Assembly: GCA_016793115.1 (NCBI GenBank)
Contig: JAEUIN010000382.1
Span: 11,385 to 75,384 of the forward strand
Direction: 5' to 3'
DNA from: Planctomycetaceae bacterium
Lineage (GTDB): Bacteria; Planctomycetota; Planctomycetia; Pirellulales; PNKZ01
DNA length: 64,000 nt
The notes under the pieces are model-generated. The model had not been told where the DNA came from and did no database searches. It was given only the letters and a program-made list of their open reading frames with translations. Both the position numbers and the translations under genes were made by a program. Below, piece by piece: positions 1 through 64,000 of this stretch (position 1 is the first letter of the stretch; every line of letters starts with the position of its first letter).

Positions 1-9
1 GGAGCTGTT

Positions 10-588
10 ATGTTTCATCCGATTTCCCTGCTCAAGGCCGTGGGTTTTGGCGCCGGAGCAATGTATTTATTCGATCCCCAACTGGGCTATCGCCGTCGCG
101 CGTCGCTCGTCGAAAGCGTGACCGATGCGTTTGCAAAAGTGAACGACGTCGTCGAATCGGCGGCTCAAGGAGCCTGCGATAAGGCCTGCGAAGCGATAGA
201 GGCCGGCAAAGACGACGCGAGGAACATGGTCGATCAATTCGCCGATCGAATGCGGCCGCCCAAGCCGATCGAGATGTTTATTCGTCGCACCTCAGATGCG
301 ATCGGTCTCCCTAAGAGCCAAATGTTTCGTGCGACTGCCGGCGCGCTCCTCGTCGGACATGGATTTCTGAGCCGCTCGCTGCTGGCTAAGGCGACCGGAG
401 TCGTCGGATTCACCATGCTCGCTTCGGCGCTGGAGCAATCGAAACTGGGCGACCAGGTGCGAATGGATCATCGCGACCATGCCGCGGAATCGGCTCCCGA
501 AGGGGAGCATCACATCAGCAGTTCGGCCGAAGAATCAACCGAGCACGACTCCACGTCGCTCGGTCCGACGACCCAACCGGCCGTGTAA
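10..588 (+). CDS. hypothetical small protein with N-terminal hydrophobic segment
   Basis: 192-aa ORF closed by a strong intrinsic terminator at 625-664. The N-terminal GFGAGAMYLFDPQLGYRRRA motif resembles small stress/BON-type membrane proteins, but no domain is assigned. Confidence 0.45.
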   Translation: MFHPISLLKAVGFGAGAMYLFDPQLGYRRRASLVESVTDAFAKVNDVVESAAQGACDKACEAIEAGKDDARNMVDQFADRMRPPKPIEMFIRRTSDAIGLPKSQMFRATAGALLVGHGFLSRSLLAKATGVVGFTMLASALEQSKLGDQVRMDHRDHAAESAPEGEHHISSSAEESTEHDSTSLGPTTQPAV

Positions 589-624
589 AAGCGATCGGGC
601 GGCACCGGAAGTTTCCAATCAGAA

Positions 625-664
625 GACTCGCGAAACCTAGAGAGTTTCGCGAGTCTCTTTTTTT
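625..664 (+). terminator. rho-independent terminator
   Basis: Perfect 12-bp stem GACTCGCGAAAC/GTTTCGCGAGTC with a 7-nt loop, followed by TCTTTTTTT. Confidence 0.8.
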
Positions 665-746
665 AATTGCCCCACGTGAATGGGCGAAGGTAGGATGTCG
701 ACCGCAGATCGTAAACTTGTGCGTCTCGTCGATTGGGGGCGGACCG

Positions 747-1805
747 ATGCCGACGAAGTCGATACCGATCCTCAAGCTGTCGCAACTTATTGCCGGCGAA
801 GCGGCGGATGTGTTTGCTCTGCTCTACCAAAAAGAAGAACAGCGCACAAAAGACAATAAGCCGTTTCACCGCGTCGGCTTTCGCGACGCGACTTGCGACA
901 TCTCGTTTCCACTCTGGAACGACTCGCCGCACGCCGAAGATTGCCGCATTCGTTGGCAAATCGGCTCGTTTTACAAACTGCGCTGTGCCCTGCGCGAGAC
1001 CAGCTTCGGCCCACAGTTGGAGATACACAAGATTCGCGAAACGACCGAAGCCGACTCCGCCGACGGCTTCGACCCGGACGCTTTTCGGCCGCATACCCGC
1101 TTCGACCCGGCGGAGATGTTCACCGAGCTATCGGCCTTAGCCCAGGCGCGAATCGCCGACTTAGCGATTCGTCGGCTCACGCAGCATTTGCTTATGACTC
1201 ATCGCGAAGCTCTGCTTACCTTGCCCGCGGCTACGAAAAACCATCATGCCGAAAGCGGCGGTTGGCTCGAACATGTGCTGAGTGCGACGCGAAACGCAGT
1301 ATTCTTCGCCGACCGCTACGCCGAACATTATCCTGATTTAAGTCCGCCGCTCGACAAGGATCTCGTCGTCGCCGGAACGATCTTGCACGACATCGGCAAG
1401 CTTCGCGAACTCGAGTGGCGCGCCGAAGGTCCGGCCTATACGGAAGCCGGCTCGGTCGTCGGTCATGTCGTACAAGGGCGCGATATGGTACGCGAAGCGG
1501 CGGCCGAGCTTACTAAGCGACCGGCCGGCGGAGACGATTCCGCGGACCCGCCGTTCGAACTCGTTCAAGAGAAACTCCTGCGTCTGGAACACATCATCCT
1601 TTCACATCAGCGACTGCCGGAATGGGGCGCGCCGAAGCCGCCGATGACGCCCGAGGCGATGTTGGTTCACTACGCCGACGACCTCGATGCGAAGATGAAC
1701 ATGATCTACCACGCGTTTCGCGACGACAAAACGCCCGGGCACACGACGTCGAAAAAGAACGTGCTGATGCAGTCGTTCTATCGCGGAACGGCGAGCGGAC
1801 GCTGA
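747..1805 (+). CDS. YhaM-like 3'-5' exoribonuclease / OB-fold + HD-domain phosphohydrolase
   Basis: N-terminal OB-fold-like region followed by HD-domain motifs (HHAESGGWLEHV ... ILHDIGKL ... HYADDLDAK). The track ORF opens at 717; the first ATG giving a sensible N-terminus is at 747. Confidence 0.65.
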   Translation: MPTKSIPILKLSQLIAGEAADVFALLYQKEEQRTKDNKPFHRVGFRDATCDISFPLWNDSPHAEDCRIRWQIGSFYKLRCALRETSFGPQLEIHKIRETTEADSADGFDPDAFRPHTRFDPAEMFTELSALAQARIADLAIRRLTQHLLMTHREALLTLPAATKNHHAESGGWLEHVLSATRNAVFFADRYAEHYPDLSPPLDKDLVVAGTILHDIGKLRELEWRAEGPAYTEAGSVVGHVVQGRDMVREAAAELTKRPAGGDDSADPPFELVQEKLLRLEHIILSHQRLPEWGAPKPPMTPEAMLVHYADDLDAKMNMIYHAFRDDKTPGHTTSKKNVLMQSFYRGTASGR

Positions 1806-1809
1806 TTCG

Positions 1810-2694
1810 TCACTTCCGCCGCGCGTGAACGATTCGCGGTCGTCGGCCGTGGTCTTCGATCGTCGGCAACACTTCGAAGCTGCCGTCGTCTACGAGCAGC
1901 GTTCGCGCCGCGACGTTCAACTGCGGGCTGATTTCGATCAACAGTTGCCCGCCGGCAACCAAACGCTCGGCCGCTTGCGGCAGCAACCGCTCGATCACCT
2001 CGGTGCCGCGCGGGCCCGCCTCCAAAGCGCCATGCGGTTCGAAATCGCGCACGTCGCGATCGAGCTCCGCCATTTCGGCCGTCGTGATATACGGCGGATT
2101 ACTGACGATGAAATCAAACTTTTGCGACGCGGGCAGCTTGGCGAACAAATCACTCTCGACGAACTCGATTCGCTCAGTCACGCCGTGCGCTTCGGCGTTT
2201 TTGCGAGCCACCTCCAGCGCGCCACGACTTACGTCGATAGCGGTGATCGACACGTTCGGAATCTTCAGAGCCGCACAAATCGCGAGAACGCCGCTGCCGG
2301 TGCCGACGTCGGCGATCTGCAAGCCGCCATCGGGCACGGCGATCGGCACCTGCGCTTTCGCGGCGTCGAGCAAGGCAATGACGAGAAACTCCGTTTCCGG
2401 CCGCGGAATCAGCACGTCGGGCGTCACGGCGAAATTGAGCGAATAAAACTCACGTTTGCCGACCAGATAAGCCACCGGCTTGCCGCCGGCGCGCTCTTTG
2501 ACGAGCGTCCGGTATTGGGCCCGCACCGCTTCCGCCGGCTCTTCGCCGAAGCGGGCATACAGCATAATCCGCTCGCAGCCGAGCGAGTGCGCCAGCAACA
2601 CTTCCGCCTCAAGTCGCGGCGCGTCGGAACCCTGTTCCTTCAAGTAGTTGGTCGTCCAAGTGAGTAGGCGACCGATCGTCCATGGTTCGGACAT
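1810..2694 (-). CDS. prmC: peptide chain release factor N5-glutamine methyltransferase
   Basis: NPPY motif (VSNPPYI) and SAM-binding DVGTGSG, lying directly downstream of prfA. The ATG at 2694 gives the canonical start MSEPWTIGRLL. An alternative GTG at 2772 overlaps the prfA stop codon. Confidence 0.85.
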   Translation of the reverse strand: MSEPWTIGRLLTWTTNYLKEQGSDAPRLEAEVLLAHSLGCERIMLYARFGEEPAEAVRAQYRTLVKERAGGKPVAYLVGKREFYSLNFAVTPDVLIPRPETEFLVIALLDAAKAQVPIAVPDGGLQIADVGTGSGVLAICAALKIPNVSITAIDVSRGALEVARKNAEAHGVTERIEFVESDLFAKLPASQKFDFIVSNPPYITTAEMAELDRDVRDFEPHGALEAGPRGTEVIERLLPQAAERLVAGGQLLIEISPQLNVAARTLLVDDGSFEVLPTIEDHGRRPRIVHARRK

Positions 2695-2768
2695 TGTTGC
2701 TAGTCGCTGGTGGCTGATAGCCGGTTGGTGATCGCCGCTCCGTCCTCGCTGAGTACTCGCGCCCCCTC

Positions 2769-3842
2769 TCACTCCATATTCCCGAACTGGGCGCGTTGTT
2801 CATTGCGATCGTAGTCGATCAGCGCTTGCGTGACGGGAGCAAGATTGCCGGCGAGGATGTTATCGAGCTTGTAGAGGGTGAGATTGATGCGGTGATCGGT
2901 GACGCGATTTTCGGGAAAGTTGTAGGTACGAATACGCTGGCTGCGATCACCGGAGCCGACGAGCGTCTTCCGCTGCTCGGAACGCTTCGCCATTTCCTGT
3001 TCGCGCTTGTGTTCATAGAGCCGCGTTTTCAACACACGGAGCGCCTTGGCGAAGTTCTTGTGCTGGCTCTTTTCGTCTTGACATTGCACGACGATGCCGG
3101 TTTCCAGGTGAGTAAGTCGCACGGCCGACTGCGTCTTATTAACGTGCTGTCCGCCGGGTCCGCTCGCGCAGAACAAATCTTTGCGGTAGTCTTCGGGCTT
3201 GAGATCGACTTCGACGTCTTCCGGTTCCGCCATCACGGCCACTGTCGCGGCAGAAGTGTGAATGCGCCCTTTGGCTTCCGTCTCCGGAACGCGCTGCACG
3301 CGGTGTCCGCCGCTTTCGTATTGCAACTCGCGATAACAGCCGTCGCCCGAAACGCCGAGAATGACTTCCTTGAACCCGCCGAGTTCGGTCGGATTCATGT
3401 CGAGCACTTCGGTTTTCCAACCCTTCGGTTCGCAGTAGTGGCGATACATTTCAAACAGATCGCGCGCGAACAGCGCCGCTTCTTCGCCGCCGGTGCCGGC
3501 GCGGATTTCCATCACACAGCTGGAACGGTTCGCATCGTCGCCGCCGACGCTCAAGTCCAACAGTTCGTCCCAGACCTGTTCGCGCTTCGTCCGAAGTTCG
3601 GGAAGCTCGGCTTCGGCGAGTTCGCGCATGTCCTTGTCGCCGGTTTCGATCATCTCGTTGACTTCGGCGATCTGCGCATTGAGTTCCTTGAATTGCTTGT
3701 ATTTGCCGGCCACTTTGGCGATGGCGCCGCGTTCGCGCGAAAGTGCCGCCAGCCTGTTGCCGTTCGCCAGCACTTCCGGATCGACGAGCAGCTTTTCGAT
3801 CTCTTCGAAGCGAGTCAGTTTCTTTTCAAGTTCGTCGCGCAT
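2769..3842 (-). CDS. prfA: peptide chain release factor 1
   Basis: GGQ motif ([11 protein letters not shown]) and the [15 protein letters not shown] block typical of RF1; 357 aa. Confidence 0.95.
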
Positions 3843-3907
3843 GGGAACGGTTGCCGTCGTCGGGAGTCAGTTGGTCGGTCGGCGTGAAAACACGAAGCGA
3901 AATGCAG

Positions 3908-3989
3908 CGAGCCGCTTGATCCTCGCGAGGCTAGCCCCGCGCGACGTCGTCGCGATTGGGGCCGCGTCGCAAAAGGAACAAGCGGCTCG
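3908..3989 (-). terminator. compound stem-loop between rpmE and prfA (possible terminator/attenuator)
   Basis: Perfect 11-bp outer stem CGAGCCGCTTG (3908-3918) / CAAGCGGCTCG (3979-3989). It encloses the GCCCC...GGGGC and CGCGACG/CGTCGCG inner pairings. On the minus strand it is followed by a GTGTTTTCAC stretch. Confidence 0.4.
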
Positions 3990-4012
3990 AACGTGTGAAC
4001 TGACTCTCGCGG

Positions 4013-4273
4013 CTATTCTTCGTCGCTGGCTGCCGCCTTGACCGGCTTCTTGGCCTTCTTCGTGAGGCTGGCATAGCCGGCGGCGAACTTCTTCTGGAAC
4101 TTCTCGATGCGGCCGGCCGTGTCGATGAACTTCAGTTTGCCCGTGTAGAACGGATGGCAAACGTTGCAAATATCGACCTTGATTTCCGGCTGCGTGCTGC
4201 GGGTCACGAAGCTGTTGCCGCAACCGCACTTAACGACCGTCGGAATGTAACGGGGATGAATGTCTTTTTGCAT
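4013..4273 (-). CDS. rpmE: 50S ribosomal protein L31 (Zn-ribbon type)
   Basis: MQKDIHPRY start with CxC...CxxC (KCGCGNSF...[10 protein letters not shown]). The real ATG is at 4273, inside the longer track ORF. Confidence 0.9.
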
Positions 4274-4729
4274 GATACTTCGACCTCCGCCGCGGTGAGC
4301 TTCGTCTGTGTTCGACGCCCCTACGGCCGGGCTAGTTCTGAGCGGCGCATGACAGGCTCCGCCGGCGGAACCTTCAGACGCGGCAGGGAAATAAGTGGGG
4401 AATTCCTGATCGTATCGGTATCGACTACTTGCGACAAGGGCGTGAGGATCGTTCGACGCTACCTGCATAACGTCTAGTTCTTGATTTCGTCTCATTTAAC
4501 AAACTGCGCCAAGGACCAACGGCGTTCCGCTAAGTCGTTCTTAGAAAGCGAGTTAGGCTTCACGAACAGCCCTTCACCCGTCCCAGCCCCGGAGCCGTAC
4601 CTTGCAACGCCTATCTCCCTACTGGATCTCATGTTGCAGCGATGTCGCCGCTGTTGACTTAGCGGCCCACGCAGTCGACGATTGCCCAACATGGCATTCC
4701 GTTGGAGACGTTTAGCTTCAAGGTGGAGC

Positions 4730-6049
4730 ATGCAGCGCTCTTTTCGACGCTTGGTTTGCTTAGGGCTCCTCGCTGCGACGGTTTCCGCCCCGGCCGCCGA
4801 TTGGCCGCAATATCGCGGGCCACAGCGCGACGACATCTCCAAGGAAACAGGTTTACTGCCGAGTTGGCCCGAATCTGGACCGCCGCTCGCTTGGAAATAC
4901 GACGATCTCGGTCTCGGTTACTCGGGCCCGGCCGTAGTGGGAGATCGGCTCTACACGCTCGGCGATCGCGGCGACGATGAATTCCTCGTTGCCCTCGATT
5001 TGCCGCCGGCCGGTGCGGACAACAATCGCTCGCCAAGAGAAGCCTGGGCAGTGCGAGTGGGAGACAAATTTGATTGGCAAGGCAATTCCTGGAGCGCCGG
5101 CCCTAGCTCGACGCCGACGGTCGACGACGGCTTGCTCTTCGCACTCGGTGGGCTGGGCGACTTGGTCTGCGTCGAAGCGAAGTCGGGCCGAGAGCGCTGG
5201 CGCAAACATTTGCCGACCGAGTTCGCCGCAGAGGTGAATCCGATCGGCGGCGGGCCCAAGAAGCTCGGCTGGGGGTTCACATGGTCGCCGCTCGTCGACG
5301 GCGATCGACTCATTTGTCTTCCCGGCGGCCCGGAGGGAACCGCGGCGGCACTCGATAAACGTACCGGCGAGCTACTTTGGCGCACCAAGGATCTGACCGA
5401 TCAAGCGGCCTACACGTCGCCTATCGCCGCCGACATCCACGGCGTTCGACAGTACGTCGTGCTGACCAACCAAGGACTCGCCGGCGTAGCGACGGACGGA
5501 AAACTGCTCTGGACGTGGCGCCGCCCGCAGCGGGGCTACGGCACGGAAGTCGTCAACTCGCCGATCGTACGCGACGATCTGGTCTACACCACCGTCGGCG
5601 CGGGTGCCGGCTGCGAGCTCATCCGCGTGATCAAGTCGGGCGACGATTGGCGGGCCGAGCAAGTCTACGAGAACAAGAACATGGCGAATCATCACGGCAA
5701 CGTCGTGTTGCTCGGCGATCACGTCTACGGTGCATCGCAAGGTAAAGGCTGGATTTGCCAAGACTTCAAGAACGGCGAGATCATTTGGGCCGAAAGGGCG
5801 AAATTTCGCGCGGGCGCGATGACCTACGCCGACGGCCGGTTCTATCTCTACTCGGAAGACGACGCGAGCGCGGCGATTATCGAAGCGAGCGCCGCCGGTT
5901 GGAACCTGCAAGGCAAAATGTCGCCGCCGCAAGAATCGGCGAATCGCAAACCCAAAGGCAAGGTCTGGACGCCGCCGATCGTCAGCGGCGGTCGCTTATT
6001 CTTGCGCGACCAAGAGTTGTTGTTTTGCTACGACGTACGAAAGAAATAG
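4730..6049 (+). CDS. secreted PQQ-like (BamB-like) beta-propeller repeat protein
   Basis: Signal peptide followed by AADWPQYRGPQRD, then repeated propeller blades (GDRLY, DGLLFALG, GDHVYG, DGRFYLY, GGRLFLR). Confidence 0.7.
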   Translation: MQRSFRRLVCLGLLAATVSAPAADWPQYRGPQRDDISKETGLLPSWPESGPPLAWKYDDLGLGYSGPAVVGDRLYTLGDRGDDEFLVALDLPPAGADNNRSPREAWAVRVGDKFDWQGNSWSAGPSSTPTVDDGLLFALGGLGDLVCVEAKSGRERWRKHLPTEFAAEVNPIGGGPKKLGWGFTWSPLVDGDRLICLPGGPEGTAAALDKRTGELLWRTKDLTDQAAYTSPIAADIHGVRQYVVLTNQGLAGVATDGKLLWTWRRPQRGYGTEVVNSPIVRDDLVYTTVGAGAGCELIRVIKSGDDWRAEQVYENKNMANHHGNVVLLGDHVYGASQGKGWICQDFKNGEIIWAERAKFRAGAMTYADGRFYLYSEDDASAAIIEASAAGWNLQGKMSPPQESANRKPKGKVWTPPIVSGGRLFLRDQELLFCYDVRKK

Positions 6050-6228
6050 CGACGCCTCGGTTGAAAATCTGAATTTCGCTTGAGTTTTACGTTGCTCCAC
6101 ATCGTCAGCTGCATCGCCGTGCCGATTCTGTGGGGCGCCGCCGTGCATTGGTTGTTTCATCGCGGTCTCCGTCGCACGCCGGTAGACTCCGGACCCGCAC
6201 GATCCGGGCCGCAACGCGAGCCCGGTCC

Positions 6229-7113
6229 ATGACCGTGGGCACGACTGCGATTGCCGTCGCCATCGGCGCACTCGTCGGATTCATACCCGGTTTGTTCGGC
6301 GTCGGGGGCGGATTTCTCATGGTGCCGCTATTGCATGTTTGGGCCGGAGTGCCGATTCCGGTCGCCGTCGGGAGTTGCGCGGCGCAATCGCTCGGCACGG
6401 TCACGACCGGCATGCTGCATCGTCGTAGCCGAGGCGAAACGAGCACGCGGCTTGCTTGGTTCTTAATGCCCGGCACGCTCATCGGATTGCAACTTGGAGT
6501 CGGCTTCTTGGAGTGGACGAAGCACTCGACGACCGTACTCAACGTGGGCGGCCGCACACTGCCGCTCATGGAAACGGCGCAGCTTGTCTGCTACTTGGCG
6601 ATTATGTTTGTGTTAGCTGCGGTCGTGGCGCTTGAAGCGCATTACAACGCCGACGAGTACGACACGCATCGCCGCGGCTGGCTCGAGCGCGTGCCGCTGC
6701 CGCCGTTGGTGCGACTTGCCGAAACGGAAGGCCGACCGGCATCGCCGGTGTGGATCACCGTGCTCGGGGTCTTCGTCGGATTCCTCAACGGCGGCTTCGG
6801 CATGGGGGGCGCGCTGTTGCTCGTACCGGCCTTAGTGTTTCTGTTCGGCATCGGCACCCATCGCGCCGTCGCCGTGACGCTGGTCTCGTCGTTCCTCGCC
6901 GGCATTTTTAGCACGGGCCTGCACGCTTATCGCGGCAACGTCGACTTGCCGCTCGTCTGTTGGCTGCTCTTGGGCGGCACGGTTGGCGCGAGCCTCGGCT
7001 CGGTCGTTTCGACCAAACTGAGCGGACGAAGCCTCCGCCGCTGGTTCGCTTTGGTGATCCTCGCCTCGACGACGATCATCCTCGGCCGCCTCTGGCATTT
7101 GGCGGCCGGCTAG
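6229..7113 (+). CDS. TauE/SafE family sulfite/anion exporter (DUF81)
   Basis: Polytopic membrane protein whose two halves each begin with a G-rich motif (GFIPGLFGVGGGFLMVPLL; GFLNGGFGMGGALLLVPAL). Confidence 0.75.
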   Translation: MTVGTTAIAVAIGALVGFIPGLFGVGGGFLMVPLLHVWAGVPIPVAVGSCAAQSLGTVTTGMLHRRSRGETSTRLAWFLMPGTLIGLQLGVGFLEWTKHSTTVLNVGGRTLPLMETAQLVCYLAIMFVLAAVVALEAHYNADEYDTHRRGWLERVPLPPLVRLAETEGRPASPVWITVLGVFVGFLNGGFGMGGALLLVPALVFLFGIGTHRAVAVTLVSSFLAGIFSTGLHAYRGNVDLPLVCWLLLGGTVGASLGSVVSTKLSGRSLRRWFALVILASTTIILGRLWHLAAG

Positions 7114-7369
7114 TCGGCTGACCGTCGCCAAGGCTAATTTCTTGTCAATAAAGAGAACCTGGGCTTTCCGGAGGAGAATTGTTTTGCGTCTCTCTAAGTT
7201 CCTCGGCTACTCCGTTGTGCCTATCGTGCACCGGACCGTGAGTTACTCGCCTGCGGTGTCGGGCGCGGAATTCGGCGATTGGAACACGAGTCGTGCCGCA
7301 GACTTGCCGGCTGTTAGCTCGTTTCGCTAGAATACCGGCTTACCCTCTTTTAGGAGTTCGCGATCCGGC

Positions 7370-7591
7370 ATGGCTGAAAAAGAAGAATCGATCGAAGTCG
7401 AAGGCGTCGTAACGCAGGCGCTCGCCAATACGCGCTTTCGGGTCAAGATCGAAGGCGGCCATGAACTCATCGCGCATGTCGCCGGAAGAATGCGGAAGAA
7501 TTTCATCCGCATCGTGCCCGGCGATAAGGTCAAGGTCGAACTCTCGCCGTACGATCTGACTAAAGGTCGGATCACGTTCCGCGAACGGTAA
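7370..7591 (+). CDS. infA: translation initiation factor IF-1
   Basis: 73-aa S1-like OB protein: [64 protein letters not shown]. Confidence 0.95.
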
Positions 7592-7860
7592 GTCGGCGCT
7601 TTCCGCGCACGCACTTCTCTCGTCTAGTTATGTTGCGCGCTCGGTACGGCGATATTAACGCCGCGCAATTTTCTCAAGCCGCTGTGGATGCCGCTGCGCG
7701 AATGGCGTACAACAACCGGCTGTTCCGCACTTCGGAACAAGTTCCCTACAGAGCCTAGTTCCCGTCCGAAGCCATCGACGGGTTTCCGAAACTTACGCGC
7801 CGGACGACGGGTACAACGTCGCGGGCCGGGCCGTTTACCCTTTGTGAAGGAGAGTCACTC

Positions 7861-9549
7861 GTGAAGAGGTTTTCGATGGTGTTGGCTTGCGCGGCGCTGG
7901 TCGTCGCGTCGGCCGTGCGGCCTGCCGCTCCCGTGAGCGCGGCCGAATTGAAACCGGTCGCGGTCGTATCGATCGCCGGTTACGACACGTTGTTGAACGA
8001 CGTCGGACTGATCGGCGACATCGCGGGCGCACCCGAGTTGAAGCAAGGGATCGAAGGCCTCATCGGCATGGTCACGCGCTTCCAAGGCTTGGCCGGTTTG
8101 TCGAAAGATAAACCGCTCGGCGGCGCGTTGTTGCTCAACGAAGAATCGTCGCCTTCCGGCTACGTTTTTCTCCCGGTAAGCGACGTCGAAAAGCTCCTTG
8201 ACGTGTTCCAAGACACGGTGATCACCGATGTCGAGGAAGATGAAGACGAAAAGAGCGTCTCGAAAATCTCGCTCAAGAACGGTCCGCCGCTTTACTTAAA
8301 GGTGAGCGGCGGCTGGGCGTTCGTCACGCCGAAAAAGGAGTTTCTCGCCGATTTGCCGAAAGATCCGGCGGCGCTCTTGGGCGATCTCCCCGAGTCGTAC
8401 GACGTCGCGGTGAAAATCAACATCGCCAATGTGCCGGAGCCCCTGCTCGACATGGCGCTCGGTCAAATGAAAGCCGGGGCCGAACAAGCCATGCGCCGGG
8501 CGGCGGAAGAGAATCCGGAGGCGGCGAAAATTCAGCAGGAGTTCGTCGAAACCTATCTTGAGCAGGTTTCCAAGGCTCTTAAGGAACTCGAAAGCTACAC
8601 CGTCGGACTGGCGATCAGCGACAAAACTCGCAGCGCCTATCTCGACGTCGAGGCCGTGATGAAAGACGGCAGCGACATGGCCAAGCAAGTCAACGCTTCG
8701 GCCGCCGCGGCTCCGACCTCGAAGCTTCCCGGCCTCGCCGACGCCGCCCGCGTCTTCAATCTGCATCTCAACGCTCCGGTGTTGGAGAGCGACGCGGAAC
8801 AAGTCGCGGCGTTGATCGACCAGGCGCGCGCGAGCATCGAAGAAAAAATCAAGGAAGAGATCGACGAAGAAGAGGAACAAAAGGCGGTGACGAAGTGGGC
8901 CAACACGGCGATCGACGTCGTAAAAGCGACGATCGAAGCCGGCCAAATCAACGGCGGCGCCGTCGTCACCGGCGAAGGCCCTTTTTCGGTCGTGGTCGCG
9001 GCGCACGTCGTCGATGCCAAGAAACTCGACAAGCTGTTCCGCGAGATCGCCAAAGTCGCCGCAGATAAGAGCGAAGACGCGCCGGAATTTGAATTCGACG
9101 CCGACGAGAAGGCCGGCGTGACGTTCCATACATTCGCTCTGCCGGTCGACGAGGACGACGATACGGAAGACCTGGAAAAATTCTTCGGCACCGACGAACC
9201 GACGGCCGCGCTTGGTTTCGGCAAAGAAGTCGTCGTACTATCAATCGGCGAGGATCCGGTGGCCGCCGCCGCGGAAGTTCTTTCCAAAAAGGGAGGCGGC
9301 GCGAAGCTGCCGATGATGCAGGCTCAACTGAAGTTCGGACCGATCATGAAGGTGGCCGCCGACCAATCGGGCGACGAACAACCGCTGTTGCCGTTGGCCG
9401 CGGAACTCTTGAAGGGAGAAAAGAAAGACCACATCAATCTCACCGCCTCGTTCATCAAAAACGGCGAACGCGTGCGGCTTGAGATCGAAGAAGGTCTGAT
9501 CGCCGCGTTCGGCAAGCTGGCCATGCAAGCCACAAAGGGCGGACGCTAA
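7861..9549 (+). CDS. secreted acidic hypothetical protein
   Basis: 562-aa ORF with a GTG start and a signal peptide (MVLACAALVVASAVRPAAPVSA). It is Glu/Asp/Ala-rich and is followed by a strong terminator at 9612-9654. No domain recognised. Confidence 0.6.
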   Translation: MKRFSMVLACAALVVASAVRPAAPVSAAELKPVAVVSIAGYDTLLNDVGLIGDIAGAPELKQGIEGLIGMVTRFQGLAGLSKDKPLGGALLLNEESSPSGYVFLPVSDVEKLLDVFQDTVITDVEEDEDEKSVSKISLKNGPPLYLKVSGGWAFVTPKKEFLADLPKDPAALLGDLPESYDVAVKINIANVPEPLLDMALGQMKAGAEQAMRRAAEENPEAAKIQQEFVETYLEQVSKALKELESYTVGLAISDKTRSAYLDVEAVMKDGSDMAKQVNASAAAAPTSKLPGLADAARVFNLHLNAPVLESDAEQVAALIDQARASIEEKIKEEIDEEEEQKAVTKWANTAIDVVKATIEAGQINGGAVVTGEGPFSVVVAAHVVDAKKLDKLFREIAKVAADKSEDAPEFEFDADEKAGVTFHTFALPVDEDDDTEDLEKFFGTDEPTAALGFGKEVVVLSIGEDPVAAAAEVLSKKGGGAKLPMMQAQLKFGPIMKVAADQSGDEQPLLPLAAELLKGEKKDHINLTASFIKNGERVRLEIEEGLIAAFGKLAMQATKGGR

Positions 9550-9611
9550 ACTATCCCGGAACCGGGGAACCGCTCGAATCGAGGCTTCGGTTTCGGCAAA
9601 TGTGACGCAGC

Positions 9612-9654
9612 GCGAGGCCCTCGGCAACCAAACCGAGGGCCTCGCTGTTTTGTT
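9612..9654 (+). terminator. rho-independent terminator
   Basis: 13-bp stem GCGAGGCCCTCGG/CCGAGGGCCTCGC with an 8-nt loop, followed by TGTTTTGTT. Confidence 0.8.
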
Positions 9655-9731
9655 AGGACGGGCGGTGAGCCCCCCCTCACCGATTCCCGCCGTCCGTAGC
9701 CGGTCGGCGGTTGTGATAGAATCCAAGTGCC

Positions 9732-10928
9732 ATGCATAGCGAAGTCGCCGACAACTCCGATCGCCCCACCGGGCTCAGCGGCACGCAAGCCGTTTGGGCG
9801 ACGGCGACGATTTTCGCCGTCGCCGTCGGCGCGTGGATCGCTCGGTTCTACATGCTGCACGACTCCCCGGCTCCGCCGGCTCAAGAACCGCCGGCCGTCG
9901 TCGTCGCGCCCCCTCCGCAACTCTCGCCGATCGAGAAGGCCGCGCTGCGCGCCGAAGCTTGGGCGCTGATTGAACCTCGGCTCGACGAAGCCGACCGCGC
10001 TTCGCGGGCCGCGCTCGACGAACAACTCGCAGGCGTCGACGACTTCTTCCACGCGCGGCAAGCCGGAGTCCGACCGTTCGCCGAGGCGGTGTTGTCGCTA
10101 GGCGGCAAATGGGCGTATGCCAAAAGCACGCTGCCGACGGCCGAGGCCGACGCTCACGCGCGGTACCTCAACGAGAAATTCGAGACCTACCTCTTTCGCA
10201 TCGACGATTTGAAACAAACGCTTGAGCAAGCGATCGGCGGCTACGTCAGTCGCGTGCAAGGTTTCGAAGGCAAACTCCTCGTTGACGTGCGAGCCGATCT
10301 GAGCGACGAACAATTCGCGGCGGCCGGTTTGCCTAAGGCGCTCGTGAGCGACGAAGCGTTTCGCGCGGAGTTCGCGCGCTTACTTAAAGAGACCGCCGCG
10401 GCGACCGCGGCCGATTTCCGCGTCAGCATGTCGCGCGAGGTGACTTCGTTCGTCGCCGGCGAGGTGGCCGCCGTCGTCGCGGTCCGCATCGCTTCGGCCG
10501 TGGCGACTCGACTGGGGCTCTCGGCCGGAGTGCTCGGTACCGGCGCGGCTTCCAGTTGGGCCACATTCGGCTTGGGGCTTGCGGCGGCAGTAGTGGTCGA
10601 CGTCGCCATCTCCCAAATCATCAGCTTGGCCGGCTACGACCCGGTCGATGCCGTCACAGAAAAGGTGCAAGCGGCCTTGAATCAGATCCGCTCGTTGCTT
10701 GTCGACGGCAACCCCGAGGCGCTCGCGGCCTACGAAAAACTGCGGCGAATGCAAACCAACGACCCGGACGACAGTGTTCGCGCCGCCTGTCGTCGGGCGG
10801 CCGATTCGATTGAAGGAAGCGGCAACCTCGGACTGCGTCGCGAATTGCTCAGACTTCACGACGAGCGCGCCCGTTTGAGGCGAGCGACCTTGCGGCGGTT
10901 CGTGCTCGAACCTGCGGTCGGAGCGTAG
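9732..10928 (+). CDS. hypothetical membrane protein
   Basis: 398-aa ORF with an N-terminal TM (AVWATATIFAVAVGAWIARF) and central hydrophobic helices (VAAVVAVRIASAVA, ATFGLGLAAAVVVDVAISQII). No domain recognised. Confidence 0.55.
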   Translation: MHSEVADNSDRPTGLSGTQAVWATATIFAVAVGAWIARFYMLHDSPAPPAQEPPAVVVAPPPQLSPIEKAALRAEAWALIEPRLDEADRASRAALDEQLAGVDDFFHARQAGVRPFAEAVLSLGGKWAYAKSTLPTAEADAHARYLNEKFETYLFRIDDLKQTLEQAIGGYVSRVQGFEGKLLVDVRADLSDEQFAAAGLPKALVSDEAFRAEFARLLKETAAATAADFRVSMSREVTSFVAGEVAAVVAVRIASAVATRLGLSAGVLGTGAASSWATFGLGLAAAVVVDVAISQIISLAGYDPVDAVTEKVQAALNQIRSLLVDGNPEALAAYEKLRRMQTNDPDDSVRAACRRAADSIEGSGNLGLRRELLRLHDERARLRRATLRRFVLEPAVGA

Positions 10929-11013
10929 TCGGCCGTTCTCCGAAACCGAAACGGCGCGAAATCAGTGAAAATTACGATCGATTCGGGATTGTCAGAGTGA
11001 GGGGGATGACTCG

Positions 11014-11208
11014 ATGATGCCAAGCGGCAATTTACTAAGGACGCGAGTGTCTCTCACCGCAGTTTTTATGGCGGCGGCGATCTCCCTCGGGTGCAGCGGC
11101 GAATCAAAGCCGTCGGGCGCCGGTTCGCCGGGTCCGTCGCTCGACTCACGCAGCGCCGAGGAGCGCGCCGCGGCGGCGAAGGAAGCGGAAGAGAAATACG
11201 GTAGTTAA
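11014..11208 (+). CDS. small putative lipoprotein
   Basis: 64-aa ORF with a signal sequence ending in the lipobox-like ISLGC followed by SGESKP. Confidence 0.45.
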   Translation: MMPSGNLLRTRVSLTAVFMAAAISLGCSGESKPSGAGSPGPSLDSRSAEERAAAAKEAEEKYGS

Positions 11209-11277
11209 ACCGAGACTGCGGACACGAGTTTTCGCCACGACGAAGAAGGTCGGTGCGATCGGTGAGGACGAAAAACT

Positions 11278-12129
11278 ATGAACAGGCAAGTTGAGCTAGT
11301 ACGGTCGCTCGTCGTATCGTTCGTGACGGCGGCGACTTTGGTCGTTCCGATTCAAGCTGCCGTGACGACCACGGCCCTGCGCGAGACGGTCGAATATGTG
11401 ACGAAGAAGTTCTCCCGCGAAGCGGCTGAGGAAGGAACCGATCTACTCACGCGTAAAGTGGAGCAACTCGCGACCAAGCACGGCGACGACGCGCTGGTGG
11501 CGATGAAGAACGTCGGTCCCCGCGCCTTGCGCGCGGTCGATGAAGCCGGCCCTCGCGGCGCCGAGGCCGTGCGGGCAATGGCACGTTTCGGCGACGACGG
11601 CTTAGAGTACGTCGCTAAACGCCCGAAAAACCTGGAGTTGGCCGCGAAATACGGCGACGACGCCGTCGAAGCGATCGTTAAACACAAGGAGGTCGCCGAG
11701 CCGCTGATCACGGAAATGGGCGCCGCGGGCGCAAAAGCGCTCCGCGCCGTAGGACCGCAAGAAGGGCGACGTTTGGCGATGATGGCGGCCGATCCGGCGA
11801 CCGCCGCGATCGTTCGCGATCCCAAGTTGCTCGATGTCGTCGCGCGCTACGGCGATCGCGGCATGAAGTTCGTTTGGGACCACAAAGGTGCATTGGCCGT
11901 CGGCTCGGTGCTCACCGCTTTCCTCGCCGATCCGCAACCGTTTATCGACGGCACCCGCGATCTCGCTCAGGTCGCCGGAGAAACGCTCGTTAATCCGATT
12001 GTTACTGAAGCTGCGAAGTCGTTCGATTGGACGCTGCTGGGTCTGGCGTTCCTCACAGCCGCCGCCCTGTTGATCGTATGGAGCTCCTTTCTGCGCCATC
12101 GTCTGCAATTGCGTCGCGGCCCTCGCTAA
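11278..12129 (+). CDS. hypothetical repeat protein with N-terminal signal/TM and C-terminal TM anchor
   Basis: 283 aa with four copies of a [KR][HFY]GD[DR][AG] motif (KHGDDAL, RFGDDGL, KYGDDAV, RYGDRGM) and a C-terminal TM (LLGLAFLTAAALLIVWSSFL). Confidence 0.55.
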   Translation: MNRQVELVRSLVVSFVTAATLVVPIQAAVTTTALRETVEYVTKKFSREAAEEGTDLLTRKVEQLATKHGDDALVAMKNVGPRALRAVDEAGPRGAEAVRAMARFGDDGLEYVAKRPKNLELAAKYGDDAVEAIVKHKEVAEPLITEMGAAGAKALRAVGPQEGRRLAMMAADPATAAIVRDPKLLDVVARYGDRGMKFVWDHKGALAVGSVLTAFLADPQPFIDGTRDLAQVAGETLVNPIVTEAAKSFDWTLLGLAFLTAAALLIVWSSFLRHRLQLRRGPR

Positions 12130-12633
12130 GGCCAAACTCACAGATTGACCGAACTCGTCCTCGCGTCTCGGCTTCCATGAAGTCCGCCGTCGGACCGCCG
12201 TCGCCCTCGATGGCCTGCACGGAGGGCGTATGTTTCGCCGCGAATGATGTCGTCGCGGCACGGCCGAGCGATTAGGTGACACCCGGACGCACGGTCGGCA
12301 TCGCCGCACGGGTGTGTCGGCGTATGGTGGTGAATCGCGGCGCGGATCGTGTATGTTGACGAACAGTACGGCGGCGACGACACTCCGTCCGGTCGTGGTC
12401 TACGGAACGACGGCCGAACATGTCGAATCCGGCGGAAAACGTTCGTCAGTCGAACAGACTGCCCACGGTGCCGTTTAGTACGAAGTCACGGCGACGGCGC
12501 GACTGCGGCACGGAGTCGCGCTGCCGGCTCATCCCTTGGCACGACTTATGCAGACTCGCTTTCGGTCGAGAGTCGCTTGGAACGAGTCGTGCGGCGGAGG
12601 TGGGCCCGCGCGGTGGCGGCGAAATCCCGCCTA

Positions 12634-13776
12634 ATGAGTTTCCTTTCGATTTCTACGGCTCCCGCCAAGATCAATACAATGACGAACGAACCGGGAGAAC
12701 CATCGACAATGAGCACCATTGCCTCCCCGCAGACTGCGTCGCCGGCTCCGGGCGGAACATTGGATCAGTCGAGTTTCGGCGGCAGTGAAACCGCGACGGT
12801 GACCCGTCCGGTCTTGATGCCGCTCAGCGGCCCAGCCCTCGACGTTCTACGCGCGTGGGTCGGTGCGGTGTTCTGTTTGATCTTCGTCGCCTTTCAACAG
12901 CCGCGGCCGTTGAGCTCCGGCTGGGGCGAAGCCTTGCTGCTCTTGGCGCCGCTGTCGCTCATTCCGCTCACTGTCGTGATTCTGCAAAAGTCCGCGCCGG
13001 CGGCCGCCGCGCCGTTTTGGGCGCTCGTTGAACGGTTCGAGCTTTCCGCGGGCGTCGTTCTGATCGGTTCCTATTTGCTGCCGCCGATGCCGAGTACGGC
13101 AGCCCTTGTCTTGCCTTGGCTCGCGCTCACGCTCATCGTCGCTTGGTGCGGCGTGATCGGCCTCGTGAAGCGCGAGTATCGCGACGTGTCGACCGTGACG
13201 ATCGACGTCGGCTGCATTCTCTTAGCCGTCGGCGGCTTATGGCTCACGGCCGAGCGCGCCGGCATCGACGCCTGGGGCTTCAATTCCGTCATCTGCCTGC
13301 TCACCGGAATCCACTTTCACTACGCCGGGTTCTTACTTTTGTTGGCCGCCGGCTGGGCCGCGCGCGAACTCGGCCCCGTTCCGCTCGCCAAGGCGGCCTG
13401 TCTCGGCGTGCTCGTCGGCGTGCCTCTGACGGCGATGGGAATTACGGCGTCGCACTGGAAACTCCATCCCGCGCTGGAAGCATTTTCGGCCTGCTTCATG
13501 GCGACGGCGGGCTTTGTCGTCGCCTTCGCTCATTTGGTCGTGGCCAACCGCGCGGCGGCTCCCAAATATGTCCGCGCCCTATGGACGATTTCCGCCGCGT
13601 CGCTCATGGCCGGGATGGGTTTTGCCGCACTCTTCGGGCTCCGCCACTTCATACTTATTCCGGGACTCGACATCGAGCATATGCGGGCTTTACACGGCAC
13701 GATCAACGCGATCGGCTTCGGGCTCTGCGGCATGATTGCTTGGCGGTTGCATCGCAAGGGGTTAGTTCGCTCATAA
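12634..13776 (+). CDS. polytopic membrane protein (possibly YndJ-like)
   Basis: Multiple TM helices start about 12830. The track ORF opens at 12349, but its first ~95 codons are Arg-rich and look non-coding. In-frame ATGs lie at 12634 and 12679, so the start is uncertain. Confidence 0.5.
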   Translation: MSFLSISTAPAKINTMTNEPGEPSTMSTIASPQTASPAPGGTLDQSSFGGSETATVTRPVLMPLSGPALDVLRAWVGAVFCLIFVAFQQPRPLSSGWGEALLLLAPLSLIPLTVVILQKSAPAAAAPFWALVERFELSAGVVLIGSYLLPPMPSTAALVLPWLALTLIVAWCGVIGLVKREYRDVSTVTIDVGCILLAVGGLWLTAERAGIDAWGFNSVICLLTGIHFHYAGFLLLLAAGWAARELGPVPLAKAACLGVLVGVPLTAMGITASHWKLHPALEAFSACFMATAGFVVAFAHLVVANRAAAPKYVRALWTISAASLMAGMGFAALFGLRHFILIPGLDIEHMRALHGTINAIGFGLCGMIAWRLHRKGLVRS

Positions 13777-13824
13777 CCGGCAGGCGCGCTGACCAACCGT
13801 TGGGCATCGCGTATACTGCCTCCT

Positions 13825-14196
13825 ATGGACGGTCGCCAACCGCTCGAGAGCCTGTCGCCGGAGAAGCTGCAATTATTTGCGGGCTCGCTCGGCGGTCTTT
13901 CCGCGGATGAGATGCGCAAAGCGAAACTTCTCTATATCCGCAACGCAATCAGTGAGTTTCGCGCACTAGAGAAAACGTTCGCAGGCTTCGGCAAGCTGCA
14001 AGGCTGTCTGTCGATTATCCCCTTTTTCTGGCCCGTGATCGCGATCCAAAAGAATGCTATGAACGTGCAACGCGATTTGGCCCGCGAGCGCATTATGAAC
14101 GCGATCGATGTCTGGAAAGACGATCTGCAAGCCGCCGGCTTCGACGTCGCCGACAACCATCTCGGAAAGCCCGAAGATTCGCGCTTCACGGGTTAA
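13825..14196 (+). CDS. hypothetical protein
   Basis: 123-aa ORF with one hydrophobic segment (CLSIIPFFWPVIAI). No domain recognised. Confidence 0.4.
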   Translation: MDGRQPLESLSPEKLQLFAGSLGGLSADEMRKAKLLYIRNAISEFRALEKTFAGFGKLQGCLSIIPFFWPVIAIQKNAMNVQRDLARERIMNAIDVWKDDLQAAGFDVADNHLGKPEDSRFTG

Positions 14197-14212
14197 GAAG
14201 TCACGCCGCGCC

Positions 14213-14695
14213 ATGCCCGACACGCTCACCATCACCGGCGAAATCGCTTGCCCCTGCGAACTCGCCGCGATCGACTTGGCCCAGCTGCCCGTCGCGGCCC
14301 AAATCACCGATGTGGCGACTCTCGATCCCAAGCGCAGCGGTCAAGCAGTACGGCTCGCGGCCGTGCTCGACGCCGTCGGAGTGAAACCTACGGCACGCTG
14401 GCTCTCGCTCCACGCGTCGACCGATGACTTTCACGCCAGCATTCCGCTCGACGCCGTGCGAGAGCGGGCCGTCGTCATCTATCGTCAAAACGGCGAGCCG
14501 CTGTCGCCGAAAGCCGGCGGACCGTTCCGTTTCTTCATTCCTGATTTCGCCGCCTGTCATACTCACGAAATCGACGAATGCGCCAACGTGAAGTTCGTCG
14601 ACCGAATGGAGCTCACCGCAGAACGCGGCTACGACAACCGCCCGCACGACGCCGCCGAACACGCTGAGCTCCACCGGAAGGAGCGCGAGGAATGA
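14213..14695 (+). CDS. short molybdopterin-binding oxidoreductase-like (SUOX/YedY-fold) domain protein
   Basis: Has FHASIPLD, IYRQNGEPL..KAGGPFRFFIP and the terminal NVKFVDRMEL, resembling the sulfite-oxidase-fold Mo domain. No signal peptide. ATG at 14213. Confidence 0.5.
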   Translation: MPDTLTITGEIACPCELAAIDLAQLPVAAQITDVATLDPKRSGQAVRLAAVLDAVGVKPTARWLSLHASTDDFHASIPLDAVRERAVVIYRQNGEPLSPKAGGPFRFFIPDFAACHTHEIDECANVKFVDRMELTAERGYDNRPHDAAEHAELHRKEREE

Positions 14696-14759
14696 AGAAC
14701 GCGAGCGATGAGCGGAGCAGTGCTTCTGGTTGCTCAGCGTAACGAATTAATCGCTCCGC

Positions 14760-16052
14760 CTATTTCTTCCCCGCCGCGGGAGCGAACAGAATCACGATCA
14801 TTCCCAGCGCGTACACGCACGACGTCGTCGTGCCGACCAATTCATATTTGCCGTCGAACGTCTGCATCAGCAAGCCTGCGCCGAGAATTCCGAACGCCGT
14901 CGCAATTCGCCCTGAATTGTAAGTGAGGCCGATTCCTGTTGCGCGAACCGCCGTCGGAAACAGTTCCGGCAAATAGAGCGGCAGCCACCCAAAGAAGAGC
15001 GTTCCCGAAAGGCCGACGAAGAACACCGCCGGCAGAAACAGGGGATCACCCGGTTGTAAGAACTGATAGACGCACAAATTGATCACAAGCGAGGCGAGGC
15101 TGACCGTGAAGTAAGTGATCCGCCGACCGCACAAATCGGCGATCCAGCCTCCGAGTGCGCTGGCGATCACCGCGCCGTAAGCCCACACGGCTTGCGTCTC
15201 AGCTTGGTTGTGTGCGACTTTGTCGGCCCAGGGAAACATCCACTTGCTCGACCCCCACGCTCCCAAGAGCGGCACGGTCGCCAACGCGATGCCGATCAGC
15301 GTGTTGCGCAACAATGCAGGCCGAAACAACTCTCGAACCGGGGCGGCGCTCTTCGCCGCGGCCGACTTCGAGGTACGAGTCGCCAACCAACTCGGCGACT
15401 CGGGCAACAGCGCAAACACGAGTATCCCCAGCAATGCCGGACCCGCCCCAAACAGGACCGCGACGCGCCAAGTCGACGTCGTAATGGCGAACTCGCTCGC
15501 GATGTGGGCCACCAGCAAGATGCCTAAGTTCGCAGCCACGCCGATCACGCCGGCCACTTTCGGCTTGGCAGCGTTCGGCCAGGCCTCACCGGCCAACGCT
15601 ACCGCCGTCGGCCACGCCCCACCGATGCCCAATCCGGTAAGGAAACGCGTGAATAGGAGTTGCGTAGGCGATTGCGCGAAGAATGCCGCTCCCGCGCACA
15701 ACGAATAACAAAGCACGCTTAGGCCCATCGCATGCGATCGGCCGCGACGATCGGCGCGGCGGCCGAACAAGACGCCGCCCACTGCGGCGCCGAATTGCAA
15801 AGCCGCCAATTGCCGCGCGAAGCCGTCGCCGACGCGTTTCTCGTCCGCGGCGTAAGCGTCGCCCTCTGTCGCCCCATCGGCCCGTTGAAACATAGCGACT
15901 AACGCCGGACGTGAGCTCAATTGCACGAGCCCCATTTGCACGCCGGCGCCGAGCCAGCAGAGAAACGCCGCCGCCAACACCACGCGTCGCTCGGCAGGTG
16001 ACAATGCCGGAGGCGGTAGTTCCGATGCGGCGGTCGAGGCGGCGAGCGACAT
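14760..16052 (-). CDS. MFS transporter
   Basis: 430 aa with about 12 TM helices and the loop motif GRRADRRGR between TM2 and TM3. Starts 4 bp after the stop of the upstream gene. Confidence 0.8.
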   Translation of the reverse strand: MSLAASTAASELPPPALSPAERRVVLAAAFLCWLGAGVQMGLVQLSSRPALVAMFQRADGATEGDAYAADEKRVGDGFARQLAALQFGAAVGGVLFGRRADRRGRSHAMGLSVLCYSLCAGAAFFAQSPTQLLFTRFLTGLGIGGAWPTAVALAGEAWPNAAKPKVAGVIGVAANLGILLVAHIASEFAITTSTWRVAVLFGAGPALLGILVFALLPESPSWLATRTSKSAAAKSAAPVRELFRPALLRNTLIGIALATVPLLGAWGSSKWMFPWADKVAHNQAETQAVWAYGAVIASALGGWIADLCGRRITYFTVSLASLVINLCVYQFLQPGDPLFLPAVFFVGLSGTLFFGWLPLYLPELFPTAVRATGIGLTYNSGRIATAFGILGAGLLMQTFDGKYELVGTTTSCVYALGMIVILFAPAAGKK

Positions 16053-16055
16053 ACG

Positions 16056-16940
16056 TCAACGATTCTCGAAGACTTCGATGGTGAACTTCAGTTCCAACGG
16101 CTCCCCTTTCGGCAAGCAAAAATCCGCCGCGCCTGCGGGCAACGAGCGCTTACCGAACGGATTGGCGACGAACAAGCCGTAGTCGCGAGTGTGCCACCAC
16201 GCCGTGCGCACATTCGACTTGTCGGGGGTAACGCGAATGCCGACTTGTGCGTTTTGGGCGACTCCCGAGTATTCCACCCACTGATCGACGGTCCCCCAGA
16301 TTTTCTTTGCGCCGACGCGTCCGTCGGCGGACTTTACGGTCCCGCCTTCTTTCTCGACAAGCGGCGTCGCCATCCGTACCCCGAGTCCCATTTCCTCCTG
16401 ATCGCCGAACACCAGCTCGTCCGTTTCGCTGCAAATCGTCGACTCAAACTCGTAGAGAAACGTACGACGAACTAAAGATCCGTCGTAGCGTACTTTCAGC
16501 AGCAGTGTGTGCTTCGCCAGCGGGCGTCCGTCGGCGCGCAACATGGTAAAGTCGGCTTCAAAAGCCTCGAAGTAGCCCGGTTCGACCACCGATCGGTGGC
16601 CGTCGCAACGGATCGTTCCCTTGTTGCGCCAAAAGTCTTCGCCGTTCAAACTGCCGAACGCCAACCAGATGCCCGGGTGCATCGTGTCATGATCGACGGC
16701 GTCTTCACCCGGATTTGGCGGATGATTCCGAGTGACAGGAATGCCGCTTGGTGTCCTCACGCCTTTCAGATATGGTCGCTTGACGACCGCATCGTCGAAC
16801 ACAAACTCTGCGATCGGTTTGTCTTGATAGAGAATGACATGCGAATTGCGAGGCCCGCCGGTGCGATAATCGGCCCTAGCGGCGCTCGAGCCCGCCGCGA
16901 CAAGATGAGCGACGAGACAAGCGGCGAGCGACAATCGCAT
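16056..16940 (-). CDS. secreted PmoA-family / DUF6807-like protein
   Basis: Signal peptide plus HPGIWLAFGSLNGEDFWRN and WWHTRDYGLFVANPFG blocks typical of that family. Confidence 0.6.
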   Translation of the reverse strand: MRLSLAACLVAHLVAAGSSAARADYRTGGPRNSHVILYQDKPIAEFVFDDAVVKRPYLKGVRTPSGIPVTRNHPPNPGEDAVDHDTMHPGIWLAFGSLNGEDFWRNKGTIRCDGHRSVVEPGYFEAFEADFTMLRADGRPLAKHTLLLKVRYDGSLVRRTFLYEFESTICSETDELVFGDQEEMGLGVRMATPLVEKEGGTVKSADGRVGAKKIWGTVDQWVEYSGVAQNAQVGIRVTPDKSNVRTAWWHTRDYGLFVANPFGKRSLPAGAADFCLPKGEPLELKFTIEVFENR

Positions 16941-17072
16941 AGAAACCTCTTGCGAACGACCCGGCGGAGCGCGACCATAACTTCAGCGGCCACATCAGAC
17001 CGCCGTTATCGGCGATGCCGTGCCCGCACGCAACGACTTTTCGCGGCCGGCCTAGAACATCGAGCGACCACT

Positions 17073-17972
17073 ATGCCCACGATCGACTCGTCGCCGACGG
17101 CGTCAGGAATCGGCAATGTAGGAATCGTCGGGCTCGGGTTGCTGGGCGGCGCGATCGCAGCGCGACTCGTCGAGCGTGGCTTTTCGGTCGTAGGCTATGA
17201 TGCAAACGAGTCGCGACGAGACGTCGCGCTCAACGACGGAGTGGTCGTAGTCAACTCCGCCGCCGAAGTCGCCGCCAAGTGTGAACTGGTGTTGTTAAGT
17301 CTGCCCACCGGCGACATCTCCGCCCTCGTGGTCCGCGAACTTGCGCCGCAACTCCATCGCGGGCAGATCATCGTCGACACGACCACGGCGGCGGCGGAGC
17401 AAATGATCGCACTGGCGGGATTGCTTACGCCGCTGGGAGTCGCGTTCGTCGAAGCGGAAGTCGCCGGTTCGAGCGTGCAAGTTCGTCGCGGCGAAGTGCT
17501 CGTGTTCGTCTCCGGCGACGACGCCGTAGTCGCTAAGTGCCGACCGGTGCTCGAGGCGTTCGCCGTCGCGGTGCACCATGCCGGCAACACAGGCGACGCA
17601 GCTCGCTGGAAGCTCGTCCACAATTTGCTGCTCGGCCTGCATCGCGCCGTATTGGCCGAAGGGCTCGTCTTGGCGGAGGCGTTGGGGCTCGACGCGTCCC
17701 GCATCCTCGAAGTGTTGAAGCAATCGCCCGCGGCGAGCGCCGTGATGACGACCAAGGGTGCGAAGATGCTCGCCCGCGACTTCACGCCGCAAGCGACCGT
17801 TCGACAACACTTGAAAGATGTCCGCCTGATCTTGGCCGCGGCCGCGGCCTGCGGTGCGGAAACACCGCTCTCTCAGTTGCATGCGAGCCTCTTAGAGCGC
17901 GCTTCCGAACTTGGCTACGCGGAGGCTGACAACAGCGCGATCATGGCGGCGTTTTCCCGCAAATCTTCCTAA
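17073..17972 (+). CDS. NAD(P)-dependent beta-hydroxyacid (3-hydroxyisobutyrate-type) dehydrogenase
   Basis: Rossmann motif VGIVGLGLLGGAIAARL at the N-terminus; 300 aa. The upstream part of the track ORF is antisense to 16056-16940. Confidence 0.8.
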   Translation: MPTIDSSPTASGIGNVGIVGLGLLGGAIAARLVERGFSVVGYDANESRRDVALNDGVVVVNSAAEVAAKCELVLLSLPTGDISALVVRELAPQLHRGQIIVDTTTAAAEQMIALAGLLTPLGVAFVEAEVAGSSVQVRRGEVLVFVSGDDAVVAKCRPVLEAFAVAVHHAGNTGDAARWKLVHNLLLGLHRAVLAEGLVLAEALGLDASRILEVLKQSPAASAVMTTKGAKMLARDFTPQATVRQHLKDVRLILAAAAACGAETPLSQLHASLLERASELGYAEADNSAIMAAFSRKSS

Positions 17973-18180
17973 ACAAGCCTCGTCCCGAAGCTCGAGCCTG
18001 CGAGAATTGGGTGAAGATCAGCCGGCAACTTGCGCCAACCGGCCAGATTAACGTCTATGGGCAAACGGCGCGCTCAGCTACCATTGTTTGCAGTTCATGT
18101 GCGCGGCCGCCTGTGTGCCGCAACCGCTCGAGGGGTGCGGTGCACTCGTTCCATTCTATGTGTCAGAGGATTCTGAACTT

Positions 18181-19368
18181 ATGACCAGCGGTTCCAACGC
18201 GGCGGCGATTCTGGGACTCGGCACGGCGCAACCCGACTTCATCATGTCGCAAGAGGAGGCGATTACCCTCGCCCAAGAAACGATCTGCCGCGACGAAGTG
18301 GAAAAGCGGCTCTTGCGCATTCTCTATCGAAAAACCGGCGTCAAGCAACGCGCCACCTGCGTGCCTCACCAAACCGCGCTCGAATGGCTGAACTTGCCGT
18401 CGGCCGTCGGCATGCAGGCCGGAGCGATCGCTCCTGACGACGCCGAGGCTCAAATCGACGGCGAAACGACGACCGTAGCGACGGCCGAGAAAGCCGCTCC
18501 GGTCAACCTCGGCCCAGGCACCGCTGCCCGGATGGAAATCTACCGCGCCACCGCGCCCGGACTCGCCGTCCGCTCGTCGACCTTGGCGCTCGCCGAAGCC
18601 GGCATCGACGCCAAAGAAATCACGCACCTCGTCACCGTAAGCTGCACCGGATTCTTCGCGCCAGGTCTCGATCTGGCGCTCATCAACGGCCTCGGTCTGC
18701 CGCTCACCGTCGGCCGCGTGTTCGTCGGCTTCATGGGTTGCCACGGTGCGATCAACGGCCTGCGCACGGCGCAGGCCATCGCCGCGGCCGATCCGAAAAA
18801 CCGCGTCCTGCTGTGCGCCGTGGAACTCTGCAGCCCGCACTACGCCATGCAGTGGGACCCGAACCGCGCGGTGGGCAATGCCGTATTCGCCGACGGCTCG
18901 GCAGCTCTCGTCGTCACGCACCAGAGCGCCGCCAAGAGCGACGACGGGCTGAAGATCGCCGCGACCGGCTCCTGCTACTTTCCCGATTCTGAAGACGCGA
19001 TGTCGTGGAACATCGGCGACAACGGGTTCGACATGTACCTTTCGCCGCGTGTGCCGGATCTGATTTGCGCGAACTTGCGCCCCTGGTTCGAGTCGTGGCT
19101 GGCCGAGCAAGGCCTGACCATCGACCAAATCGGTTCCTGGGCCGTGCACCCGGGCGGACCGCGCGTAGTCACCGCCGTTGAAGAAGCGCTCGGGCTCGAC
19201 AAAGCTCTTACCGAAACCTCGCGCGAAGTGCTCTCCGAATGCGGCAATATGTCGTCGCCCACGGTGCTCTTCATTTTGCAGCGCCTGCGAGCGCGCGGCG
19301 CAAAGATGCCCTGCGTCGCCATCGGCTTCGGCCCCGGCCTCGCGGCTGAAGCGGCTTTGTTTCGGTAG
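18181..19368 (+). CDS. type III polyketide synthase (chalcone/stilbene synthase family)
   Basis: Cys-His-Asn triad contexts VSCTGFFAPG, WAVHPGGPRV and ECGNMSSPTV. Also carries an Ala/Thr-rich insertion of about 35 aa near residue 75-110. Confidence 0.85.
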   Translation: MTSGSNAAAILGLGTAQPDFIMSQEEAITLAQETICRDEVEKRLLRILYRKTGVKQRATCVPHQTALEWLNLPSAVGMQAGAIAPDDAEAQIDGETTTVATAEKAAPVNLGPGTAARMEIYRATAPGLAVRSSTLALAEAGIDAKEITHLVTVSCTGFFAPGLDLALINGLGLPLTVGRVFVGFMGCHGAINGLRTAQAIAAADPKNRVLLCAVELCSPHYAMQWDPNRAVGNAVFADGSAALVVTHQSAAKSDDGLKIAATGSCYFPDSEDAMSWNIGDNGFDMYLSPRVPDLICANLRPWFESWLAEQGLTIDQIGSWAVHPGGPRVVTAVEEALGLDKALTETSREVLSECGNMSSPTVLFILQRLRARGAKMPCVAIGFGPGLAAEAALFR

Positions 19369-19382
19369 CAAAGCAGCTAGTC

Positions 19383-19425
19383 GCTGGTAGCTAGTTGGCG
19401 GAAGAGTGCTCAACTAGCTACTAGT
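19383..19425. terminator. CTAG-rich hairpin between convergent genes (bidirectional terminator candidate)
   Basis: Perfect 11-bp stem GTAGCTAGTTG (19387-19397) / CAACTAGCTAC (19411-19421), extendable with G-U pairs. No U-tract. Confidence 0.45.
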
Positions 19426-19448
19426 AACCGGCAACTAGCGCCTGCCCA

Positions 19449-20861
19449 TCAGCCGTGCACCACCACGGTCTTCGTCTCCGTCATCTCTTCCACGGCGTAC
19501 TTCGGCCCCTCTTTGCCGAGGCCGGAATCTTTTAATCCACCGTACGGCATCAAGTCGGCGCGCCACGCGGTGCCCCAGTTGATGTGAATGTTGCCGCTTT
19601 CGACTTGGCGGGCGAACTTCAACGCGTGATCGATGTTTTGCGTAAACACTGCGGCGCTCAGTCCGTAGCGAGTGGAATTCGCCAGCGCGATCGCTTCGTC
19701 AATGGAGCCGACCCGCGTCACGGCGACCGCCGGACCGAACAGCTCCTCACAGCTTAACTTCATCTCCGGTTTCACGTCGGCCACGACCGCCGGCTCGACC
19801 ACCGCGCCTCGGCGGGTCCCGCCGCACAATACGCGTGCTCCGCCGGCCTTCGCTTCGTTGATCCACTCCTCAACGCGCACCGCATCGGCCTCGCGCACCA
19901 TCGGCCCCATCTGCGTTTGCGGGTCGAGTTGATCGCCGACGCGCAGCGCCTTAACTTTCGGCGTAAGCAAGTCCAACAGGTCGTCGTATTGCTTCCCAAG
20001 TGCGATCACGCGCTGGGTGGAAATGCAGACTTGGCCCGCGTTACCGTAGCCTGTCGCGACGGCCGCATCGGCAACTTTCTGCAAGTCCGCATCGGGCAGC
20101 ACGACCAGCGGGCTGTTCGAACCGAGTTCCATCGTCACGCGCTTGATGCCCGCGATCGAACAGAGGTGTTCGCCGACGTCGCGGCTCCCCGTAAAGCTCA
20201 CCTTGCGCACACGCGCGTCGCGCACGAGCGCCTCGCCGACCACCTTGCCGGGTCCGGTAATGCAAGCGATCCCTTCCGGAGGCAGGCCCGCTTCGAGCAA
20301 GATTTCGACCAAACGTAGGGCGGAGAGAGGCGTATCGCCGGCCGGCTTGACGATCACGGCATTGCCCGCCGCCAGCGCCGGCCCGACCTTATGCGTCACC
20401 AAGTTGAGCGGGAAGTTGAACGGCGTAATCGCCGCGACCACGCCGCAGGGCACGCGCAACGTGAAGCCGAACTTTCCCGCCCCGCCGGATGAGCCGTCGA
20501 GCGGCAGCACCTCCCCTTCGATGCGCTTCGCCTCTTCGGCCGACAACTCCATCGTTTCCTTCGCCCGCATGACTTCGCCTTTACCTTCGGCGAGCGTCTT
20601 CCCTTCTTCCTGACTGATCGTGCGACCGAGATCTGCGGCCCGCTCTTCCATAAGCTGCGCCGCCTTGAGCAGAATCTGGTAGCGCTTGTAGCCTGGCAAG
20701 GCGGCCATCACCTTCGCCCCGGCCGCGGCGCCCGCAAGCGCCCGCTCGACGTCGTCGGCCGTCGCCGAGGGAACCGTATCGACGACCGATTTGTCGTAAG
20801 GGTTGTGAACCTCGATCGACTTCACGGCGTCACTCCACTGCCCCGCCAAAAACATCCGCAT
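19449..20861 (-). CDS. NAD(P)+-dependent aldehyde dehydrogenase
   Basis: 470 aa with TMELGSNSP (ELGG-type) and GQVCISTQRV catalytic-Cys motifs. Confidence 0.9.
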   Translation of the reverse strand: MRMFLAGQWSDAVKSIEVHNPYDKSVVDTVPSATADDVERALAGAAAGAKVMAALPGYKRYQILLKAAQLMEERAADLGRTISQEEGKTLAEGKGEVMRAKETMELSAEEAKRIEGEVLPLDGSSGGAGKFGFTLRVPCGVVAAITPFNFPLNLVTHKVGPALAAGNAVIVKPAGDTPLSALRLVEILLEAGLPPEGIACITGPGKVVGEALVRDARVRKVSFTGSRDVGEHLCSIAGIKRVTMELGSNSPLVVLPDADLQKVADAAVATGYGNAGQVCISTQRVIALGKQYDDLLDLLTPKVKALRVGDQLDPQTQMGPMVREADAVRVEEWINEAKAGGARVLCGGTRRGAVVEPAVVADVKPEMKLSCEELFGPAVAVTRVGSIDEAIALANSTRYGLSAAVFTQNIDHALKFARQVESGNIHINWGTAWRADLMPYGGLKDSGLGKEGPKYAVEEMTETKTVVVHG

Positions 20862-20884
20862 GACTCGCGCTCCGATGTGTGCGT

Positions 20885-21040
20885 GTGACGCCGCCCATTA
20901 TGCGGCGCACGGAAGGTGAATTACCAGCCCCGAGCGCGCGTAAGCGAATAAACGAAATCCGTCGCGGGATACGCCGGCGACGTCGAAGTCGCCTCGCTTG
21001 CGCTTGGGGCTGGTATTTCCGTTTGCGGCGTCGACAATAC
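20885..21040 (+). ncRNA. candidate cobalamin riboswitch-like leader (weak)
   Basis: GCCGC-CCATTAT-GCGGC hairpin, then GGAAGGTGAATTACCAGCC..GTAAGCG, then a B12-box-like GTCGCGGGATACGCCGGC. Lies immediately upstream of a BtuF-like binding protein. Eye match only. Confidence 0.25.
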
Positions 21041-21045
21041 TCCCC

Positions 21046-21927
21046 ATGCGTATCGCCTCTCTCATCAGCAGCGCCACCGAGATGCTCTTCGGCATCGGGC
21101 TCGACGACGAAATCGTCGCCGTGAGCCATGAGTGCGACCATCCGTCGCAAGCCGCGCTGCGCCCGAAAGCTTCCTTCACAAACATCGCCGCCGACGCGCC
21201 GAGCGCGCTGATCGATCGGCAAGTCAAGGAACTTGTCGCGGCCGGCAAGCCGCTCTACGAAGTCGATATCGACCTCTTAGCAGAACTGCGGCCTGACGTC
21301 ATCGTCACGCAGGCGCAATGCGACGTCTGCGCCGTGCGCTACGACGACGTCGCGACCGCCGTCGCCGGCGAACCGAGTTTAAGGCACACAAAGCTCATCG
21401 CCCTGAATCCGATGAGCCTAGGCGACATCCTGTCCGACATACGCCGCGTCGCCGCCGAAGTCGGCCGGGCCGAGGCCGGCGAACGCTACGCCGCAAGCCT
21501 TGCAGCCCGTATCGCCGCCGTCGCGAATCGAACCGCGACGCTCTCCGCCGCCGAGCGTCCACTCGTCGCCTGCATCGAATGGATCGACCCGCTGATGATC
21601 GCCGGCAATTGGAACCCGGAACTGATTCATTTGGCCGGCGGCCGGCAAATCTGGGCCGAGCCCGGCAAGCACAGCACCTATACCCCGTGGGACGACGTTC
21701 GCTCGGCCGACCCGGACGTGATCGTCGTCATGCCGTGCGGCTTCGACCAGATACGTACGGAGCGCGAAGCGGAGTCGTTGAAAGAACTTCCCGGCTGGCA
21801 AGATTTGAACGCTGTGCGAAGCGGTCGCGTTCACTGCGTCGACGGCAACGCTTTATTCAACCGCTCGGGGCCGCGTTTGGTGGATAGTCTCGAACTCTTG
21901 CACAAGCTCTTACAACCAGCGCTGTAG
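21046..21927 (+). CDS. cobalamin/siderophore-type periplasmic-binding-fold protein (BtuF-like), no signal peptide
   Basis: MRIASLISSATEMLFGIGLDDEIVAVSHECDHP ... PDVIVTQ ... NPELI ... PDVIVVMPCG, typical of class III substrate-binding proteins. Confidence 0.6.
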   Translation: MRIASLISSATEMLFGIGLDDEIVAVSHECDHPSQAALRPKASFTNIAADAPSALIDRQVKELVAAGKPLYEVDIDLLAELRPDVIVTQAQCDVCAVRYDDVATAVAGEPSLRHTKLIALNPMSLGDILSDIRRVAAEVGRAEAGERYAASLAARIAAVANRTATLSAAERPLVACIEWIDPLMIAGNWNPELIHLAGGRQIWAEPGKHSTYTPWDDVRSADPDVIVVMPCGFDQIRTEREAESLKELPGWQDLNAVRSGRVHCVDGNALFNRSGPRLVDSLELLHKLLQPAL

Positions 21928-22004
21928 GGAACGCCCTCCGCGGCGTTCCGAGTGCGGTATCCATGCAGCTTAGGGGATCGTCCTCTGCAGCGTTCCCTGC
22001 AGGG
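21927..22004. repeat. REP-like palindromic unit pair between convergent genes
   Basis: Hairpin GGAACGCC-ctccgc-GGCGTTCC (21928-21949). GGGAACGC (21927-34) pairs long-range with GCGTTCCC (21990-97). Self-complementary CCCTGCAGGG at 21995-22004. Confidence 0.45.
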
Positions 22005-22007
22005 CAC

Positions 22008-23456
22008 TTAGCTCAATACCTCGCGCACCACGCGTCCATGTACGTCGGTCAAGCGGCGCTCGATGCCGTTGTGGTATACGCTCAGTCGCTGATGATCGAG
22101 CCCGACGAGATGCAAGATCGTCGCATGCAGATCGTAGATCGTGGTCACGTTCTCCACCGCGCGGTAGCCGAACTCGTCAGTCGCGCCGTAGCTGAAGCCG
22201 GGCTTCACCCCGGCCCCCGTCATCCAAGCCGTGAATCCCGAGGGATTATGGTCGCGGCCGTTGGCGCCTTTCTGAAACGTCGGCATCCGGCCGAACTCGG
22301 TCACCCACACGACGAGCGTGTCGTTCAACAAGCCGCGGCGTTTCAAGTCGGTAAGCAGCGCTGCACACGGCTGGTCGAGAATCTCGGCATGGCCGGGATA
22401 CTGATCGGCGATCTTTTTATGCCCATCCCAGTTGCCCACGCCTTCGCCCATTGCGTACGAACCGTTGAACAACTGCACAAACCGCACGCCGCGCTCAAGC
22501 AACCGGCGCGCGAGTAAACAATTGCGCGCGAAGCCGGCCTTGTTCGCGTTCCGGTCATCGAGCCCGTAGAGCGTCCGGGTCGCCGCCGATTCCTGGGAGA
22601 AATCCGCGACTTCAGCCGCTTCAAGTTGCATCCGCCCGGCGAGTTCATACGCGGCTATCCGTGCCGCCAGTTCGCTCTCCTGCGGTCGCGTCGCAAGATG
22701 CCGTTCGTTCAAAGCCTTGAGGAATCGGCGCGTCGCCAAATCGGCGTCGACCGAGAGTGCTTTCGGCCGAGTGAGATTCGCGATCGGTTTGTCGGCGTTG
22801 AACGCCGTGCCCTGAAACACCGCCGGCAGGAACGCCGAGTTCCAATGATTCGGCCCGACCTGCGGCACCCCGCGCGGATCCGGAATCGCCACAAACGCCG
22901 GCAGGTCGGCGCACTCCGTGCCGAGCGCATACGTCACCCATGCCCCCATGCCGGGAAAACCGTCGAGCGTGAACCCTGTCGACATCTGATTTTCCGCGGG
23001 CCCGTGCGTATTGCTCTTCGCCGTCATTCCGTGCCAAAAGCAAATATCGTCGGCATGCTCGCCGATCTTCGGCAGCAAGTCGCTCGTCAGCTTGCCCGAT
23101 TTCCCGCGCGGACGAAACTTCCAAATCGGGGCGACCAAATTGCCGTTCTCGCCTTGGAACGTCACTAGGTTGTCATTGCCCGGCATTGGTTTGCCGTCGT
23201 ATTTCACGAGCGCCGGCTTGTAGTCGAACGTGTCGACATGACTGATCGCGCCCGAACAGAAAATGACGAGCACCTGCTTCGCTTTGGGGGCGAAGTGCGG
23301 CGGCCGCGGCGCGAGCGGCGCTTCCGGCTTGACGACCGGACGAATCGGCGGCACCTTCGCGGCTCGCGACTCGTCGGCGAACAGCGACGCCAACGCGACG
23401 CCCGTCAGCCCGCTTGCGGCTTGGCCCAGGAACAGACGGCGGGACGGAGTTTCCAT
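22008..23456 (-). CDS. Tat-exported DUF1501 (sulfatase-fold) protein, module 1
   Basis: Twin-arginine leader [16 protein letters not shown] and typical blocks ([31 protein letters not shown]). Starts ~20 bp after the stop of the DUF1553 gene. Confidence 0.85.
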
Positions 23457-23476
23457 CGCGAACCTTAAAGCAAAGA

Positions 23477-26400
23477 TCAAAATACGTACAAAAACTCGTT
23501 GCTGTTCAGCAGCGCACGGCAGAGCGCCGACAAGCCATGCCGCTTAACAAGCGTCGCGGCTTCCTCAAACTCTTCGCGCTCCGGCGCGCGGCCGAGGGTA
23601 AGACGAAACGCTTGAGCGATTTGCGCGTCCGTCGCCTTGCCGGCCTCGCGCTCCACGCGCTCGGCCAATAGGCTTGCCTGCTGCATTAGGAACGGACTAT
23701 TCAGCAAGTTCAAAGCTTGTAGCGGCGTCGTCGAGCGCGACCGCTTCGGCGCCGTTTGGCCGGCGTCGGGACAATCGAACGCACCGAACACGTCGTCGAG
23801 TTGCATTCGCGGCTTCGCTTGGTAGATCATCCGCCGCCACGCATCGGGCCCGAACTCCTGCCGCGACTGGTAAACCTTCACGTAGTTGTCGTTGGGCTCA
23901 AAGAGATCGAAGCCCGGCCCGCCGCGACGCAAATCAAGATTGCCGGATACGAACAAGATCGCATCGCGCAGCGGTTCGGCTTCCAGCCGGCGCGGCGAGT
24001 AGCGCCAGAGATATTGATTGTCGGCGTCGATCGCCAAGGACGAAACTTGGAAATCGGAACGAGGAGTAGAATAAGCCGCCTTCCCGCTTCCCACCTCCGC
24101 CTTCTGTTTATATGTCTCGCTAGTAACGATCAGGCGATGCACATGCTTCAGGCTCCAAGCGTGATCGATCAATTCCGCGGCCAGCCAATCGAGCAACTCC
24201 GGGTGGGTCGTCCGTGCGCCGTTCAGTCCGAAGTCGCTCGGCGTGTCGACGAGGCCGCGGCCGAAATGATGCTGCCACAGCCGATTCACGATCACTCGCG
24301 CCGTCAGCGGATTCTTTGGATCGACGATCCAGCGCGCCAACGCCAAGCGACGTTCGTACTCCGGCGCGTCGGCCGCGACGGTCCACGTCGCGCCGAACTT
24401 CGCGAGCCCGCCGGGCGCGATCGGCTCGCGCGATTGCATCGGATCGCCGCGGTGAAAACGAAATGTCGGCTCGGGGTTCTCAAATCGACCGGCGTAGACC
24501 ATGGGCATCGCCTTCGCCTCGGCGAGGAGTCGCTGCAACTCACCGCGCCGCGCATTCAGAGCGGCGAGTTCCGCCTTGTCGGCCGCGGACAGATTCGGCC
24601 GTTCGCGCACGGTCGACTTCGGCTGCGCGACGCCGTACGGCAAGCGATCGTCGCCGCTTGCCACTCCCTTCCACACGCCGGGCGACGTCTGCACTTCGAT
24701 CACGTATTGCGACGGAATGCGATCGGTGTAGCGCCCGTCGGCCGCGCGATCGCGGCTCCACACCACGCGGTCGATCGTCATCGGTCGAGGAAAAAGGAGC
24801 GTCATCGCTCCTTCTCCCTTTTTGCTCGAGATCCAACTTCGCGAGTTACCGTACTGCCCGTCGTTCACATGCTCGAGCTTGTGTTTTTCGCTGCGCGGAT
24901 ACGATCCGGAGGCCTTGGCCGTCGTGCCGAAACTCGCCAGGGCCACGTTGCGCGGCTGCGCCTCGCTCGTAAAAACTTCCAACTCGTCTAAACATGGCTC
25001 CGATCCGTTGTTCACGGCGAGCACCGTGAATCGCAACGCGATCGTTTCGACCGGTGCAAACCGTTCTTCATTCGCGAACCGGCTCACGGCCGGACGCAAC
25101 AGCGATCCGAACTTCGCCAAGTCGCGCTCGACTTTCGTGAGCTCCTCGGCAAGTCGCTTCGCTTTTTGCTCTCGCTCGGCGGCGTCCCCGATTCGCCAAG
25201 CCCGCTCGCCGTGCTTCACTCCGGCGAACACGGCTTTCATCGCGTAGTAATCCGTCTGGCTGACCGGATCGAACTTATGGTTATGGCACCGCGCACAGCC
25301 CACGGTCAGCCCCATGAACGCGCTGCCGGCGGCGCTCACCATGTCGTGCAGCTCGTCGGCCCGCTGATTGGCCGTGAGCACCGGTTCTTTGCTTTTGACG
25401 ACGTCGACCGCGCCGGCGACGAGAAACCCGGTCGCGGCGTCGACTCCCAATTGATCGCCCGCTAGTTGCTCCATCACGAACCGATCGTACGGCTTGTCGT
25501 CGTTGAACGCTTGAATCACGTAGTCGCGGTAGGGCCAAGCGTTTGCGCGCGGCCGATTGGTTTCAAACCCGTTCGACTCGGCGAAGCGGACGACGTCGAG
25601 CCAGTGTCGCGCCCAGCGCTCGCCGAAGTGCGGTGAAGCGAGGTACTTTTCAACCAGCGCCGCGTAGTCGCTCGCGCGGGCATTCGCCGTTTCTTCCGGC
25701 GTCGGCGGCAGCCCGAGCAGATCGAACTTCAATCGGCGCACGAGCACCGCCGGTTCGGCTTCGGGCGATGGGCGCAGCCCCTTCTCCAAGAGCTTCGCGC
25801 GAATAAACGCGTCGATCGGGTTGATCGGCGACGCCGCAGTTTCCCGGCGAGCGGTCGGCGTCGGCCGGCCGGTGACGTCGCCGACATCCGGCACCGCGGG
25901 CCGCACGAGCGGCTGGAACGACCAATGGGCTCTCTGTTCCGCTTCGGCGACGCCGTCGAGCGGCACTTCCACGCCGGCCGGCCAAACGGCCCCTTGATCG
26001 ATCCAGGCTTTGAATAAGGCGATTTCGTCGCGCGAAAGCCGTTCCCCTTCGGGCGGCATCACGCCGTCGTCGTCGCCGCCGGCGATCAACCGTACGGCTA
26101 AGCTCTCGGCGCTCTTGCCGGGCACGATCGCCGGTCCCTGTGCCCCTCCTTTGAGCGCGTCGGCGCGGCGGTCCCAGCGCAATTCGCCGGCCTGCTCTTC
26201 CGGGCCATGACATGACACGCACCGCGACGACAACAGCGGTTGAATCTCGGCGACAAAGTCGATCTTGTGAGCGCCGGCCGGCTTCGCACCCGTCGTCTCG
26301 GCGGCGCCGACGTCGTGTTGCGAACCGATCAGCCAAGCGCCCAAGAGCAGCAGCGCTCTGACGGCACCGCGCGCTTTGCCGGACGCCGCCGACTTCGCCG

Positions 26401-27070
26401 CTTCTTCCGCCGCCGCGGCGCGCACTTCGATCGCGTGCCGCACGGCGACGGCGCTGCTCAAACGAATATGATGCGTCATGGCGGCGCGGGCCTTTGCGGC
26501 GTCACCGCCGCGCAAAGCTTCGATGATCGCACGGTGCTCGCCGAGCGCGTGCGTGAGCGCTCCGGCGCCGTCGTCGACGCGATTGCGCATGAGTTGCACA
26601 AGATCGTGAAAGCGGCGAATCTCGACGGCCAAGACCGGATTGCCCGAACGCAACGCGATCAGCCGATGCAACTCGCGATCAAGCTCCAAGCAAGCTTCTC
26701 GAAATTGCGGCGCGGCGGGCGCGGCGGCCGCGACGAGTTGATCGAGCCGCGCGAAATCGGCCGGCGTCATACGTTCGCACGCCAGCTCCGCAGCCAATCC
26801 TTCGAGCGCTTCGCGCAGTTGATAGATGTGGCGTAGTTCGTCGCCGCCGAGATCGCGGACGATCGCCCCACGATTCGGCAGCAGTTCGACGAGTCCGTCG
26901 CGACCCAAGCGTCCGAGGGCTTCGCGAATGGGCGTGCGACTCACGCCGAGCCGATCGGCCAATTCGATTTCCCGCAGCCGTGTCCCCGGTGCCAGACGTC
27001 CGGCCAGCAACTCCTCCAAAAGCTGCTGCACGACTCGATCAGCCAACGAAAAGGCTTCGAGCTTGATCAT
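23477..27070 (-). CDS. in-frame fusion ORF: GntR/FCD regulator + signal-anchor + PSCyt(CxxCH)/DUF1549/discoidin-like/DUF1553 protein, module 1
   Basis: w[29 protein letters not shown] plus an FCD domain (residues ~21-235 of the track ORF). This is followed by [56 protein letters not shown] and the C-terminal [11 protein letters not shown]. No stop codon between the two parts. Confidence 0.7.
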
Positions 27071-27113
27071 AGCGAGACTCGCAGGCGGGAGGCGAAGAGG
27101 GCGGCAAGTGGAT

Positions 27114-27130
27114 TTGCATACTGTATACAA
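27114..27130. promoter_or_regulatory. candidate GntR-type operator
   Basis: 17-bp near-palindrome TTGCATAC-T-GTATACAA (7 of 8 half-site positions symmetric) with a GT..AC core, 44-60 bp upstream of the ATG at 27070. Confidence 0.35.
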
Positions 27131-27201
27131 TTTTTATCGCAGTTGCGAAGCAATTCCCAAATGACTACTAAATCCATTCACAGCAACACCTTAATGCCGC
27201 A

Positions 27202-28014
27202 TCACTTGTCGAGCGCGGCGGTGTGCTTGTAGACGAAGTCGACGATCGGCTGCGGGTCTTTGAGGCTATGTGGGTGATGGCCGACGCCCGGCTTCACGAT
27301 AACCGTGATCGGCCCACCGAGCGCCTGGTAGCGCTCCTCGACGAGTTTCGTATTCTCCGCGAACGGCACGACGTCGTCGGCGTCGCCGCAGACGTGCAGC
27401 AGCGGGATCTTTGCCGCCGCGAGCGGAGCGAGATTATCGACCGGGTTAAGCTTGTACGCGAGCGCCTCGTCTTCGGTGAAGCCGTAGGCTTCGAGACAGC
27501 GTTGCCAATCTTTCGGCGAGCCTTTACCGCTGCCGCGCCCAAGTGGCCAACTCTTGAAATCGCAGACCGGTGCATCGTTGTAGATGCAGGCGACACGGTC
27601 CGGATGCCGCGCCGCCCAGTTCAAGGAAAAGAGCCCACCGCGCGAAAAACCTTCCAAAGCGACCTTCGGCATTAGGCCGTACTCGCGTGTGACGTGATCG
27701 TAAAACTTGTCCATCGCGTCGAGCGCCTTTGGCGCACCGTAAAGATTCGTCACGTCGACGTAGGCGATGTGAAAACCTTTCGCGGTCAGCGCAACGTCGG
27801 CCTGCGGCTCATGCCCGAAGAACTCGGTGCGCCAGATCCACGGCTTGCCGACGTCGGCCTTCGGCGGAACGATCAACAAGGCTTTACGACCGTCGACGAC
27901 GAAATCGAGCCGCTCCAACCCCTGCCATGTGGAGCGCGCGACCTCGTCGGCGCGGGCGCAACCGGTGAAAGTCCAAGCCGCAACCAGTAAGCCCCAAACC
28001 AGTATCGCACGCAT
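27202..28014 (-). CDS. secreted alpha/beta hydrolase (esterase/dienelactone-hydrolase-like)
   Basis: Signal peptide with lipobox-like FTGC, nucleophile elbow GFSRGG, VCGDADDVVP (Asp) and GVGHHPH (His). Confidence 0.65.
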   Translation of the reverse strand: MRAILVWGLLVAAWTFTGCARADEVARSTWQGLERLDFVVDGRKALLIVPPKADVGKPWIWRTEFFGHEPQADVALTAKGFHIAYVDVTNLYGAPKALDAMDKFYDHVTREYGLMPKVALEGFSRGGLFSLNWAARHPDRVACIYNDAPVCDFKSWPLGRGSGKGSPKDWQRCLEAYGFTEDEALAYKLNPVDNLAPLAAAKIPLLHVCGDADDVVPFAENTKLVEERYQALGGPITVIVKPGVGHHPHSLKDPQPIVDFVYKHTAALDK

Positions 28015-28106
28015 CGCGTATCCCCTATCCGCCGACGAATTGACGCCACCGCGGCGATTCTAACTCACCACGGAGACACGAAGAACACGGAGCCAAATCG
28101 GTTCCG

Positions 28107-29588
28107 TTACGCGATGATCTGCCGAATCGGCTCGGCTCCTTCGACGCCGACGAGCTTTTGATCGAGCCCGTTGTAGAAGTACGCCAGCTTGTTCGGGTCG
28201 AGCCCCATCTGTTGCAGAATCGTAGCGTGCAAGTGCTTCACGTGGAAGCGATCGCTCACGGCCGCGCCGCCGAGTTCATCCGTCTCACCGACGCTCACGC
28301 CTCCCTTGATGCCGCCGCCGGCGAGCCACATCGTAAAGCCGTAGGCGTTGTGATCGCGGCCGGTCCCCTTGGCATATTCGGCCGTCGGCTGTCGGCCGAA
28401 CTCGCCACCCCAGACGACGATCGTTTCGTCGAGTAAGCCGCGCCGCGAGAGGTCTTCGAGCAGTCCGGCGATCGGCTTGTCGGTGTTGCCCGCGTGCTTG
28501 GTGTGGTTGGCGACGATGTCGGTATGAGCGTCCCAATTGTCGTCGTTGTGCGCGCCGCCGGAGTAGACCTGAATGAACCGCACGCCGCGCTCGACCATTC
28601 GCCGAGCCAGCAAGCACTTGCGGCCGAAATCCTCGGTCTTCTTGTCGTCGAGACCGTAGAGCTTGTGAGTTTCCGCAGTTTCGCCGGTCAAGTCGAACGC
28701 TTCGGGCGCGTGCTGCTGCATCTTGCAGGCGAGTTCATAGCTCGCGATGCGGGCCGCCAGTTCCGTATTGTCCGCGTGCTGCGCCTGATGCTCTTGGTTT
28801 TTCGCGCGGAGCCGATCGAGCATCCGCCGCTGCGCTGCGCGCGTCATACTTTCGGGAAGATCGAGATCGTGGATCGGCGTGCCGCTCGCGCGGACGACCG
28901 TCCCTTGAAACGCGGCGGGCATATAGCCGCTCGACCAATTCTTCGGCCCCGAGATCGGTCCGCCGGTCTTATCGAGCATCACGACGTAGCCCGGCAGGTT
29001 TTCGTTCTCGCTGCCGAGACCGTAGGTAATCCACGTGCCGAGGCTCGGGTGGCCGCTCAAAATGCGACCGGAGTTCATCATTAGCATCGCCGAGCCGTGG
29101 ATCGGTGATTCGGCGTACATCGAATGCAGAAACGCGAGCTTGTCCACGTGCTTGGCGACGTTGGGGAATAAGTCGCTAACGCGTTTGCCGCACTCGCCGT
29201 ATTGCTTGAAATCCCATTTCGGGCCGACGACGCGCCCTTCGTTGCGCTTGCCGCCGCGGCCGAACGTCTTGATCGGAATCGTTTTGCCGTCGAGCGGGTA
29301 GAGCTTCGGTTTGTAGTCGAACGTGTCGACGTGGCTCGGCCCGCCGTACATGAACAGAAAAATCACGCTCTTGGCTTTGGCCGGCAACATCGGCGGCTTC
29401 GGCGCCATCGGGTTGACGAACGCCGCCGCGCCCGGCTTGGCGTGCACCGCAGCATCGGCCGCGCTGGCGGGGGAGGCGAAGAAGCCGTCGCGCGCGAGCA
29501 AGCCGGTCAGCGCCGCCGCGCCGAACCCGCCGCCGGTCTGCCACAAAAACTCACGCCGCGTGCGTCGACAAAATTGATTCGCGCTCAT
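28107..29588 (-). CDS. Tat-exported DUF1501 protein, module 2
   Basis: Leader CRRTRREFLWQTGGGFGAAAL and blocks [32 protein letters not shown]. Confidence 0.85.
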   Translation of the reverse strand: MSANQFCRRTRREFLWQTGGGFGAAALTGLLARDGFFASPASAADAAVHAKPGAAAFVNPMAPKPPMLPAKAKSVIFLFMYGGPSHVDTFDYKPKLYPLDGKTIPIKTFGRGGKRNEGRVVGPKWDFKQYGECGKRVSDLFPNVAKHVDKLAFLHSMYAESPIHGSAMLMMNSGRILSGHPSLGTWITYGLGSENENLPGYVVMLDKTGGPISGPKNWSSGYMPAAFQGTVVRASGTPIHDLDLPESMTRAAQRRMLDRLRAKNQEHQAQHADNTELAARIASYELACKMQQHAPEAFDLTGETAETHKLYGLDDKKTEDFGRKCLLARRMVERGVRFIQVYSGGAHNDDNWDAHTDIVANHTKHAGNTDKPIAGLLEDLSRRGLLDETIVVWGGEFGRQPTAEYAKGTGRDHNAYGFTMWLAGGGIKGGVSVGETDELGGAAVSDRFHVKHLHATILQQMGLDPNKLAYFYNGLDQKLVGVEGAEPIRQIIA

Positions 29589-29608
29589 GCTTTCGCTCCG
29601 GACTTGTT

Positions 29609-29765
29609 TTCACCGCGGAGAAACGAGAACCACAGATGGACGCAGATCATCACAGATGAATTCCAACAGGGAAAATCGAGCGGTTGAGAGTCTCAAACTC
29701 GCCGTCCCAGATTTTGATTTGCGTTCATCCGCGTTGCGATCCCCCTCCGCGCTCTCCGTGGTGAA
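29609..29765. repeat. imperfect long inverted repeat in the module-2 intercistronic spacer
   Basis: Left arm TTCACCGCGGAGA...GATGGACGCAGATCA. The reverse complement of the right arm is TTCACCACGGAGA...GATGAACGCAAATCA. Small central hairpin GTTGAGA/TCTCAA. Confidence 0.6.
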
Positions 29766-29781
29766 CTTCGCCTCTAAAAAC

Positions 29782-32700
29782 TCAATCCAAGTAGAACAAC
29801 TCGTTCGTGTTCAGCGCCATTAAGCAATAGAGCTCCAATGCTTCGGCATAGCTGAGCTGGTCTTCTTTTTGGGTCGCTTCCAGAAACTTCACATCGGCCG
29901 CGAGTTCGGCGCTCGTCGGCGTTCGCTGAGTCGTGAGCTCCGTCGCGCGGCGAACCTGGGCCGGGCGATCGCCGGGATGCTCTTTCTCGAGTCGCACGGC
30001 CAAGGCCGCGGCTTGCTCGTGGATGAACTCGCCGTTGAGCATCCCGAGCGCTTGCGTCGGCACGGTCGTCGTGTAGCGCGCGGCACAACTGGAGTCGGTA
30101 TCGGCCTGATCGAATACGGCCATAATCGGTAATTGCAGCGACCGCTTCACATGCACATAGAGGCTGCGGCGATTCGCGTCGGGGCCCTTCGACGTCGGCC
30201 AACCGAGCCCCGGTCGCGATTGCCCTGCCAACACCTCTTGCGGAATCGGCGGATAGACGCTCGGCCCGCCGAGTCGCAAGTCGAGCGAGCCGGTCGCGGC
30301 CAGGATCGAATCGCGCACTTCTTCGGCCGCTAGGCGACGCATGTCGAACCGCCACCGCAGATGATTGCCGGGGTCTCGGGCGAGGCCCGCCTCGGTCGCC
30401 GTGCTCGACAACCGATACGTGCTCGACGTCATCAAGAGCCGATGCATGCGTTTCAGCCGCCACTCGCCGCGCACCAAGTCCGCCGCCAGCCAATCAAGCA
30501 GTTCGGGGTGCGTCGGCATTTCGCCGAGCTTGCCGAAATCGTTCGCCGAGCCGACGAGTCCGCGGCCGAAGTGATATTGCCAGAGCCGATTCGCCAGCAC
30601 GCGGGCCGTGGCCGGGTTGTCGGCGGCGACGAGCCAGTCGACGAGCGCGACGCGCGCACTGGGGGCCGGCGTCCCCTTCGCATCGCCGGGGGCGCTCAGC
30701 GGCAGTTGATAGCCCGCCGGTACGAGCACGTCGGGCACGCCGGCCGTGACGAGATCGCCTTCGGCCTGCGGCAGTCCGCGCAGCAGCACATGCGTCGGCG
30801 GCGGCGTGCGCGTTTCCACGGCCATGATGTCGGTGCCGGGCGGCGGCAGCGGCGCGGCTCGGCTTTCCGTCAGCTTCGTGAGCACATCGAGATAGCGTTC
30901 GCTTTCGGCCTTGCCGAGCACCGTCGTGCCATGTTGGCGGATCACGTCGTCAAGCGTTTGCGTGGCGTCGGTCGGACGGACGTCGACGAACTGGCCGCCG
31001 CCGGTTTGCCTGCAATGCACGGCGATGACGTTCGTACCGACGTGAAGCGCACTCGTCGCTTCCGGTCCCAGCCCAATCCGACGGTACTCGCGCAGGTGTC
31101 CCTGTTCGGCGAAGACGCGCTTACCATTTAAGAAGATTTCGACGTCTTCGTCGTGATGCAAATCGAAAGTGAAACGCTTCGGCACCGCCTTGAGTTCCAG
31201 CGGCCGCCGGAGATAGATGTCCTTCGTCTTCCAGACGGTGCCGACTTTGGCGCCCGGCGTGCCGCGTACGCCGAACCCGCCGCGGCCGCGCTCCCAGCGG
31301 GAATCGTCGAACTTCTCCTGCTGCCAACCTTTGCCGGGCGGCTTCGTCGTATAGGCCCACTCGATATCCTTCTCGCCGGGAGATTTCGTGGCCGGGTCGG
31401 CCGAGAGCGGGCGCAACCGGAAATCGGGACCGCTCCAGACCAGGCTCAGCTTCGGCTGCTGCGTCGCGTTGAAATACTCCAGGCGAAACGACAAAAAACC
31501 GGCCGGCAGCTCGATGGAATTGGTCACTTCGTGGAAGCCGTTATCGGGGGCGTCGAGCACGGTACGGCCGTCGACGAGGAGCCGCAATCCGGCCCGCGCC
31601 ACGCCGTCGAACTTATAGCTCCCCGCGCGCGGCACTTTCAGCTTCCCTTCAAACACCAAGCCGATCGCCTCCATCCGCGAAGCGACGCCCAGCGACACCA
31701 GCGGCGGGCCGGTCACCGCCCCTTCTTCCTCGATCTTGAGCGCGCGGAAGTTCGGGAGCGTCTTCCAGGTGTCGCGATAGAGCTTGTAGCGGAGCTCGGC
31801 TAAGTCGTCCCCCTGCACGCCGTCGGTCACGACGCCGTGCGCCGAGGCTTCATTCAAAAACTTTCGCTGCATCGCATACAGTTCGCCGTACCAGCCTGCT
31901 TCGCGAGCCTCTTTTTCCGCGGCGAGCTTGCGATGGGCGGCTTGCTCGGCTTCCGTGGCGAACCGCCGCAAGTTCTGGCTGTTCATATCGGTGATGTCGC
32001 GGAAGCAGGCGAGGAGCTTGTAGTAATCGCGCTGCGCAATCGGATCTTTCTTGTGGTCGTGGCAACGTGCGCAGCCGACGCTCATGCCGAGCACGACGCT
32101 CGACGTGGTCGAGACGACCCCGTCGAGCACTTCGTAGCGCGCCAAGTCGCGATCGGCCGGTTCGTCGTCCCAGGTGCCGAGTCGATAGTAGCCGGTGGCC
32201 GCGAGCGTCTCGGGCGTGATCTGCGGCAGTTGGTCGCCGGCGAGTTGCTCACGCAAGAACCGATCGTACGGCTTGTCTTGGTTGAACGAAGAGACGACAT
32301 AATCGCGATAGCGCCAGGCGGCCGGCTTCGCGCTATCGCGCTCGTAGCCGTGCGTTTCGGCGTAGCGAACCAAGTCGAGCCAATGCCGGCCCCATTTCTC
32401 GCCGTAGTGCGGCGAAGCGAGCAAGCGATCGATCAAGGCGACGTAGGCCTTCTCCGCCGCGGCTTTCTCCGCAGCCGACGCCGCAAGCTCAAAGCCGCGG
32501 CCGACCTCGCGCTCGAAAGCGGCGACCTCTTCCGGCGACGGCGGCAGCCCGGTCAGGTCGTACGTCGCACGACGAATGAGCGAGCGCGGCGTAGCGAACG
32601 TCGTCGGCGCGATGCCGGCCGCTTCGAGCTTATTCAAGATGAAGGCATCGACGGGCGTGCGCACCCAGGCCGAGTCGTTCGCCGCCGGCACGGCGGGCTC

Positions 32701-33285
32701 GACGATCGGTTGATAAGCCCAATACTTGCGATCTTCTTCGGTCACGCCGGCCGGCTTCCGCTCGACGACGTGCGCCGGTTCCTTTTCCATTTCGGGAGGC
32801 CAAGGCAGACCGTCGCGCACCCAGCGCTCGAGCACGGCGATCTCCGCGGCCGGCAGCTTACCGCTCGGCGGCATCTCCAACTCTTCATAACGTACGGCCG
32901 TGAGGAGTTGGCTCGCCATGGGATCGTCGAGCGCGACGGCCGGCCCAAGCTCGCCGCCGCGGAGCACCGCCGCGCGCGACGTGATGTAGAACTCGCTCGC
33001 TACCTTGTCTTCGCCGCCGTGACACTTCACGCAGCGGCCGACCAAGATCGGCTGCACTTTCTCGACGAAGAACTTCCGTTGCTCGGCTGTGATCGACGGA
33101 CGTTGGGCATGCGCTGCGTCGGCCGGCTTTGCCGCAGGCACCTCTGCGGCAAGGAGCGCACCGGTCTTCGCGAAGCAAGCGACGACGAACGCAATGACGT
33201 ACAGCGCGGCGGCCGGCAACACGGAGGCAGGGCGCCGGACGCAGCGGTACGACTGCCAAACAGAATCAAAAGACACGGTGAACAT
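29782..33285 (-). CDS. PSCyt(CxxCH)/DUF1549/PA14-like + jelly-roll insert/DUF1553 protein, module 2
   Basis: Signal anchor, CVKCH, SPHYGEKWGRHWLDLVRYAE, GCARCHDHKKDP and the C-terminal MALNTNELFYLD. ATG at 33285; the track start at 33303 is TTG. Confidence 0.85.
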   Translation of the reverse strand: MFTVSFDSVWQSYRCVRRPASVLPAAALYVIAFVVACFAKTGALLAAEVPAAKPADAAHAQRPSITAEQRKFFVEKVQPILVGRCVKCHGGEDKVASEFYITSRAAVLRGGELGPAVALDDPMASQLLTAVRYEELEMPPSGKLPAAEIAVLERWVRDGLPWPPEMEKEPAHVVERKPAGVTEEDRKYWAYQPIVEPAVPAANDSAWVRTPVDAFILNKLEAAGIAPTTFATPRSLIRRATYDLTGLPPSPEEVAAFEREVGRGFELAASAAEKAAAEKAYVALIDRLLASPHYGEKWGRHWLDLVRYAETHGYERDSAKPAAWRYRDYVVSSFNQDKPYDRFLREQLAGDQLPQITPETLAATGYYRLGTWDDEPADRDLARYEVLDGVVSTTSSVVLGMSVGCARCHDHKKDPIAQRDYYKLLACFRDITDMNSQNLRRFATEAEQAAHRKLAAEKEAREAGWYGELYAMQRKFLNEASAHGVVTDGVQGDDLAELRYKLYRDTWKTLPNFRALKIEEEGAVTGPPLVSLGVASRMEAIGLVFEGKLKVPRAGSYKFDGVARAGLRLLVDGRTVLDAPDNGFHEVTNSIELPAGFLSFRLEYFNATQQPKLSLVWSGPDFRLRPLSADPATKSPGEKDIEWAYTTKPPGKGWQQEKFDDSRWERGRGGFGVRGTPGAKVGTVWKTKDIYLRRPLELKAVPKRFTFDLHHDEDVEIFLNGKRVFAEQGHLREYRRIGLGPEATSALHVGTNVIAVHCRQTGGGQFVDVRPTDATQTLDDVIRQHGTTVLGKAESERYLDVLTKLTESRAAPLPPPGTDIMAVETRTPPPTHVLLRGLPQAEGDLVTAGVPDVLVPAGYQLPLSAPGDAKGTPAPSARVALVDWLVAADNPATARVLANRLWQYHFGRGLVGSANDFGKLGEMPTHPELLDWLAADLVRGEWRLKRMHRLLMTSSTYRLSSTATEAGLARDPGNHLRWRFDMRRLAAEEVRDSILAATGSLDLRLGGPSVYPPIPQEVLAGQSRPGLGWPTSKGPDANRRSLYVHVKRSLQLPIMAVFDQADTDSSCAARYTTTVPTQALGMLNGEFIHEQAAALAVRLEKEHPGDRPAQVRRATELTTQRTPTSAELAADVKFLEATQKEDQLSYAEALELYCLMALNTNELFYLD

Positions 33286-33396
33286 ATCCTTCACCTTACG
33301 CAAACGGCGGGCGTGGGCGAGCGAGGCGGGAGCAAAGCTGCGGAAAACCGGCGAGCGGAACCGAACTCGAAGCTCGTCGAGTTATTTTCTAAAGGT

Positions 33397-33425
33397 TTGA
33401 ATATAATTCCGCCGCTCGGTACAAT
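33397..33425 (+). promoter_or_regulatory. sigma70-like promoter candidate for the ROK regulator
   Basis: TTGAAT (33397-33402), a 17-nt spacer, then TACAAT (33420-33425), in the only AT-rich patch of the divergent intergenic region. Confidence 0.4.
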
Positions 33426-33462
33426 GCAACCACAATCTTTGGCCGGCGTCCTCAGTATCAAC

Positions 33463-34656
33463 ATGAATTCTCCCGCCCCGTCCCGCGTCGTTCCGGCTCT
33501 CCTGCGACAGCTCAACGAACGAAGCGTGCTCTCCGCGCTGCAAAGCCGAGGGCCGTCGTCGCGGGCCGAGATTTGCCGCCACACCGGGATTAGCGGGCCC
33601 ACGGTGACGCGCGTCGTCGCCGCGCTGATCGACGCCAAGCTCGTCGAAGAAGAGGAACCCTTGCAGCGCGCGGTCGGTCGTCCCGGGAAGATCGTCCGAC
33701 TGGCCCGCTCGGGGGTCTGCGTGCTGGGGCTGGTCGTCGGTCCCGATCATTGCGACGCGGTGGCCGCAAGTCTCGACGGCCAATTCGATGAGGCCGCCGA
33801 TGTTCGCACATTCGCCACGCCCGCGAAATATGACGACTTGGTGGCCGCGTGCGTCCGCGAGTTGCGGGCTTTGATGGGCCGGCGCAAGGGCACGGTGCTC
33901 GGCGTCGGCATTAGCGTTCCCGGATTGCTCAATCGGCGCGAAGGGCGAAGCATCGTCTCCCCCAACCTGCACCAACTCGACGGCCGCAACCTCGGGCAAG
34001 ACCTCGAAGACCGGTTACAGATCGATTGCATCGTGCTGCAAGAATGCCAAGCCTTGTGCTGGGCCGAGCAGGTGTACGGCGAAGCGCGCGACACCGCCGA
34101 CTTCGCCATGCTCGACATCAGCGCCGGCCTCGGGCTGGGCGTGATGCAAGGAGGCCGCATCGTGCAAGGCCACAGCGGCTTGGCCGGCGAGTTGGGACAC
34201 GTCACCGTGGAACTCGACGGCAAGCCGTGCGGCTGCGGCAACCGCGGCTGCTTGGAAACCGTGGCGACCGATACCGCGCTGGCTGCGGCCGTCGGTGAAC
34301 GACTCGGCCGCATCATCACCATCGACGAGTTGCTCGCCGACGTCCAAGCCGGACGAATCGATTGCCGCGAGGAACTCGATCGGACGCTCGATTATCTGGC
34401 CGTCGGCGTCGCCGCGGTGATCAACATCTTCAACCCGAGCAAGCTCTTCATCTACGGGCGACTGTTCGACGCCGAACTACCGCAATCCGGCTTGCAAGCT
34501 CAGCCGGGAAACGTCTTTGAGCGACTGCTGGCGCGAGTCGAACGCCGAGCGCTCGCCCCCTGCTTCGCCGACTGTAAAGTGGTGCGGGCCCGGGGCAGCA
34601 AACGGCTCGGCGTCGTCGCCGCCGCCGGCCACGGCGCCACGCACGGACGAAGCTAA
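33463..34656 (+). CDS. ROK family transcriptional regulator (NagC/XylR-like)
   Basis: N-terminal wHTH (LNERSVLSALQSRGPSSRAEICRHTGISGPTVTRVVAALI) and the ROK zinc motif GHVTVELDGKPCGCGNRGCLE. An alternative ATG at 33424 overlaps the putative -10. Confidence 0.8.
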   Translation: MNSPAPSRVVPALLRQLNERSVLSALQSRGPSSRAEICRHTGISGPTVTRVVAALIDAKLVEEEEPLQRAVGRPGKIVRLARSGVCVLGLVVGPDHCDAVAASLDGQFDEAADVRTFATPAKYDDLVAACVRELRALMGRRKGTVLGVGISVPGLLNRREGRSIVSPNLHQLDGRNLGQDLEDRLQIDCIVLQECQALCWAEQVYGEARDTADFAMLDISAGLGLGVMQGGRIVQGHSGLAGELGHVTVELDGKPCGCGNRGCLETVATDTALAAAVGERLGRIITIDELLADVQAGRIDCREELDRTLDYLAVGVAAVINIFNPSKLFIYGRLFDAELPQSGLQAQPGNVFERLLARVERRALAPCFADCKVVRARGSKRLGVVAAAGHGATHGRS

Positions 34657-36122
34657 CGGCCGGCGCGATACCACTCGGGCGTGCCGAACCAGTCGTGCAT
34701 CTCCTTTTCGAACGGGGCGACGATCTCCTGCGGCTCCGGAAGCGAGCCGCGGTCCCCCGTCTTCTTCATCCAGCGCTCAAGCTCGTCGCGCAACCGGCCG
34801 AGCGCCGCCTGGTGGACCGGATCGTTCGAAGTCGCCAGATTGCGAATCTCGTACGGGTCCGTTTCGAGATCGTAAAGTTCCTCCGGCGGCAACCGATCTT
34901 GCAGCAGCGCAAGCGGCGGGCCGTGCAACTCGCCGCGAGCCTTAAGCTCGCGCATCAGCGGCATGATGAGAAAGCACTTTTCCTTGTAGCGATTCAGTCT
35001 CGTGAAGCCTTGCTCCGGCAGGAAGTTGCGAATGTAGCGGTAACGCGGATCGCGAACCGTACGAATGCGCTGCACACTTTCGTCGATGCGATCGCGCGCG
35101 CTCACGACCACGGTGCGGGCCGACTCAGCGTTGGGACCAAGGAATATCTGCGACTGCATCCCGGCCGGCTTGGCGATGCCGGCCATCTCCAGCGTCGTCG
35201 CCGTGACGTCGAGCAAGCTCAACATCCGGTCGCTCACGGTTCCGGGCCGAGCGTCGGCGGGCGGCGGGAAGTTCTTCGGATAGCGAATGATGAGCGGTAC
35301 GCGTAGCCCGCTGTCGTAGCACCAGTGTATCCCGCGCGGTTCCAAGCGGCCGTTGTCGCCGAAGAACACGACGATCGTGTCGTCGGCCGCGTCGTCGCGG
35401 TCGAGCGCACTCAAGATCGCGCCGACGCGGCGATCGATTCCCGACACCGAGTTGAGAAACCGGGCCCATTCCTCGCGGACGATTTTGTGGTCGGGGTAGT
35501 AAGGCGGCGGCGTTACGTCTTCCGGCTTCGCGATCGGCTCGTGCTCCCGTTCGCCGACCCACTCCACGCGCGGCTTCCGCCATGTTTGCCGGTCGTAGAT
35601 ATCCATCTCGACTTCCGGCGTGTTCACTTGTGCGAAGAACGGCCGCTGCGCGATGAGCCGCGACCACTCCGCGGTGTCGTAGAGCTTCGGCCCGACGTCG
35701 AAATTCAAGTCGACCTTGCCGGTGCCGACCACCTCGTCGCCGATCTTCACGACGTTGCCCGTCAGATAGCCGGCGTCGCGGAGTCGGTAAGTGATCGGCC
35801 GCGCGCCGCCGGGGAGCTGGTAGCCGTCGTCGCGATGGCTGCGAGCCTGATGCGTGTCGGTCGTCGTCTGGTACATGCCGACCATAAACGCCGAGCGGCT
35901 CGCCGAGCAGACCGGCGCGGTGGCGAACACGTTGGTGTATCGCACTCCCTCCGCCGCGAGCCGATCGAGATTCGGCGTGGCGACGTGCTTCGCCCCGTAG
36001 CAACCAAGATCGTGGCAGAGGTTTTCGCCGATAATCCAAACGATATTCGGCCGTTGCGGCTCCGCCGCCGCAGACGAGGCCCAAGCGATGACGACGGAAA
36101 TACTGAGCAGACGGAGAAACAT
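34653..36122 (-). CDS. secreted S1-family sulfatase with non-canonical CSASR motif
   Basis: Signal peptide MFLRLLSISVVIAWASSAAA, then PNIVWIIGENLCHDLGCYG ... PVCSASRSAFMVGMY. ATG at 36122. Confidence 0.85.
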   Translation of the reverse strand: MFLRLLSISVVIAWASSAAAEPQRPNIVWIIGENLCHDLGCYGAKHVATPNLDRLAAEGVRYTNVFATAPVCSASRSAFMVGMYQTTTDTHQARSHRDDGYQLPGGARPITYRLRDAGYLTGNVVKIGDEVVGTGKVDLNFDVGPKLYDTAEWSRLIAQRPFFAQVNTPEVEMDIYDRQTWRKPRVEWVGEREHEPIAKPEDVTPPPYYPDHKIVREEWARFLNSVSGIDRRVGAILSALDRDDAADDTIVVFFGDNGRLEPRGIHWCYDSGLRVPLIIRYPKNFPPPADARPGTVSDRMLSLLDVTATTLEMAGIAKPAGMQSQIFLGPNAESARTVVVSARDRIDESVQRIRTVRDPRYRYIRNFLPEQGFTRLNRYKEKCFLIMPLMRELKARGELHGPPLALLQDRLPPEELYDLETDPYEIRNLATSNDPVHQAALGRLRDELERWMKKTGDRGSLPEPQEIVAPFEKEMHDWFGTPEWYRAGR

Positions 36123-36393
36123 CGGCCACCTCGCCAAGATAGGAGTTCGCGGCAGTATAAACGCGGCGCAGGCGAGAAGAAACGCGGCCCGGGCCCGCAC
36201 AATCGCTACAAGCGGAACAATTGCAACCCGACCCCAAGGCATGATCGCTCCCTGGGGCACGGCGGCGGAATTCGCTTAACGGCGACCTAGATTCCTCTAG
36301 CGGTCGAGTCCGTGGCGAACCGGGAGCGCAAGCGACCGGAGTCGTGCGACGACCGGCTTCATCGGGAAACTCTCGTTCGCAAAGGTTCGCTCC

Positions 36394-37251
36394 ATGATCG
36401 TCATCGGCGGAAGCCTCATCGTCATCGGTTGCGTGATCGCCGGCTTTTTGCTTTCCGGCGGGCACATCGGCGCGTTGATCCACCCGGCCGAAATTCTCAC
36501 GATCGGCGGCGCCGCCGGCGGAGCCATGGTCATCATGTCGTCGAAGAAAATCCTCGGCGACCTGTTTAAAGGGGTGATGGCGGCGCTCAAAGGCTCCCCC
36601 TACGACAAGGCCGCTTACCGCGAGCTCTTCAAGATGATGTACGAACTGATGCAGATCGCGCGGCGCGAAGGGTTGCTGTCGCTCGAATCGCATCTGGCCG
36701 ACCCGCACAAAAGCAGCATCTTTAGCAAGTATCACAAGCTCTCGAGCAACCACCACCTGATGGACTTCATCTGCGGCGCGCTGACGCCCGTCGTGGAAGG
36801 CACCACGAAGCCGGACCAGTTGCCTGCGCTGATGGACGCCGAACTCCGCGTGCTCGACGAAGAGCATCACGCGCCGATCTCGGTGCTCTCGAAAACGACC
36901 GACGCGCTGCCGGGCTTCGGCATCGTCGCCGCCGTGTTGGGCATCGTCATCACGATGGGCGCCATCGACGGCCCGGTCGAAGAAATCGGCCACAAAGTCG
37001 GTGCGGCTCTCGTCGGAACGTTCCTCGGAATTCTCGCGTCATACGGATTCTTCGGGCCCATGGTCGGCCGCATGGAACTGCTGGGCGCTCAAGAAATGAT
37101 GTTCTTCCGCACGGTGAAGGCGATCATCGAAGCGTTCGTGAACGACGTCAACCCGAAGGTGGCGATCGACATGGCGCGCCGCGGCGTCGGCACCGATTGC
37201 CGGCCGAACCGCGAAGAACTCGACGCAATCTTCAAGGAAGCGGCGGCGTAG
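36394..37251 (+). CDS. motA: flagellar motor stator protein MotA
   Basis: 285 aa with a MotA/TolQ/ExbB-type topology; N-terminus MIVIGGSLIVIGCVIAGFLLSGGHIGALIHPAE; C-terminal TM pair with GAALVGTFLGILASYG. Confidence 0.85.
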   Translation: MIVIGGSLIVIGCVIAGFLLSGGHIGALIHPAEILTIGGAAGGAMVIMSSKKILGDLFKGVMAALKGSPYDKAAYRELFKMMYELMQIARREGLLSLESHLADPHKSSIFSKYHKLSSNHHLMDFICGALTPVVEGTTKPDQLPALMDAELRVLDEEHHAPISVLSKTTDALPGFGIVAAVLGIVITMGAIDGPVEEIGHKVGAALVGTFLGILASYGFFGPMVGRMELLGAQEMMFFRTVKAIIEAFVNDVNPKVAIDMARRGVGTDCRPNREELDAIFKEAAA

Positions 37252-37347
37252 GAACAGGCGCGAGGCGCCGGGAGTCAGGCGCCGGCTAAGACACCGAACA
37301 CACCAACTGGCGCCCGGCGCCCGACAACTGACGACTGGATCTAACAA

Positions 37348-38181
37348 ATGGCCGGTAAAGGGGGCGGTGCGTGGAAAGTGGCCTACGCGGACTTCGTGAC
37401 CGCGATGATGGCTTTTTTTCTCGTGATGTGGATCGTCGCGCAAAACAAGCCTGTCAAGGAGGCGATCGCCGGCTACTTCCGCGACCCGTACGGATCCGGC
37501 CTCACGCCCGGCGGCAGCGGCTTCCTGGAAGGAGGCGCTCCCCGTTCGCGCGGAGGCGATAAGAAGAAGGGGGCCAGCCGCGCTCCGTCGCTCGCCATGA
37601 TCCAGACGGCGAAGGGAACCAGCGTCGGCGCGTATGTGATGTTCGATGAAAACTCGATCGCGCTGGACCAAGCGGCCAAAGATCGGCTCAAAGACATCCT
37701 GCCCCTGTTGATGGGAAAGAAAACCAAAATCGAATTGCGGGCCCACGTCATTCGCCAAACGGCCGAAGAGACGGACCCGGAGAAGCTCTGGAAGTTGTGT
37801 TACGACCGGAGCATCGCCGTGATGAAAAATCTGGAAGCGGCGGGTATCGACCACGACCGCTTCCGGCTCAGCCAAGCCGGACCGTTCGAGCCGCAAGTCA
37901 CGGCGCAAGATCCGCTTTGGCGGCGACGCAACTCCCGCGTCGATATCATCATGCTCAACGAGTACGTCGACGACTACAACACGAACGACAAGCGAAAGAA
38001 CGACGTTCACGGGCACGGCGACGACGACCACGGCCACGACGCGCCGCAAACCGTGGTCGCCCCGCGCGACGCTCACGGCAAGGCGGGTGCCCACGCCCCG
38101 GCCCACGACGATCATGGCGACTCGCACGCTAAAGAGTCGCACGTCCCGGCCAAACCGGCCGGAAAGAGCGATCACCACTAA
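37348..38181 (+). CDS. motB: flagellar motor stator protein MotB (OmpA-like) with His-rich C-terminal tail
   Basis: WKVAYADFVTAMMAFFLVMWIV plug/TM with the conserved Asp. OmpA-like block (LCYDRSIAVMKNLEAAGID..RRRNSRVDII). Tail HGHGDDDHGHD...HDDHGDSH...SDHH. Confidence 0.8.
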   Translation: MAGKGGGAWKVAYADFVTAMMAFFLVMWIVAQNKPVKEAIAGYFRDPYGSGLTPGGSGFLEGGAPRSRGGDKKKGASRAPSLAMIQTAKGTSVGAYVMFDENSIALDQAAKDRLKDILPLLMGKKTKIELRAHVIRQTAEETDPEKLWKLCYDRSIAVMKNLEAAGIDHDRFRLSQAGPFEPQVTAQDPLWRRRNSRVDIIMLNEYVDDYNTNDKRKNDVHGHGDDDHGHDAPQTVVAPRDAHGKAGAHAPAHDDHGDSHAKESHVPAKPAGKSDHH

Positions 38182-38329
38182 GCGTTTTTCGGAAACGACA
38201 ACGGAGATCACGGAGGTCCCGGAGAAGTCGCGAGCGGTTTCGGTACGCCATGCGCCCCGGACCGCCGCCCGACCTCCGAGAGCTCCGCGATATCCGTTGT
38301 GAAAATCTCCGGAACGTCGCGGTCTTTCG

Positions 38330-38878
38330 CTAGAAGATCAAATCGAGCAATCCGCCGATGATCTTCGCCGCCAGCCACACTGTGGCTCCGGCGACCACGA
38401 ACAGCACCGCACCGACGGCGGCCAAGATGCCCCAGCCGGAACCTTGATACGCCCCTTCGTCGTAATGGCGGCGCAGCAATTCGACGTTGCGATCGTTGGC
38501 CCGATAGACGAAGTCGAACACATTGCCGACGACGGGAATCGCGCCGATCAGCCCATCGATCAAGACGTTAAGCGCCATCCGCGCCGCAACGTTGCCGCTC
38601 GCGCCGTGGCGTAGCATCGTGCCGATCAGCGCCAGCGACACGGCCGATGTCGCCAAGTTGCCGACGCCCGGAATCAACCCGATGAGCGGGTCGAGCCCGA
38701 AGCGAAAGTTGGTACCCGGAACTTGATACCGACTATCCATCAACCGCGCCCAGCGCGAAATCTGCCGAACCCAATCGCCGGCCGGCGTGACGACTTCCGG
38801 GTTGTCCCAAGTGCCGCGTGCGCCGCGGGCATTGGTCTTCCCCCGATTGAATTCGTTCCAGAACGAAGAAGTGCTCAT
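38330..38878 (-). CDS. DUF4112 domain membrane protein
   Basis: RWARLMDSRYQVPGTNFRFGLDPLIGLIPGVGNLAT...IGAIPVVGNVFDFVYRAN is characteristic of DUF4112. ATG at 38878. Confidence 0.7.
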   Translation of the reverse strand: MSTSSFWNEFNRGKTNARGARGTWDNPEVVTPAGDWVRQISRWARLMDSRYQVPGTNFRFGLDPLIGLIPGVGNLATSAVSLALIGTMLRHGASGNVAARMALNVLIDGLIGAIPVVGNVFDFVYRANDRNVELLRRHYDEGAYQGSGWGILAAVGAVLFVVAGATVWLAAKIIGGLLDLIF

Positions 38879-39125
38879 AGCGGCTTGCGAAGTCCCGAGA
38901 GTCAAAATGGCATCGCATGATGCGTTGTCGGGAAAGTAATGCAGGTTCCGTACCGAATCGGCATGCGGCCCGCAGACTTGGAGCCCGCTAAGCGTCCCGA
39001 AACCGCGCCTACGCAGGCGGCGCCTCCGAAGACGCTCCCTAGAAGAGCGGTGATCGCAATTCTTTGAGCGAAATTCGATCAAGCTGCCTCGGACGAGCCG
39101 GGCCGACGTCAAGTCCGACCGGCGT

Positions 39126-40814
39126 TTACTTCGCCGGTTGTTCCGCCTTGGCCAAGCTCCGCACTTCTGCTTCCGATAGCGCGCGGCCGTAGAGCCGAAC
39201 GTCCGACATGCGTCCGCGAAAGTCGTCGTTCATGCCGCGGCCGATCAGGAGCGGCCCGTCGGTGTCGAGTGCGAATCGCTCAGCTTCGAACGCCGTCGAT
39301 CGAGCCGCTTCGCGACCGTCGACGTAGAGCGTCAACGTTCCGCCGCGCTTGATCGCGGCCACGTGATGCGAGCCCTCGGGAAATTCACTTTCCCAGGCCG
39401 CGCTTTTGCCGGCCTCGAAGGCGTAGACGTGCCCGGAGGGGAGGGTGCTGCAATAGAGCCGGCCGGCGTGTTCGGCCATCGTCCAAGCGCGGCGATACTT
39501 CACGTCGGGCGTCGTGTCGAGTTGCGTCAATCGTCGCCACGAAGCTTCCCCGTCGTATTCGTACACCTCGGCCAACGGCAGCGTGCCGGCGATTAGTCGA
39601 CCGTTGTGAACGAGCATCCCCATCACTTCCAACTCCTCGCCGAGCCGACCGACGTCGGTCCAGCGGCCGAGTTCTTCGAAGCGAAACACACGGCCGCTCG
39701 GCCAGGTGCCGACGAACAGCTTTCCTCGATACACGGCGAAGGAATACGTTTGCGTGTTATCGCCGAGCCGGCCGCAGTCGGTCCAGCGCTCGCCGTCGAA
39801 GCGATAGACTTGCCCCCCGTCGTAGCTTGTGGCGTACAAGAATCCGTCGAACACGCCGAGCGCTTCGACTCGCTTGCCGTCGGGCACGCCGCAATCGAAC
39901 CACCGACCGTCGCCCTCGTAGCGAAAGAACCCGGCAGGCTTATACAGCGACGACGCATAGAGCCGACCGCGAAACACGACCAACCCGCCGACGGCCTCGA
40001 CGCCGGACAATTGCCCGCACTCCGTCCACTTGGCGCCTTCTTCGTAGCGAAACACCTTGCCGCCGAGATTCAGGTTCTCCGACTCCGCGAGCGCCGATCC
40101 GGCGACGCGATACTTGCCGGTGCCGGCGTACAGTCGGCCGTCGAACACGGCCAAGGCGGTCACGGCGTTCGCAAGATCGGGAGCGCCGCAATCGATCCAG
40201 CGCTTCCCGCCGGCGTAGCGGTACACGCGTCCGCGCTCGGCTTTGCCCGGCTCGCAAGTGCCGGCGTAGAGCGCGCCGTCGTGCGCGGTCAATGCGAATG
40301 CCAACAGCGCTTCCCCCGGCCGGCCGCAGTCGCTCCACTCCGTCGATCGATCGTCGTCGATACCAAACTGTAGGTGCCGATGATTGGCTTGGCTGAACGT
40401 CACGCCGGCGTTGCTCTTCAACGACAATTGAAAGCCGCGCTTGCGCTCGAGGTCGTAGCGGCTGAGCAAATCGCCCGGCACGTCGTCCGTCGCTCGCGGC
40501 GACTCGACTCGCAGTGCGATACTGAAGTCGCCCGTGCCGAACTTAGGAACCAACGCGGCCGGAACCTCGAGATAAGAATCTCGACCGCGGAAGCGCGCCG
40601 ACGCTCCGGCCGCGGCCTGCCGATCGGCCGCAAACTCGACGCCGTGCGGTTGGGCATGGCGCTCATGGCCCGACACGTCGCGGCCGTCGCGATCGAGCGG
40701 CCAGCGCGCCAGCAATCCTTCGTCGAGAGTCGGCATGGCGGACGGCCGCGGCGCTTGCGCCGCTACGGCGGCGCACGATGCCGCGACGATGAACAGCGTC
40801 GACAATCGAATCAT
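39126..40814 (-). CDS. secreted LamG-like / Kelch-like beta-propeller / LamG-like protein
   Basis: Signal peptide followed by a LamG-like N-terminus. About 6 repeats ending G(A/R/K)L(Y/F)(A/V)GT. LamG-like C-terminus ending DVRLYGRALSEAEV. Confidence 0.6.
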   Translation of the reverse strand: MIRLSTLFIVAASCAAVAAQAPRPSAMPTLDEGLLARWPLDRDGRDVSGHERHAQPHGVEFAADRQAAAGASARFRGRDSYLEVPAALVPKFGTGDFSIALRVESPRATDDVPGDLLSRYDLERKRGFQLSLKSNAGVTFSQANHRHLQFGIDDDRSTEWSDCGRPGEALLAFALTAHDGALYAGTCEPGKAERGRVYRYAGGKRWIDCGAPDLANAVTALAVFDGRLYAGTGKYRVAGSALAESENLNLGGKVFRYEEGAKWTECGQLSGVEAVGGLVVFRGRLYASSLYKPAGFFRYEGDGRWFDCGVPDGKRVEALGVFDGFLYATSYDGGQVYRFDGERWTDCGRLGDNTQTYSFAVYRGKLFVGTWPSGRVFRFEELGRWTDVGRLGEELEVMGMLVHNGRLIAGTLPLAEVYEYDGEASWRRLTQLDTTPDVKYRRAWTMAEHAGRLYCSTLPSGHVYAFEAGKSAAWESEFPEGSHHVAAIKRGGTLTLYVDGREAARSTAFEAERFALDTDGPLLIGRGMNDDFRGRMSDVRLYGRALSEAEVRSLAKAEQPAK

Positions 40815-40989
40815 GGGAGCCTCGTCCGGTGAGAGAATACGAGCGACGCGATTATCGCCGCGGCGAACTGCGCGGGAAAGCGGCGCACGATTTGATAGAG
40901 CGTTCTCTCCTGCGCATGAATTTGACCGAGCGGAGGCGACGGCCGATATTGGGCGACGGCAGCCCCTCGCCGTCCGCCACGCGTTTCCA

Positions 40990-42552
40990 ATGCAATCCAT
41001 CATGCAATCCAGCCGCTTGATCGAGAACTCACAACGTCATCTGCCGTGGCTCCTCGCCGCGGTCGGCGTGTTGTTCGTCGACGGATTATCGACAATTCGC
41101 GCTTCTGGCGCGGAGCCGCCGCGAGCGTCGCGGCCGCCGAACATCGTGCTCGTGCTCGCCGACGACCTCGGCTACGGCGATCTCGCCTGTTACGGCAACT
41201 CGATCGTCAAGACGCCCCACCTCGATCGTTTCGCGCGCCAAGGCCTGCGGTTCACGCATTGCTACTCGGCCGGCGCGAATTGCTCTCCTTCGCGAGCCGG
41301 GCTCATGACCGGACGCACGCCGTATCGAGTCGGCATCCACAACCAGATTCCCTTCCTTTCGCCGATGCATCTGCGCTCCTCGGAAAAAACGATCGCCGCG
41401 CTGCTTCGCGACTTCGGTTACGACACTTGCCACGTCGGCAAGTGGCACCTCAACGGCATGTTCAATCTGCCCGGCCAGCCGCGGCCCGCCGATCACGGTT
41501 TCCGTCATTCCTTCGGCACTCAAAACAATTGCCTGCCGAACCATCGCAATCCGTACAACTTCGTCCGCAACGATATCCCGGTCGGCCCGCTCGCAGGCTA
41601 CGCTGCGCAGCTAGTCGTCGACGAGGCCGAGCGCTGGCTTCGCACCGACCGCGATCCGACAAAGCCGTTCTTTCTCTACGTCGCGTTTCACGAGCCCCAC
41701 GAACCGATTCGCTCGGCGCCCGAATTTGAAGCGATCTACGACTTCCCCGACGATCCGAGCCGCACGGCCTACTTCGCCAATATCTCACAGATGGATCATG
41801 CGTTCGGTCGGCTTGCGGCGCTGCTCGAAGAGTTGAACCTCGCCGCGGAAACGCTTGTCTGGTTCACGAGCGACAACGGCCCGGCTCGCACGAAATGGCA
41901 CAACGCCGGCTCGACCGCAGGCTTGCGCGACTACAAAGGAAGCGTCGCCGAAGGAGGGATTCGCGTACCCGGGCTGGTGCGTTGGCCCGGTCGGGTCGCG
42001 GCCGGCTCCGTAAGCGACGTTCCTGTCTGTGGGGTCGATTTCCTTCCCACGGCTTGCGCCGCGGCCGGCGTCGCCCCGCCGCACGACCGCACGCTCGACG
42101 GCACGAGTCTTTTGCCATTGTTCGGCGGCCAAGCGTTTCACCGTCGGCGTCCGCTCTATTGGCAATTCAACGACGCCTCAGGCGACCACGCGCTGGCGCT
42201 GCGCGACGGCGATTGGAAAGTCGTCGCGCGGCTTTCGTTGGCCAAGCCGCGGCAACGCGCGTCGATTACGGCCGAGGGAAACCACGTACTCCAGGAGGCG
42301 GAACCGGTCGGCTTCGAAATCTACAATCTCGCCGTCGATCCCGCTGAACAGCGGGATCTCACGGCCACCGAGCCCGCCCGAGCGGCGACGCTCCGCAAGC
42401 AACTCATCGACGCCTTTCACGAGGTCCGCGCGGAAACGCCCGTTTGGCCGACGTTTGACGACCCCGGCTATGAAGCGCCGCGGATCGAGTGGCCGAGCTA
42501 TGTCGCCAAACCGCTCACACCGCCGAAAGCGTCCGCGAAAGAGCGCGATTGA
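40990..42552 (+). CDS. secreted S1-family arylsulfatase (canonical CxPxR)
   Basis: PNIVLVLADDLGYGDLACYG and ANCSPSRAGLMTGR. ATG at 40990 (alternative at 41002). Confidence 0.85.
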   Translation: MQSIMQSSRLIENSQRHLPWLLAAVGVLFVDGLSTIRASGAEPPRASRPPNIVLVLADDLGYGDLACYGNSIVKTPHLDRFARQGLRFTHCYSAGANCSPSRAGLMTGRTPYRVGIHNQIPFLSPMHLRSSEKTIAALLRDFGYDTCHVGKWHLNGMFNLPGQPRPADHGFRHSFGTQNNCLPNHRNPYNFVRNDIPVGPLAGYAAQLVVDEAERWLRTDRDPTKPFFLYVAFHEPHEPIRSAPEFEAIYDFPDDPSRTAYFANISQMDHAFGRLAALLEELNLAAETLVWFTSDNGPARTKWHNAGSTAGLRDYKGSVAEGGIRVPGLVRWPGRVAAGSVSDVPVCGVDFLPTACAAAGVAPPHDRTLDGTSLLPLFGGQAFHRRRPLYWQFNDASGDHALALRDGDWKVVARLSLAKPRQRASITAEGNHVLQEAEPVGFEIYNLAVDPAEQRDLTATEPARAATLRKQLIDAFHEVRAETPVWPTFDDPGYEAPRIEWPSYVAKPLTPPKASAKERD

Positions 42553-42836
42553 CGCTCTCGGCCGCAGTCGCCCGCCGCGAACTAAACGACTTGTAATATA
42601 CGTCCGCCTTGGCGGCACCGGACCAAGCGACGTAAATAACCTTAGAGCGTCGCGGTCTGGGAGCATGGCCGTTTGCCACGCGGCCTGTGAACCCACCCAT
42701 CGCGGCGGCAAGCGAGTCCGGCGGAAGCTTTTTTGTCGGCCGGAATCGCGTTCCCCTTCTACAATGAGGGGGACTGGAACACCCGCCTCGCCGCCGGCCG
42801 GATCGTCGCCGGCCCACCACGTCGCCCGAATTCATC

Positions 42837-45800
42837 GTGACACAACTCCATACGCACGCTGCGACGGCTTCTTCCGACGCCGGGGAACCCTCCCCTTTGA
42901 TCGACCGCCTCAACGCCGCGATCGATCGCGCCGGCGAACTCCTGCCGGCGCAAGGACCGATCACGGCGTTCGTGTTCCTCAACACTCTGCAAGCGCTGGA
43001 AGATCTGCCGTTCGACGAAGGGCTGCGCCGCGGCGCGAAGTTGTTCGGGTTTCGCCCCTATCTGGGCGAGGAGCAATATCGCGAAAAACTGGCGCACGGG
43101 CGGATCCGTCATGCCGACCTGCGGGCCGTGCTGACCGACGATCTCGGCGAACAAGCCGCGACGCCCGTCTGTTGTCGGACGTCGCGATTCGATCTGCGAT
43201 TGGCGATGTTGGAGCACTCCCTACGCACCGGTCCGGCGGAGGAACTTCGCTGGTTCGTCGCCGAGACGGACGCCTTAAGCCGCATGCGTCCGGAAGTCGA
43301 CGCCGAAACGCGCGAACGCATCATCGAAGAAACCAAGCATTGGGTGATGCGCGACTTGCGCTCGGCTCACGCCCGAGAGCAAAACGGCGGTGCGCCGCAC
43401 TCCGAGACGCCCGAGCGATTTCTTTTCCGCGACTTGTTCGAGAAGCACGACGAAGCCGCGATGGAGCGTTGGGGCTCCGGGCGCTGGGAAGCGGCGACGC
43501 TGCAGGCTTTGTGGCGCATCTGCCGCGACGGCGTCGTCGGTCACGCGCCGGCTCGCTCGCTGTTTCAAGCCGTGCGGCATCGCGACTACCTGCTCGAAGC
43601 GACTAACGTCGACAGCGATTTGCTCGTCAACGAGATTTTGATCCGGTTCTGCGCAGCGTTTACCGATCAGGGCTTCGCCGATTGGGCCCTGCCGAATCGC
43701 AATCAAGGATTCTTTCGTTCGTTCTGTGTCGTGCACGGCCGGCCGGCAGGACCGCCCGAACCGTGGCAAGCCGGTCTCGCCGACGAGTTGCGCCGGCTCG
43801 AACATGAAGACATCGGCCCGCGCGAGTCCATCTTGGCGTCGCTCGATGAGTTGGGCGTCGGCGAACCGGAGTGGAACGACTTCATCGCCGCCTCGCTGAT
43901 CGCGCTCCGCGGCTGGGCCGGGCTCATCCGTCAAAACGAAGTGCGGGCCGACCGCGTGGCGATTCCCGTGCCGCAAGGGAGCCTCGTCGAGTTTCTCGCG
44001 GTTCGTTTAATCCTCGAGCGTTGGGCCCTGCGCTACGTCGCCAAGACGGCGCTCGGCTTCACCGGACCGCTGATCGAGCTGCGCGAAGCGGCGCTGGCCA
44101 ATCTTTATCGCCGCAACGGTTCGCAAGACGTGCAGCGGGCATTTCAGATCTTTCAGATCGCCCAAATCCGCGGCTGGAGCCCGCGCGAACTCCTGCAACT
44201 CTCTCGCCGCGATTGGGCGCAGTTGATCGATGAAATCGAAAGCTTTCCGGGGCTGGAACGTCGCCGCATCTTCCACCACGCTTTCGAGCGCCGCTTTCGC
44301 AACCAAGTGCTCGACGCGTTCACGCTCCACACCCGCAGCGCGCCGCGCACCGTGGCCGAGCCGAAATTCCAGTCGGTCTACTGCATCGACACGCGCGAAG
44401 AATCCTTCCGCCGCCACTTGGAGGAGATCGAGCCCGACGCCGAGACGTTCGGCGCGCCGGGCTTCTACGGCGTGGCGATGTACTATCGCGGCGCGGCCGA
44501 CGCGCACTTTTCGACGCTCTGCCCGATCGTCGTCAAACCGCAGCACTGGGTGACAGAAGAAGTCGTCTATTCGCTGGAAGAGAGCCATAAGCGGCGGGCA
44601 CGCACCCGCAAGGCGCTCGGCACGGCCTCGCATCAGGTTCACGTCGGCAGCCGCAGCATCGCCCGCGGCGCGCTCCTCACCGCGGGCGTCGGCGTGTTGG
44701 CCTCGATTCCGCTCGTGGCCCGGGTCTTGTTTCCCCGGCTCACGGCCCACATTCGCCGCAGCGCCGGGGCGTTCATGCAACCGCCGGTCGTCACGCGCTT
44801 GGTGCTCGAGCGCGTGCAAGACCCGCCGGGTCCGGAAGACGACCACGTCGGCTTCACGGTGCCGGAAATGGCCGAGCGCGCCGAGCGGTTTCTCCGCGAC
44901 ATCGGCCTGACGTACAACTTCGCGCGGCTCGTCTTCTTCTTCGGCCATGGTTCGTTTTGCTTGAACAATCCGCACAAATCCGCCTACGACTGCGGAGCCT
45001 GCTCCGGCGCGGCCGGCGCCCCCAATGCCCGAGCCCTCGCCGCGTTTCTCAATGATCGCCGCGTGCGCACGATTCTCCACGACCGCGGTCTCGCGATTCC
45101 CGACACCACGGTGTTCGTCGGCGGCTTGCACAACACTTGCGCCGACAAGATCACTTACTTCGACCTGGATTTGCTGCCGAAATCGCACCGCCGCGACTTC
45201 GAGTCGGCCGTCGGCACGCTGGAGCGGGTCTGCGAACGCAACGCCCATGAACGCTGCCGCCGCTTCGATTCCGCGCCGCTCGACATCTCGTTCCCGGCGG
45301 CGCGACGACACGTCGAAAATCGCTCGGAAGACCTGGCGCAAACCCGACCGGAGTTCGGCAACGCGACGAACGCCGTGTGTTACGTCGGCCGGCGCAGCCG
45401 CAACCGCGGGCTGTATCTTGATCGCCGCTGCTTCATGAACTCCTACGACCCGACGCAGGACGACAAAGACTGCACGATTCTCGGGAGAATTCTCTCGGCC
45501 GCCGTGCCGGTGTGCGAAGGGATCAACCTGCAATACTATTTCTCCTACGTCGATTCGCCCGGCTGGGGGAGCGGCACCAAGTTGCCGCACAACGTGACGT
45601 CGCTGTTGGGCGTGATGGACGGCGCGGCAAGCGATCTGCGTACCGGACTTCCTTGGCAAGGCGTGGAAATCCACGAACCGCTCCGCTGTCTCTTCATTTT
45701 GGAGACGACGCCGGAGGGAATTCTCGGCATCATGGAGCGCAATCCGGTCGTCGGCAAAATCTTGCGCAACGGCTGGAGCCAGCTCGCCGTGATCGATCCG

Positions 45801-45944
45801 CACTCGCCGCAAATCCAGGTCTATCGCAACGGCCGCTTCGAGCCGTATACGCCGGAGATCGACGAATTGCCCCGCTCGCCGAGTTCGACCGATTGGTATC
45901 GCGGCTGGCGCGAGCACCTTGAGTTCGCCGTCATCGATCCGTAG
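42837..45944 (+). CDS. dabA: DUF2309 / DabA-like subunit of a DAB-type inorganic carbon pump
   Basis: 1035 aa with a GTG start. N-terminal [13 protein letters not shown]. Putative Zn-site residues C516-x-D518 (YCIDTRE) and H704-x14-C719 (GHGSFC...YDCGAC). Followed by a NuoL-like gene. Confidence 0.8.
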
Positions 45945-45993
45945 TTTGCGTCGCCGCCCGTCACTCGCATTCGCCCGACGACTTGATTGCCGC

Positions 45994-47493
45994 ATGAACT
46001 ATCTCATTCAACGCCTCGCCGACGCCGCCGACATGGAAACCGGCGCGTTTGTGCGCGGGCTGATCACGTTTTTCGGCGAACTGGTCGTCGCGGCGCCGAC
46101 CATCTTGGTGTTGCTGCTCGGACTCACCTCGCTGATCGGCCGGCCGTTTCGCGAACGCACGATCGGCCGTTTGGTGCACATCGCCGTCGGCGTCGGCCTT
46201 GCGGCGGCGGTCGTCTTGCTGTTGCTGATGATCGGCCTCGATCGGCGGCATGAGGCGATCCGGCTCGGCAACTGGGTGAACATCGAAAGCCATTCGCTGA
46301 CGCACCATTTCCACTACCACTTCGCCATCAAGTTCCTCTTCGATCGCCTGTCGGTCCCGTTCGTGATCCTGACGTTCGTGCTCTGCGGCACGATCGGCCA
46401 GTTCGGCATTAAATACATGCACCGCGAAGCCGGCTTCAACCGGTTCTTCGCGCTCTACGCCCTCTTCATGCTCGGCATGATCGTGACCTCGCTGGCCGGC
46501 ACGATCGAGACGCTCTTCGCCGGCTGGGAACTTGTCGGCCTCTCCAGCGCGCTGCTGGTGGCGTTCTATCACGAACGGCGAGCGCCGGTCGCCAACGGGC
46601 TCCGCGTCTGGATCGTCTATCGCGTGTCCGACGCCGCGCTGTTGTTCGCCTCCGTGGCTCTACACCATATGCGCGGCGGCGGCGACTTCGATCAATTCCT
46701 CGGCAGCGTCTCCTGGCCGGAAGGCGTCGCCATGCTCTCGCACGGTCAAGCGGTGCTGGTCGGCTCGCTGCTGCTCATCGCCGCGGCCGGCAAATCGGCG
46801 CTCGTCCCCTTCTCCGGCTGGCTGCCGCGCGCGATGGAAGGCCCGACCCCGTCGAGCGCAGTTTTCTACGGCGCGCTCTCGGTCCACCTCGGCGCGTTCT
46901 TGTTGCTCCGCTGCTCGCCCATCTTGGAACTCAGCACCGGCTTGAGCGTGGTCGTCGTCGTTCTGGGGCTCGTCTCGTCGATGTTCTCGGCCTTCGCCGG
47001 ACGCGTGCAAACCGACATCAAAAGCGCGCTGTCGTTCGCTTCGCTCACGCAAGTCGGCATCATCGTCGCCGAAATCGGCGCGGCCTCGCTGATCTCGATT
47101 CACTACAGCAAGTCGGCGGGCCAATTCCTCCGTTATCTCACGCTAATCCACATTCTCGGCCACGCCTGCCTGCGCACGCTGCAGTTCGTACGCGCTCCCA
47201 CGCTGCTGCACGACTATCGGCTGTTGGAGAACGCGCTCGGTCGCTATTTGCCGCACGAAACCACGCTCGCCGAGCGCATCTTGCCGCCCGGCACGCGCAC
47301 CTGGTTCTATCGATTCGCGCTCGAACGCGGTTATCTCGACACCGTGCTGGCGACGCTCTTCGTGCGGCCGGTGTTGTTCGTGTTCCGCGCTTGCGATCGC
47401 GTCGAGCGCTCCTGGCTGCAAAAGCTGTCCGGCGAACCGCAACGCGACGACGCCGCCCCCGTCTCGACCGGCACCCTTGACGACTTGGCATGA
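45994..47493 (+). CDS. dabB: NuoL/MrpA-like proton-conducting membrane subunit (DabB-like)
   Basis: Canonical antiporter-like motifs [24 protein letters not shown] and [18 protein letters not shown] at 45994. Confidence 0.8.
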
Positions 47494-49010
47494 ACGAGCT
47501 GCATTTTCCGTTTATCGAACTCGCCGTCGTGATCCCGCTCGTCGGGTCGGCGCTTGTCGCACGCGTGCGCGACCCTCAACGAGCCCTCCGCTGCTCGGTC
47601 GCGCTGACCGGCCTGACGTTCCTCGCGGCCGTGGCCGCTTGGCTCGACTACGGCTGGCTGCAATCGGCGCTGAAGTCGGGCGAATACGTGCTCGAAGCGC
47701 ACGATCGCTGGCATCTCATGCAGCGGCTGACCAACCGCGAACTCTTCACGATCGACCAACTCAGCGCCCCGTTGCTGCCGCTGGGCGCCTTGCTCTACTT
47801 TCTCACTTCGGTCGCCACGCTCCGCACGAAGCTCAACCGCGTGTCGTTTACGTCGACGCTCGCTTCCGAAGCCGTGCTTTTGGCCACGTTCGCCACCAAC
47901 GTCTCCTGGCTCATCATCGCCTTGCTGATCGTCGGCGCGGCGCCGCCCTATTTCGAACTCCGCGCTCGCGGCTCCAACGGCCGCGTCTACGCCCTGCATA
48001 TGCTGCTCTTCACCGTGCTGCTTGTCGCCGGCTGGGTCGGCGTGCAGGCCGATCAAACGGCCGGCCGCGCTCCCTGGGTCGCCTCGATCGCGCTCCTAGC
48101 GGCCATGCTCATCCGCGGCGGCGTGTTTCCTTTTCACACTTGGATGATCGACCTCTTCCAACGCGCCAGCTTCGGCACGGCGCTGTTGTTCGTCACGCCG
48201 ATGGTCGGGGCCTACGGCGCGATTCGCCTCGTCCTCCCCTACGCTCCCGACGCCGTGCTCCGCAGCCTCGGCATGGTCTCGCTGTTCACGGCCGTCTACG
48301 CCGCCGGCATGGCGCTCGTGCAGCGCGAAGCTCGTCGCTTCTTTTGCTACATCCTGCTCAGCCACTCGGCGCTCGTCTTCGTCGGGCTCGAGATGGTCAA
48401 ACCGGTCGGCATGACCGGCGCTTTGTGCGTCTGGCTCTCCGTCGGCCTCTCGCTCGGCGGCTTCGGCCTTACGCTCCGCGCCCTGGAAGCCCGCCGCGGC
48501 CGGCTGCTGCTCGTCGACTATCAAGGGCTCTACGAACACACGCCGTCGCTTGCGGTCTGCTTCGTGCTCACCGGACTCGCCAGCGTCGGCTTCCCCGGCA
48601 CCATCGGCTTCATCGGCGCCGAACTCTTGGTCGACGGCGCGGTGCAGACCTATCCCTCCGTCGGCCTCGCCGTCGTCGTCGCCGCCGCTCTCAACGGCAT
48701 CGCACTCGTGCGGGCCTACTTCCTCCTCTTCACCGGCACGCGTTACCAATCGAGCATCGCTCTCGGTATCGTTCTGCGCGAGCGCTTGGCCATGCTCACG
48801 TTCATGGCTCTGATCTTCATCGGCGGCTTCGTTCCGCAATGGGGCGTGCTGGCCCGCTACCACGCCGCCGAGGAAGTGCTCGAAGTTCACGACAGGACGT
48901 CGCTCGAACACGACGACGAACACGACGACGAGCATTCCGACGACGACTCGGACGACGACGACCACGAGCACGAAGACGACGAGTGGTATCTCGATTATCT
49001 CGACGACTAG
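47490..49010 (+). CDS. second, divergent NuoM/NuoN-like antiporter-type membrane subunit with poly-Asp/His tail
   Basis: ATGA start/stop overlap with dabB. Complex-I subunit-4-like fold ([27 protein letters not shown]). C-terminal [34 protein letters not shown]. Confidence 0.7.
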
Positions 49011-49016
49011 CCGCGG

Positions 49017-50309
49017 CTACGTCGCCGCCTTCGCACGGATCGCTTCCAACACCTCGTCGTCACTCGCCAAAGGCGAGGGCGCCACGGCCCGCAGCGGAAT
49101 CGGCACCTCGTCCATCCGGTAGGCCGTGCCGCGGCGGTGCAGGCCGTAGACGGCCGTGGTGAATTGCACGTCGGCCGGCAGCAAACGATCGGCCCCCGGA
49201 TAGTCGAGCGCGATCGTCGGAATCGTCTTCAAATAGGCCCGCGCCTCGGGCGAAAGCGTTTGCGTCTCCGCGCTGCCGACCAGCAAACAGGCGTCGACTT
49301 CGCGCCGCCTAAGCAGTTCATCGGCCGAGTATTCCCCCGGGCTATAGCGCGGGTAGCCGGCCGCGAGGCTCACGCTAAACGGAAACCCGGTCTGCCACGT
49401 CAGCACGCTGTCGGCCCCGGCCACGTCGCCGTAGATCCGCATCCGCCGCGCGTAGAACCGCGTATGGTCATTCAGTTCGGTCGTGAGCCGCAGCAGCGCC
49501 TCGACGCCGGCATGCCCGTTGCGCCCAAGCGACAAGCCGCGGCCGAAGAAGAACACGCCCGAGCGACAAGCTTTGAGTTGCGCGGCCAAGTCTCCTAGTA
49601 CGTCGATCGGCACGCCGCCGACCTCGCTCGTGCCGAGTTCGACCCCTTTCACCAGCGCCCGCAGCGCCCAGAGCACTTCGAAATCGCTCGACGGCCGAAT
49701 CCGCACGAATTGGTCGGCCCGCTCGGTCGTCTTGGTTTCTTGAATGTCGAACACGATCAGCTTCCGTCCGGCGCGACCTTGCGGCACGAACTGTCCCCGC
49801 GGTTCGAGCGAGTAGCGCTCCATGTGCCGGGGATGGCTCACCGCCGGGTTCGCACCCCAGTAGATCACCAAGTCGGCCCGGTTCCGCACTTCGCCGAGCG
49901 AGCAAGTCGACTCCCCGACCGTCTGCAAGGCGATGATCGAATTGCCGTGACAGGTCGAGGCCGTCGTATCGATGACCGCGCCGATCGTATCGGCCAAATG
50001 CACCGCGGCCCGATGACCCGGCACGCTGCTCCGCGACAACCCGTAGACGAGCGGCAACTTCGCCGCGCGCAAGATCCGCGCCGCCTCTGCCGCGGCCACG
50101 TCCAGCGTCGCCGCTTGGCCGCGCACGAGAATCGGCTCCGCCGGCGGCGGCACGTTGTGCTTCGCGAACCAGGCCGCCTGCAACGCGCAGTTCGACTCCA
50201 TCGCCGTAATCCGACCCCCCTCGACCACCGCGCGCAAGTCGTCGCAAACGCACCCGCAAACGGTACATGCGACGTCTTCGACGATCCTTCGAGCGCTATT
50301 CACGACCAT
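49017..50309 (-). CDS. formylmethanofuran dehydrogenase subunit B-like (FwdB/FhcB family) protein
   Basis: N-terminal VACTVCGCVCDDL cysteine motif and a molybdopterin-oxidoreductase-like body (IYWGANPAVSHPRH). ATG at 50309. Stop is 6 bp from the stop of the convergent 47490-49010 gene. Confidence 0.55.
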   Translation of the reverse strand: MVVNSARRIVEDVACTVCGCVCDDLRAVVEGGRITAMESNCALQAAWFAKHNVPPPAEPILVRGQAATLDVAAAEAARILRAAKLPLVYGLSRSSVPGHRAAVHLADTIGAVIDTTASTCHGNSIIALQTVGESTCSLGEVRNRADLVIYWGANPAVSHPRHMERYSLEPRGQFVPQGRAGRKLIVFDIQETKTTERADQFVRIRPSSDFEVLWALRALVKGVELGTSEVGGVPIDVLGDLAAQLKACRSGVFFFGRGLSLGRNGHAGVEALLRLTTELNDHTRFYARRMRIYGDVAGADSVLTWQTGFPFSVSLAAGYPRYSPGEYSADELLRRREVDACLLVGSAETQTLSPEARAYLKTIPTIALDYPGADRLLPADVQFTTAVYGLHRRGTAYRMDEVPIPLRAVAPSPLASDDEVLEAIRAKAAT

Positions 50310-50313
50310 TCGT

Positions 50314-50507
50314 CCGGAGAAGGGAGATAAGGAGATGGGGAGGAGATGTCGGGGATAAGAAAGTAAGTGTGAGCGAGAGGAGCAGACTTCAGACGGAGAT
50401 ATCGCTGGGACTAACAAACCGGAGGACGTACATGGAAAACATAACTCCAGACACCCATCCTCCTATCCCCTCCGATCCCCTCCGATCCCCTGATCCCCTT
50501 TCTCCGG
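50314..50507. repeat. G-tract/C-tract inverted-arm intercistronic element, copy 1
   Basis: Left arm CCGGAGAAGGGAGATAAGGAGATGGGGAGGAGATGTCGGGGAT. The reverse complement of the right arm is CCGGAGAAAGGGGATCAGGGGATCGGAGGGGATCGGAGGGGATAGGAGGATGGG. About 95-bp AT-richer core. Confidence 0.75.
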
Positions 50508-50530
50508 CCGAGCAACGCCTCGGAAGCGGC

Positions 50531-52018
50531 TTACACTAACAATTTTTTTAGCACTTGCTGCTTTTCCACGCCGCTCAGTCGGGCGTCGAGTCCTTGGAAC
50601 TTATAGGTGAAGCGTTCGTGGTCGATGCCCAGGCAGTGCAGAATCGTCGCGTTCAGGTCGTTCACGTGCGTCGGCTTGTCGACAATGTTGTAGCTGAAGT
50701 CGTCGGTCTCGCCGTACACTTGGCCTCCCTTGATCCCGCCGCCCGCGAGCCACATGCAGAAGTTGCGGGGGTGGTGATCGCGGCCGTAGTTCGTCTTGGT
50801 CAGCGTCCCTTGCGAGTACACGGTGCGGCCGAACTCTCCGCCCCACACCACAAGGGTTTCCTCAAGCAGGCCCTTCTGCTTCAAGTCGGTGAGCAGCGCG
50901 CCGATCGGCTGGTCGGTGTCTTCGCATTGCAAGCGCAGGTCGCCCGGCAAGTTGCCGTGCTGATCCCAGCCGCGATGCAGAATCTGCACCACGCGCACGC
51001 CCCGCTCCACCAAGCGCCGGGCCAACAGCGCGCTCGACGCGAACGTACCCGGCTTCGTCACGTCGGGCCCGTACATCGCGAGCGTCGCCGCCGTTTCCGT
51101 CGAAAGGTCGGTCAGCTCCGGCACGCTCGTCTGCATGCGAAACGCCATCTCATACTGCTTGATCCGCGTGTCGATCTCGGGGTCGCCGAACTTGGCTTTG
51201 CTTCGTTCGTTGAGCGCGCCGAGCGCGTCGAGCATCGTCCGGCGATGCCGCGCGTCGACCCCCGGCGGGTTCTGAATGTAAAGCACCGGATCGCCGACGC
51301 TCCGCAGCGCCACGCCCGTGTGCGCCGTCGGCAGAAAGCCGCTGCTCCACATTCGCGTAAACAAGGCCTGCGCCGCGGCCTTCGATTTCCAATTCGGCGT
51401 CAGCACGACGAACGCCGGCAAGTCGTTCGTCTCCGCTCCCAGTCCGTAGCTCAGCCACGAACCGAGACTGGCGAAGCCGGGCACTTCGCGCCCCGTCATC
51501 ACGAACGTGCAGGCCGGATCGTGATTGATCGCGTTGGTATGCACCGTCTTCACGACGGCCAAGTCGTCGATGTGCTTGGCCGTGTGGGGCAAAAGCTCGC
51601 TCACCCACGTGCCGCATTTGCCGTGCTGCGCGAACTTGAACATCGACGGCGCGACCGGCAGCCGCGCCTGCCCGCTCGTCATGGTCGTGATTCGCTGACC
51701 CATCCGAATCGAGTCGGGCAGGTCTTTGTCGAAGTGGTCTTGAAGTTTCGGCTTGTAGTCGAAGGTGTCCAACTGCGACGGGCCGCCGTTCATGTGCAGA
51801 TAGATGATCGACTTCGCCTTCGCGGCGAAATGCGGCAACCCCTCCAATCCCGGCTGCACGCGCTCCGCAGGCAATTTGGCCGGCACGGCGGAAGCCGGCG
51901 CAGCCCCGCGGGCCGATGCGCCGAGCATCGCCAAAGCCGCCCCGCCGAACCGCAGCCCGACATCGCCGAAAAACTGCCGACGCGTTTGCTGATTCAAGAA
52001 TTCAATCATTGGGTCCAT
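50531..52018 (-). CDS. Tat-exported DUF1501 protein, module 3
   Basis: Leader [22 protein letters not shown] and blocks [33 protein letters not shown]. Confidence 0.85.
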
Positions 52019-52057
52019 AAGTCACCTACGTCGCTTGCCGCCGCGCCGTTTCGCATT

Positions 52058-52253
52058 CAGAGAAGGGAGATAAGGGGATCGGAGGGGATGTGGGGGATGA
52101 GTTTTTGGTTTTGGGTTTCTAGTATTCAGTCTCGTTATATTCTTTTCGCTGCGCTATCGACTCGTTCGCAGATTCGAGATTGGAAATCCGAAATTCAGAA
52201 TCCCAATCTTCATCCCCAATATCCCCTCCGATCCCCTTATCCCCCTTCTCTGG
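52058..52253. repeat. G-tract/C-tract inverted-arm intercistronic element, copy 2
   Basis: Left arm CAGAGAAGGGAGATAAGGGGATCGGAGGGGATGTGGGGGATG. The reverse complement of the right arm is CCAGAGAAGGGGGATAAGGGGATCGGAGGGGATATTGGGGATG, with 3 mismatches in 42. About 110-bp AT-rich core. Confidence 0.85.
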
Positions 52254-52265
52254 ATGCGAGCGGGT

Positions 52266-55200
52266 TCAATTTCGATTGACCGTTTCGTCTAAGTTGAGGA
52301 TCAGGTTCGCCGTCAGCGTCCAAGCGGCGGTTTCCGCGCTTGGAGACTTTGCTTTAGGTGTCGATTCACCTACGTGGATCGCCGCCTTGGCCGATTTGGG
52401 ATCGGCTTGATACATGGCGAGTTGTTTCTCGTGCGCGGCGGCGACGATTTTCAATTCGTCGGCGTCCGGTTGCCTTGCCAGCACCGTGCGGTAGAGCCAA
52501 GTGATGCGCTCTTCGCGCGAGCCGCCGGCTTCGGCGAGGGCTCGTTCGGCTAGGGCTCGCGCGGCTTCAAAGTGTTGCACGTCGTTCATGAGCTGCAGGG
52601 CCTGCAGCGGCGTGTTGCTTCGTTCGCGGCGGGCGCAAGCTTGCTCGCGGTTCGGGCCGTCGAAGTTCGACATAAACGGCGGCGGCGCGGTCCGCTTCAA
52701 AAACGCGTAGATGCTCCGCCGATACAAGGCCGGCCCGTGGTCTTGCAGATAGTAGCGCGTGTTGCTGTCGGCATAGCCGACCGGCTCCCAGATATTCGGC
52801 GGCTGATAACTGCGGAAGCCGGCCCCGCCCATGTCCCAGTTGATCAGGCCGCTCACGGCCAGCACGTTGTCGCGAATTTGTTCGGCATCAAGCCGCATCC
52901 GCGGCCCGCGAGCAAGCAAGCGATTCTCCGGATCACGCGCCAACACCTCGGGCGTTGCAAGCGACTCCTGCCGGAACGCCGCCGAAGTCACAAGCAACCG
53001 CATGTAGTCCTTCATGCGCCAGGCGCCAGGGGAATTCTTGCTCTCTTCCGGCGTCTGGCTCGTGCCGCTTGGTCCCTTCTGCAAGCGAAGCGCTAACCAA
53101 TCCAGCAGCGGCGCGTTCAGCGGCGGTTCGCCTTGCGAACCGAAGTCGCCGCTCGTCTTCACCAACCCCACGCCGAACACTTGCTGCCACAAGCGATTCG
53201 CTTGCACGCGGGCCGTCAGCGGGTGCTCGGACGAAACGAGCCACCGTGCGAGGTCGAGTCGATTCGCGCGTGCGGCGCCTTCACGCTTCTTCAGGGCAGG
53301 CAGCACGGCCGGTACGCCCGGCTCGACCTTGTCGCCCGGCTTGTCGTACTGCCCGCGGAGCATGACGAAGGCTTCGCGCGGCGTCGGCACGTCGCCGAAC
53401 ACCATCGTCCCTTCGATCGCCGCGTCGGCCGCTTCGCGCGCCGCGCGGGCCGCGAGCCAAGCCTTGCGCTTCGCCGTCAGATCGTCGGTCGCAGGGCGCG
53501 CCACATAAGTGAGGTAGAACTCTTGGAGCTTGGCGACGGCTTCCGGCTTGTGGTCCTTCGCTTTCGCCGGCCCGTCTTTAAGCACCGCCGCTAAATCCCC
53601 CGGTACGTCGGGAATCGGCTTCGCGCCGGCCTGCTTCCACCAAACCGAGAACGACGAGAGCGGGTCTTTCGCCGGCTCGACGAGGCCGCGGATCGAGAGC
53701 GCGTCCCAATACACGACGCCGCCGGTTTCCTGCAACGTCACCTGCGTGATCCGTTGGCCCGGCTTCAAGCCGAGCTCCGCACCGGTGAGCGAGAGCTTCG
53801 TCCACTCCCCCGGCTTCGGCAGCGGCCCGCGCCGTTCGGATAAGGCCAGACCCCGAATGCCGCCGTCGAGCGCGCCTTCTTCACCCCACCACGCACGATG
53901 GTTGCCGCCCCCTTCGAGCAACAGCGACACGGCTTGCGGCACGTTGTGCGGATCGGGCCGCAACCAAACTTCGACCACGGCCTCGTCGGGTACGACGACC
54001 GGCGTAAGTTGGCACTGCAGCTTGTCTTCGAAGAAGTACGCGTTGGCCTGCCGCAGCACGCGCCGCCCGCTCGGCGCACGCAGCGCGGGGTCGGCGAGCC
54101 AAGTGCTGGTATTGCGCGAGGTGTTGCGCACCGAGCTACCCAGCGGCCAAGCATCGTCGAACACGACGTCGGTCACCGCTTGCGAGGCCGCCGCCGCATC
54201 TTTCTTTTTCGTCTTGTCCGCAGCGGCCGGGTCGACATACTTCGCCGCTTTCGCCGCGGCCGCGAGCTGCTTCAGCGCGTCGGCCTCGCGGGCCTTGGCC
54301 GAGTCGAGCTTTTCTTGTTGGCCCGGTTTCGGGATCTTGAAGAACGGCGCGGTCGTGTTGATGTTGCCGTCGAGCGCCGGGTCGGCCGCGTCGTAGAAGA
54401 AGCTGTAGAACGAGTAAAACTCTTTGGTCGACACCGGATCGTATTTGTGGTCGTGGCACACGGCGCAGCCGCCCGTCAGGCCCATCCAAGTTTGCATCGT
54501 CGTCGCGGCCCGATCGACGGCGTTGCGATAGAGCCACTCTTCGGCGATCGAGCCTCCTTCGCTCGTCGTCACGTTGCAGCGATTGAACCCGGTGGCGGCG
54601 ATCTGCTCGGGCGTGGCCTGCGGCAGCAAGTCGCCCGCCAATTGCCAAACGGTGAACTCGTCGAACGGCAGATCGTCGTTGAACGCCTTGACGACCCAAT
54701 CGCGATAGGCGTACATCAGGCGCTCGTTGTCGAGGTGCAGGCCGTGCGTGTCGGCGTAGCGGGCCACGTCGAGCCAGTGGCGCGCCATCTCCTCGCCGTA
54801 GTGCGGCGACCGGAGATAGCGATCGACCATCCGCTCGTAGGCGTCGGGGGATTGATCGGCGAGAAATTCATCGACTTCGGCGAGCGTCGGCGGCAGGCCG
54901 GTGAGCGTGAAGGCGACGCGGCGGATGAGCGTCGGCCGATCGGCTTCGCCGCGCGGCGCGAGCTGCTCTTGTTCGAGCTTGGCGAGCACGAACCGATCGA
55001 CCTCGTTCTTCGGCCAGGCTTTGTTCTTCACTTGCGGCGGTCCGACGACGGCCGGCGGCTCGAAGGCCCAATGCTTCTGATAGGCGGCCCCTTCGGCGAT
55101 CCAGCGGCGGATCGCTTCCTTTTGCTCCGGCTTGAGCGTCTTGTGCGACGACGACGGAGGCATTTGCAAGTCGACGTCGTCGGTCGTGATTCGCCTCCAG

Positions 55201-55472
55201 ACTTCGCTCGCGGCCGGGTCGCCCGGCTTGATCGCAAAGCCGGCCTCGCGCTTCGCCGTCGCGCTCTCGGGCACGTCGAGCCGTAGATCGGCCTCGCGAT
55301 GCTTGGCGTCGAAGCCGTGGCATGCGAAGCAATTCTCCGAGAGGATCGGTCGGATGTCGGCGTTGAACGAAAGCTTGTCTGCCGGTTCGGCCGCGGCGAC
55401 GACGCTCGAAGCCGGCGGCGACGACGACCCGAGGCATAAACAAACGACGACCGATAAGCGCAGCAGAGTCAT
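52266..55472 (-). CDS. PSCyt(CxxCH)/DUF1549/beta-sandwich insert/DUF1553 protein, module 3
   Basis: Signal peptide MTLLRLSVVVCLCLG, CFACH, SPHYGEEMARHWLDVARYAD, GCAVCHDHKYDP and the C-terminal LILNLDETVNRN. ATG at 55472. Confidence 0.85.
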   Translation of the reverse strand: MTLLRLSVVVCLCLGSSSPPASSVVAAAEPADKLSFNADIRPILSENCFACHGFDAKHREADLRLDVPESATAKREAGFAIKPGDPAASEVWRRITTDDVDLQMPPSSSHKTLKPEQKEAIRRWIAEGAAYQKHWAFEPPAVVGPPQVKNKAWPKNEVDRFVLAKLEQEQLAPRGEADRPTLIRRVAFTLTGLPPTLAEVDEFLADQSPDAYERMVDRYLRSPHYGEEMARHWLDVARYADTHGLHLDNERLMYAYRDWVVKAFNDDLPFDEFTVWQLAGDLLPQATPEQIAATGFNRCNVTTSEGGSIAEEWLYRNAVDRAATTMQTWMGLTGGCAVCHDHKYDPVSTKEFYSFYSFFYDAADPALDGNINTTAPFFKIPKPGQQEKLDSAKAREADALKQLAAAAKAAKYVDPAAADKTKKKDAAAASQAVTDVVFDDAWPLGSSVRNTSRNTSTWLADPALRAPSGRRVLRQANAYFFEDKLQCQLTPVVVPDEAVVEVWLRPDPHNVPQAVSLLLEGGGNHRAWWGEEGALDGGIRGLALSERRGPLPKPGEWTKLSLTGAELGLKPGQRITQVTLQETGGVVYWDALSIRGLVEPAKDPLSSFSVWWKQAGAKPIPDVPGDLAAVLKDGPAKAKDHKPEAVAKLQEFYLTYVARPATDDLTAKRKAWLAARAAREAADAAIEGTMVFGDVPTPREAFVMLRGQYDKPGDKVEPGVPAVLPALKKREGAARANRLDLARWLVSSEHPLTARVQANRLWQQVFGVGLVKTSGDFGSQGEPPLNAPLLDWLALRLQKGPSGTSQTPEESKNSPGAWRMKDYMRLLVTSAAFRQESLATPEVLARDPENRLLARGPRMRLDAEQIRDNVLAVSGLINWDMGGAGFRSYQPPNIWEPVGYADSNTRYYLQDHGPALYRRSIYAFLKRTAPPPFMSNFDGPNREQACARRERSNTPLQALQLMNDVQHFEAARALAERALAEAGGSREERITWLYRTVLARQPDADELKIVAAAHEKQLAMYQADPKSAKAAIHVGESTPKAKSPSAETAAWTLTANLILNLDETVNRN

Positions 55473-55574
55473 TGCGCAGGCACTCACGACGGGAGAGAAG
55501 GCGGGGCAATCGAGGCGGGGCGCAATCTCCATGATTTTCGATTGCCGGAAGCTTGTCCATAGCGGAGACCGGTT

Positions 55575-55656
55575 GTAGGGTGGGTCGAGTGCAGCGAGGC
55601 CCACGCGGAATGCGGCTATCAGCGGTATGGGGCCCGCAGCGCTCGACCCATCCTAC
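55575..55656. repeat. REP-like inverted repeat in a divergent promoter region
   Basis: GTAGGGTGGGTCGAGTGCAGCGAGGCCC ... GGGGCCCGCAGCGCTCGACCCATCCTAC: arms of about 28 bp with few mismatches and a spacer of about 26 nt. Confidence 0.7.
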
Positions 55657-55683
55657 GCGGACGTTGCATCGACCGAGCACGAT

Positions 55684-56346
55684 ATGACCGAACCGACCAC
55701 GGAGATCGACGAACGTGCCGGCGAGCGCGCCCTCGTCGCACAGATTCGCGCCGGCGATGAAGCGGCTTGGCGCGAATTCATCGCCGCCTACGAAGGTCGG
55801 CTCGCCGCCTTTGCGCGTTCCCGCTTGGGGGACGCCGGTCCGGCCGACGACGTCGTTCAAGAAACGTTCGTCGGCTTCTTGTTGAGCTTGCCCAACTACG
55901 ACGAGGCGCGCGGGCTTGAGACGTATCTCTTCACGATCTGCGCACACAAACTGACGGACCACTTGCGCCGCGCCGGCCGGCGACCGACCGTGCCCTTGGC
56001 CGTCAGCGACTCCACCTCGGGCCGCTACGCCGGCGGCGAACCGGCGGGCCTGGAGCGAAGCGTCGGCAGTTTAGCGCGCAGCGGCGAACGGCGCGGGCTC
56101 GAATCGGAAGCGCTCGCCAAAGTGCTCGCCGAAACGCTCACTCGTTGGCAAGAGAAAGGGGAGCACGAACGGGTCGCCTGCTTGGAACTGCTCTTCGTGC
56201 GCGGGCAGGCCAATAAAGCGGCGGCCGCGGCTTTGGGAATTACGGAGCAAGCGGTGGCGAACTACAAGTTCGACTTTCTCACCCGCCTCCGCGACGGGCT
56301 GCGAAAGCAGAACCTTTCGCCCGACGTATTCCCGGAATTGGCGTAG
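55684..56346 (+). CDS. ECF-type RNA polymerase sigma-70 family factor
   Basis: Region 2 (ADDVVQETFVGFLL, YLFTICAHKLTDHLRR) and region 4 HTH (KAAAAALGITEQAVANYKF). ATG at 55684. Confidence 0.8.
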   Translation: MTEPTTEIDERAGERALVAQIRAGDEAAWREFIAAYEGRLAAFARSRLGDAGPADDVVQETFVGFLLSLPNYDEARGLETYLFTICAHKLTDHLRRAGRRPTVPLAVSDSTSGRYAGGEPAGLERSVGSLARSGERRGLESEALAKVLAETLTRWQEKGEHERVACLELLFVRGQANKAAAAALGITEQAVANYKFDFLTRLRDGLRKQNLSPDVFPELA

Positions 56347-56391
56347 GGCGGGTCGAACGAACGCAAGGCCGACGCGTTGCCGTGCGCCCCC

Positions 56392-57366
56392 CTACCGCGA
56401 CGCCTTGCGCTCGACTTCCGTCGACGCATTGCCGCGCGCGTCGATCGCCTTCGCGCGGACGATCAGGCGGCGCTTGTCGGCGACGACCGGAAGATCGTCG
56501 AATACAAGCGTGAGTTCGTAGAGCGTCTGGCCGGCGCGAAAGCGGCCCGGTTCGGCGTTGACGTGATGGACCAACTGTTGGTCGAGAATCTTCGTGCCGT
56601 CTTTCTCCGGGGTGAACGCGCGGTTCCATTCGTTCATGTCGTACGACCGGCGGCCGAGTTCCTTAGCGCCGTCGAACACGGCGACCTCGACGCGCACCAG
56701 ATCCGGCTCGTCGCCGGGACAAGTCGCCGTCACGGCGACGGCCGTCGCCGTCTTGCTTGCATTGACCGAGTCGATCGTGATCTTCGGCGCGCCGGAGTCG
56801 GCATAAGGCAGCACGCAGAGCGGATGAATTGCGAATCGCTGGAAGAGGCCGCCGTCGCGGATGTCGAACTTGCAATATTCAAATCCGGTTTCATTCGCCC
56901 CGCTGCGGCCGACGACATCGCCCGCTTTGACCGCATCGCCGACTTTGACCGACACTTCGCTCAGGTGACGAAACGTCGTGTACCAGCACCCGGCGTCGCC
57001 GCACTTGTCGCCGGAGCTTGGTCGGTAGTGCTTGACCTGCACGACCTGATCGGCGTACGACGGATGCTTGCCGGCGATGCGGACTTCGCCGTCGGCGAGC
57101 GAATGAATCGGCGTGCCGGTCGGGCACTGAATATCGAGTGCGCGATTGAAGTCGTAGCGATAACCTTGCGAGGCGATCTGACGCGGGCCGAACGTATGCC
57201 ACACCGGCAAGTCGGGCTTTTCGGTGCCCGACAGCGGCCAGACGACGCGCGCCGCGAACGGGCCGACGGCGACGGGCTCGATCTTCAGTCCTTCGGTCGG
57301 CGATTCCTGGGCGATCACGGGCCGCAGGCCGAGAACAAGCACGACGAACATAAGGCGGCGCAACAT
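56392..57366 (-). CDS. secreted LytM/M23-like domain protein with degenerate catalytic motifs
   Basis: Signal peptide and an M23-like core (PTGTPIHSLADGEV ... HLSEVSVKVGDAVKAGDVVGRSG). The HxxxD position reads NRALD and the HxH position reads YCK. Confidence 0.55.
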   Translation of the reverse strand: MLRRLMFVVLVLGLRPVIAQESPTEGLKIEPVAVGPFAARVVWPLSGTEKPDLPVWHTFGPRQIASQGYRYDFNRALDIQCPTGTPIHSLADGEVRIAGKHPSYADQVVQVKHYRPSSGDKCGDAGCWYTTFRHLSEVSVKVGDAVKAGDVVGRSGANETGFEYCKFDIRDGGLFQRFAIHPLCVLPYADSGAPKITIDSVNASKTATAVAVTATCPGDEPDLVRVEVAVFDGAKELGRRSYDMNEWNRAFTPEKDGTKILDQQLVHHVNAEPGRFRAGQTLYELTLVFDDLPVVADKRRLIVRAKAIDARGNASTEVERKASR

Positions 57367-57700
57367 AGCTGGGCGTCCGGAGGCAAATGGGGCCGCGAGG
57401 GTCTCAAAGCGAGGCTATCATGTAGAGCCTCCGAGCGAACCGCAAGCCGATCTTGCGCAACCGGCGAAATCACGTGCTCACCCGCACGAAAATGCCGCTT
57501 TTTGCGGAGCTAAGACGGGCTCGCCCTTGGCGGCGGCGACGGCTGCAGGCTAGCATGGCAAGTTCGATGCGAGGACAGTCGGAGGCCTCGTTGTGACCTC
57601 GGAGCCGGCGGCGGCAACGGAGATGTCGCAGGCCGACCCACCATGAGAAACCGGAACACTTGAACGGCCGACGCCGCACCGGCGACGCCGGCCCTTGGGC

Positions 57701-58339
57701 ATGTTTGAAGCGATCACCAGCAAAACGATGGAAGTCGTGTCGCGCGCGCTGCTGGTCGGCTTCGCGCGATTCATTTCCGGCGCCAGCGTCCGCTACATCA
57801 ATTGCCAGCCCGACACGAATCAACGGGTGTACTTCGCCAACCACACGAGCCACCTCGACGCCTTGGTCGTGTGGGCGCTCTTGCCGCCGGAAGTGCGGTT
57901 GCTCACACGACCGGTCGCCGCGCGCGACTACTGGGAAAAGGGCCGGCTTCGTCCGTATTTGGCGAAGCATGTGTTCGGCGCGATGCTCATCGATAGGCAA
58001 AACATCAAGGTCCACCAAAGCCCGGTCGACCTGATGCTGAGAGAAATGGGCGATCGCTACTCGATCATCGTGTTTCCCGAGGGGCATCGAAACACCGAAG
58101 CTAAGATCGACGAATTCAAAAGCGGGCTTTATTACCTAGCGAAAAAGCGGCCGGACCTAGAATTGGTGCCGGTTCATATCGATAATCTCAATCGCGTCTT
58201 GCCGCGAGGTGAATTCCTGCCGGTGCCGCTGTTAAGCTGCGTGACGTTCGGAGCGCCGATCTGGCTCGAGGCAGGCGAACCGAAGGCCAATTTCTTGGTG
58301 CGAGCCCGGGAAGCCGTGATTCGACTCAAAGAGGTTTGA
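57701..58339 (+). CDS. plsC: 1-acyl-sn-glycerol-3-phosphate acyltransferase
   Basis: HX4D motif NHTSHLD and FPEGHRN motif. ATG at 57701; the track start at 57695 is TTG. Confidence 0.8.
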   Translation: MFEAITSKTMEVVSRALLVGFARFISGASVRYINCQPDTNQRVYFANHTSHLDALVVWALLPPEVRLLTRPVAARDYWEKGRLRPYLAKHVFGAMLIDRQNIKVHQSPVDLMLREMGDRYSIIVFPEGHRNTEAKIDEFKSGLYYLAKKRPDLELVPVHIDNLNRVLPRGEFLPVPLLSCVTFGAPIWLEAGEPKANFLVRAREAVIRLKEV

Positions 58340-58430
58340 AAACAAGCGCCGGGCGTACGTCGTCGGGCGCGAGAAAAAGATTATGACGGAGAACAACTAG
58401 CGTCGGTCGCCTAGCGCCGAGCGCCTGCTC

Positions 58431-59387
58431 ATGGGTACCGGGATCGACTGGCCGGCATTCTGGATTTTCACGACGTTGCTGATGGTTCTGACCGCGGCGA
58501 CCGTCGTCGGGCAGATGCTGCGCCGACAAACCGAACTAGGCGTCAATCCGGCGGTCGTCGAACAGTTTAATCTGCGCGTTCGCTCCTGGTGGATGCTCAC
58601 GGCCATGCTCGCCGTCGGCTTCCTACTGGGCGACGACGTCACCGTGGCATTGTTCGGCGGGCTGTCGTTTTGGGCCTTGCGCGAATTCATTACGCTCACG
58701 CCGACCCGAATCGCCGATCACCGCACGCTGTTCTGGGTATTCTTTGTCTTCACGCCGCTGCAGTTCTATCTTGTGGCGACCGAACAGTATGAAGTCTATA
58801 GCATCCTCATTCCGGTCTACGCGTTTCTCTTCATTCCGGCCCGCATCGCCTTGGCCGGGGATTTCAAGCGCTATCTGGAACGCTCCACGACCATTCAGAC
58901 GGGGCTGATGATCTGCGTCTACTGTTTGAGCTACGCTCCGGCGATGCTCAGCCTGCGGTTTCCTGCGCCGTACGTGCCGGTCCGGCTGCTACTGTTTTTC
59001 TTTATCATCGTCGCCTTGAGCGACGCCTTCCATTACGCCTGCGAAAAGCTGCTCGGGAAGCACCTCATCGCCCCGGCCATCAGTCAGAACAAGACCTGGG
59101 AAGGCTTCCTCGGCGGGCTCGGCTGCGCGAGCCTTGTCGGTTTGGCCCTCTATTGGGTGAGCCCGTTCCAGAAGCCGCAAGCGGCGATGATGGGGGCGTT
59201 GATTTCCGCGATGGGCTATTGCGGCGGGTTGACGATGTCGGCCATCAAGCGCGACCGGGGCGTGCAAGACTACGGCACGCTTTTGACCGGACACTCCGGC
59301 GTGCTCGATCGCATCGACTCGATCTGCTTTGCCGCGCCGGTCTTCTACCACGTCACAAAGTACTTGCTGACGCAGGGGCTCACTTAA
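58431..59387 (+). CDS. cdsA: phosphatidate cytidylyltransferase
   Basis: CDS signature SAIKRDRGVQDYGTLLTGHSGVLDRIDS in a polytopic membrane protein. Confidence 0.85.
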   Translation: MGTGIDWPAFWIFTTLLMVLTAATVVGQMLRRQTELGVNPAVVEQFNLRVRSWWMLTAMLAVGFLLGDDVTVALFGGLSFWALREFITLTPTRIADHRTLFWVFFVFTPLQFYLVATEQYEVYSILIPVYAFLFIPARIALAGDFKRYLERSTTIQTGLMICVYCLSYAPAMLSLRFPAPYVPVRLLLFFFIIVALSDAFHYACEKLLGKHLIAPAISQNKTWEGFLGGLGCASLVGLALYWVSPFQKPQAAMMGALISAMGYCGGLTMSAIKRDRGVQDYGTLLTGHSGVLDRIDSICFAAPVFYHVTKYLLTQGLT

Positions 59388-59463
59388 GGCGTAAGGCAAA
59401 AGGCAAAACTCAGTGCGGCGGCGCACCTCGTTTTGCCTTTTGCATTCTGACTTGCACCTTACG

Positions 59464-60771
59464 TTATCGCCGAATCACACCGTTGGTCGACGCAGCCTCA
59501 AGCGGCGTTACCGGCAGTTGCGGGGCCGACGAGTAGTTCACCACGGGCGCGTCCGAAGTTTTCGTCCATTCGAGCACGATCTGACCCGGCATCTCGGGCG
59601 GCTGCGGGCGGCTTGCGCTGGCGACGATCGGAGCCGAGCGTACTCCGCTGGACATCGCCGACGCCGCAAACGGGTCGACCGGAGGAGCGCCGGGAGTCGG
59701 GTCGTTCGCGGCCGAAAGATCGACCGGGACCAGACGCGACGAGGCTTCGTTCGCGGCCGGATCCGCGGGCGGAGCGGCCGGGCGCGGCGGAATCACGTTC
59801 GCCTCCGATGCCACCGGAGCCGCCGCGTGGTGGACTAAGTTCGGAGTCGGGCGGGCCCGCTTCTTCGCGGCTTCCCCGGCAGACGTCCATTGGAAGAGCG
59901 GCGCCGCGGGCGTCGCGCCGGCATTCGCGCTCGCGAGTTCAACGCTTTGCGGAGTCGGTAAGTTCGGCTGCGCGACGTCGGCCGGAGCCGGCGCGGTCGC
60001 CGCGGTTAACATGATCGGAGAATCGCCGGCAGGAGCAAACGGACGGCTGCCGTTGCGCACCCACTCGAGCCAGATGTTTTGCAATTGGCCGAGATCGGCG
60101 ACCCCGTAGTGTTGATGAACGGCGCGCGTCCAATCCTCGTCCTTCATGCCGTCGGCGACGAACTCAAGAAACTTCGCTTTGCCCCCCTGGCCGATGAAGA
60201 AACCGGCCAAGGAATGGCCTTGGGCGTACAGCGGCAACACGTCGGCGGGGTACTCCTTCATGGCGAACATCGCGCTGAACGGTATGCCGCGATTGGTTTT
60301 CAGAAACTGAATGAGCATCTGATGCTGTTTGGTTCGCTCCGACACGTGCTCGACCGTCGTGCAGGCTCCCTCGTCGGCCCAGCGCGGGACCGGTTGCCGG
60401 AAGTGGCTCGCAAAAATCGTGTGCGTCACTTCGTGCGGCAAAACGCTGTCGAGAATGCGTTCGTACGAGCCTTGAATGTTCATCGTCCAGCCGAACACTT
60501 CGCCCCGATCGAAGACGAAGCTCGTCGCACCGCCCGCTCCCATCTTCGGACCGACCTGCACCGTGATCGGGCACGGCCGACTCCACGGCGGCAAGGTCTT
60601 GCCGAGCCATTCGACGGCCAAGTCATCGCGGTATTGCTCCGCGGCGTCGCCCACGGCCTTGGCCACCTGAGCACTGGGGGCGTTGACGATGAAGTTCTGG
60701 GTGCGGTAACTGGCGCCCAACAGAAACGGCAAACAGGCGCATAGCGCCGAGACCAGCTTACGAGCTTCCAT
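59464..60771 (-). CDS. secreted putative gluzincin (peptidase MA-like) with Pro/Ala-rich C-terminal region
   Basis: Signal peptide, then HEVTH (HExxH) followed by PRWADEGA, a possible third ligand Glu. The C-terminal ~190 aa are low-complexity P/A-rich. Confidence 0.5.
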   Translation of the reverse strand: MEARKLVSALCACLPFLLGASYRTQNFIVNAPSAQVAKAVGDAAEQYRDDLAVEWLGKTLPPWSRPCPITVQVGPKMGAGGATSFVFDRGEVFGWTMNIQGSYERILDSVLPHEVTHTIFASHFRQPVPRWADEGACTTVEHVSERTKQHQMLIQFLKTNRGIPFSAMFAMKEYPADVLPLYAQGHSLAGFFIGQGGKAKFLEFVADGMKDEDWTRAVHQHYGVADLGQLQNIWLEWVRNGSRPFAPAGDSPIMLTAATAPAPADVAQPNLPTPQSVELASANAGATPAAPLFQWTSAGEAAKKRARPTPNLVHHAAAPVASEANVIPPRPAAPPADPAANEASSRLVPVDLSAANDPTPGAPPVDPFAASAMSSGVRSAPIVASASRPQPPEMPGQIVLEWTKTSDAPVVNYSSAPQLPVTPLEAASTNGVIRR

Positions 60772-61229
60772 GCTCTACTCCGCAGTGTGAATGATCGCCC
60801 AAGGCGATGTCGCCGTCGTGGGGCATGCAAGAAGTCCCTTCTTGCGAGACCGACGACGGCCGCTCCCAACTTGCAAACCTCGCGCCCGACGAGGCCGTTC
60901 GCCTCGCGCGAACGCCTCGGACTTCGGTCGCTTGTCCGACTCGCACTCTGCTAAGCGCCGTTTCCGCCGAGGTTCTGCGAACCTTTCGGAAATTTTCCCG
61001 CCGGCGAGTCGGATCTCATCCAACTGTGTCCTACGCAACGACTCCCCTCGCAGGTTCGTTGTAAGACTTGCAAAACGTACCTGAGTCGTTGCGAACGACC
61101 TAGAGCGATTTAGTGGGAAAGCACTCGGCAAGACGAAACCGGCGGGGACGATTACGGCGGCGAGAAGAGAACGAGAGGTGAACTCGTTGTATCGCAGCCG
61201 CTTGAGGCTTCAAGTTTTACGTCGCTCGG

Positions 61230-61631
61230 TTACGGTTTTCCGCCGCCCGCCGAGAGCAATGACAGCAAGCCTTGATTGGCCGGCGGAAACTCGTAGCTTG
61301 CCAACTCGCAAGGTCCGACCCAGCGATAACCGACGGGCGTCGGTGCGGGCTCGTCGCTCGCCGTCTCGGCAAGCGCACAGGCAAAGAAATGGAGCCGCAC
61401 GCGGTCGTGGTCGTACTGCCGCTCGACTTCGGGATAAGCCCCGACGACGACGACCGCGAGTCCGGTCTCTTCCATGCATTCGCGTCGCGCCGCGTCGGCC
61501 GGGAGTTCCCCGTCGCCGACCTTGCCGCCCGGGAATTCCCACAGCCCGGCGAGCGGCACCCCCTCAGGTCTGCGACCGATGAGGAACTTCCCAGCATGCT
61601 CGACGACGGCGACGGCGATCGGCGTGGGCAT
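61230..61631 (-). CDS. Nudix hydrolase (MutT-like)
   Basis: Nudix box GLWEFPGGKVGDGELPADAARRECMEETG. Confidence 0.85.
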   Translation of the reverse strand: MPTPIAVAVVEHAGKFLIGRRPEGVPLAGLWEFPGGKVGDGELPADAARRECMEETGLAVVVVGAYPEVERQYDHDRVRLHFFACALAETASDEPAPTPVGYRWVGPCELASYEFPPANQGLLSLLSAGGGKP

Positions 61632-61722
61632 CGTGAGGCAAGCGTGCGGTGATCGGCTTCAGCGAGGTCGCCGGCGGTCGGCTCGCTCTTTCCCGCCGGC
61701 GATCAACATCCGGAAACGAAAA

Positions 61723-62556
61723 CTACTTCGCCCCCATCTCCTTAGCGGCATCAAGCAGCCGGCCCGGCGAGCCCATCACGTTGTAGCCGCCGTCGAGATG
61801 GAGGATCTCGCCCGTGATCCCGTCGGACAGATCCGACAGTAAGAACGCGCCGGTCTTACCGACTTCATCGTGCGTAATGTTGCGGCCGAGCGGAGCCATC
61901 TTTTCGTAGAGCCGCTGCATATCGTCGACGCCTGCGGCGCTGCCGGCCAAAGTGCGCACCGGACCGGCGCTGACGGCATTGACGCGGATGCCGCGCGGGC
62001 CAAGATCGTACGCCAAGTACTTCACGATGCTGTCGAGTGCGGCCTTGCAAACGCCCATGACGTTGTAGCCCGGCACGGCTTTCTCGCCGCCGAAGTACGT
62101 CAGCGTGACGATCGATCCCTTATCGTTCATCACTTGGCGGGCCGCGTTGGCTACGGCGATCAAGCTGTAGGCGCTGATTTCCATCGCCAGATTGAACCCG
62201 TCGCGGCTCGTTTCGATCGTGTCGACTTTCAGATCGTCGAGTTTGGCATAGGCCACGGCGTGCACGAGGAAGTCGATCTTGCCGAACTCGTCGGCCGCTT
62301 TTTGCATCACGGCCTTGATGTCGTCGTCTTTCTGCACGTCCATCGGCGCTAAGAATTTCGCTTTATCGCCGTATTTGTCGGTGCACTTCGACACGCGCAG
62401 CCGGTTTTTCTTCTTCTCGTCGTCTGGCCGATCGGGCAAATGAGTGAAGCCGCAGACACCGCCTTGATCCATGATGAACTGCGCGATGGCCCACGCCAAC
62501 GATCGATCGTTGGCGACGCCGATAATCAAACCCTTCTTACCGTCGAACAGACCCAT
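61723..62556 (-). CDS. fabI: enoyl-[acyl-carrier-protein] reductase (NADH), FabI
   Basis: GKKGLIIGVANDRSLAWAIA N-terminus and the Y..MGVCKAALD catalytic block; 277 aa. Confidence 0.9.
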   Translation of the reverse strand: MGLFDGKKGLIIGVANDRSLAWAIAQFIMDQGGVCGFTHLPDRPDDEKKKNRLRVSKCTDKYGDKAKFLAPMDVQKDDDIKAVMQKAADEFGKIDFLVHAVAYAKLDDLKVDTIETSRDGFNLAMEISAYSLIAVANAARQVMNDKGSIVTLTYFGGEKAVPGYNVMGVCKAALDSIVKYLAYDLGPRGIRVNAVSAGPVRTLAGSAAGVDDMQRLYEKMAPLGRNITHDEVGKTGAFLLSDLSDGITGEILHLDGGYNVMGSPGRLLDAAKEMGAK

Positions 62557-62651
62557 GGGCGGAGATCCTTGTGCGTACGATGCCGGAGCGCGACAAACCG
62601 AAAGAATAGCGGCTCGCCGTAAGGTTCATCAAGATGGGCCGACTGGGGCGA

Positions 62652-63392
62652 TTAAGCCGCCAGGGCATGCGTGCGGACCATTTCCACGCAAATACCGCCG
62701 ACCCGCAGCAGCTTATGCATCCGCGTAAACCAAAGCTCTCGGTTCCACCGCAGACCGACATCTTCGCAGACCCGATGCAATTCGCGCCGGTTGTAGGTGC
62801 GGCAACACCACATGCGACTTGTAAACGCCCCGGCCATGCTGTCTTCCGTCGCCAGCAGCAGCATCCGCCCGCCTGGCGCCAACACCCGGGCCAACTCCGT
62901 CAAACCCGGTCGTGGATCGGGAAGATGTTCGAGAACATAGCCGCAAGTAATACAATCGAACGTGCCGTCGGCGAACGGCAAGTGGGTCATATCGCTGACG
63001 AGATAGCGCGGGGTCGAGCTTTTGATTCGGTTGCGAGCCCGCCGCAACATTTCGAAGGAAATGTCGAAGCACGTGACCGAGGCTTCGGGATCGGCGTACT
63101 TCAATAAGTGCTTAGAGATTTGGCCGGCCCCGCTGCCGACGTCGAGAATGCTCTTGCAGCCGCGCAAATCGAAGGTGCGTTTGCGAAACAGCCGATCGCC
63201 CAGCGGTAAATGAAGCGAAAGCAAGCTCGCGGTCGTAAGCAGCGCCCCTTGCGGGCCGTCGTACTTGTCGCGTACGACGTCGCGATATTCCTTATAGCTG
63301 ACGCGCTTCATCAGCTTGTGCTCGACCATTCGTCCGAAGAGCCGTCGTTGCTTTAAACGCGTCGGCTTCGGCAGCGGCTCTTTCACGGTCAT
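62652..63392 (-). CDS. class I SAM-dependent methyltransferase
   Basis: Motif I ILDVGSGAGQ and motif post-I CFDIS. The start is uncertain: ATG at 63392 or GTG at 63443. Confidence 0.7.
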   Translation of the reverse strand: MTVKEPLPKPTRLKQRRLFGRMVEHKLMKRVSYKEYRDVVRDKYDGPQGALLTTASLLSLHLPLGDRLFRKRTFDLRGCKSILDVGSGAGQISKHLLKYADPEASVTCFDISFEMLRRARNRIKSSTPRYLVSDMTHLPFADGTFDCITCGYVLEHLPDPRPGLTELARVLAPGGRMLLLATEDSMAGAFTSRMWCCRTYNRRELHRVCEDVGLRWNRELWFTRMHKLLRVGGICVEMVRTHALAA

Positions 63393-63462
63393 TCGCAGTG
63401 TCTCACACGGTCGAAACCTTCGACGGCGCGCCGTCGACTTCACCCCGCCGCAACGCCGGCGA

Positions 63463-64000
63463 CTAAGCCTTTGCGCGGCTTCCGTAGATATACCACTCGA
63501 CCATTAAGAGGGCCAGCATGAGGAGAAGAAACGGCCTGCCGACGTCCAATCGAGACGGCTCGCCGGCATCGTTTTCTGCGGGATTTTCGCGGCTACCTTG
63601 GAGTATCGCCGCGCGCTCGCCGCTTAAGTTGGATTCGCCGGCATCAAAGAGATTTACGGCGAAAATCTCGTTCACCCCCCCTTGCAACGTTGCGAGATAC
63701 GGCCCGACGCGCTCCGTCGCATAATACGAGAACTCGCCGGCGGCATCGCGTCGGATCGTTTTGGCGTTGCCGTCGGGCGCGACGACTTGTAGTTCGGCCG
63801 CGGCCCCCGGCGAACGAAATCGCAGCACCGCCCCGGCACGCTCGGCCTGACCGACACTTCCGCCGCCGCTACGCCGTGAGGTTTGCACTGCGTTGAGGAT
63901 GAATTGCTCGAAGCCGCCGCCGTCGACAAGCGGCCAATTGGTCGCGGGCGACGCTTCGTCCGCGGCGACGCCGAACCCGAAAACCACGTCGTCGAAAACG
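63463..64000 (-). CDS. C-terminal part of a membrane-anchored hypothetical protein (runs off the window)
   Basis: The open frame reaches the window edge. The C-terminal TM FLLLMLALLMVEWYIYG resembles tails of Bat/VWA-type planctomycete proteins. Confidence 0.4.
   Translation of the reverse strand, partial: VFDDVVFGFGVAADEASPATNWPLVDGGGFEQFILNAVQTSRRSGGGSVGQAERAGAVLRFRSPGAAAELQVVAPDGNAKTIRRDAAGEFSYYATERVGPYLATLQGGVNEIFAVNLFDAGESNLSGERAAILQGSRENPAENDAGEPSRLDVGRPFLLLMLALLMVEWYIYGSRAKA

Follow-up and report, generated by a model that had tools for sequence, protein, structure and literature searches.

A GntR/FCD transcription regulator and a PSCyt1-DUF1549-DUF1553 protein are joined in a single reading frame in planctomycete DNA, and this gene fusion is genuine and has been maintained in evolution. 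The gene lies in a 64-kb stretch that was analysed as a whole (the window; Table 1). The open reading frame at 23477..27130 on the minus strand has 1197 codons from ATG 27070 and no internal stops, and this start aligns with the MIKLE or MLKLE start of all orthologues. A preliminary description of this DNA had proposed that the GntR/FCD part reads through in frame into DUF1553; we confirm this, with five Pfam domains in order along the one uninterrupted frame.

Table 1. The fused gene and associated features, in window coordinates
Feature	Residues	Coordinates	Strand	Remarks
Fused ORF, 1197 aa: GntR-FCD head, linker, signal-peptide-like segment, PSCyt1-DUF1549-DUF1553 body		23477..27070	-	ATG 27070
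GntR winged helix-turn-helix	9-71	26858..27046	-	Pfam PF00392, 63.3 bits (cut-off 27)
FCD effector-binding and dimerisation domain	82-203	26462..26827	-	Pfam PF07729, 95.9 bits (cut-off 24.3)
Linker: end of last FCD helix, then basic stretch	204-238	26357..26461	-
Hydrophobic segment	A239-H252	26315..26356	-	Putative retained h-region of ancestral Sec signal peptide
c-region-like stretch	D253-E258	26297..26314	-	Candidate signal-peptidase I site VGA/AE (A256/A257)
PSCyt1 cytochrome-c-like domain	284-342	26045..26221	-	Pfam PF07635, 61 bits
CVSCH heme motif within PSCyt1		26207-26221	-
PSCyt2 / DUF1549	418-619	25214..25819	-	Pfam PF07583, 253 bits
PSD1 / DUF1553	907-1174	23549..24352	-	Pfam PF07587, 294 bits
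DUF1501 partner gene, 482 aa		22008..23456	-	Twin-arginine-type leader; Pfam PF07394, 484 bits
Paralogous PSCyt1/PSCyt2/PSD1 body		29782-33303	-	N-terminal signal-peptide-like segment
Paralogous PSCyt1/PSCyt2/PSD1 body		52266-55604	-	N-terminal signal-peptide-like segment
Putative operator, 17-bp imperfect dyad TTGTATACaGTATGCAA		27114..27130	.	Core palindrome conserved in 12/12 loci

An identical fused protein is encoded in two other assemblies, both 99.8-99.9% identical, with differences that are all synonymous and with no indels. Six further protein clusters share the five-domain fusion (66-68% identity, 100% coverage), and in all seven the frame runs through the junction without a stop. 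Independent assemblies show the same fusion and it is conserved at 66-68% identity, so it is not a sequencing error; the earlier suggestion that a stop codon had been lost or missequenced thus fails as an artefact but holds as history, the distant relatives being split. An assembly or sequencing artefact, or a pseudogene decaying after a recent inactivating read-through, would be favoured by locus L003, a nanopore MAG in which many genes are frameshifted, the GntR/FCD one among them. However, the junction is open in L003 too, as it is in the other clusters, it is identical in three independent assemblies, and both halves are under strong purifying selection, so that we regard this explanation as having almost no chance of being correct. 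The fused clade is narrow, and metagenome assemblies are its sole source. A scan of genome contigs returned two fused genomes and one unrelated, unfused PSCyt contig (L006), and when 1.84 billion representatives were searched exhaustively, the only long proteins among the best 150 GntR/FCD relatives were those of the fused clade. A protein search with the head alone returned only stand-alone GntR/FCD proteins and missed the fused orthologues, and is therefore unusable for claiming that other fusions are absent.

Purifying selection acts on both the head and the body of the fused protein. Within the fused clade, dN/dS is 0.03-0.33 for the head (winged helix, 0.03-0.16; FCD, 0.05-0.33) and 0.05-0.22 for the body, and dS exceeds 1, a long divergence over which the fusion has been kept. 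Residues D131, H135, H179 and H201 do not vary among 46 relatives, fused and split, and C284, C287 and H288 of the CxxCH motif are invariant among the fused proteins; these residues and the low dN/dS indicate that both halves are functional.

The head retains a complete effector pocket and its DNA-binding features. The winged helix is modelled by AF2 with pLDDT >90 in the H-H-H-strand-strand layout, and all of the head's PDB relatives are GntR/FCD regulators. Its FCD histidines are spaced by 44 and 22 residues, as in the Ps5454 metal triad (H148/H192/H214), and D131/H135 reproduce the D-x3-H arrangement of DgoR D146/H150. By sequence, the head thus belongs to the FadR/FCD subfamily of the GntR family, with the predicted metal-binding His triad and Asp kept. 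The body contains PSCyt1, PSCyt2 and PSD1 in order together with CxxCH, the arrangement characteristic of its family. The DUF1501 gene begins 20 nt downstream of the stop of the fused gene and follows it in every fused locus; there are three PSCyt/PSD1 and DUF1501 pairs in the window. Both paralogous bodies were reported earlier to start with a signal-type segment, and they do, each being a PSCyt1/PSCyt2/PSD1 protein with such an N-terminus.

The export signal of the fused protein is not at its N-terminus, as the signal-peptide-like residues 232-256 are internal, behind a head of ~231-235 residues. The interval 26321-26356, to which both the basic stretch and the hydrophobic helix had been assigned, covers the hydrophobic core A239-S250 only, and the full string K232-S250 extends over 26321-26377. 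The region has the layout of a Sec signal peptide, as in the split homologues, with a basic N-flank (linker residues K226, K232, R234 and R238 correspond to the n-region), a hydrophobic core of 11-15 residues, and small residues at -3/-1. Its uncharged run is 14 residues in the window, short for a stable transmembrane helix and of signal-peptide length, and 14-28 in the fused clade, compared with 11-24 in the split homologues, whose signal peptides are N-terminal; the distance to CxxCH is also the same as from those signal peptides. Small residues occupy -3/-1 after the core in 7/7 fused proteins, as is expected by chance in an Ala-rich stretch, and VGA/AE as a candidate signal-peptidase I site is suggestive only. 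The N-flank charge is +4/-0 in the window and +3 to +6 in the clade, with a neutral or acidic C-flank, and this asymmetry and the domain order would fit a cytoplasmic head and an exported body. Because the DUF1553 gene of the split loci begins with a signal peptide, the 'anchor' appears to be the retained, formerly cleavable signal peptide of the DUF1553 protein, not lengthened.

The linker evolves fast (dN/dS 0.25-1.15), and its frame stays open through at least 3 in-frame length changes in the fused clade, where it ranges from 49 to ~66 residues, all in frame. A search of the linker for compensating frameshifts found none, the differences being substitutions only, and its GC3 resembles that of coding sequence, over a stretch too short to decide. 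In the AF2 model of residues 1-320 the head is supported, helix 191-231 extends into the linker, and residues 236-267 are without a confident model.

Stand-alone GntR/FCD relatives lie directly upstream of a separate PSCyt1-PSCyt2-PSD1 gene in 5/5 distinct loci, which belong to other Planctomycetota (L007, L009, L010, L015 and L017), with 52-61% identity to the head and 42-50% to the body of the fused protein. DUF1501 is next in four of these, and in L007 the contig ends inside the DUF1553 gene. The repressor and the DUF1553 gene are separated by a stop codon and a spacer of 0-103 nt (~670 nt in L017), and in L015 an in-frame ATG comes immediately after the stop TAG. Both the head and the body have their closest relatives in these split operons, and the window's own paralogues are much less similar to the body. 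The split operons have the same gene order and upstream palindrome as the fused locus, which differs in its single reading frame. The preliminary description had named a consistent stop codon between the two parts in orthologous loci as evidence against the fusion; the fusion is found in all of the nearest orthologues and split genes in all of the more distant ones, and since the latter are split we place the loss of the stop codon on the fused lineage. These comparisons point to an ancestral operon gntR(FCD), pscyt1-duf1549-duf1553, duf1501, from which the fusion appears to have arisen by stop-codon loss, once, in the ancestor of one Pirellulales-like clade.

A perfect core palindrome, TGTATACA (27122-27129), starts 59 nt upstream of the ATG, within the imperfect dyad listed in Table 1. 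The 13-mer TTGTATACAGTAT is identical in 6/6 fused loci and its flanks have diverged, and all 12 loci compared have the core upstream of the GntR start, at 34-62 nt in 11 and at 272 nt in one; it occurs once in the window, against 0.04 occurrences expected. With half-sites TTGTA/TACAA that are those of the Escherichia coli DgoR operator IR1, the palindrome is a putative GntR/FCD operator. A sigma-70 promoter and terminator scan found no promoter-like site, and such a sigma-70 scan is uninformative for planctomycetes.

DgoR, the repressor of E. coli D-galactonate catabolism (GntR/FadR subfamily), resembles the head in combining a winged helix-turn-helix with an FCD domain whose divalent-metal pocket consists of D-x3-H and His, and in having an inverted repeat with TTGTA/TACAA half-sites in its promoter (PMC11705089, PMC7674646). 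Both regulators have their gene at the head of an operon. The head matches the DgoR structure 7c7e only weakly (E = 6e-11) and in the FCD domain alone. Unlike the fused protein, which is putatively tethered, DgoR is soluble; its half-sites have a one-base gap (TTGTAgTACAA), whereas here they abut, and it regulates a sugar-acid pathway in place of DUF1553/DUF1501 genes.

We think it probable, if not secure, that the fused protein is a membrane-tethered autorepressor controlled by an FCD ligand, with a head that still autoregulates the operon and a body that is exported; its topology, DNA binding, tethering and cleavage we infer. In the ancestral arrangement, a DgoR-like GntR/FCD repressor would bind the TGTATACA-core palindrome before its own gene, and a small cytoplasmic effector at the FCD metal site would release it. 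Loss of the stop codon and spacer would then have placed the repressor in one chain with a Sec signal peptide and a DUF1553 body. The 235-residue head would be translated first and remain cytoplasmic, and the basic stretch and short hydrophobic segment would act as an internal signal or anchor sequence, through which the CxxCH/DUF1553 body would be exported to the periplasm, to receive a c-type heme and to cooperate with DUF1501, as it does in the split relatives. The head, placed at the membrane's inner face, would autoregulate the operon, probably for the most part in cis, on the neighbouring operator, with the signal perceived by the FCD pocket and not by the DUF1553 body. Signal peptidase I may cut behind the retained signal peptide, with chances that seem roughly even: if it did, the signal peptide would anchor the head as a C-terminal tail, and if it did not, head and body would stay joined.

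Cleavage could also go further than in the tethered autorepressor. Were a signal peptidase I cut followed by a signal-peptide or intramembrane protease that frees the head, the fusion would be a functionally almost neutral, self-resolving polyprotein. It would yield the products of a split operon, the repressor in soluble form and the DUF1553 protein free in the periplasm. Internal signal sequences can be cut by signal peptidase, and a natural regulator processed in this way is RsiV of Bacillus subtilis, a type II membrane anti-sigma factor with a cytoplasmic N-terminal regulatory part, whose release begins with signal peptidase cleavage by the membrane segment, triggered by lysozyme binding; in the fused protein, by comparison, the signal-peptide features that are kept suggest cleavage only as a possibility. 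The internal segment does keep the n/h/c layout without lengthening and has -3/-1 sites in every fused protein, and self-resolution is the simplest route to immediate tolerance of the stop loss, L015-type abutting genes being one mutation away. However, those sites are the ones expected by chance in Ala-rich sequence, release of the head would require a second cleavage, and a neutral fusion might show reversion or split variants, none of which was seen in the seven clusters; we therefore consider this outcome unlikely. Production of the body mainly from a start within the linker, with the read-through chain as a minor by-product, is highly improbable. The in-frame GTGs put forward earlier, at 26443 (V210) and 26425 (V216), are indeed present, 23-29 codons before the hydrophobic core, and P0004 has an ATG (M230) just before its core, so that initiation may occur internally in the window or in P0004. 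As a conserved mechanism it does not stand, because no candidate internal start in the linker is conserved among the fused orthologues, the candidates differing in place or being absent; in P0005 (L012), the stretch from the end of FCD to the hydrophobic core lacks ATG, GTG and TTG alike. None of the candidates is preceded by a Shine-Dalgarno-like motif, which is weak evidence because Shine-Dalgarno sequences are regarded as little used in planctomycetes. Moreover, without a stop codon every ribosome from ATG 27070 still makes the full chain, and internal initiation would not require upstream in-frame indels to be preserved.

One of the readings in the preliminary description was a regulator of ToxR/CadC-like topology, linking DUF1553 to signal perception. 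The periplasmic PSCyt/DUF1553 body would then sense substrate, redox state or DUF1501 and signal through the membrane segment to the head. Its one-chain architecture survives, as five conserved domains, and a cytoplasmic DNA-binding domain, single hydrophobic segment and large periplasmic part is the architecture of transmembrane regulators; that the fusion has been kept while dS rose above 1 also favours such signalling. The body as sensor is not supported, given that in the split relatives the GntR/FCD gene simply comes first in the operon, with an intact effector pocket and an operator of its own, and given an anchor of signal-peptide length. The body is an ordinary DUF1553 member with a DUF1501 partner, under the same constraint as in the split relatives, where the body works with no covalent link to the regulator through which it could signal; the head has its own complete effector pocket; and the linker and hydrophobic segment evolve almost neutrally, unlike a signal-transmitting element. 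We consider sensing by the body very unlikely. The broader proposition that the state of the body governs the head, through the tether or through RsiV-like controlled cleavage, so that repression is coupled to DUF1553 export or occupancy, is doubtful and we hold it to be quite unlikely; if true, DUF1553 would be a sensory module and the protein a new class of GntR-type transmembrane regulator.

Transmembrane transcription regulators such as ToxR, TcpP and CadC reach DNA while membrane-bound (Demey et al. 2023, PMC10269533); their DNA-binding domain is N-terminal and cytoplasmic, and a single membrane segment joins it to a periplasmic C-terminus, as is predicted for the fused protein. Whereas the ToxR family combines an OmpR-type winged helix with a dedicated periplasmic sensor, the domain here is GntR-type with its own cytoplasmic FCD sensor, and a full-size DUF1553 protein, a separate gene in split operons, makes up the periplasmic part, the membrane segment being a signal-peptide relic. 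Membership of the ToxR family was rejected, the DNA-binding domain being of GntR and not OmpR/PhoB type. GntR accounts for at least 150 listed transmembrane regulators, ~0.3% of the computational list of that survey, and no PSCyt or PSD1 partner appears among the survey entries listed (Demey et al. 2023, PMC10269533). The literature searched yielded nothing specific on membrane-bound GntR regulators. The module in the PVC superphylum has been described as signal-peptide PSCyt1-PSCyt2-PSD1 proteins paired with Tat-type DUF1501, in several copies per genome (Kamneva et al. 2012, PMC3542564; He et al. 2017, PMC5615132), and the PSCyt/PSD1/DUF1501 passages of these two papers describe no dedicated GntR/FCD regulator, operator or regulator fusion.

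The locus appears to capture the birth of a membrane-tethered transcription factor by the loss of a single stop between the genes for a repressor and a secreted protein, with the stages of spaced split genes, abutting in-frame genes and fusion all seen, and with the signal peptide reused as an anchor. It offers a test case for a dimeric GntR/FCD repressor working from the membrane and for signal peptidase resolving natural fusions. Independently of the fusion, it gives a regulatory handle on the DUF1553/DUF1501 module, which is widespread in Planctomycetes and Verrucomicrobia, with the first dedicated regulator and putative operator for a subset of this module within the literature searched. 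The regulator appears to be of the metal-dependent FCD kind, whose usual signals are sugar acids or other carboxylates. Its effector, once found, would point directly to the substrate or product of the module, a question standing since 2004-2012.

The preliminary description had a GntR/FCD regulator reading through in frame into a DUF1553 protein, and the window bears this out: a stop-free ORF spans 23477..27130 (-), and from the ATG at 27070, which aligns with the MIKLE/MLKLE start of every orthologue, it encodes an uninterrupted 1197-aa protein with five Pfam domains scoring well over the cut-offs. The stretch described as basic plus hydrophobic (26321-26356) does hold the hydrophobic core, A239-S250, but the basic stretch lies outside it, starting at 26377; signal-peptide-like segments open both paralogous DUF1553 bodies in the window, as had been noted. 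D131, H135, H179, and H201 do not vary among 46 fused and stand-alone relatives, and they are spaced (D-x3-H, followed by intervals of 44 and 22 residues) as in the metal site of FCD regulators, Ps5454 and DgoR among them. AF2 models residues 10-230 as a wHTH and helical bundle (pLDDT ~90 or higher) whose last FCD helix (191-231) extends into the linker. This helix (26378-26500) runs unbroken for ~40 residues up to the basic stretch that immediately precedes the hydrophobic segment, at pLDDT ~89-95 dropping to 58 over the next ten residues; given its continuity, the tether may be a rigid helical stalk rather than a floppy linker.

Fused gene, putative operator, and neighboring genes in the window (dN/dS by Nei-Gojobori, within the fused clade)
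Feature	Nucleotides	Strand	Residues	dN/dS	Remarks
Putative operator	27114-27130				17-bp dyad TTGTATACaGTATGCAA, contains TGTATACA
GntR			9-71	0.03-0.16	Pfam
FCD			82-203	0.05-0.33	Pfam
Linker + hydrophobic segment				0.25-1.15	
PSCyt1			284-342	0.05-0.22	Pfam; contains CVSCH
PSCyt2/DUF1549			418-619		Pfam
PSD1/DUF1553			907-1174		Pfam
Rest of body				0.08-0.21	
Pair 1	22008-27130	-			Regulator: fused GntR/FCD
Pair 2	28107-33303	-			Divergent ROK-family repressor (ROK + MarR-type HTH), 33463-34656 (+)
Pair 3	50531-55604	-			Divergent ECF sigma factor, 55684-56346 (+)
Peripla_BP_2 binding-protein gene	20998-21927	+			After DUF1501 gene
Aldehyde dehydrogenase gene	19449-20861	-			After DUF1501 gene

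We rejected a sequencing or assembly error, such as a missequenced stop codon, since the same junction recurs in independent assemblies and in further clusters. Two contigs from other samples, independently assembled (L018 and L019), match the window at 99.8-99.9% identity with zero indels, and their fused genes differ from it at 3-4 positions, all synonymous. Among 5.8 billion proteins searched, six more clusters (P0002-P0007) share this architecture, five of them at 66-68% identity over 100% coverage, and the FCD-to-PSCyt junction is likewise open in P0007, from a nanopore MAG with many frameshift-broken genes, GntR|FCD included. At the fused locus L003 (GCA_049840675.1, a nanopore MAG; 276-9078), the Polysacc_synt, PAS/GAF histidine kinase, and GntR|FCD genes are in pieces and the DUF1553 gene is truncated at its 3′ end; these breaks look like uncorrected indel errors, not biology, and P0007 should not be taken as a natural GntR-less variant. 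The linker varies from 49 to about 66 residues among the fused proteins with near-zero sequence conservation, yet is invariably in frame, and comparison of these proteins revealed no compensated frameshifts within it. Because dS exceeds 1 between the window and the other fused genes, the fusion is old.

It had also been proposed that the DUF1553 part initiates independently at in-frame GTGs at 26443 or 26425. Both exist (V210 and V216), together with a TTG at L204, and P0004 has an ATG immediately before the core; some fused members may use internal initiation. As judged from the sequences, it cannot be the conserved means of producing the body, because across the fused clade the in-frame ATG, GTG, and TTG codons that lie past the FCD domain and before the core share no common position, and P0005 (L012) has none there, its sole TTG lying inside the core. 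No Shine-Dalgarno-like motif was found ahead of the candidate linker starts in the fused genes, and we demote this reading. With no stop codon, every ribosome from 27070 yields the full chain.

The closest stand-alone GntR/FCD proteins are 52-61% identical to the head, and in 5/5 distinct loci a separate PSCyt1-PSCyt2-PSD1 gene lies downstream, after the regulator's own stop (the L007 and L008 contigs end inside the PSCyt gene, so that its PSD1 portion and a possible DUF1501 gene are missing from the record there); a DUF1501 gene is next in the remaining four. The spacer measures 27-103 nt in L007, L009, and L010 and reaches ~670 nt in L017; L015 has none (0 nt). The split DUF1553 genes open with ordinary signal peptides, e.g., MIRTRLALGLLASAAWMMPAAADA|ADAVDF, which lie as far from CxxCH as the internal hydrophobic segment does in the fused proteins. 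Identity of the window's body to these downstream genes is 42-50%, versus 36-40% to its own two paralogues, which makes head and body co-orthologues of the split operon. In L015 (GCA_018242585.1; 5640-5780) the GntR stop TAG abuts the DUF1553 ATG in the same frame, behind a tail that is already Lys/Arg-rich (...PKRAARKVSA*M...), and one point mutation would give the fused architecture.

An exhaustive HMMER search of 1.84 billion representatives placed the fused orthologues closest to the head (68% identity), and no other long proteins occur among its best 150 relatives. A word-indexed search with the 262-aa head (26285-27070) did not return fused orthologues P0001-P0006; long proteins seem to have been lost at the candidate stage, and its absence of long matches is therefore no evidence. 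Given the split ancestry and the restriction of long proteins to the fused clade, whose contigs are labeled as Pirellulales and Planctomycetota MAGs, the simplest explanation of the fusion is that a stop codon was lost once, in one narrow clade.

Upstream of the ATG, a 13-mer, TTGTATACAGTAT, is identical in 6/6 fused loci at 52-62 nt while the flanking upstream sequence has diverged, and the core palindrome TGTATACA precedes the GntR start in 12/12 loci, by 34-62 nt in 11 and by 272 nt in L017; it occurs once in the 64-kb window (0.04 expected). The half-sites TTGTA/TACAA are those of DgoR operator IR1 (TTGTAgTACAA), and the regulator is, like DgoR, the first gene of its operon; DgoR's operon is under its own repression (PMC11705089, PMC7674646). 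At the sequence level, the conserved palindrome, DgoR-like half-sites, and first-gene position are evidence that the head remains an autoregulator. Two related GntR/FCD genes of Paludisphaera rhizosphaerae (L016, 5001-9794), at 46% identity to the head, adjoin N_methyl/SBP_bac_10 (prepilin-type, DUF1559-like) genes, not DUF1553; CTGTATACAGTAT lies 53 nt upstream of one (L016:7679-7691), pointing to an operator type common to the GntR subfamily despite differing target genes.

The window has three DUF1553-DUF1501 pairs with a different regulator beside each, which suggests that each is separately induced; two of the three regulators belong to types typically sensing sugars or sugar acids. Four other fused loci (L001, L002, L003, and L012) share an upstream glycosyltransferase, Polysacc_synt, and large PAS/GAF histidine kinase (about 1900-5900), the kinase gene terminating ~120-140 nt upstream of the fused gene. 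In their place the window has an S9/alpha-beta hydrolase (27202-28014) and the second DUF1501-DUF1553 pair; its 19449-21927 neighborhood is the same in L018 and L019 and unconserved in other fused loci.

The 15 residues ahead of the hydrophobic segment carry a charge of +3 to +6 in 7/7 fused proteins, and the 15 after it are neutral or acidic. The CxxCH domain requires the periplasmic heme-attachment machinery (c-type cytochrome maturation), and together these argue for an N-in, C-out topology. The segment is not lengthened relative to split signal peptides (14-28 versus 11-24 uncharged residues), and small residues at -3/-1 follow it in all fused proteins (in the window, VGA|AE), making signal peptidase I cleavage a live possibility, even though chance alone should produce such sites in Ala-rich sequence. 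Uncleaved, the head would be membrane-attached via the whole protein; cleaved, it would keep the signal peptide to anchor it by its tail, leaving the membrane only if a second protease frees it.

Transmembrane transcription regulators such as ToxR, CadC, and TcpP are established and, according to a survey, widespread; GntR contributes just 150 of the entries (0.3%), and the tables examined list neither PSCyt nor PSD1 as a partner (PMC10269533). Membership of the ToxR family is ruled out because the DNA-binding domain is GntR-type. Of the proposed ToxR/CadC-like reading the architecture is supported, but nothing suggests a sensory role for the body: this is a DUF1553 protein of full size, has a DUF1501 partner, and is constrained just as its counterparts in split operons are, while the head carries an effector pocket of its own. 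The fused protein is best explained as a membrane-tethered, FCD-ligand-controlled autorepressor joined to its own exported operon product, which would have been born by loss of a stop codon and whose halves signal peptidase possibly separates. The weight of the finding is limited by the narrow clade; in its favor stands a clear evolutionary series from split through abutting to fused genes. The DUF1501/PSCyt/PSD1 module is described as abundant, conserved, and function-orphan, with no dedicated regulator in the passages on it (PMC3542564, PMC5615132), and the regulator with its putative operator offers a handle on this orphan module.

Follow-up and report, generated by a model that had tools for sequence, protein, structure and literature searches.

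A DAB-type operon with a full-length NuoM-type third gene in a Planctomycetaceae bacterium

Gene layout, linkage and lineage

The window analysed here is a 64,000-nucleotide stretch from a Planctomycetaceae bacterium (GCA_016793115.1 JAEUIN010000382.1:11385-75384), in which positions 42837-49010 of the plus strand hold dabA, a NuoL-type dabB and a full-length NuoM-type third gene, an order that we abbreviate as A-B-M. The first gene, dabA (42837..45944, +), begins with GTG and encodes a 1035-aa protein with a PF10070 domain, the predicted beta-carbonic-anhydrase-like catalytic subunit. It is preceded by 284 bp of intergenic DNA (42553..42836, +), presumably the promoter region, which follows a sulfatase ORF ending at 42552. 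In this interval we found no sigma-70-like site beyond chance and no Rfam family, and promoter and terminator scans at the operon gave no signal above chance. The second gene, dabB (46033..47493, +), encodes a NuoL-type membrane subunit of 486 aa when read from the ATG at 46033, with alternative starts at 45994 and 45919. Comparison with orthologues suggests that translation probably begins at 46033 (or 45994) and not at the TTG at 45919, in which case dabA and dabB would be separated by a gap of 49-88 nt, with no overlap. The third gene (47490..49010, +), which may be called dabM or long-form DabC, encodes a 506-aa, 14-helix NuoM-type protein with a degenerate proton path. Its ATG shares the sequence ATGA (47490..47493, +), read directly from the DNA, with the TGA stop of dabB, in keeping with the translational coupling proposed in the preliminary description, and the identical 4-nt overlap between dabB and the third gene is present at four other loci (L001, L003, L068 and L069). 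RNA-labelled runs yielded three short contigs on dabB or the third gene, with none across any gene junction.

The association of the third gene with dabA also held in a neighbourhood survey, being found in 21 of the 22 contexts examined. In all 16 Planctomycetota genomes with an orthologue of the third gene, a long dabA lies around 1.5 kb upstream of it in the same orientation, and five of six further contigs present the A-B-M order between unrelated flanks. Given this recurrence, the arrangement is not a product of chance. In a single genome (G454), dabA, dabB and the M gene are scattered over four loci, while at a gammaproteobacterial locus (L042) DabB and M occur as a natural fusion, with both modules in one frame. 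Three other apparent DabB-M fusions (G060, G208 and G145, with open frames of 676-967 aa) were rejected as artefacts of the long frames without stops that high-GC DNA contains, because the matches start deep in the frames and dabB lies in another frame.

Phylogenetic placement separates this operon from the characterised systems. In the DabA tree, which reproduces the split by gene order of the COGNAT survey discussed below, the operon lies opposite DAB1 and DAB2 across a split that received an SH-aLRT support of 100%. According to the PF00361 tree, its DabB belongs to a clade separate from DabB1 (99% support) that falls within the NuoL group, with the third protein branching as the sister of the NuoM clade. 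Thus, the DabA and DabB trees agree on a deep lineage with the order A-B-M, apart from both DAB1 and DAB2, where the DAB1 reference is a Halothiobacillus sp. MAG (its DabA2 is 93% identical), as the genome scan did not recover H. neapolitanus itself. The host genome has only one DabA, no RuBisCO and two ordinary beta-carbonic anhydrases, and its nuoLMN genes are located elsewhere, on another contig.

Conserved and lost residues of the three subunits

DabA matches PF10070 almost from end to end (E 1.2e-232; residues 29-980, profile positions 1-746 of 747) and H. neapolitanus DabA2 (PDB 9rd0_A) with an E value of 1.6e-70. The codons for C516-I-D518 (44382..44390, +), within YCIDTRE, align with the CID of DabA2, and those from H704 to C719 (44946..44993, +) align with its GHGS...DCGAC, so that the zinc-site arrangement first described for this DUF2309 protein was recovered residue for residue. 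The four ligands (C, D, H and C) occupy homologous positions and are invariant in 51 of 51 DabA sequences, a set that comprises every subtype collected. The same description regarded DabA as long; its size and GTG start stand, but the length is not unusual, given that DabA1 has 1046 aa and the orthologues have 1036-1056 aa.

DabA also contains a hydrophobic helix-loop-helix at residues 606-634 (44652..44738, +), the "finger/elbow" hairpin, which aligns with the membrane-inserted region of DabA2 and is thus a putative membrane-inserting element. In DAB2, E444 of this region is essential. The corresponding column has Ala in our protein, and there is no acidic residue anywhere in the hairpin. This difference follows the deep split in the tree: in the DAB1/DAB2 superclade, 24 of 25 sequences have an E or a D at this column, and in the superclade to which this operon belongs none of the 26 has an E.

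DabB was initially described as canonically NuoL-like, and this is supported by its PF00662 and PF00361 domains, by a 23-residue motif (letters not shown) together with QTDIKS, and by its best PDB match, which is NuoL with 123 bits, DabB2 reaching 70 bits. Equivalents of NuoL E144, D178, K229, H334 and H338 (E/D/K/H/H) are all kept, and the TM5 Glu and TM7 Lys are present. Nevertheless, the resemblance extends only from TM1 to around TM11 and stops near residue 390-400, beyond which the C-terminus is conserved and non-hydrophobic. An AF2 model of DabB, built from only 7 sequences, with a pLDDT of 69 and unreliable beyond residue ~390, aligned to NuoL over ~385 columns.

The third protein is clearly NuoM-related. 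It matches PF00361, TIGR01972 spans its residues 10-461, and hhalign against NuoM gave a probability of 100% (E 3e-57). Its AF2 model (pLDDT 83, pTM 0.83) has the 14-helix antiporter-like fold, and Foldseek matched this model to NuoM (8e9i_M) with a TM-score of 0.77 and an E value of 9e-18, and to NdhD3 with a TM-score of 0.76. However, three of the four canonical charged residues are lost: E144, K234 and K265 of E. coli NuoM correspond to I147, R209 and M238, and the position of E407 in TM12 is taken by A377, with a glutamate (E378) one residue later. This pattern of replacement is conserved across orthologues, with the TM8 Lys column having Met, Ile or Leu in close orthologues and Gln, Arg or His in more distant ones, whereas the NuoM proteins of the host genome itself keep all four relay residues. 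Several polar residues of the membrane core are invariant, namely R209, H216, D221, H292 and E378, and D382 is nearly so. The C-terminal tail (residues ~471-506; 48900..49007, +) is rich in Asp and His and is predicted to be disordered (pLDDT < 50). Acidic tails are common among the orthologues, but the Asp/His-rich form is confined to the closest relatives, which rules it out as a conserved functional element of the whole family.

Possible working of the complex

We consider it likely that these three genes constitute a self-contained operon for a DAB-type vectorial carbonic anhydrase coupled to the PMF, with the NuoM-like protein as a long-form DabC that acts as a structural or allosteric partner. 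According to this proposal, DabA would hydrate CO2 at a buried beta-carbonic-anhydrase-like zinc site formed by C516, D518, H704 and C719, and its hydrophobic hairpin at ~606-634 would be inserted in the membrane beside DabB. DabB, which keeps the pair formed by the TM5 Glu and the TM7 Lys, would conduct protons, making hydration one-directional. The third subunit may be placed beside DabB owing to its homology with the NuoL-NuoM pair of complex I and with the DabB-DabC pair of DAB1. Given the E to I, K to R and K to M replacements in the third subunit, it is most likely a structural or allosteric partner and not a second pump. Since the polar core residues described above are invariant, it may nevertheless retain some part in ion transfer, and the combination of a finger lacking the Glu with a DabB that is NuoL-like only to around TM11 suggests that coupling may differ from that of DAB1 and DAB2. 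As to its physiological role, the lack of RuBisCO and the presence of two ordinary beta-carbonic anhydrases make it likely that under CO2 scarcity the system would trap CO2 as bicarbonate for carboxylations, a role like that of Staphylococcus MpsAB, and would not feed a carboxysome.

A more ambitious evolutionary version of this proposal can be formulated, although we would put it forward only tentatively and lean against it. The A-B-M lineage could be the least-reduced form of DAB, having arisen when a NuoL-NuoM pair acquired a beta-carbonic anhydrase. The NuoM-like subunit would then be mechanistically required, with E378 and D382 on a broken TM12 supplying the part of the proton path that DAB1 and DAB2 build from the distal helices of DabB and the finger Glu of DabA. 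DabC (~250 aa), the intermediate third subunit of 351 aa that we found at one locus (L015) and the two-gene DABs would represent successive reductions, and the gammaproteobacterial operons with the order M-A-B-M-M would be expansions with extra pumping subunits.

It could also be argued that the third subunit works as an ion-conducting module of its own, so that DabB and the NuoM-like protein would each move an ion per cycle, providing more driving force per CO2. The authors of the COGNAT survey suggested that additional membrane subunits would mean more ions moved (PMC5700660), the third subunit has the full 14-helix fold, and R209, H216, H292, E378 and D382 are invariant in its membrane core. 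Furthermore, gammaproteobacterial relatives have added NuoM genes with the complete E/K/K/E set. At these M-A-B-M-M loci, however, it is the M directly after dabB that carries the E to A/I and K to R changes, while the other M genes keep E/K/K/E. In our protein, a hydrophobic residue stands in place of the TM5 Glu and an Arg in place of the TM7 Lys, and the TM8 Lys has also been lost. Arginine is not a proton carrier at physiological pH. In addition, the short homologue DabC lacks a water chain and has been judged non-catalytic (bioRxiv 10.64898/2026.05.01.722082), and we therefore regard a second conducting module as unlikely. The same losses bear on the idea, advanced in the preliminary description, that the trimer resembles a minimal complex-I membrane arm. 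The picture of two pumps is weakened because the third subunit has lost residues that canonical NuoM needs for proton transfer, as reported for DabC.

A quite improbable alternative is that the third subunit has no proton path of its own but closes that of DabB: in DAB2 the periplasmic half-channel is formed by TM12-13 of DabB and E444 of DabA, and here E378 and D382 on TM12 of the NuoM-like protein would supply it. This would be consistent with the absence of an E444 equivalent from this superclade, as opposed to its near-universal presence as E or D in the other one, with the end of the similarity between DabB and NuoL near residue 390-400, and with the conservation of the two TM12 acids. 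The reasoning is purely inferential, however, and the C-terminal region of DabB is modelled with low confidence. Moreover, this superclade includes two planctomycete operons of the A-B type (L013 and L016) without any third subunit, and thus this subunit is not indispensable to the whole lineage.

Finally, it seems very improbable indeed that the complex takes up no CO2 and works instead as a cation (Na+/H+) transporter or as an ion pump powered by some other reaction of DabA. Proposals of this kind predate the discovery of what DabA does: early work on MpsA and the COGNAT survey suggested the generation of membrane potential or an exergonic reaction then unknown (PMC5700660). However, the four zinc ligands and a neighbouring Arg are invariant across lineages that include the assayed DAB1, DAB2 and MpsAB, and the characterised homologues hydrate CO2 and rescue strains that lack carbonic anhydrase.

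Comparison with known systems

How DAB complexes drive carbonic anhydrase in one direction is the mechanistic question on which this operon bears. The two DAB structures from 2026 sample a single side of the DabA tree, and the operon represents the other side. It has a full-size NuoM-type partner at the position that DAB1 fills with DabC, an enigmatic and essential half-size protein, together with a DabB that ends after its NuoL-like core and a finger without the Glu needed by DAB2. A comparison of both designs could reveal the ancestor of which DabC is a remnant, single out the indispensable parts of the proton path and explain how CO2 capture came to employ complex-I-type modules. In addition, our findings indicate that a putative energised CO2-trapping system is encoded by many heterotrophic planctomycetes, both in wastewater and in other habitats.

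The gene layout is not new. The preliminary description set the operon apart from two-gene DAB/MpsAB systems, but a DabABC heterotrimer has been described (bioRxiv 10.64898/2026.05.01.722082), and a 2017 survey of gene neighbourhoods with COGNAT listed a "clade C" in which ybcC/dabA (COG3002) is followed by nuoL-like and nuoM-like genes (Klimchuk et al., PMC5700660). In that clade, ybcC/dabA is located upstream of a nuoL homologue and a COG1008 (NuoM) gene is frequent nearby, as in our window, although a SulP gene, often present there, is absent here. The function of DabA was unknown in 2017, and Klimchuk et al. only listed neighbourhoods; DabC, the finger Glu, the truncation of DabB and the condition of the NuoM-like protein go unmentioned in their report (PMC5700660). 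With a widespread layout that has been on record since 2017, the operon in this window is thus one ordinary member of a class that is otherwise unstudied.

Among the characterised systems, DAB1 is a heterotrimer of DabA, DabB and DabC, known from Thermocrinis albus and H. neapolitanus (bioRxiv 10.64898/2026.05.01.722082; 10.1101/476713), in which DabC is an essential, half-size, hydrophobic-cored NuoM-like subunit (bioRxiv 10.64898/2026.05.01.722082). Both systems have three subunits. Their DabA proteins measure around 1040 aa and share the zinc site, DabB is of the NuoL type in each, and the remaining membrane subunit is related to NuoM and has lost its proton-relay residues. In contrast, DabC has ~250 aa and no Pfam domain, whereas the third protein here has 506 aa and PF00361, and the gene order in DAB1 is B-C-A, with the DabC gene between dabB and dabA. 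Furthermore, DabA1 keeps the finger Glu, the DabA and DabB of our operon belong to the other deep superclade and not to the DabA1 and DabB1 clades, and DAB1 adjoins genes for PII, cbbQ and carboxysomes, which this operon does not. A profile of genuine DabC proteins (248-261 aa, from 11 gammaproteobacterial loci) matched the family of the third protein by hhalign with a probability of 92.6% (E 4.7e-7) over residues 221-423, in its C-terminal half, and did not match NuoN, NuoL or DabB. However, DabC profiles fit canonical NuoM equally well, which does not point to any special descent between DabC and this family.

The DAB2/MpsAB systems (H. neapolitanus DabA2B2, PDB 9rd0, and S. aureus MpsAB) share with our operon the DabA fold, the zinc ligands, the membrane hairpin, a NuoL-like partner and presumed coupling to the PMF, and their probable role in heterotrophs is also bicarbonate supply. 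They differ in having only two genes, which in the relatives sampled are ordered B then A, and in the size of DabA2 (827 aa as opposed to 1035 aa). The 15-helix DabB2 depends on E444 of DabA2, while the DabB described here has a shorter NuoL-like core and its DabA partner has no finger Glu.

Outside the DAB family, a parallel is offered by cyanobacterial NDH-1MS (CupA-NdhF3-NdhD3, PDB 6tjv), in which a CO2-hydrating protein also sits on a pair of NuoL-type and NuoM-type subunits, but CupA is unrelated to DabA and NDH-1MS belongs to a redox-driven complex. The best PDB sequence match of the third protein is NdhD3 (6tjv; E 4.3e-21, 78.5 bits), yet the margin over mycobacterial NuoM (73.3 bits) is small and the fold scores are equal, so we treat the likeness to NDH-1MS as an analogy and not as shown descent. 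Complex I itself shares the folds of both membrane subunits with our operon through NuoL and NuoM, but the operon encodes neither redox nor small membrane subunits, and the NuoM-type protein has given up three of the four relay residues.

The operon and its place among known DAB systems

The operon lies in a Planctomycetota genome (an assembly of 7.3 Mb in 411 contigs), with PSCyt1/PSCyt2/PSD1, DUF1501 and sulfatase genes among its neighbours in the window, and near-identical DNA is present in wastewater, activated-sludge and biofilm metagenomes. Three open reading frames on the forward strand fill positions 42837-49010. The first, dabA (42837-45944), has a GTG start and encodes a protein of 1035 aa that matches PF10070 (DabA) across the entire profile (E 1.2e-232). 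The second, dabB, is of the NuoL type, matching PF00662 and PF00361, the latter over its first two thirds (positions 6-198 of 294), with NuoL as its best NCBIfam models; comparison with six orthologues places its start at ATG 46033 (or 45994), and the gap to dabA is therefore 49-88 nt. The third gene (47490-49010) encodes 506 aa and matches the NuoM model NDH_I_M TIGR01972 over residues 10-461 and only the last two thirds of PF00361 (82-292 of 294). Its start overlaps the stop of dabB at 47490-47493, bearing out the ATGA overlap noted earlier. The operon is preceded, at a distance of 284 bp, by a sulfatase gene. Downstream, a convergent gene (49017-50417, reverse strand), the stop codon of which is 6 bp from the operon end, encodes a formylmethanofuran dehydrogenase subunit B of the FhcB type (TIGR03129, 419.6 bits, exceeding the cut-off); this gene is solitary in the window and is absent beside the orthologous operons of other genomes. 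The genome encodes a single DabA, together with two complete nuoL-M-N-type sets on contigs C288 and C154 and a third, cut set on C370.

The preliminary description had proposed a zinc site in DabA, had taken a gene number of three instead of two as a new layout and had called DabA long. Its observation stands, while its interpretation is only partly supported. In a HMMER alignment, YCIDTRE pairs with FCIDVRS of DabA2 (PDB 9rd0) and a 20-residue stretch aligns to GHGSSTTNNPHRAGLDCGAC of the same protein, and C516, D518, R520, H704 and C719 are invariant in a 51-sequence alignment including every DabA subtype collected. Thus, the four putative ligands occupy positions homologous to those of DabA2, and the zinc-site observation is confirmed. 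A length of 1035 aa is the ordinary size of DabA1, and the layout is not new, since three-gene systems had already been described. For instance, DAB1 of H. neapolitanus comprises DabA1 (1046 aa), DabB1 (559 aa) and a small membrane protein (10.1101/476713), and a 2026 cryo-EM preprint presents T. albus DAB1 as a DabA-DabB-DabC heterotrimer in which DabC superposes on the NuoM helices beside NuoL, has hydrophobic residues at the NuoM proton-relay positions and is needed in vivo (bioRxiv 10.64898/2026.05.01.722082). Klimchuk et al. (2017, PMC5700660) had also described, as "clade C", neighbourhoods in which ybcC (COG3002/DUF2309) lies upstream of a nuoL homologue, with a COG1008 (NuoM) gene and a SulP gene frequently nearby. 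The literature search turned up no analysis of the NuoM-type gene and no assay of a member of the dabA-dabB-M class (A-B-M, where M is the NuoM-type gene). The operon belongs to a DAB class that is widespread and catalogued but uncharacterised.

Linkage of the third gene and two deep lineages

Close orthologues of the third protein number in the hundreds, with 54-71% identity among the 120 best, and all those listed with an organism name are annotated as planctomycete. Among 301 evenly sampled Planctomycetota genomes, DabA was found in 41 and a third-gene orthologue (E <= 1e-60) in 16. All 16 have a long dabA about 1.5 kb upstream of the orthologue, on the same strand of the same contig; more divergent M copies occupy the same position in four further genomes with long DabA. 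Individual orthologues led to six further contigs, five of which show the order DabA (1036-1056 aa if intact), DabB (465-482 aa), M (477-508 aa); taking both samples together, linkage of the third gene to dabA was seen in 21 of 22 contexts. The flanks of these five contigs are unrelated, and the module therefore consists of just the three genes. The exception is an 8.5-Mb planctomycete genome (G454; loci L002, L066 and L067) with three long dabA, two dabB and one M gene scattered about: a B-M pair follows the flagellar export genes fliOPQR-flhB, an A-B pair is convergent with a second dabA, and the third dabA is alone. On the contig of the closest relative (L001:3332-6482, GCA_049840675.1), dabA is split over at least five frames, which may reflect assembly frameshifts or a decaying gene, and dabB and the third gene are intact. 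In another locus (L003:10369-17458), a PTS-EIIA-like gene after A-B-M is followed by clustered Proton_antipo_M, NADHdh, Complex1_49kDa and Fe-S genes, which form an Mbh/Hyf- or complex-I-like module.

As the DAB1 reference we used a Halothiobacillus MAG, the DabA2 of which is 93% identical to 9rd0 and the DAB1 locus of which reads DabB1 (559 aa), DabC (248 aa), DabA1 (1046 aa), PII and CbbQ; ten more gammaproteobacterial DAB1 loci were recovered. The tree of 51 DabA sequences has a deep split (100% SH-aLRT). One side holds DAB1 (B-C-A), DabA2-like proteins and planctomycete B-A operons, and the other holds the window, all A-B-M operons, gammaproteobacterial A-B-M and M-A-B-M-M loci, a fused B-M locus and planctomycete A-B operons. 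The PF00361 tree parallels this division, as window-type DabB forms its own clade (99%) apart from the DabB1 and DabB2 clade (98%), both inside the NuoL group, and the third proteins form a single long-stemmed clade (100%) sister to genuine NuoM. Consistent with this placement, window DabB scores 123 bits against NuoL structures and 70 bits against DabB2.

The third subunit as a probable counterpart of DabC

The third protein aligns with canonical NuoM over its full length in a profile-profile comparison (probability 100%, E 3e-57), and its AlphaFold model (pLDDT 83, pTM 0.83) gives TM-scores of 0.75-0.78 against NuoM, NdhD and MrpD chains. Its proton-path residues have changed relative to E. 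coli NuoM. E144 is I/A/S, and K234 is R in 30 of 31 sequences. In close orthologues, K265 is M/I/L and E407 is A/T/G, the latter followed at the next position by an invariant Glu (E378); more distant third proteins have Q/R/H for K265. H241 and H322 are kept as H216 and H292 in close orthologues, the latter being Gln/Asn in divergent ones. All of these residues are retained in the NuoM proteins of the genome itself. The proposals that the third subunit still conducts ions, or that it completes the path of DabB, are less likely. The last 35 or so residues (48900-49007) are almost all Asp, Glu and His and are predicted to be disordered; comparable D/H-rich tails occur only in the nearest relatives. 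Such a tail would face the periplasm if the protein has NuoM topology, and metal or proton binding is possible.

In the third-protein family, residues 221-423 are matched by a profile of 11 DabC sequences (92.6%, E 4.7e-7), which matches canonical NuoM equally well (94.5%, E 7.7e-8) and has no match to NuoN, NuoL or DabB. In terms of sequence, DabC thus corresponds to the C-terminal half of a NuoM-type protein, and the window gene encodes the full-length counterpart of DabC. At another locus (L015:7469-8524, G240:C55), a 351-aa membrane protein starting 7 nt after dabB matches only residues 195-423 of the window protein; in length it falls between the full NuoM-like form and DabC (250 aa). At L042:4790-7933 (G304:C44), one 1048-aa frame directly downstream of a 1098-aa dabA joins a DabB module (14-415) to a NuoM module (549-1030), and this natural fusion supports the presence of both subunits in one physical complex. 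Gammaproteobacterial M-A-B-M-M loci (L047, G398:C10; L048, G347:C1; also L051) carry four antiporter-like genes, which suggests a far larger membrane arm, complex-I/Mrp-like and capped by DabA. E to A/I and K to R replacements, as in the window family, occur in the M gene that immediately follows dabB, and the other two M genes keep the full E/K/K/E set; the degenerate state thus goes with the DabB-adjacent position. Overall, the third subunit is probably the equivalent of DabC, as a NuoM-type protein of full length whose proton path is degenerate.

Physiology and comparison with characterised pumps

No RuBisCO large subunit was found in the window genome, which excludes a carboxysome-type CCM, and by analogy with MpsAB, the two-gene relative from Staphylococcus, the operon likely supplies bicarbonate for carboxylations. 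The genome has two beta-carbonic-anhydrase genes; one of these domains (G000:C227:27223-27711) lies inside a 784-aa open frame, and its fusion to a further domain, such as a SulP-type transporter, is possible. Transcription evidence is thin: one 260-nt contig from a wastewater metatranscriptome falls in dabB, two short contigs from runs of uncertain type fall in dabB and the third gene, and none of the three crosses a gene junction.

The membrane-inserted DabA2 finger of DAB2 carries at its tip Glu444, which stands in for NuoL K399/D400, and activity is lost in E444A/Q. Of 25 sequences on the DAB1/DAB2 side of the DabA tree, 24 have E or D at this position, whereas none of the 26 on the window side has E, and the 29-residue finger hairpin of window DabA (residues 606-634) has no acidic residue at all. 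The DabB of the window lineage keeps NuoL E144, D178, K229, H334 and H338, and after a 17-residue helix segment there follow about 90 aa that are conserved and non-hydrophobic. The DabB model can be superposed on NuoL over just some 385 columns, and its C-terminus is of low confidence. Both differences are read from the sequence, and any effect on coupling would be inferred from them. The missing finger Glu and the shortened DabB make this lineage a worthwhile target for the mechanistic questions raised by the 2026 structures.

Follow-up and report, generated by a model that had tools for sequence, protein, structure and literature searches.

Why do two long hairpins with closely similar arms and unrelated cores stand on either side of a single gene in a planctomycete operon? 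The window analysed here, a stretch of 64,000 nt from a 7.3-Mb planctomycete genome (G000), contains two such elements, copy 1 and copy 2, inside a minus-strand transcription unit. Comparison across G000, five congeners (G001–G005) and the phylum points to an answer outside the operon: the two copies are probably gene-less members of a dispersed hairpin-repeat family, the complete form of which encloses a gene for a GxxExxY nuclease.

Two hairpin elements between the cistrons of an operon

The features of the locus are as follows (window positions, with contig positions given a contig prefix).

52266–55604, minus strand: PSCyt1/DUF1549/DUF1553 gene, the upstream cistron (PF07587, PF07583, PF07635), stop codon 9 nt from copy 2
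52054–52256 (C82:63438–63640), unstranded: copy 2, a hairpin element with GGRGAT arms and no gene, which separates the DUF1553 stop from the DUF1501 start
52211–52256, minus strand: C-rich arm of copy 2
52100–52210, unstranded: core of copy 2, ending in T/G-rich subterminal motifs in common with some other copies
52054–52099, plus strand: G-rich arm of copy 2
50531–52018, minus strand: DUF1501 gene (PF07394, E = 1e-149), bracketed by copies 1 and 2
50311–50510 (C82:61695–61894), unstranded: copy 1, a hairpin element with GGRGAT arms and no gene, which separates the DUF1501 stop from the FwdB start; its boundaries are set by the anchor match to CATCCAGAGAAGGGGGAT
50457–50510, minus strand: C-rich arm of copy 1, with an extra 10-nt unit
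50357–50456, unstranded: core of copy 1, with a patch hypervariable between strains at 50364–50449
50311–50356, plus strand: G-rich arm of copy 1, tip CGTCCGGAGAAG and four GGRGAT units
49017–50309, minus strand: FwdB-like gene, the downstream cistron (TIGR03129 at 420 bits, cut-off 327.8)

Copy 2 lies 35 nt from the start of the DUF1501 gene and copy 1 lies 20 nt from its stop, and the FwdB ATG, at 50309, lies 1 nt from the tip of copy 1. The Pfam and TIGRFAM matches bear out the minus-strand order of DUF1553, copy 2, DUF1501, copy 1 and FwdB given in an initial annotation of the sequence. Both elements, with their inverted arms and unrelated cores, lie where that annotation placed them, except that the tips extend their limits to 50311–50510 and 52054–52256.

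Each element is bounded by inverted arms of about 46 nt, made of a CATCCRGAGAAG tip and four GGRGAT units spaced 8–11 nt apart. A profile of the arms matches those of copy 2 with E values of 9e-11 and 4e-12 and those of copy 1 with 2e-9 and 6e-5 (nhmmer). Agreement between the two arms of an element, over the 46 conserved columns, is 91% in copy 2, where the segments 52051–52111 and 52199–52259 are 85% complementary over 61 nt, and 70% in copy 1, where the 10-nt unit ATCCCCTCCG is tandemly duplicated at 50465–50484. Copy 1 thus belongs to the same arm family in a more degenerate form with an extra unit, as the annotation had it. A 30-nt arm motif occurs three times in the window and 0 times in 100 shuffles. 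The cores show no significant similarity to each other in either orientation (blastn-short), and their GC contents of 0.49 (copy 1) and 0.40 (copy 2) against 0.62 for the genome confirm that they are AT-richer.

On the transcribed strand both elements are predicted to fold into long hairpins, of -111.8 kcal/mol for copy 2 (z = -12.8) and -93.3 kcal/mol for copy 1 (z = -3.75), in line with the hairpin potential first suggested for them. Neither has a U-run after its 3′ arm, the mRNA-strand ends being ...CCCUUCUCUGAAUGCGAAACGG in copy 2 and ...CCCUUCUCCGGACGAAUGG in copy 1, which rules out an intrinsic terminator, a G+C-rich stem followed by a U run. Integron attC sites, with RYYYAAC/GTTRRRY core sites and arrays near an integrase, were also rejected: the ends here are CATCCRGAGAAG and copies are scattered over more than 20 contigs. 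Rfam searches returned only sub-threshold matches, of the long hairpins to plant microRNA precursor models.

Orthologues of the DUF1501 gene in G001, G002 and G005 are 88–91% identical and lie in an operon of the same gene order; synteny is absent in G003. In G001 and G002 the DUF1553–DUF1501 and DUF1501–FwdB junctions are both spacers of 14–23 nt; in G005 the DUF1501–FwdB junction is short too, and the DUF1553–DUF1501 junction holds a different hairpin of 117 nt. The elements are not a feature particular to this operon, as these short spacers and the dispersal of the arm family described below show. G000 branches outside the four congeners, and the difference between presence and absence at the junctions is not polarised as gain or loss. 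The cores of the window copies are not captured ancestral spacer, since the relatives' spacers are this short and the leftover spacer lies outside the arms.

A dispersed arm family with free cores

Searching G000 with the arm profile (nhmmer) recovered at least 26 elements with both arms, along with some 5 solo arms; the G-rich arm always comes first. Under the pattern GAGAAGGGGGATAAGGGGAT with up to two mismatches the family seemed missing from all relatives, an artefact of too strict a pattern; a search for three units recovers it in four of the five congeners. The arms thus occur at about 30 loci in G000 alone, and in these relatives as well. This excludes one of two outcomes that the initial annotation had named as fatal to its reading, arms unique to the two loci of the window with no conservation in relatives. 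The other, that the cores would prove homologous, did not materialise in blastn comparisons in both orientations.

Core lengths across the family range from 12 to 482 nt, the two largest being 482 and 433 nt. An all-against-all blastn of 26 cores gave chance-level or subterminal matches only, and elsewhere in the genome the only core matches were for C45 and C167, where each core is itself another repeat. No direct repeat was seen at the listed boundaries of 24 copies. The absence of matching cores and of target-site duplication agrees with the earlier argument against a copy-paste MITE. Among mapped copies, 22 of 24 face a stop codon, at a median gap of 12.5 nt, and divergent promoter regions hold just 2 of the 24.

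Within the arms, agreement with the consensus is 89% in the GGRGAT unit columns and 64% in the spacer columns; about a third of all units read GGAGAT. Two arms from the same element are 77.7% alike and arms from different elements 74.8%. Because arms within an element are scarcely more alike than arms between elements, pairing within the element is not strongly maintained in the GGRGAT family.

The complete form encloses a GxxExxY gene

One member of the family in G000 carries an intact gene.

C70:39402–39935: gene-bearing copy, GGRGAT arms around an intact GxxExxY gene (TIGR04256, E = 3e-39; PF13366, E = 1e-38)

This complete cassette of roughly 530 nt holds, inside its arms, a 127-aa GxxExxY protein (PF13366/TIGR04256) of PD-(D/E)xK nuclease fold, with PF13366 as its sole Pfam match. 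Invariant residues of the family include G29, E32 and Y35 of the GxxExxY motif, D71 and E81, and K83 is nearly invariant. The AlphaFold model of the C70 protein has a pLDDT of 94, and a fold search places Cas4 SSO0001 and lambda exonuclease nearest among solved folds; a PDB sequence search with the nuclease gave no match, so that these relatives come from the fold search alone. The arms in G000 also enclose a 93-aa ORF without a family, leaving the nuclease-fold protein as the only recognisable enclosed product. Its closest homologue, at 63% identity, comes from another family of the phylum and lies between GGAGAT arms. The persistence of the unit beside so diverged a nuclease, together with the excess of unit over spacer conservation, upholds the claim that the arms rather than the cores are conserved.

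Several lines of evidence link the arms to the nuclease. Of 58 GxxExxY genes from across the phylum, 37 are enclosed by inverted arms built of tandem units; among shifted controls the figure is 2 of 111 (Fisher p = 6e-20). Among 38 loci, those with more similar proteins also tend to have more arm 5-mers in common (Mantel rho 0.38, p = 0.0005), so that arm sequence follows the phylogeny of the nuclease. The class of GxxExxY-linked tandem-unit hairpins is defined by inverted arms with at least three tandem units of 7–10 nt, and copies 1 and 2, with four GGRGAT units per arm, belong to it by their unit-array arms, their gene-enclosing relative and the co-variation of arms with nuclease. Units of the same architecture in relatives are GGAGAT, GGAGAC or quite different, for example CACAGAG or CGCCAAG.

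The same link is visible at a single site within the genus. Between cobL and lmbE, G001, G002, G004 and G005 carry the GxxExxY cassette in conserved synteny, with GGRGAT units in three species and GGRGAC in both arms of G001, and in G003 all that is left is a relic arm with GGGGTC units. The cassette protein is 51–69% identical between species, against 78–97% for the flanking proteins, and two cassette alleles are common to species pairs. Cassette and both arms change together at this locus across the genus. Two observations count against the link: GGGGTC arrays occur at about 15 loci of G003, which lacks a GxxExxY gene, so arms can persist in the absence of the nuclease, and G001, whose gene-bearing copy has GGRGAC arms, yet contains 29 GGRGAT array matches.

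Variation among strains

Copies 1 and 2 are present in every metagenome strain sampled (96–100% identity), and no recent insertion or excision of either was caught among these strains. The metagenome runs, X1–X20, stem from nine or more studies. Copy 1 has a second allele, B, in runs X7, X8 and X19. Within 86 nt of its core (50364–50449) this allele shows 15 substitutions and 3 small indels, against a background of about 1.4% over the rest of a 2.9-kb stretch (binomial P = 2e-12), and it is without the extra 10-nt unit. Gene conversion from a paralogous core was rejected for this patch, as the allele B sequence matches nowhere else in the genome, and so was adenine-specific mutagenesis of the type produced by diversity-generating retroelements (DGR-like), as the substitutions are of all kinds. 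Copy 2, in strains 96–99% identical overall, diverges by 2–4%, no faster than its flanks.

A proposed repeat–nuclease partnership and alternative explanations

We infer nuclease activity, mobility and RNA processing for these elements and the cassette from the comparisons above. The unit arrays would be the recognition site of the cognate GxxExxY nuclease, which would explain why arms are conserved and cores are free. The cassette and its gene-less relatives may spread, or be kept, through a nuclease-dependent process, by analogy with REP/REPIN–RAYT and NTS–Ssn, and the cores could diverge fast if the hairpin loop is scrambled locally, something that the two alleles of copy 1 suggest. Because the elements sit within the minus-strand operon, its mRNA would bear stems of 45–60 bp; RNase III, which G000 encodes, would probably cut them and so uncouple the three cistrons, and the copy 1 hairpin may occlude the FwdB start region. 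Such mRNA hairpins are probably a side effect of the elements, yet one with effects in the mRNA. Metatranscriptome contigs barely cover the locus.

A more specific version, which we regard as doubtful, is that the GxxExxY gene and its arms maintain themselves as a cassette that keeps a fixed 'home' site while its alleles turn over. Recognising the unit array in the arms around its gene, the nuclease would cut within the hairpin or cruciform or close to it; the repair that follows would copy or renew the arms but leave the loop scrambled. A cycle of this kind would account for conserved arms with free cores and for the hypervariable patch in the core of copy 1, for the concerted unit changes in both arms (GAT, GAC, GTC), and for the two alleles across species pairs at cobL–lmbE. 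Against the repeat–nuclease reading as a whole, a profile search in six frames found no GxxExxY remnant in gene-less cores and no two of them share a core, so that this reading does not account for how gene-less copies arise.

Could the host instead maintain copies 1 and 2 as RNA elements, serving as RNase III sites, as 3′-end stabilisers of the upstream cistron or as translational occluders that set the DUF1553/DUF1501/FwdB ratio? Their place in a co-directional operon shortly past stop codons, their very stable stems, the RNase III of the genome, their retention in all sampled strains and a divergence of copy 2 not above that of its flanks are all consistent with such a role. We nevertheless judge it unlikely, since the operon in G001, G002 and G005 works with spacers of 14–23 nt, and the arms recur at about 25 unrelated loci, convergent gene pairs included, and enclose a nuclease gene as well. 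It is also the sequence of the arms that is conserved and not pairing alone, left/right pairing within an element being barely above that between elements, and a U-tract after the 3′ arm is absent. The initial proposal of selection on the arms, as a hairpin or a protein site, thus holds as far as arm conservation goes; a repeat–nuclease partnership better explains that selection than a host regulatory hairpin does.

Reading the elements as ordinary MITEs, derived by deletion from an insertion sequence and mobilised in trans by its transposase, which binds subterminal GGRGAT repeats, would fit terminal inverted repeats of about 46 nt with a conserved tip, intergenic and dispersed copies, and presence/absence differences between species. 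Transposon ends can carry subterminal transposase-binding sites that resemble hexamer arrays, a further likeness. What makes this very improbable is the lack of target-site duplication at the boundaries of 24 copies, of a core common to any two copies and of any arm pair in G000 around a transposase-sized gene (maximum core 482 nt), the sole recognisable enclosed gene encoding the 127-aa PD-(D/E)xK protein. There is equally little to recommend arrays that serve a host protein at the DNA level (nucleoid, gyrase or IHF-type, BIME-like) with only incidental hairpin potential: four units at roughly helical spacing, conservation of units above spacers and weak pairing within elements would suit it, but the unit flavour differs between close species (GAT, GAC, GTC) and tracks the enclosed nuclease, not a conserved host protein, and the arms always form an inverted pair in a single order. 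A G-quadruplex/i-motif switch, or a Shine–Dalgarno/anti-Shine–Dalgarno mimic controlling downstream translation, seems extremely unlikely. The arms of copy 2 do contain four G4+ tracts with loops of 4–7 nt, together with GGAGG strings, and copy 2 satisfies the motif of four G3+ tracts with loops of 1–7 nt; the motif is broken in copy 1, in many other copies and in relatives. GGAGAT units, about a third of the total, interrupt the G-tracts, relatives have GGAGAT, GGAGAC, CACAGAG or CGCCAAG units in the same architecture, and the complementary arm would compete for pairing in a predicted hairpin of -112 kcal/mol.

Relation to known repeat systems

A partnership of repeats and nuclease has a close parallel in REP/REPIN repeats, reportedly accompanied by a RAYT gene. 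Shared features are short intergenic repeats arranged as hairpin doublets, tens of gene-less copies per genome with one or a few flanking a small gene thought to act on the repeats, species-specific flavours, and sites after stop codons and between convergent genes. The RAYT enzyme is a Y1 HUH transposase, whereas the protein here is a 127-aa PD-(D/E)xK protein (PF13366) with a fold nearest to Cas4/lambda exonuclease; the REP is a single palindrome, whereas the arms here are arrays of 3–4 tandem units of 7–10 nt; and, unlike those of REP/REPINs, the loops reach 480 nt and are unrelated between copies.

Ssn, a GIY-YIG nuclease family with demonstrated single-stranded DNA activity, is linked to multi-copy NTS repeats (Chenal et al. 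2025, PMC11893778). It resembles the present case in tying a small nuclease, site-specific in Ssn, to a sequence with many genomic copies, and differs in its fold (GIY-YIG against PD-(D/E)xK) and in that Ssn activity is demonstrated whereas the nuclease role of GxxExxY is predicted.

Hairpin MITEs that are co-transcribed with their neighbours include the Correia/NEMIS elements of Neisseria and the ERIC/IRU elements of enterobacteria, whose stems are cut by RNase III or RNase E, altering the stability of adjacent cistrons. Terminal inverted repeats, sites in operon spacers and 3′ regions, and long transcribed stems are common to these and the present elements. Their cores are homogeneous, and Correia elements show a TA target duplication; here, in contrast, cores are unrelated, no duplication was seen and no transposase partner is known. 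The ORF-bearing intervening sequences of 23S rRNA (Leptospira, Coxiella; S23p/PF05635) form a stem in an rRNA helix, are removed by RNase III and encode a four-helix-bundle protein. Like the cassette, they wrap a small ORF of unassigned function in a long stem within a transcribed region; unlike them, the elements here occupy mRNA spacers, involve a nuclease-fold protein and are ORF-less in most copies.

Our literature searches found no description of a GxxExxY–hairpin-repeat pairing: the titles and abstracts listed under 'GxxExxY' deal with other subjects than these repeats, searches by family accession returned nothing on repeats, and searches with the literal arm strings returned nothing relevant. 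PF13366/GxxExxY is a large family, spread over many phyla, to which no function has been assigned, and a specific, co-evolving hairpin partnership would give it a testable role; the self-maintaining cassette, if it exists, would supply a function for this very large orphan nuclease family. A repeat–nuclease partnership, if true, would be a third kind of repeat–enzyme symbiosis beside REP/RAYT and NTS/Ssn, and the family of copies 1 and 2 is a well-resolved example of a widespread pairing. For annotation, the elements account for many long 'orphan' intergenic palindromes; spurious ORFs in planctomycetes, and in other bacteria of soil and wastewater, have the same explanation. For the operon, consequences for mRNA processing and translation are to be expected from stems of 45–60 bp between cistrons, one of which ends 1 nt from a start codon. 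With its GAT, GAC and GTC flavours, and with nucleases 51–69% identical where the proteins on either side are 96–97% identical, the cobL–lmbE series within the genus is a compact natural experiment on specificity switching.

Two hairpin elements in a minus-strand operon

The window corresponds to C82:11385–75384 of a draft genome (G000; 7.3 Mb, 62% G+C). Its PSCyt/DUF1549/DUF1553 and DUF1501 genes, like its database neighbours, indicate a planctomycete, probably of the Pirellulales. It carries a minus-strand operon ordered DUF1553-type cytochrome, DUF1501, FwdB, with one hairpin element in each spacer:

52054–52256, in the minus-strand operon: copy 2, span including conserved tips; 9 nt past the DUF1553-type stop and 35 nt ahead of the DUF1501 ATG
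50311–50510, in the minus-strand operon: copy 1, span including conserved tips; 20 nt past the DUF1501 stop, with 1 nt between its tip and the FwdB ATG

In both copies the G-rich arm comes first and its complement last, each arm consisting of a tip (approximately CATCCRGAGAAG) followed by four GGRGAT units at a spacing of 8–11 nt. A 30-nt arm motif occurs 3 times in the window and 0 times in 100 shuffles. The cores of the two copies are AT-richer than the genome, and no similarity was found between them. Two elements with conserved inverted arms, placed in these two spacers and enclosing unrelated cores AT-richer than the genome, had been described in the initial annotation, and all of this holds at the boundaries above; the extra unit it reported in copy 1 is a tandem 10-nt duplication at 50465–50484. 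The folding check that it called for gave long hairpins on the mRNA strand for both copy 2 (−111.8 kcal/mol, z = −12.8) and copy 1 (−93.3 kcal/mol, z = −3.75). Rfam returned no match to the elements except sub-threshold plant microRNA precursor models, as any long hairpin gives.

The FwdB N-terminus adjoining copy 1 (window 50280–50310) reads MVVNSARRIVEDVAC, longer than and different from those of three congeners (MTEEVHDIAC, MAHVVEDIAC and MAEEIRDIAC), suggestive of a remodelled junction.

A genome-wide family with constrained arms and free cores

Arms unique to these two loci would have counted against the initial annotation's reading; an arm profile search of G000 recovered around 26 paired elements and around 5 solo arms, spread over more than 20 contigs. 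The G-rich arm is first in every paired element, as expected of terminal inverted repeats. Core lengths range continuously from 12 to 482 nt, and no two cores were alike when all were compared; one (contig C45) holds a second hairpin family and another (C167) a 35-nt repeat with at least 30 copies. The element boundaries show no target-site duplication. Within the arms, agreement with the consensus is 89% in unit columns and 86% in the tip, well above the 64% of inter-unit spacers, indicating that the arm sequence is constrained beyond pairing alone. Pairing within an element is only weakly maintained, the left and right arms of the same element being 77.7% alike versus 74.8% between elements (permutation P = 0.001).

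Among the 24 copies that could be placed relative to genes, 16 lie in co-directional, 6 in convergent and 2 in divergent spacers. A stop codon faces the element in 22 of the 24, at a median gap of 12.5 nt; start codons are a median 42.5 nt away. Two copies, on C8 and C70, have long cores. The C8 copy (C8:2968–3547) encloses, within GGRGAT arms, a 482-nt core with a minus-strand ORF for a 93-aa hydrophobic, membrane-like protein that has no Pfam or NCBIfam match.

The arms are linked to a GxxExxY nuclease gene

The C70 copy (C70:39402–39935) contains an intact 127-aa gene of the GxxExxY family (TIGR04256, E = 3e-39; PF13366 PDDEXK_3, E = 1e-38). The cassette occupies the whole of an operon gap, starting 6 nt past a cobL-like stop and ending 6 nt before an lmbE-like ATG. 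Across the family alignment the motif residues G29, E32 and Y35 are invariant, as are D71 and E81, and K83 is nearly so. A PDB sequence search with the protein gave no match; its confident AlphaFold model (pLDDT 94) has as nearest solved folds the Cas4 nuclease SSO0001, lambda exonuclease and related PD-(D/E)xK enzymes. The second GxxExxY gene of G000 (C255:4526–4873) has arms of another flavour (GATTCACAACGGAGAACTCGGAGAGCCCGGAG, CGGAGA-type units) and sits at another DUF1553|DUF1501 junction, between a DUF1553-type stop identified by eye and a DUF1501-type start.

Across the order, 45 of 61 genomes have GxxExxY genes, at 1–14 per genome, a count that includes fragments and stop-containing copies. 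Of 58 such genes sampled from the order and the phylum, 37 (64%) are enclosed by inverted arms ≥16 nt long, compared with 2 of 111 control windows shifted by 1 kb (2%; Fisher P = 6e-20). These arms consist of tandem 7–10-nt units, for example CACAGAG, CGCAGAG, CACGGAG, CGCCAAG, ACGAATC, CCAGGAA and GGGGAAA, and their flavour follows protein identity (Mantel rho 0.38, P = 0.0005), 5-mer sharing between arms rising from 0.03 at <35% identity to 0.35 at >70%. The nearest homologue of the C70 protein comes from another family of the phylum; it is 63% identical, and its arms are GGAGAT. Without constraint, DNA would be randomised at that protein distance, so selection connected with the protein lineage must be acting on the unit.

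Concerted unit changes and cassette turnover within the genus

We compared the cobL|lmbE locus (L109–L114) in six species of the genus. Four of the five congeners share the cobL|GxxExxY|lmbE synteny. Cassette arm units are GGRGAT in G002, G004 and G005. G001 has GGRGAC units on the left and GTCYCC on the right, all units of both arms having changed in concert. In G003 (L113) the gene is absent and cobL and lmbE are 75 nt apart, with the relic of an arm, made of GGGGTC units, in between. This genome has no GxxExxY gene anywhere and no three-unit GGRGAT array; it has 21 matches to a GGGGTC-array pattern (GGGGTC heptamers). The recurrence of the arms in relatives is seen in the other congeners, with three-unit GGRGAT array matches numbering 86 in G000, 83 in G005, 34 in G004, 31 in G002 and 29 in G001.

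Identity of cassettes (DNA of 530–590 nt in the sister pairs) and flanking proteins
Pair; flanking proteins; cassette nuclease; cassette DNA
G001/G002, sisters; 97%; 51%; not alignable
G004/G005, sisters; 96%; 55%; not alignable
G001/G005, cross pair; 87–92%; 65%; alignable
G002/G004, cross pair; 84–91%; 69%; alignable

Cassette turnover is far above that of its surroundings and does not follow the species tree. Because the cross pairs align through the cassette and the sisters do not, there are two cassette alleles, each common to two species; these trans-species alleles reflect either replacement at a fixed site or old polymorphism.

Presence and variation of the window elements

G001, G002 and G005 have the operon order of G000, with DUF1501 88–91% identical. 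Their DUF1501|FwdB junction is a 14–18-nt spacer, and the DUF1553|DUF1501 junction is 19–21 nt in G001 and G002. In G005 the latter is occupied by another hairpin, 117 nt long, whose arms are of GGAGAT/GGAGAC type (GGGAGATCGGAGACTAGAGAC / GTCTGTAGTCTCCGATC; locus L020, 4676–4791): the spacer is a hot spot, or else an old element diverged there without moving. The short spacers and the other hairpin place the window elements outside the conserved operon design. Since G000 branches outside the four congeners and G003 lacks the operon synteny, gain in G000 and loss elsewhere both fit.

Every strain seen in the metagenomes of several studies has both copies (96–100% identity), and no element was caught moving among these strains. 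Copy 2 diverges by 2–4% between strains, much as its flanks do. Copy 1 has two alleles. Allele B, from three studies, has arms identical to those in the window save for the missing extra 10-nt unit, and within 86 nt its core differs by 15 substitutions, of every kind, and 3 small indels (background 1.4%; P = 2e-12), a patch found nowhere else in the genome. The pair of alleles is direct evidence for local scrambling of cores between arms that stay fixed, and it offers one route to unrelated cores.

A candidate repeat–nuclease partnership

NTS repeats and the Ssn nuclease are a published repeat–nuclease pairing (PMC11893778). The GGRGAT elements resemble NTS/Ssn and REP/REPIN–RAYT systems in being repeats scattered through the genome that flank, and are partnered with, the gene of a small enzyme. 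The unit array is probably what the cognate PD-(D/E)xK protein recognises, and, by analogy with those systems, the cassette and its gene-less relatives would be spread or maintained through that protein. Four observations sit awkwardly with this proposal: gene-less cores hold no remnant of the GxxExxY gene; G003 keeps arms although it has no nuclease gene; the gene-less arrays of G001 are GGRGAT, mismatching the GGRGAC of its gene-bearing copy; and pairing within elements is weakly maintained (77.7% versus 74.8%).

A host-selected RNA device would leave unexplained the short spacers in sister species, the arms common to unrelated loci and the nuclease link. An array for a host DNA-binding protein fails on the shift of unit flavour between close species together with the enclosed gene, and a classical MITE on the lack of target duplication, common core and transposase partner. 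G-quadruplex formation or Shine–Dalgarno mimicry fails as well, because G-tracts and GGAGG strings are not kept across the family.

In the operon mRNA, the stems would probably be cut by RNase III, which G000 encodes; Correia elements and rRNA intervening sequences are precedents for such cutting of transcribed stems. The FwdB start region, adjoining the base of a ~50-bp stem, would be poorly accessible until that stem is cut or melted.

A literature search for a pairing of GxxExxY with hairpin repeats found no paper. New here are the three unit flavours (GGRGAT, GGRGAC and GGGGTC) found along the genus series, the trans-species cassette alleles at a single home site and the hypervariable core patch in copy 1.

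Related repeats and other hairpin families

The pattern GAGAARGGRGAT..GGRGAT....GGRGAT occurs exactly in MAGs labelled Armatimonadota, Stellaceae, Acidobacteriota, Spirochaetota and Comamonadaceae (L023–L048, genome contigs scanned), in some as paired hairpins (L024, L030 and L038); a GACTGGGGATACGGGGGAT variant is present as four solo copies in one Planctomycetaceae MAG. The ~35-nt repeat (containing GACTCCGGTCGCTGACGCTCCCGGCTCGCTG) lies in the loop of the GGRGAT element C167:4375–4521 and at about 36315–36343 of the window (C82:47699–47727), with ~30 other genome sites at 88–100% identity.

At C373:4163–4320 a mosaic element combines GGRGAT units with outer CACAGAGG units, and at C45:22830–23060 and C189:58327–58500 a complete hairpin belonging to another family has a solo GGRGAT arm directly beside it. 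In a second DUF1553|DUF1501 module the spacer (window 29609–29765) is taken up by a long hairpin of a different kind (outer arms TTCACCGCGGAGA / TCTCCGTGGTGAA, inner CACAGATG-type units, −65 kcal/mol); G000 has three hairpin-occupied operon junctions of the DUF1553|DUF1501 type.
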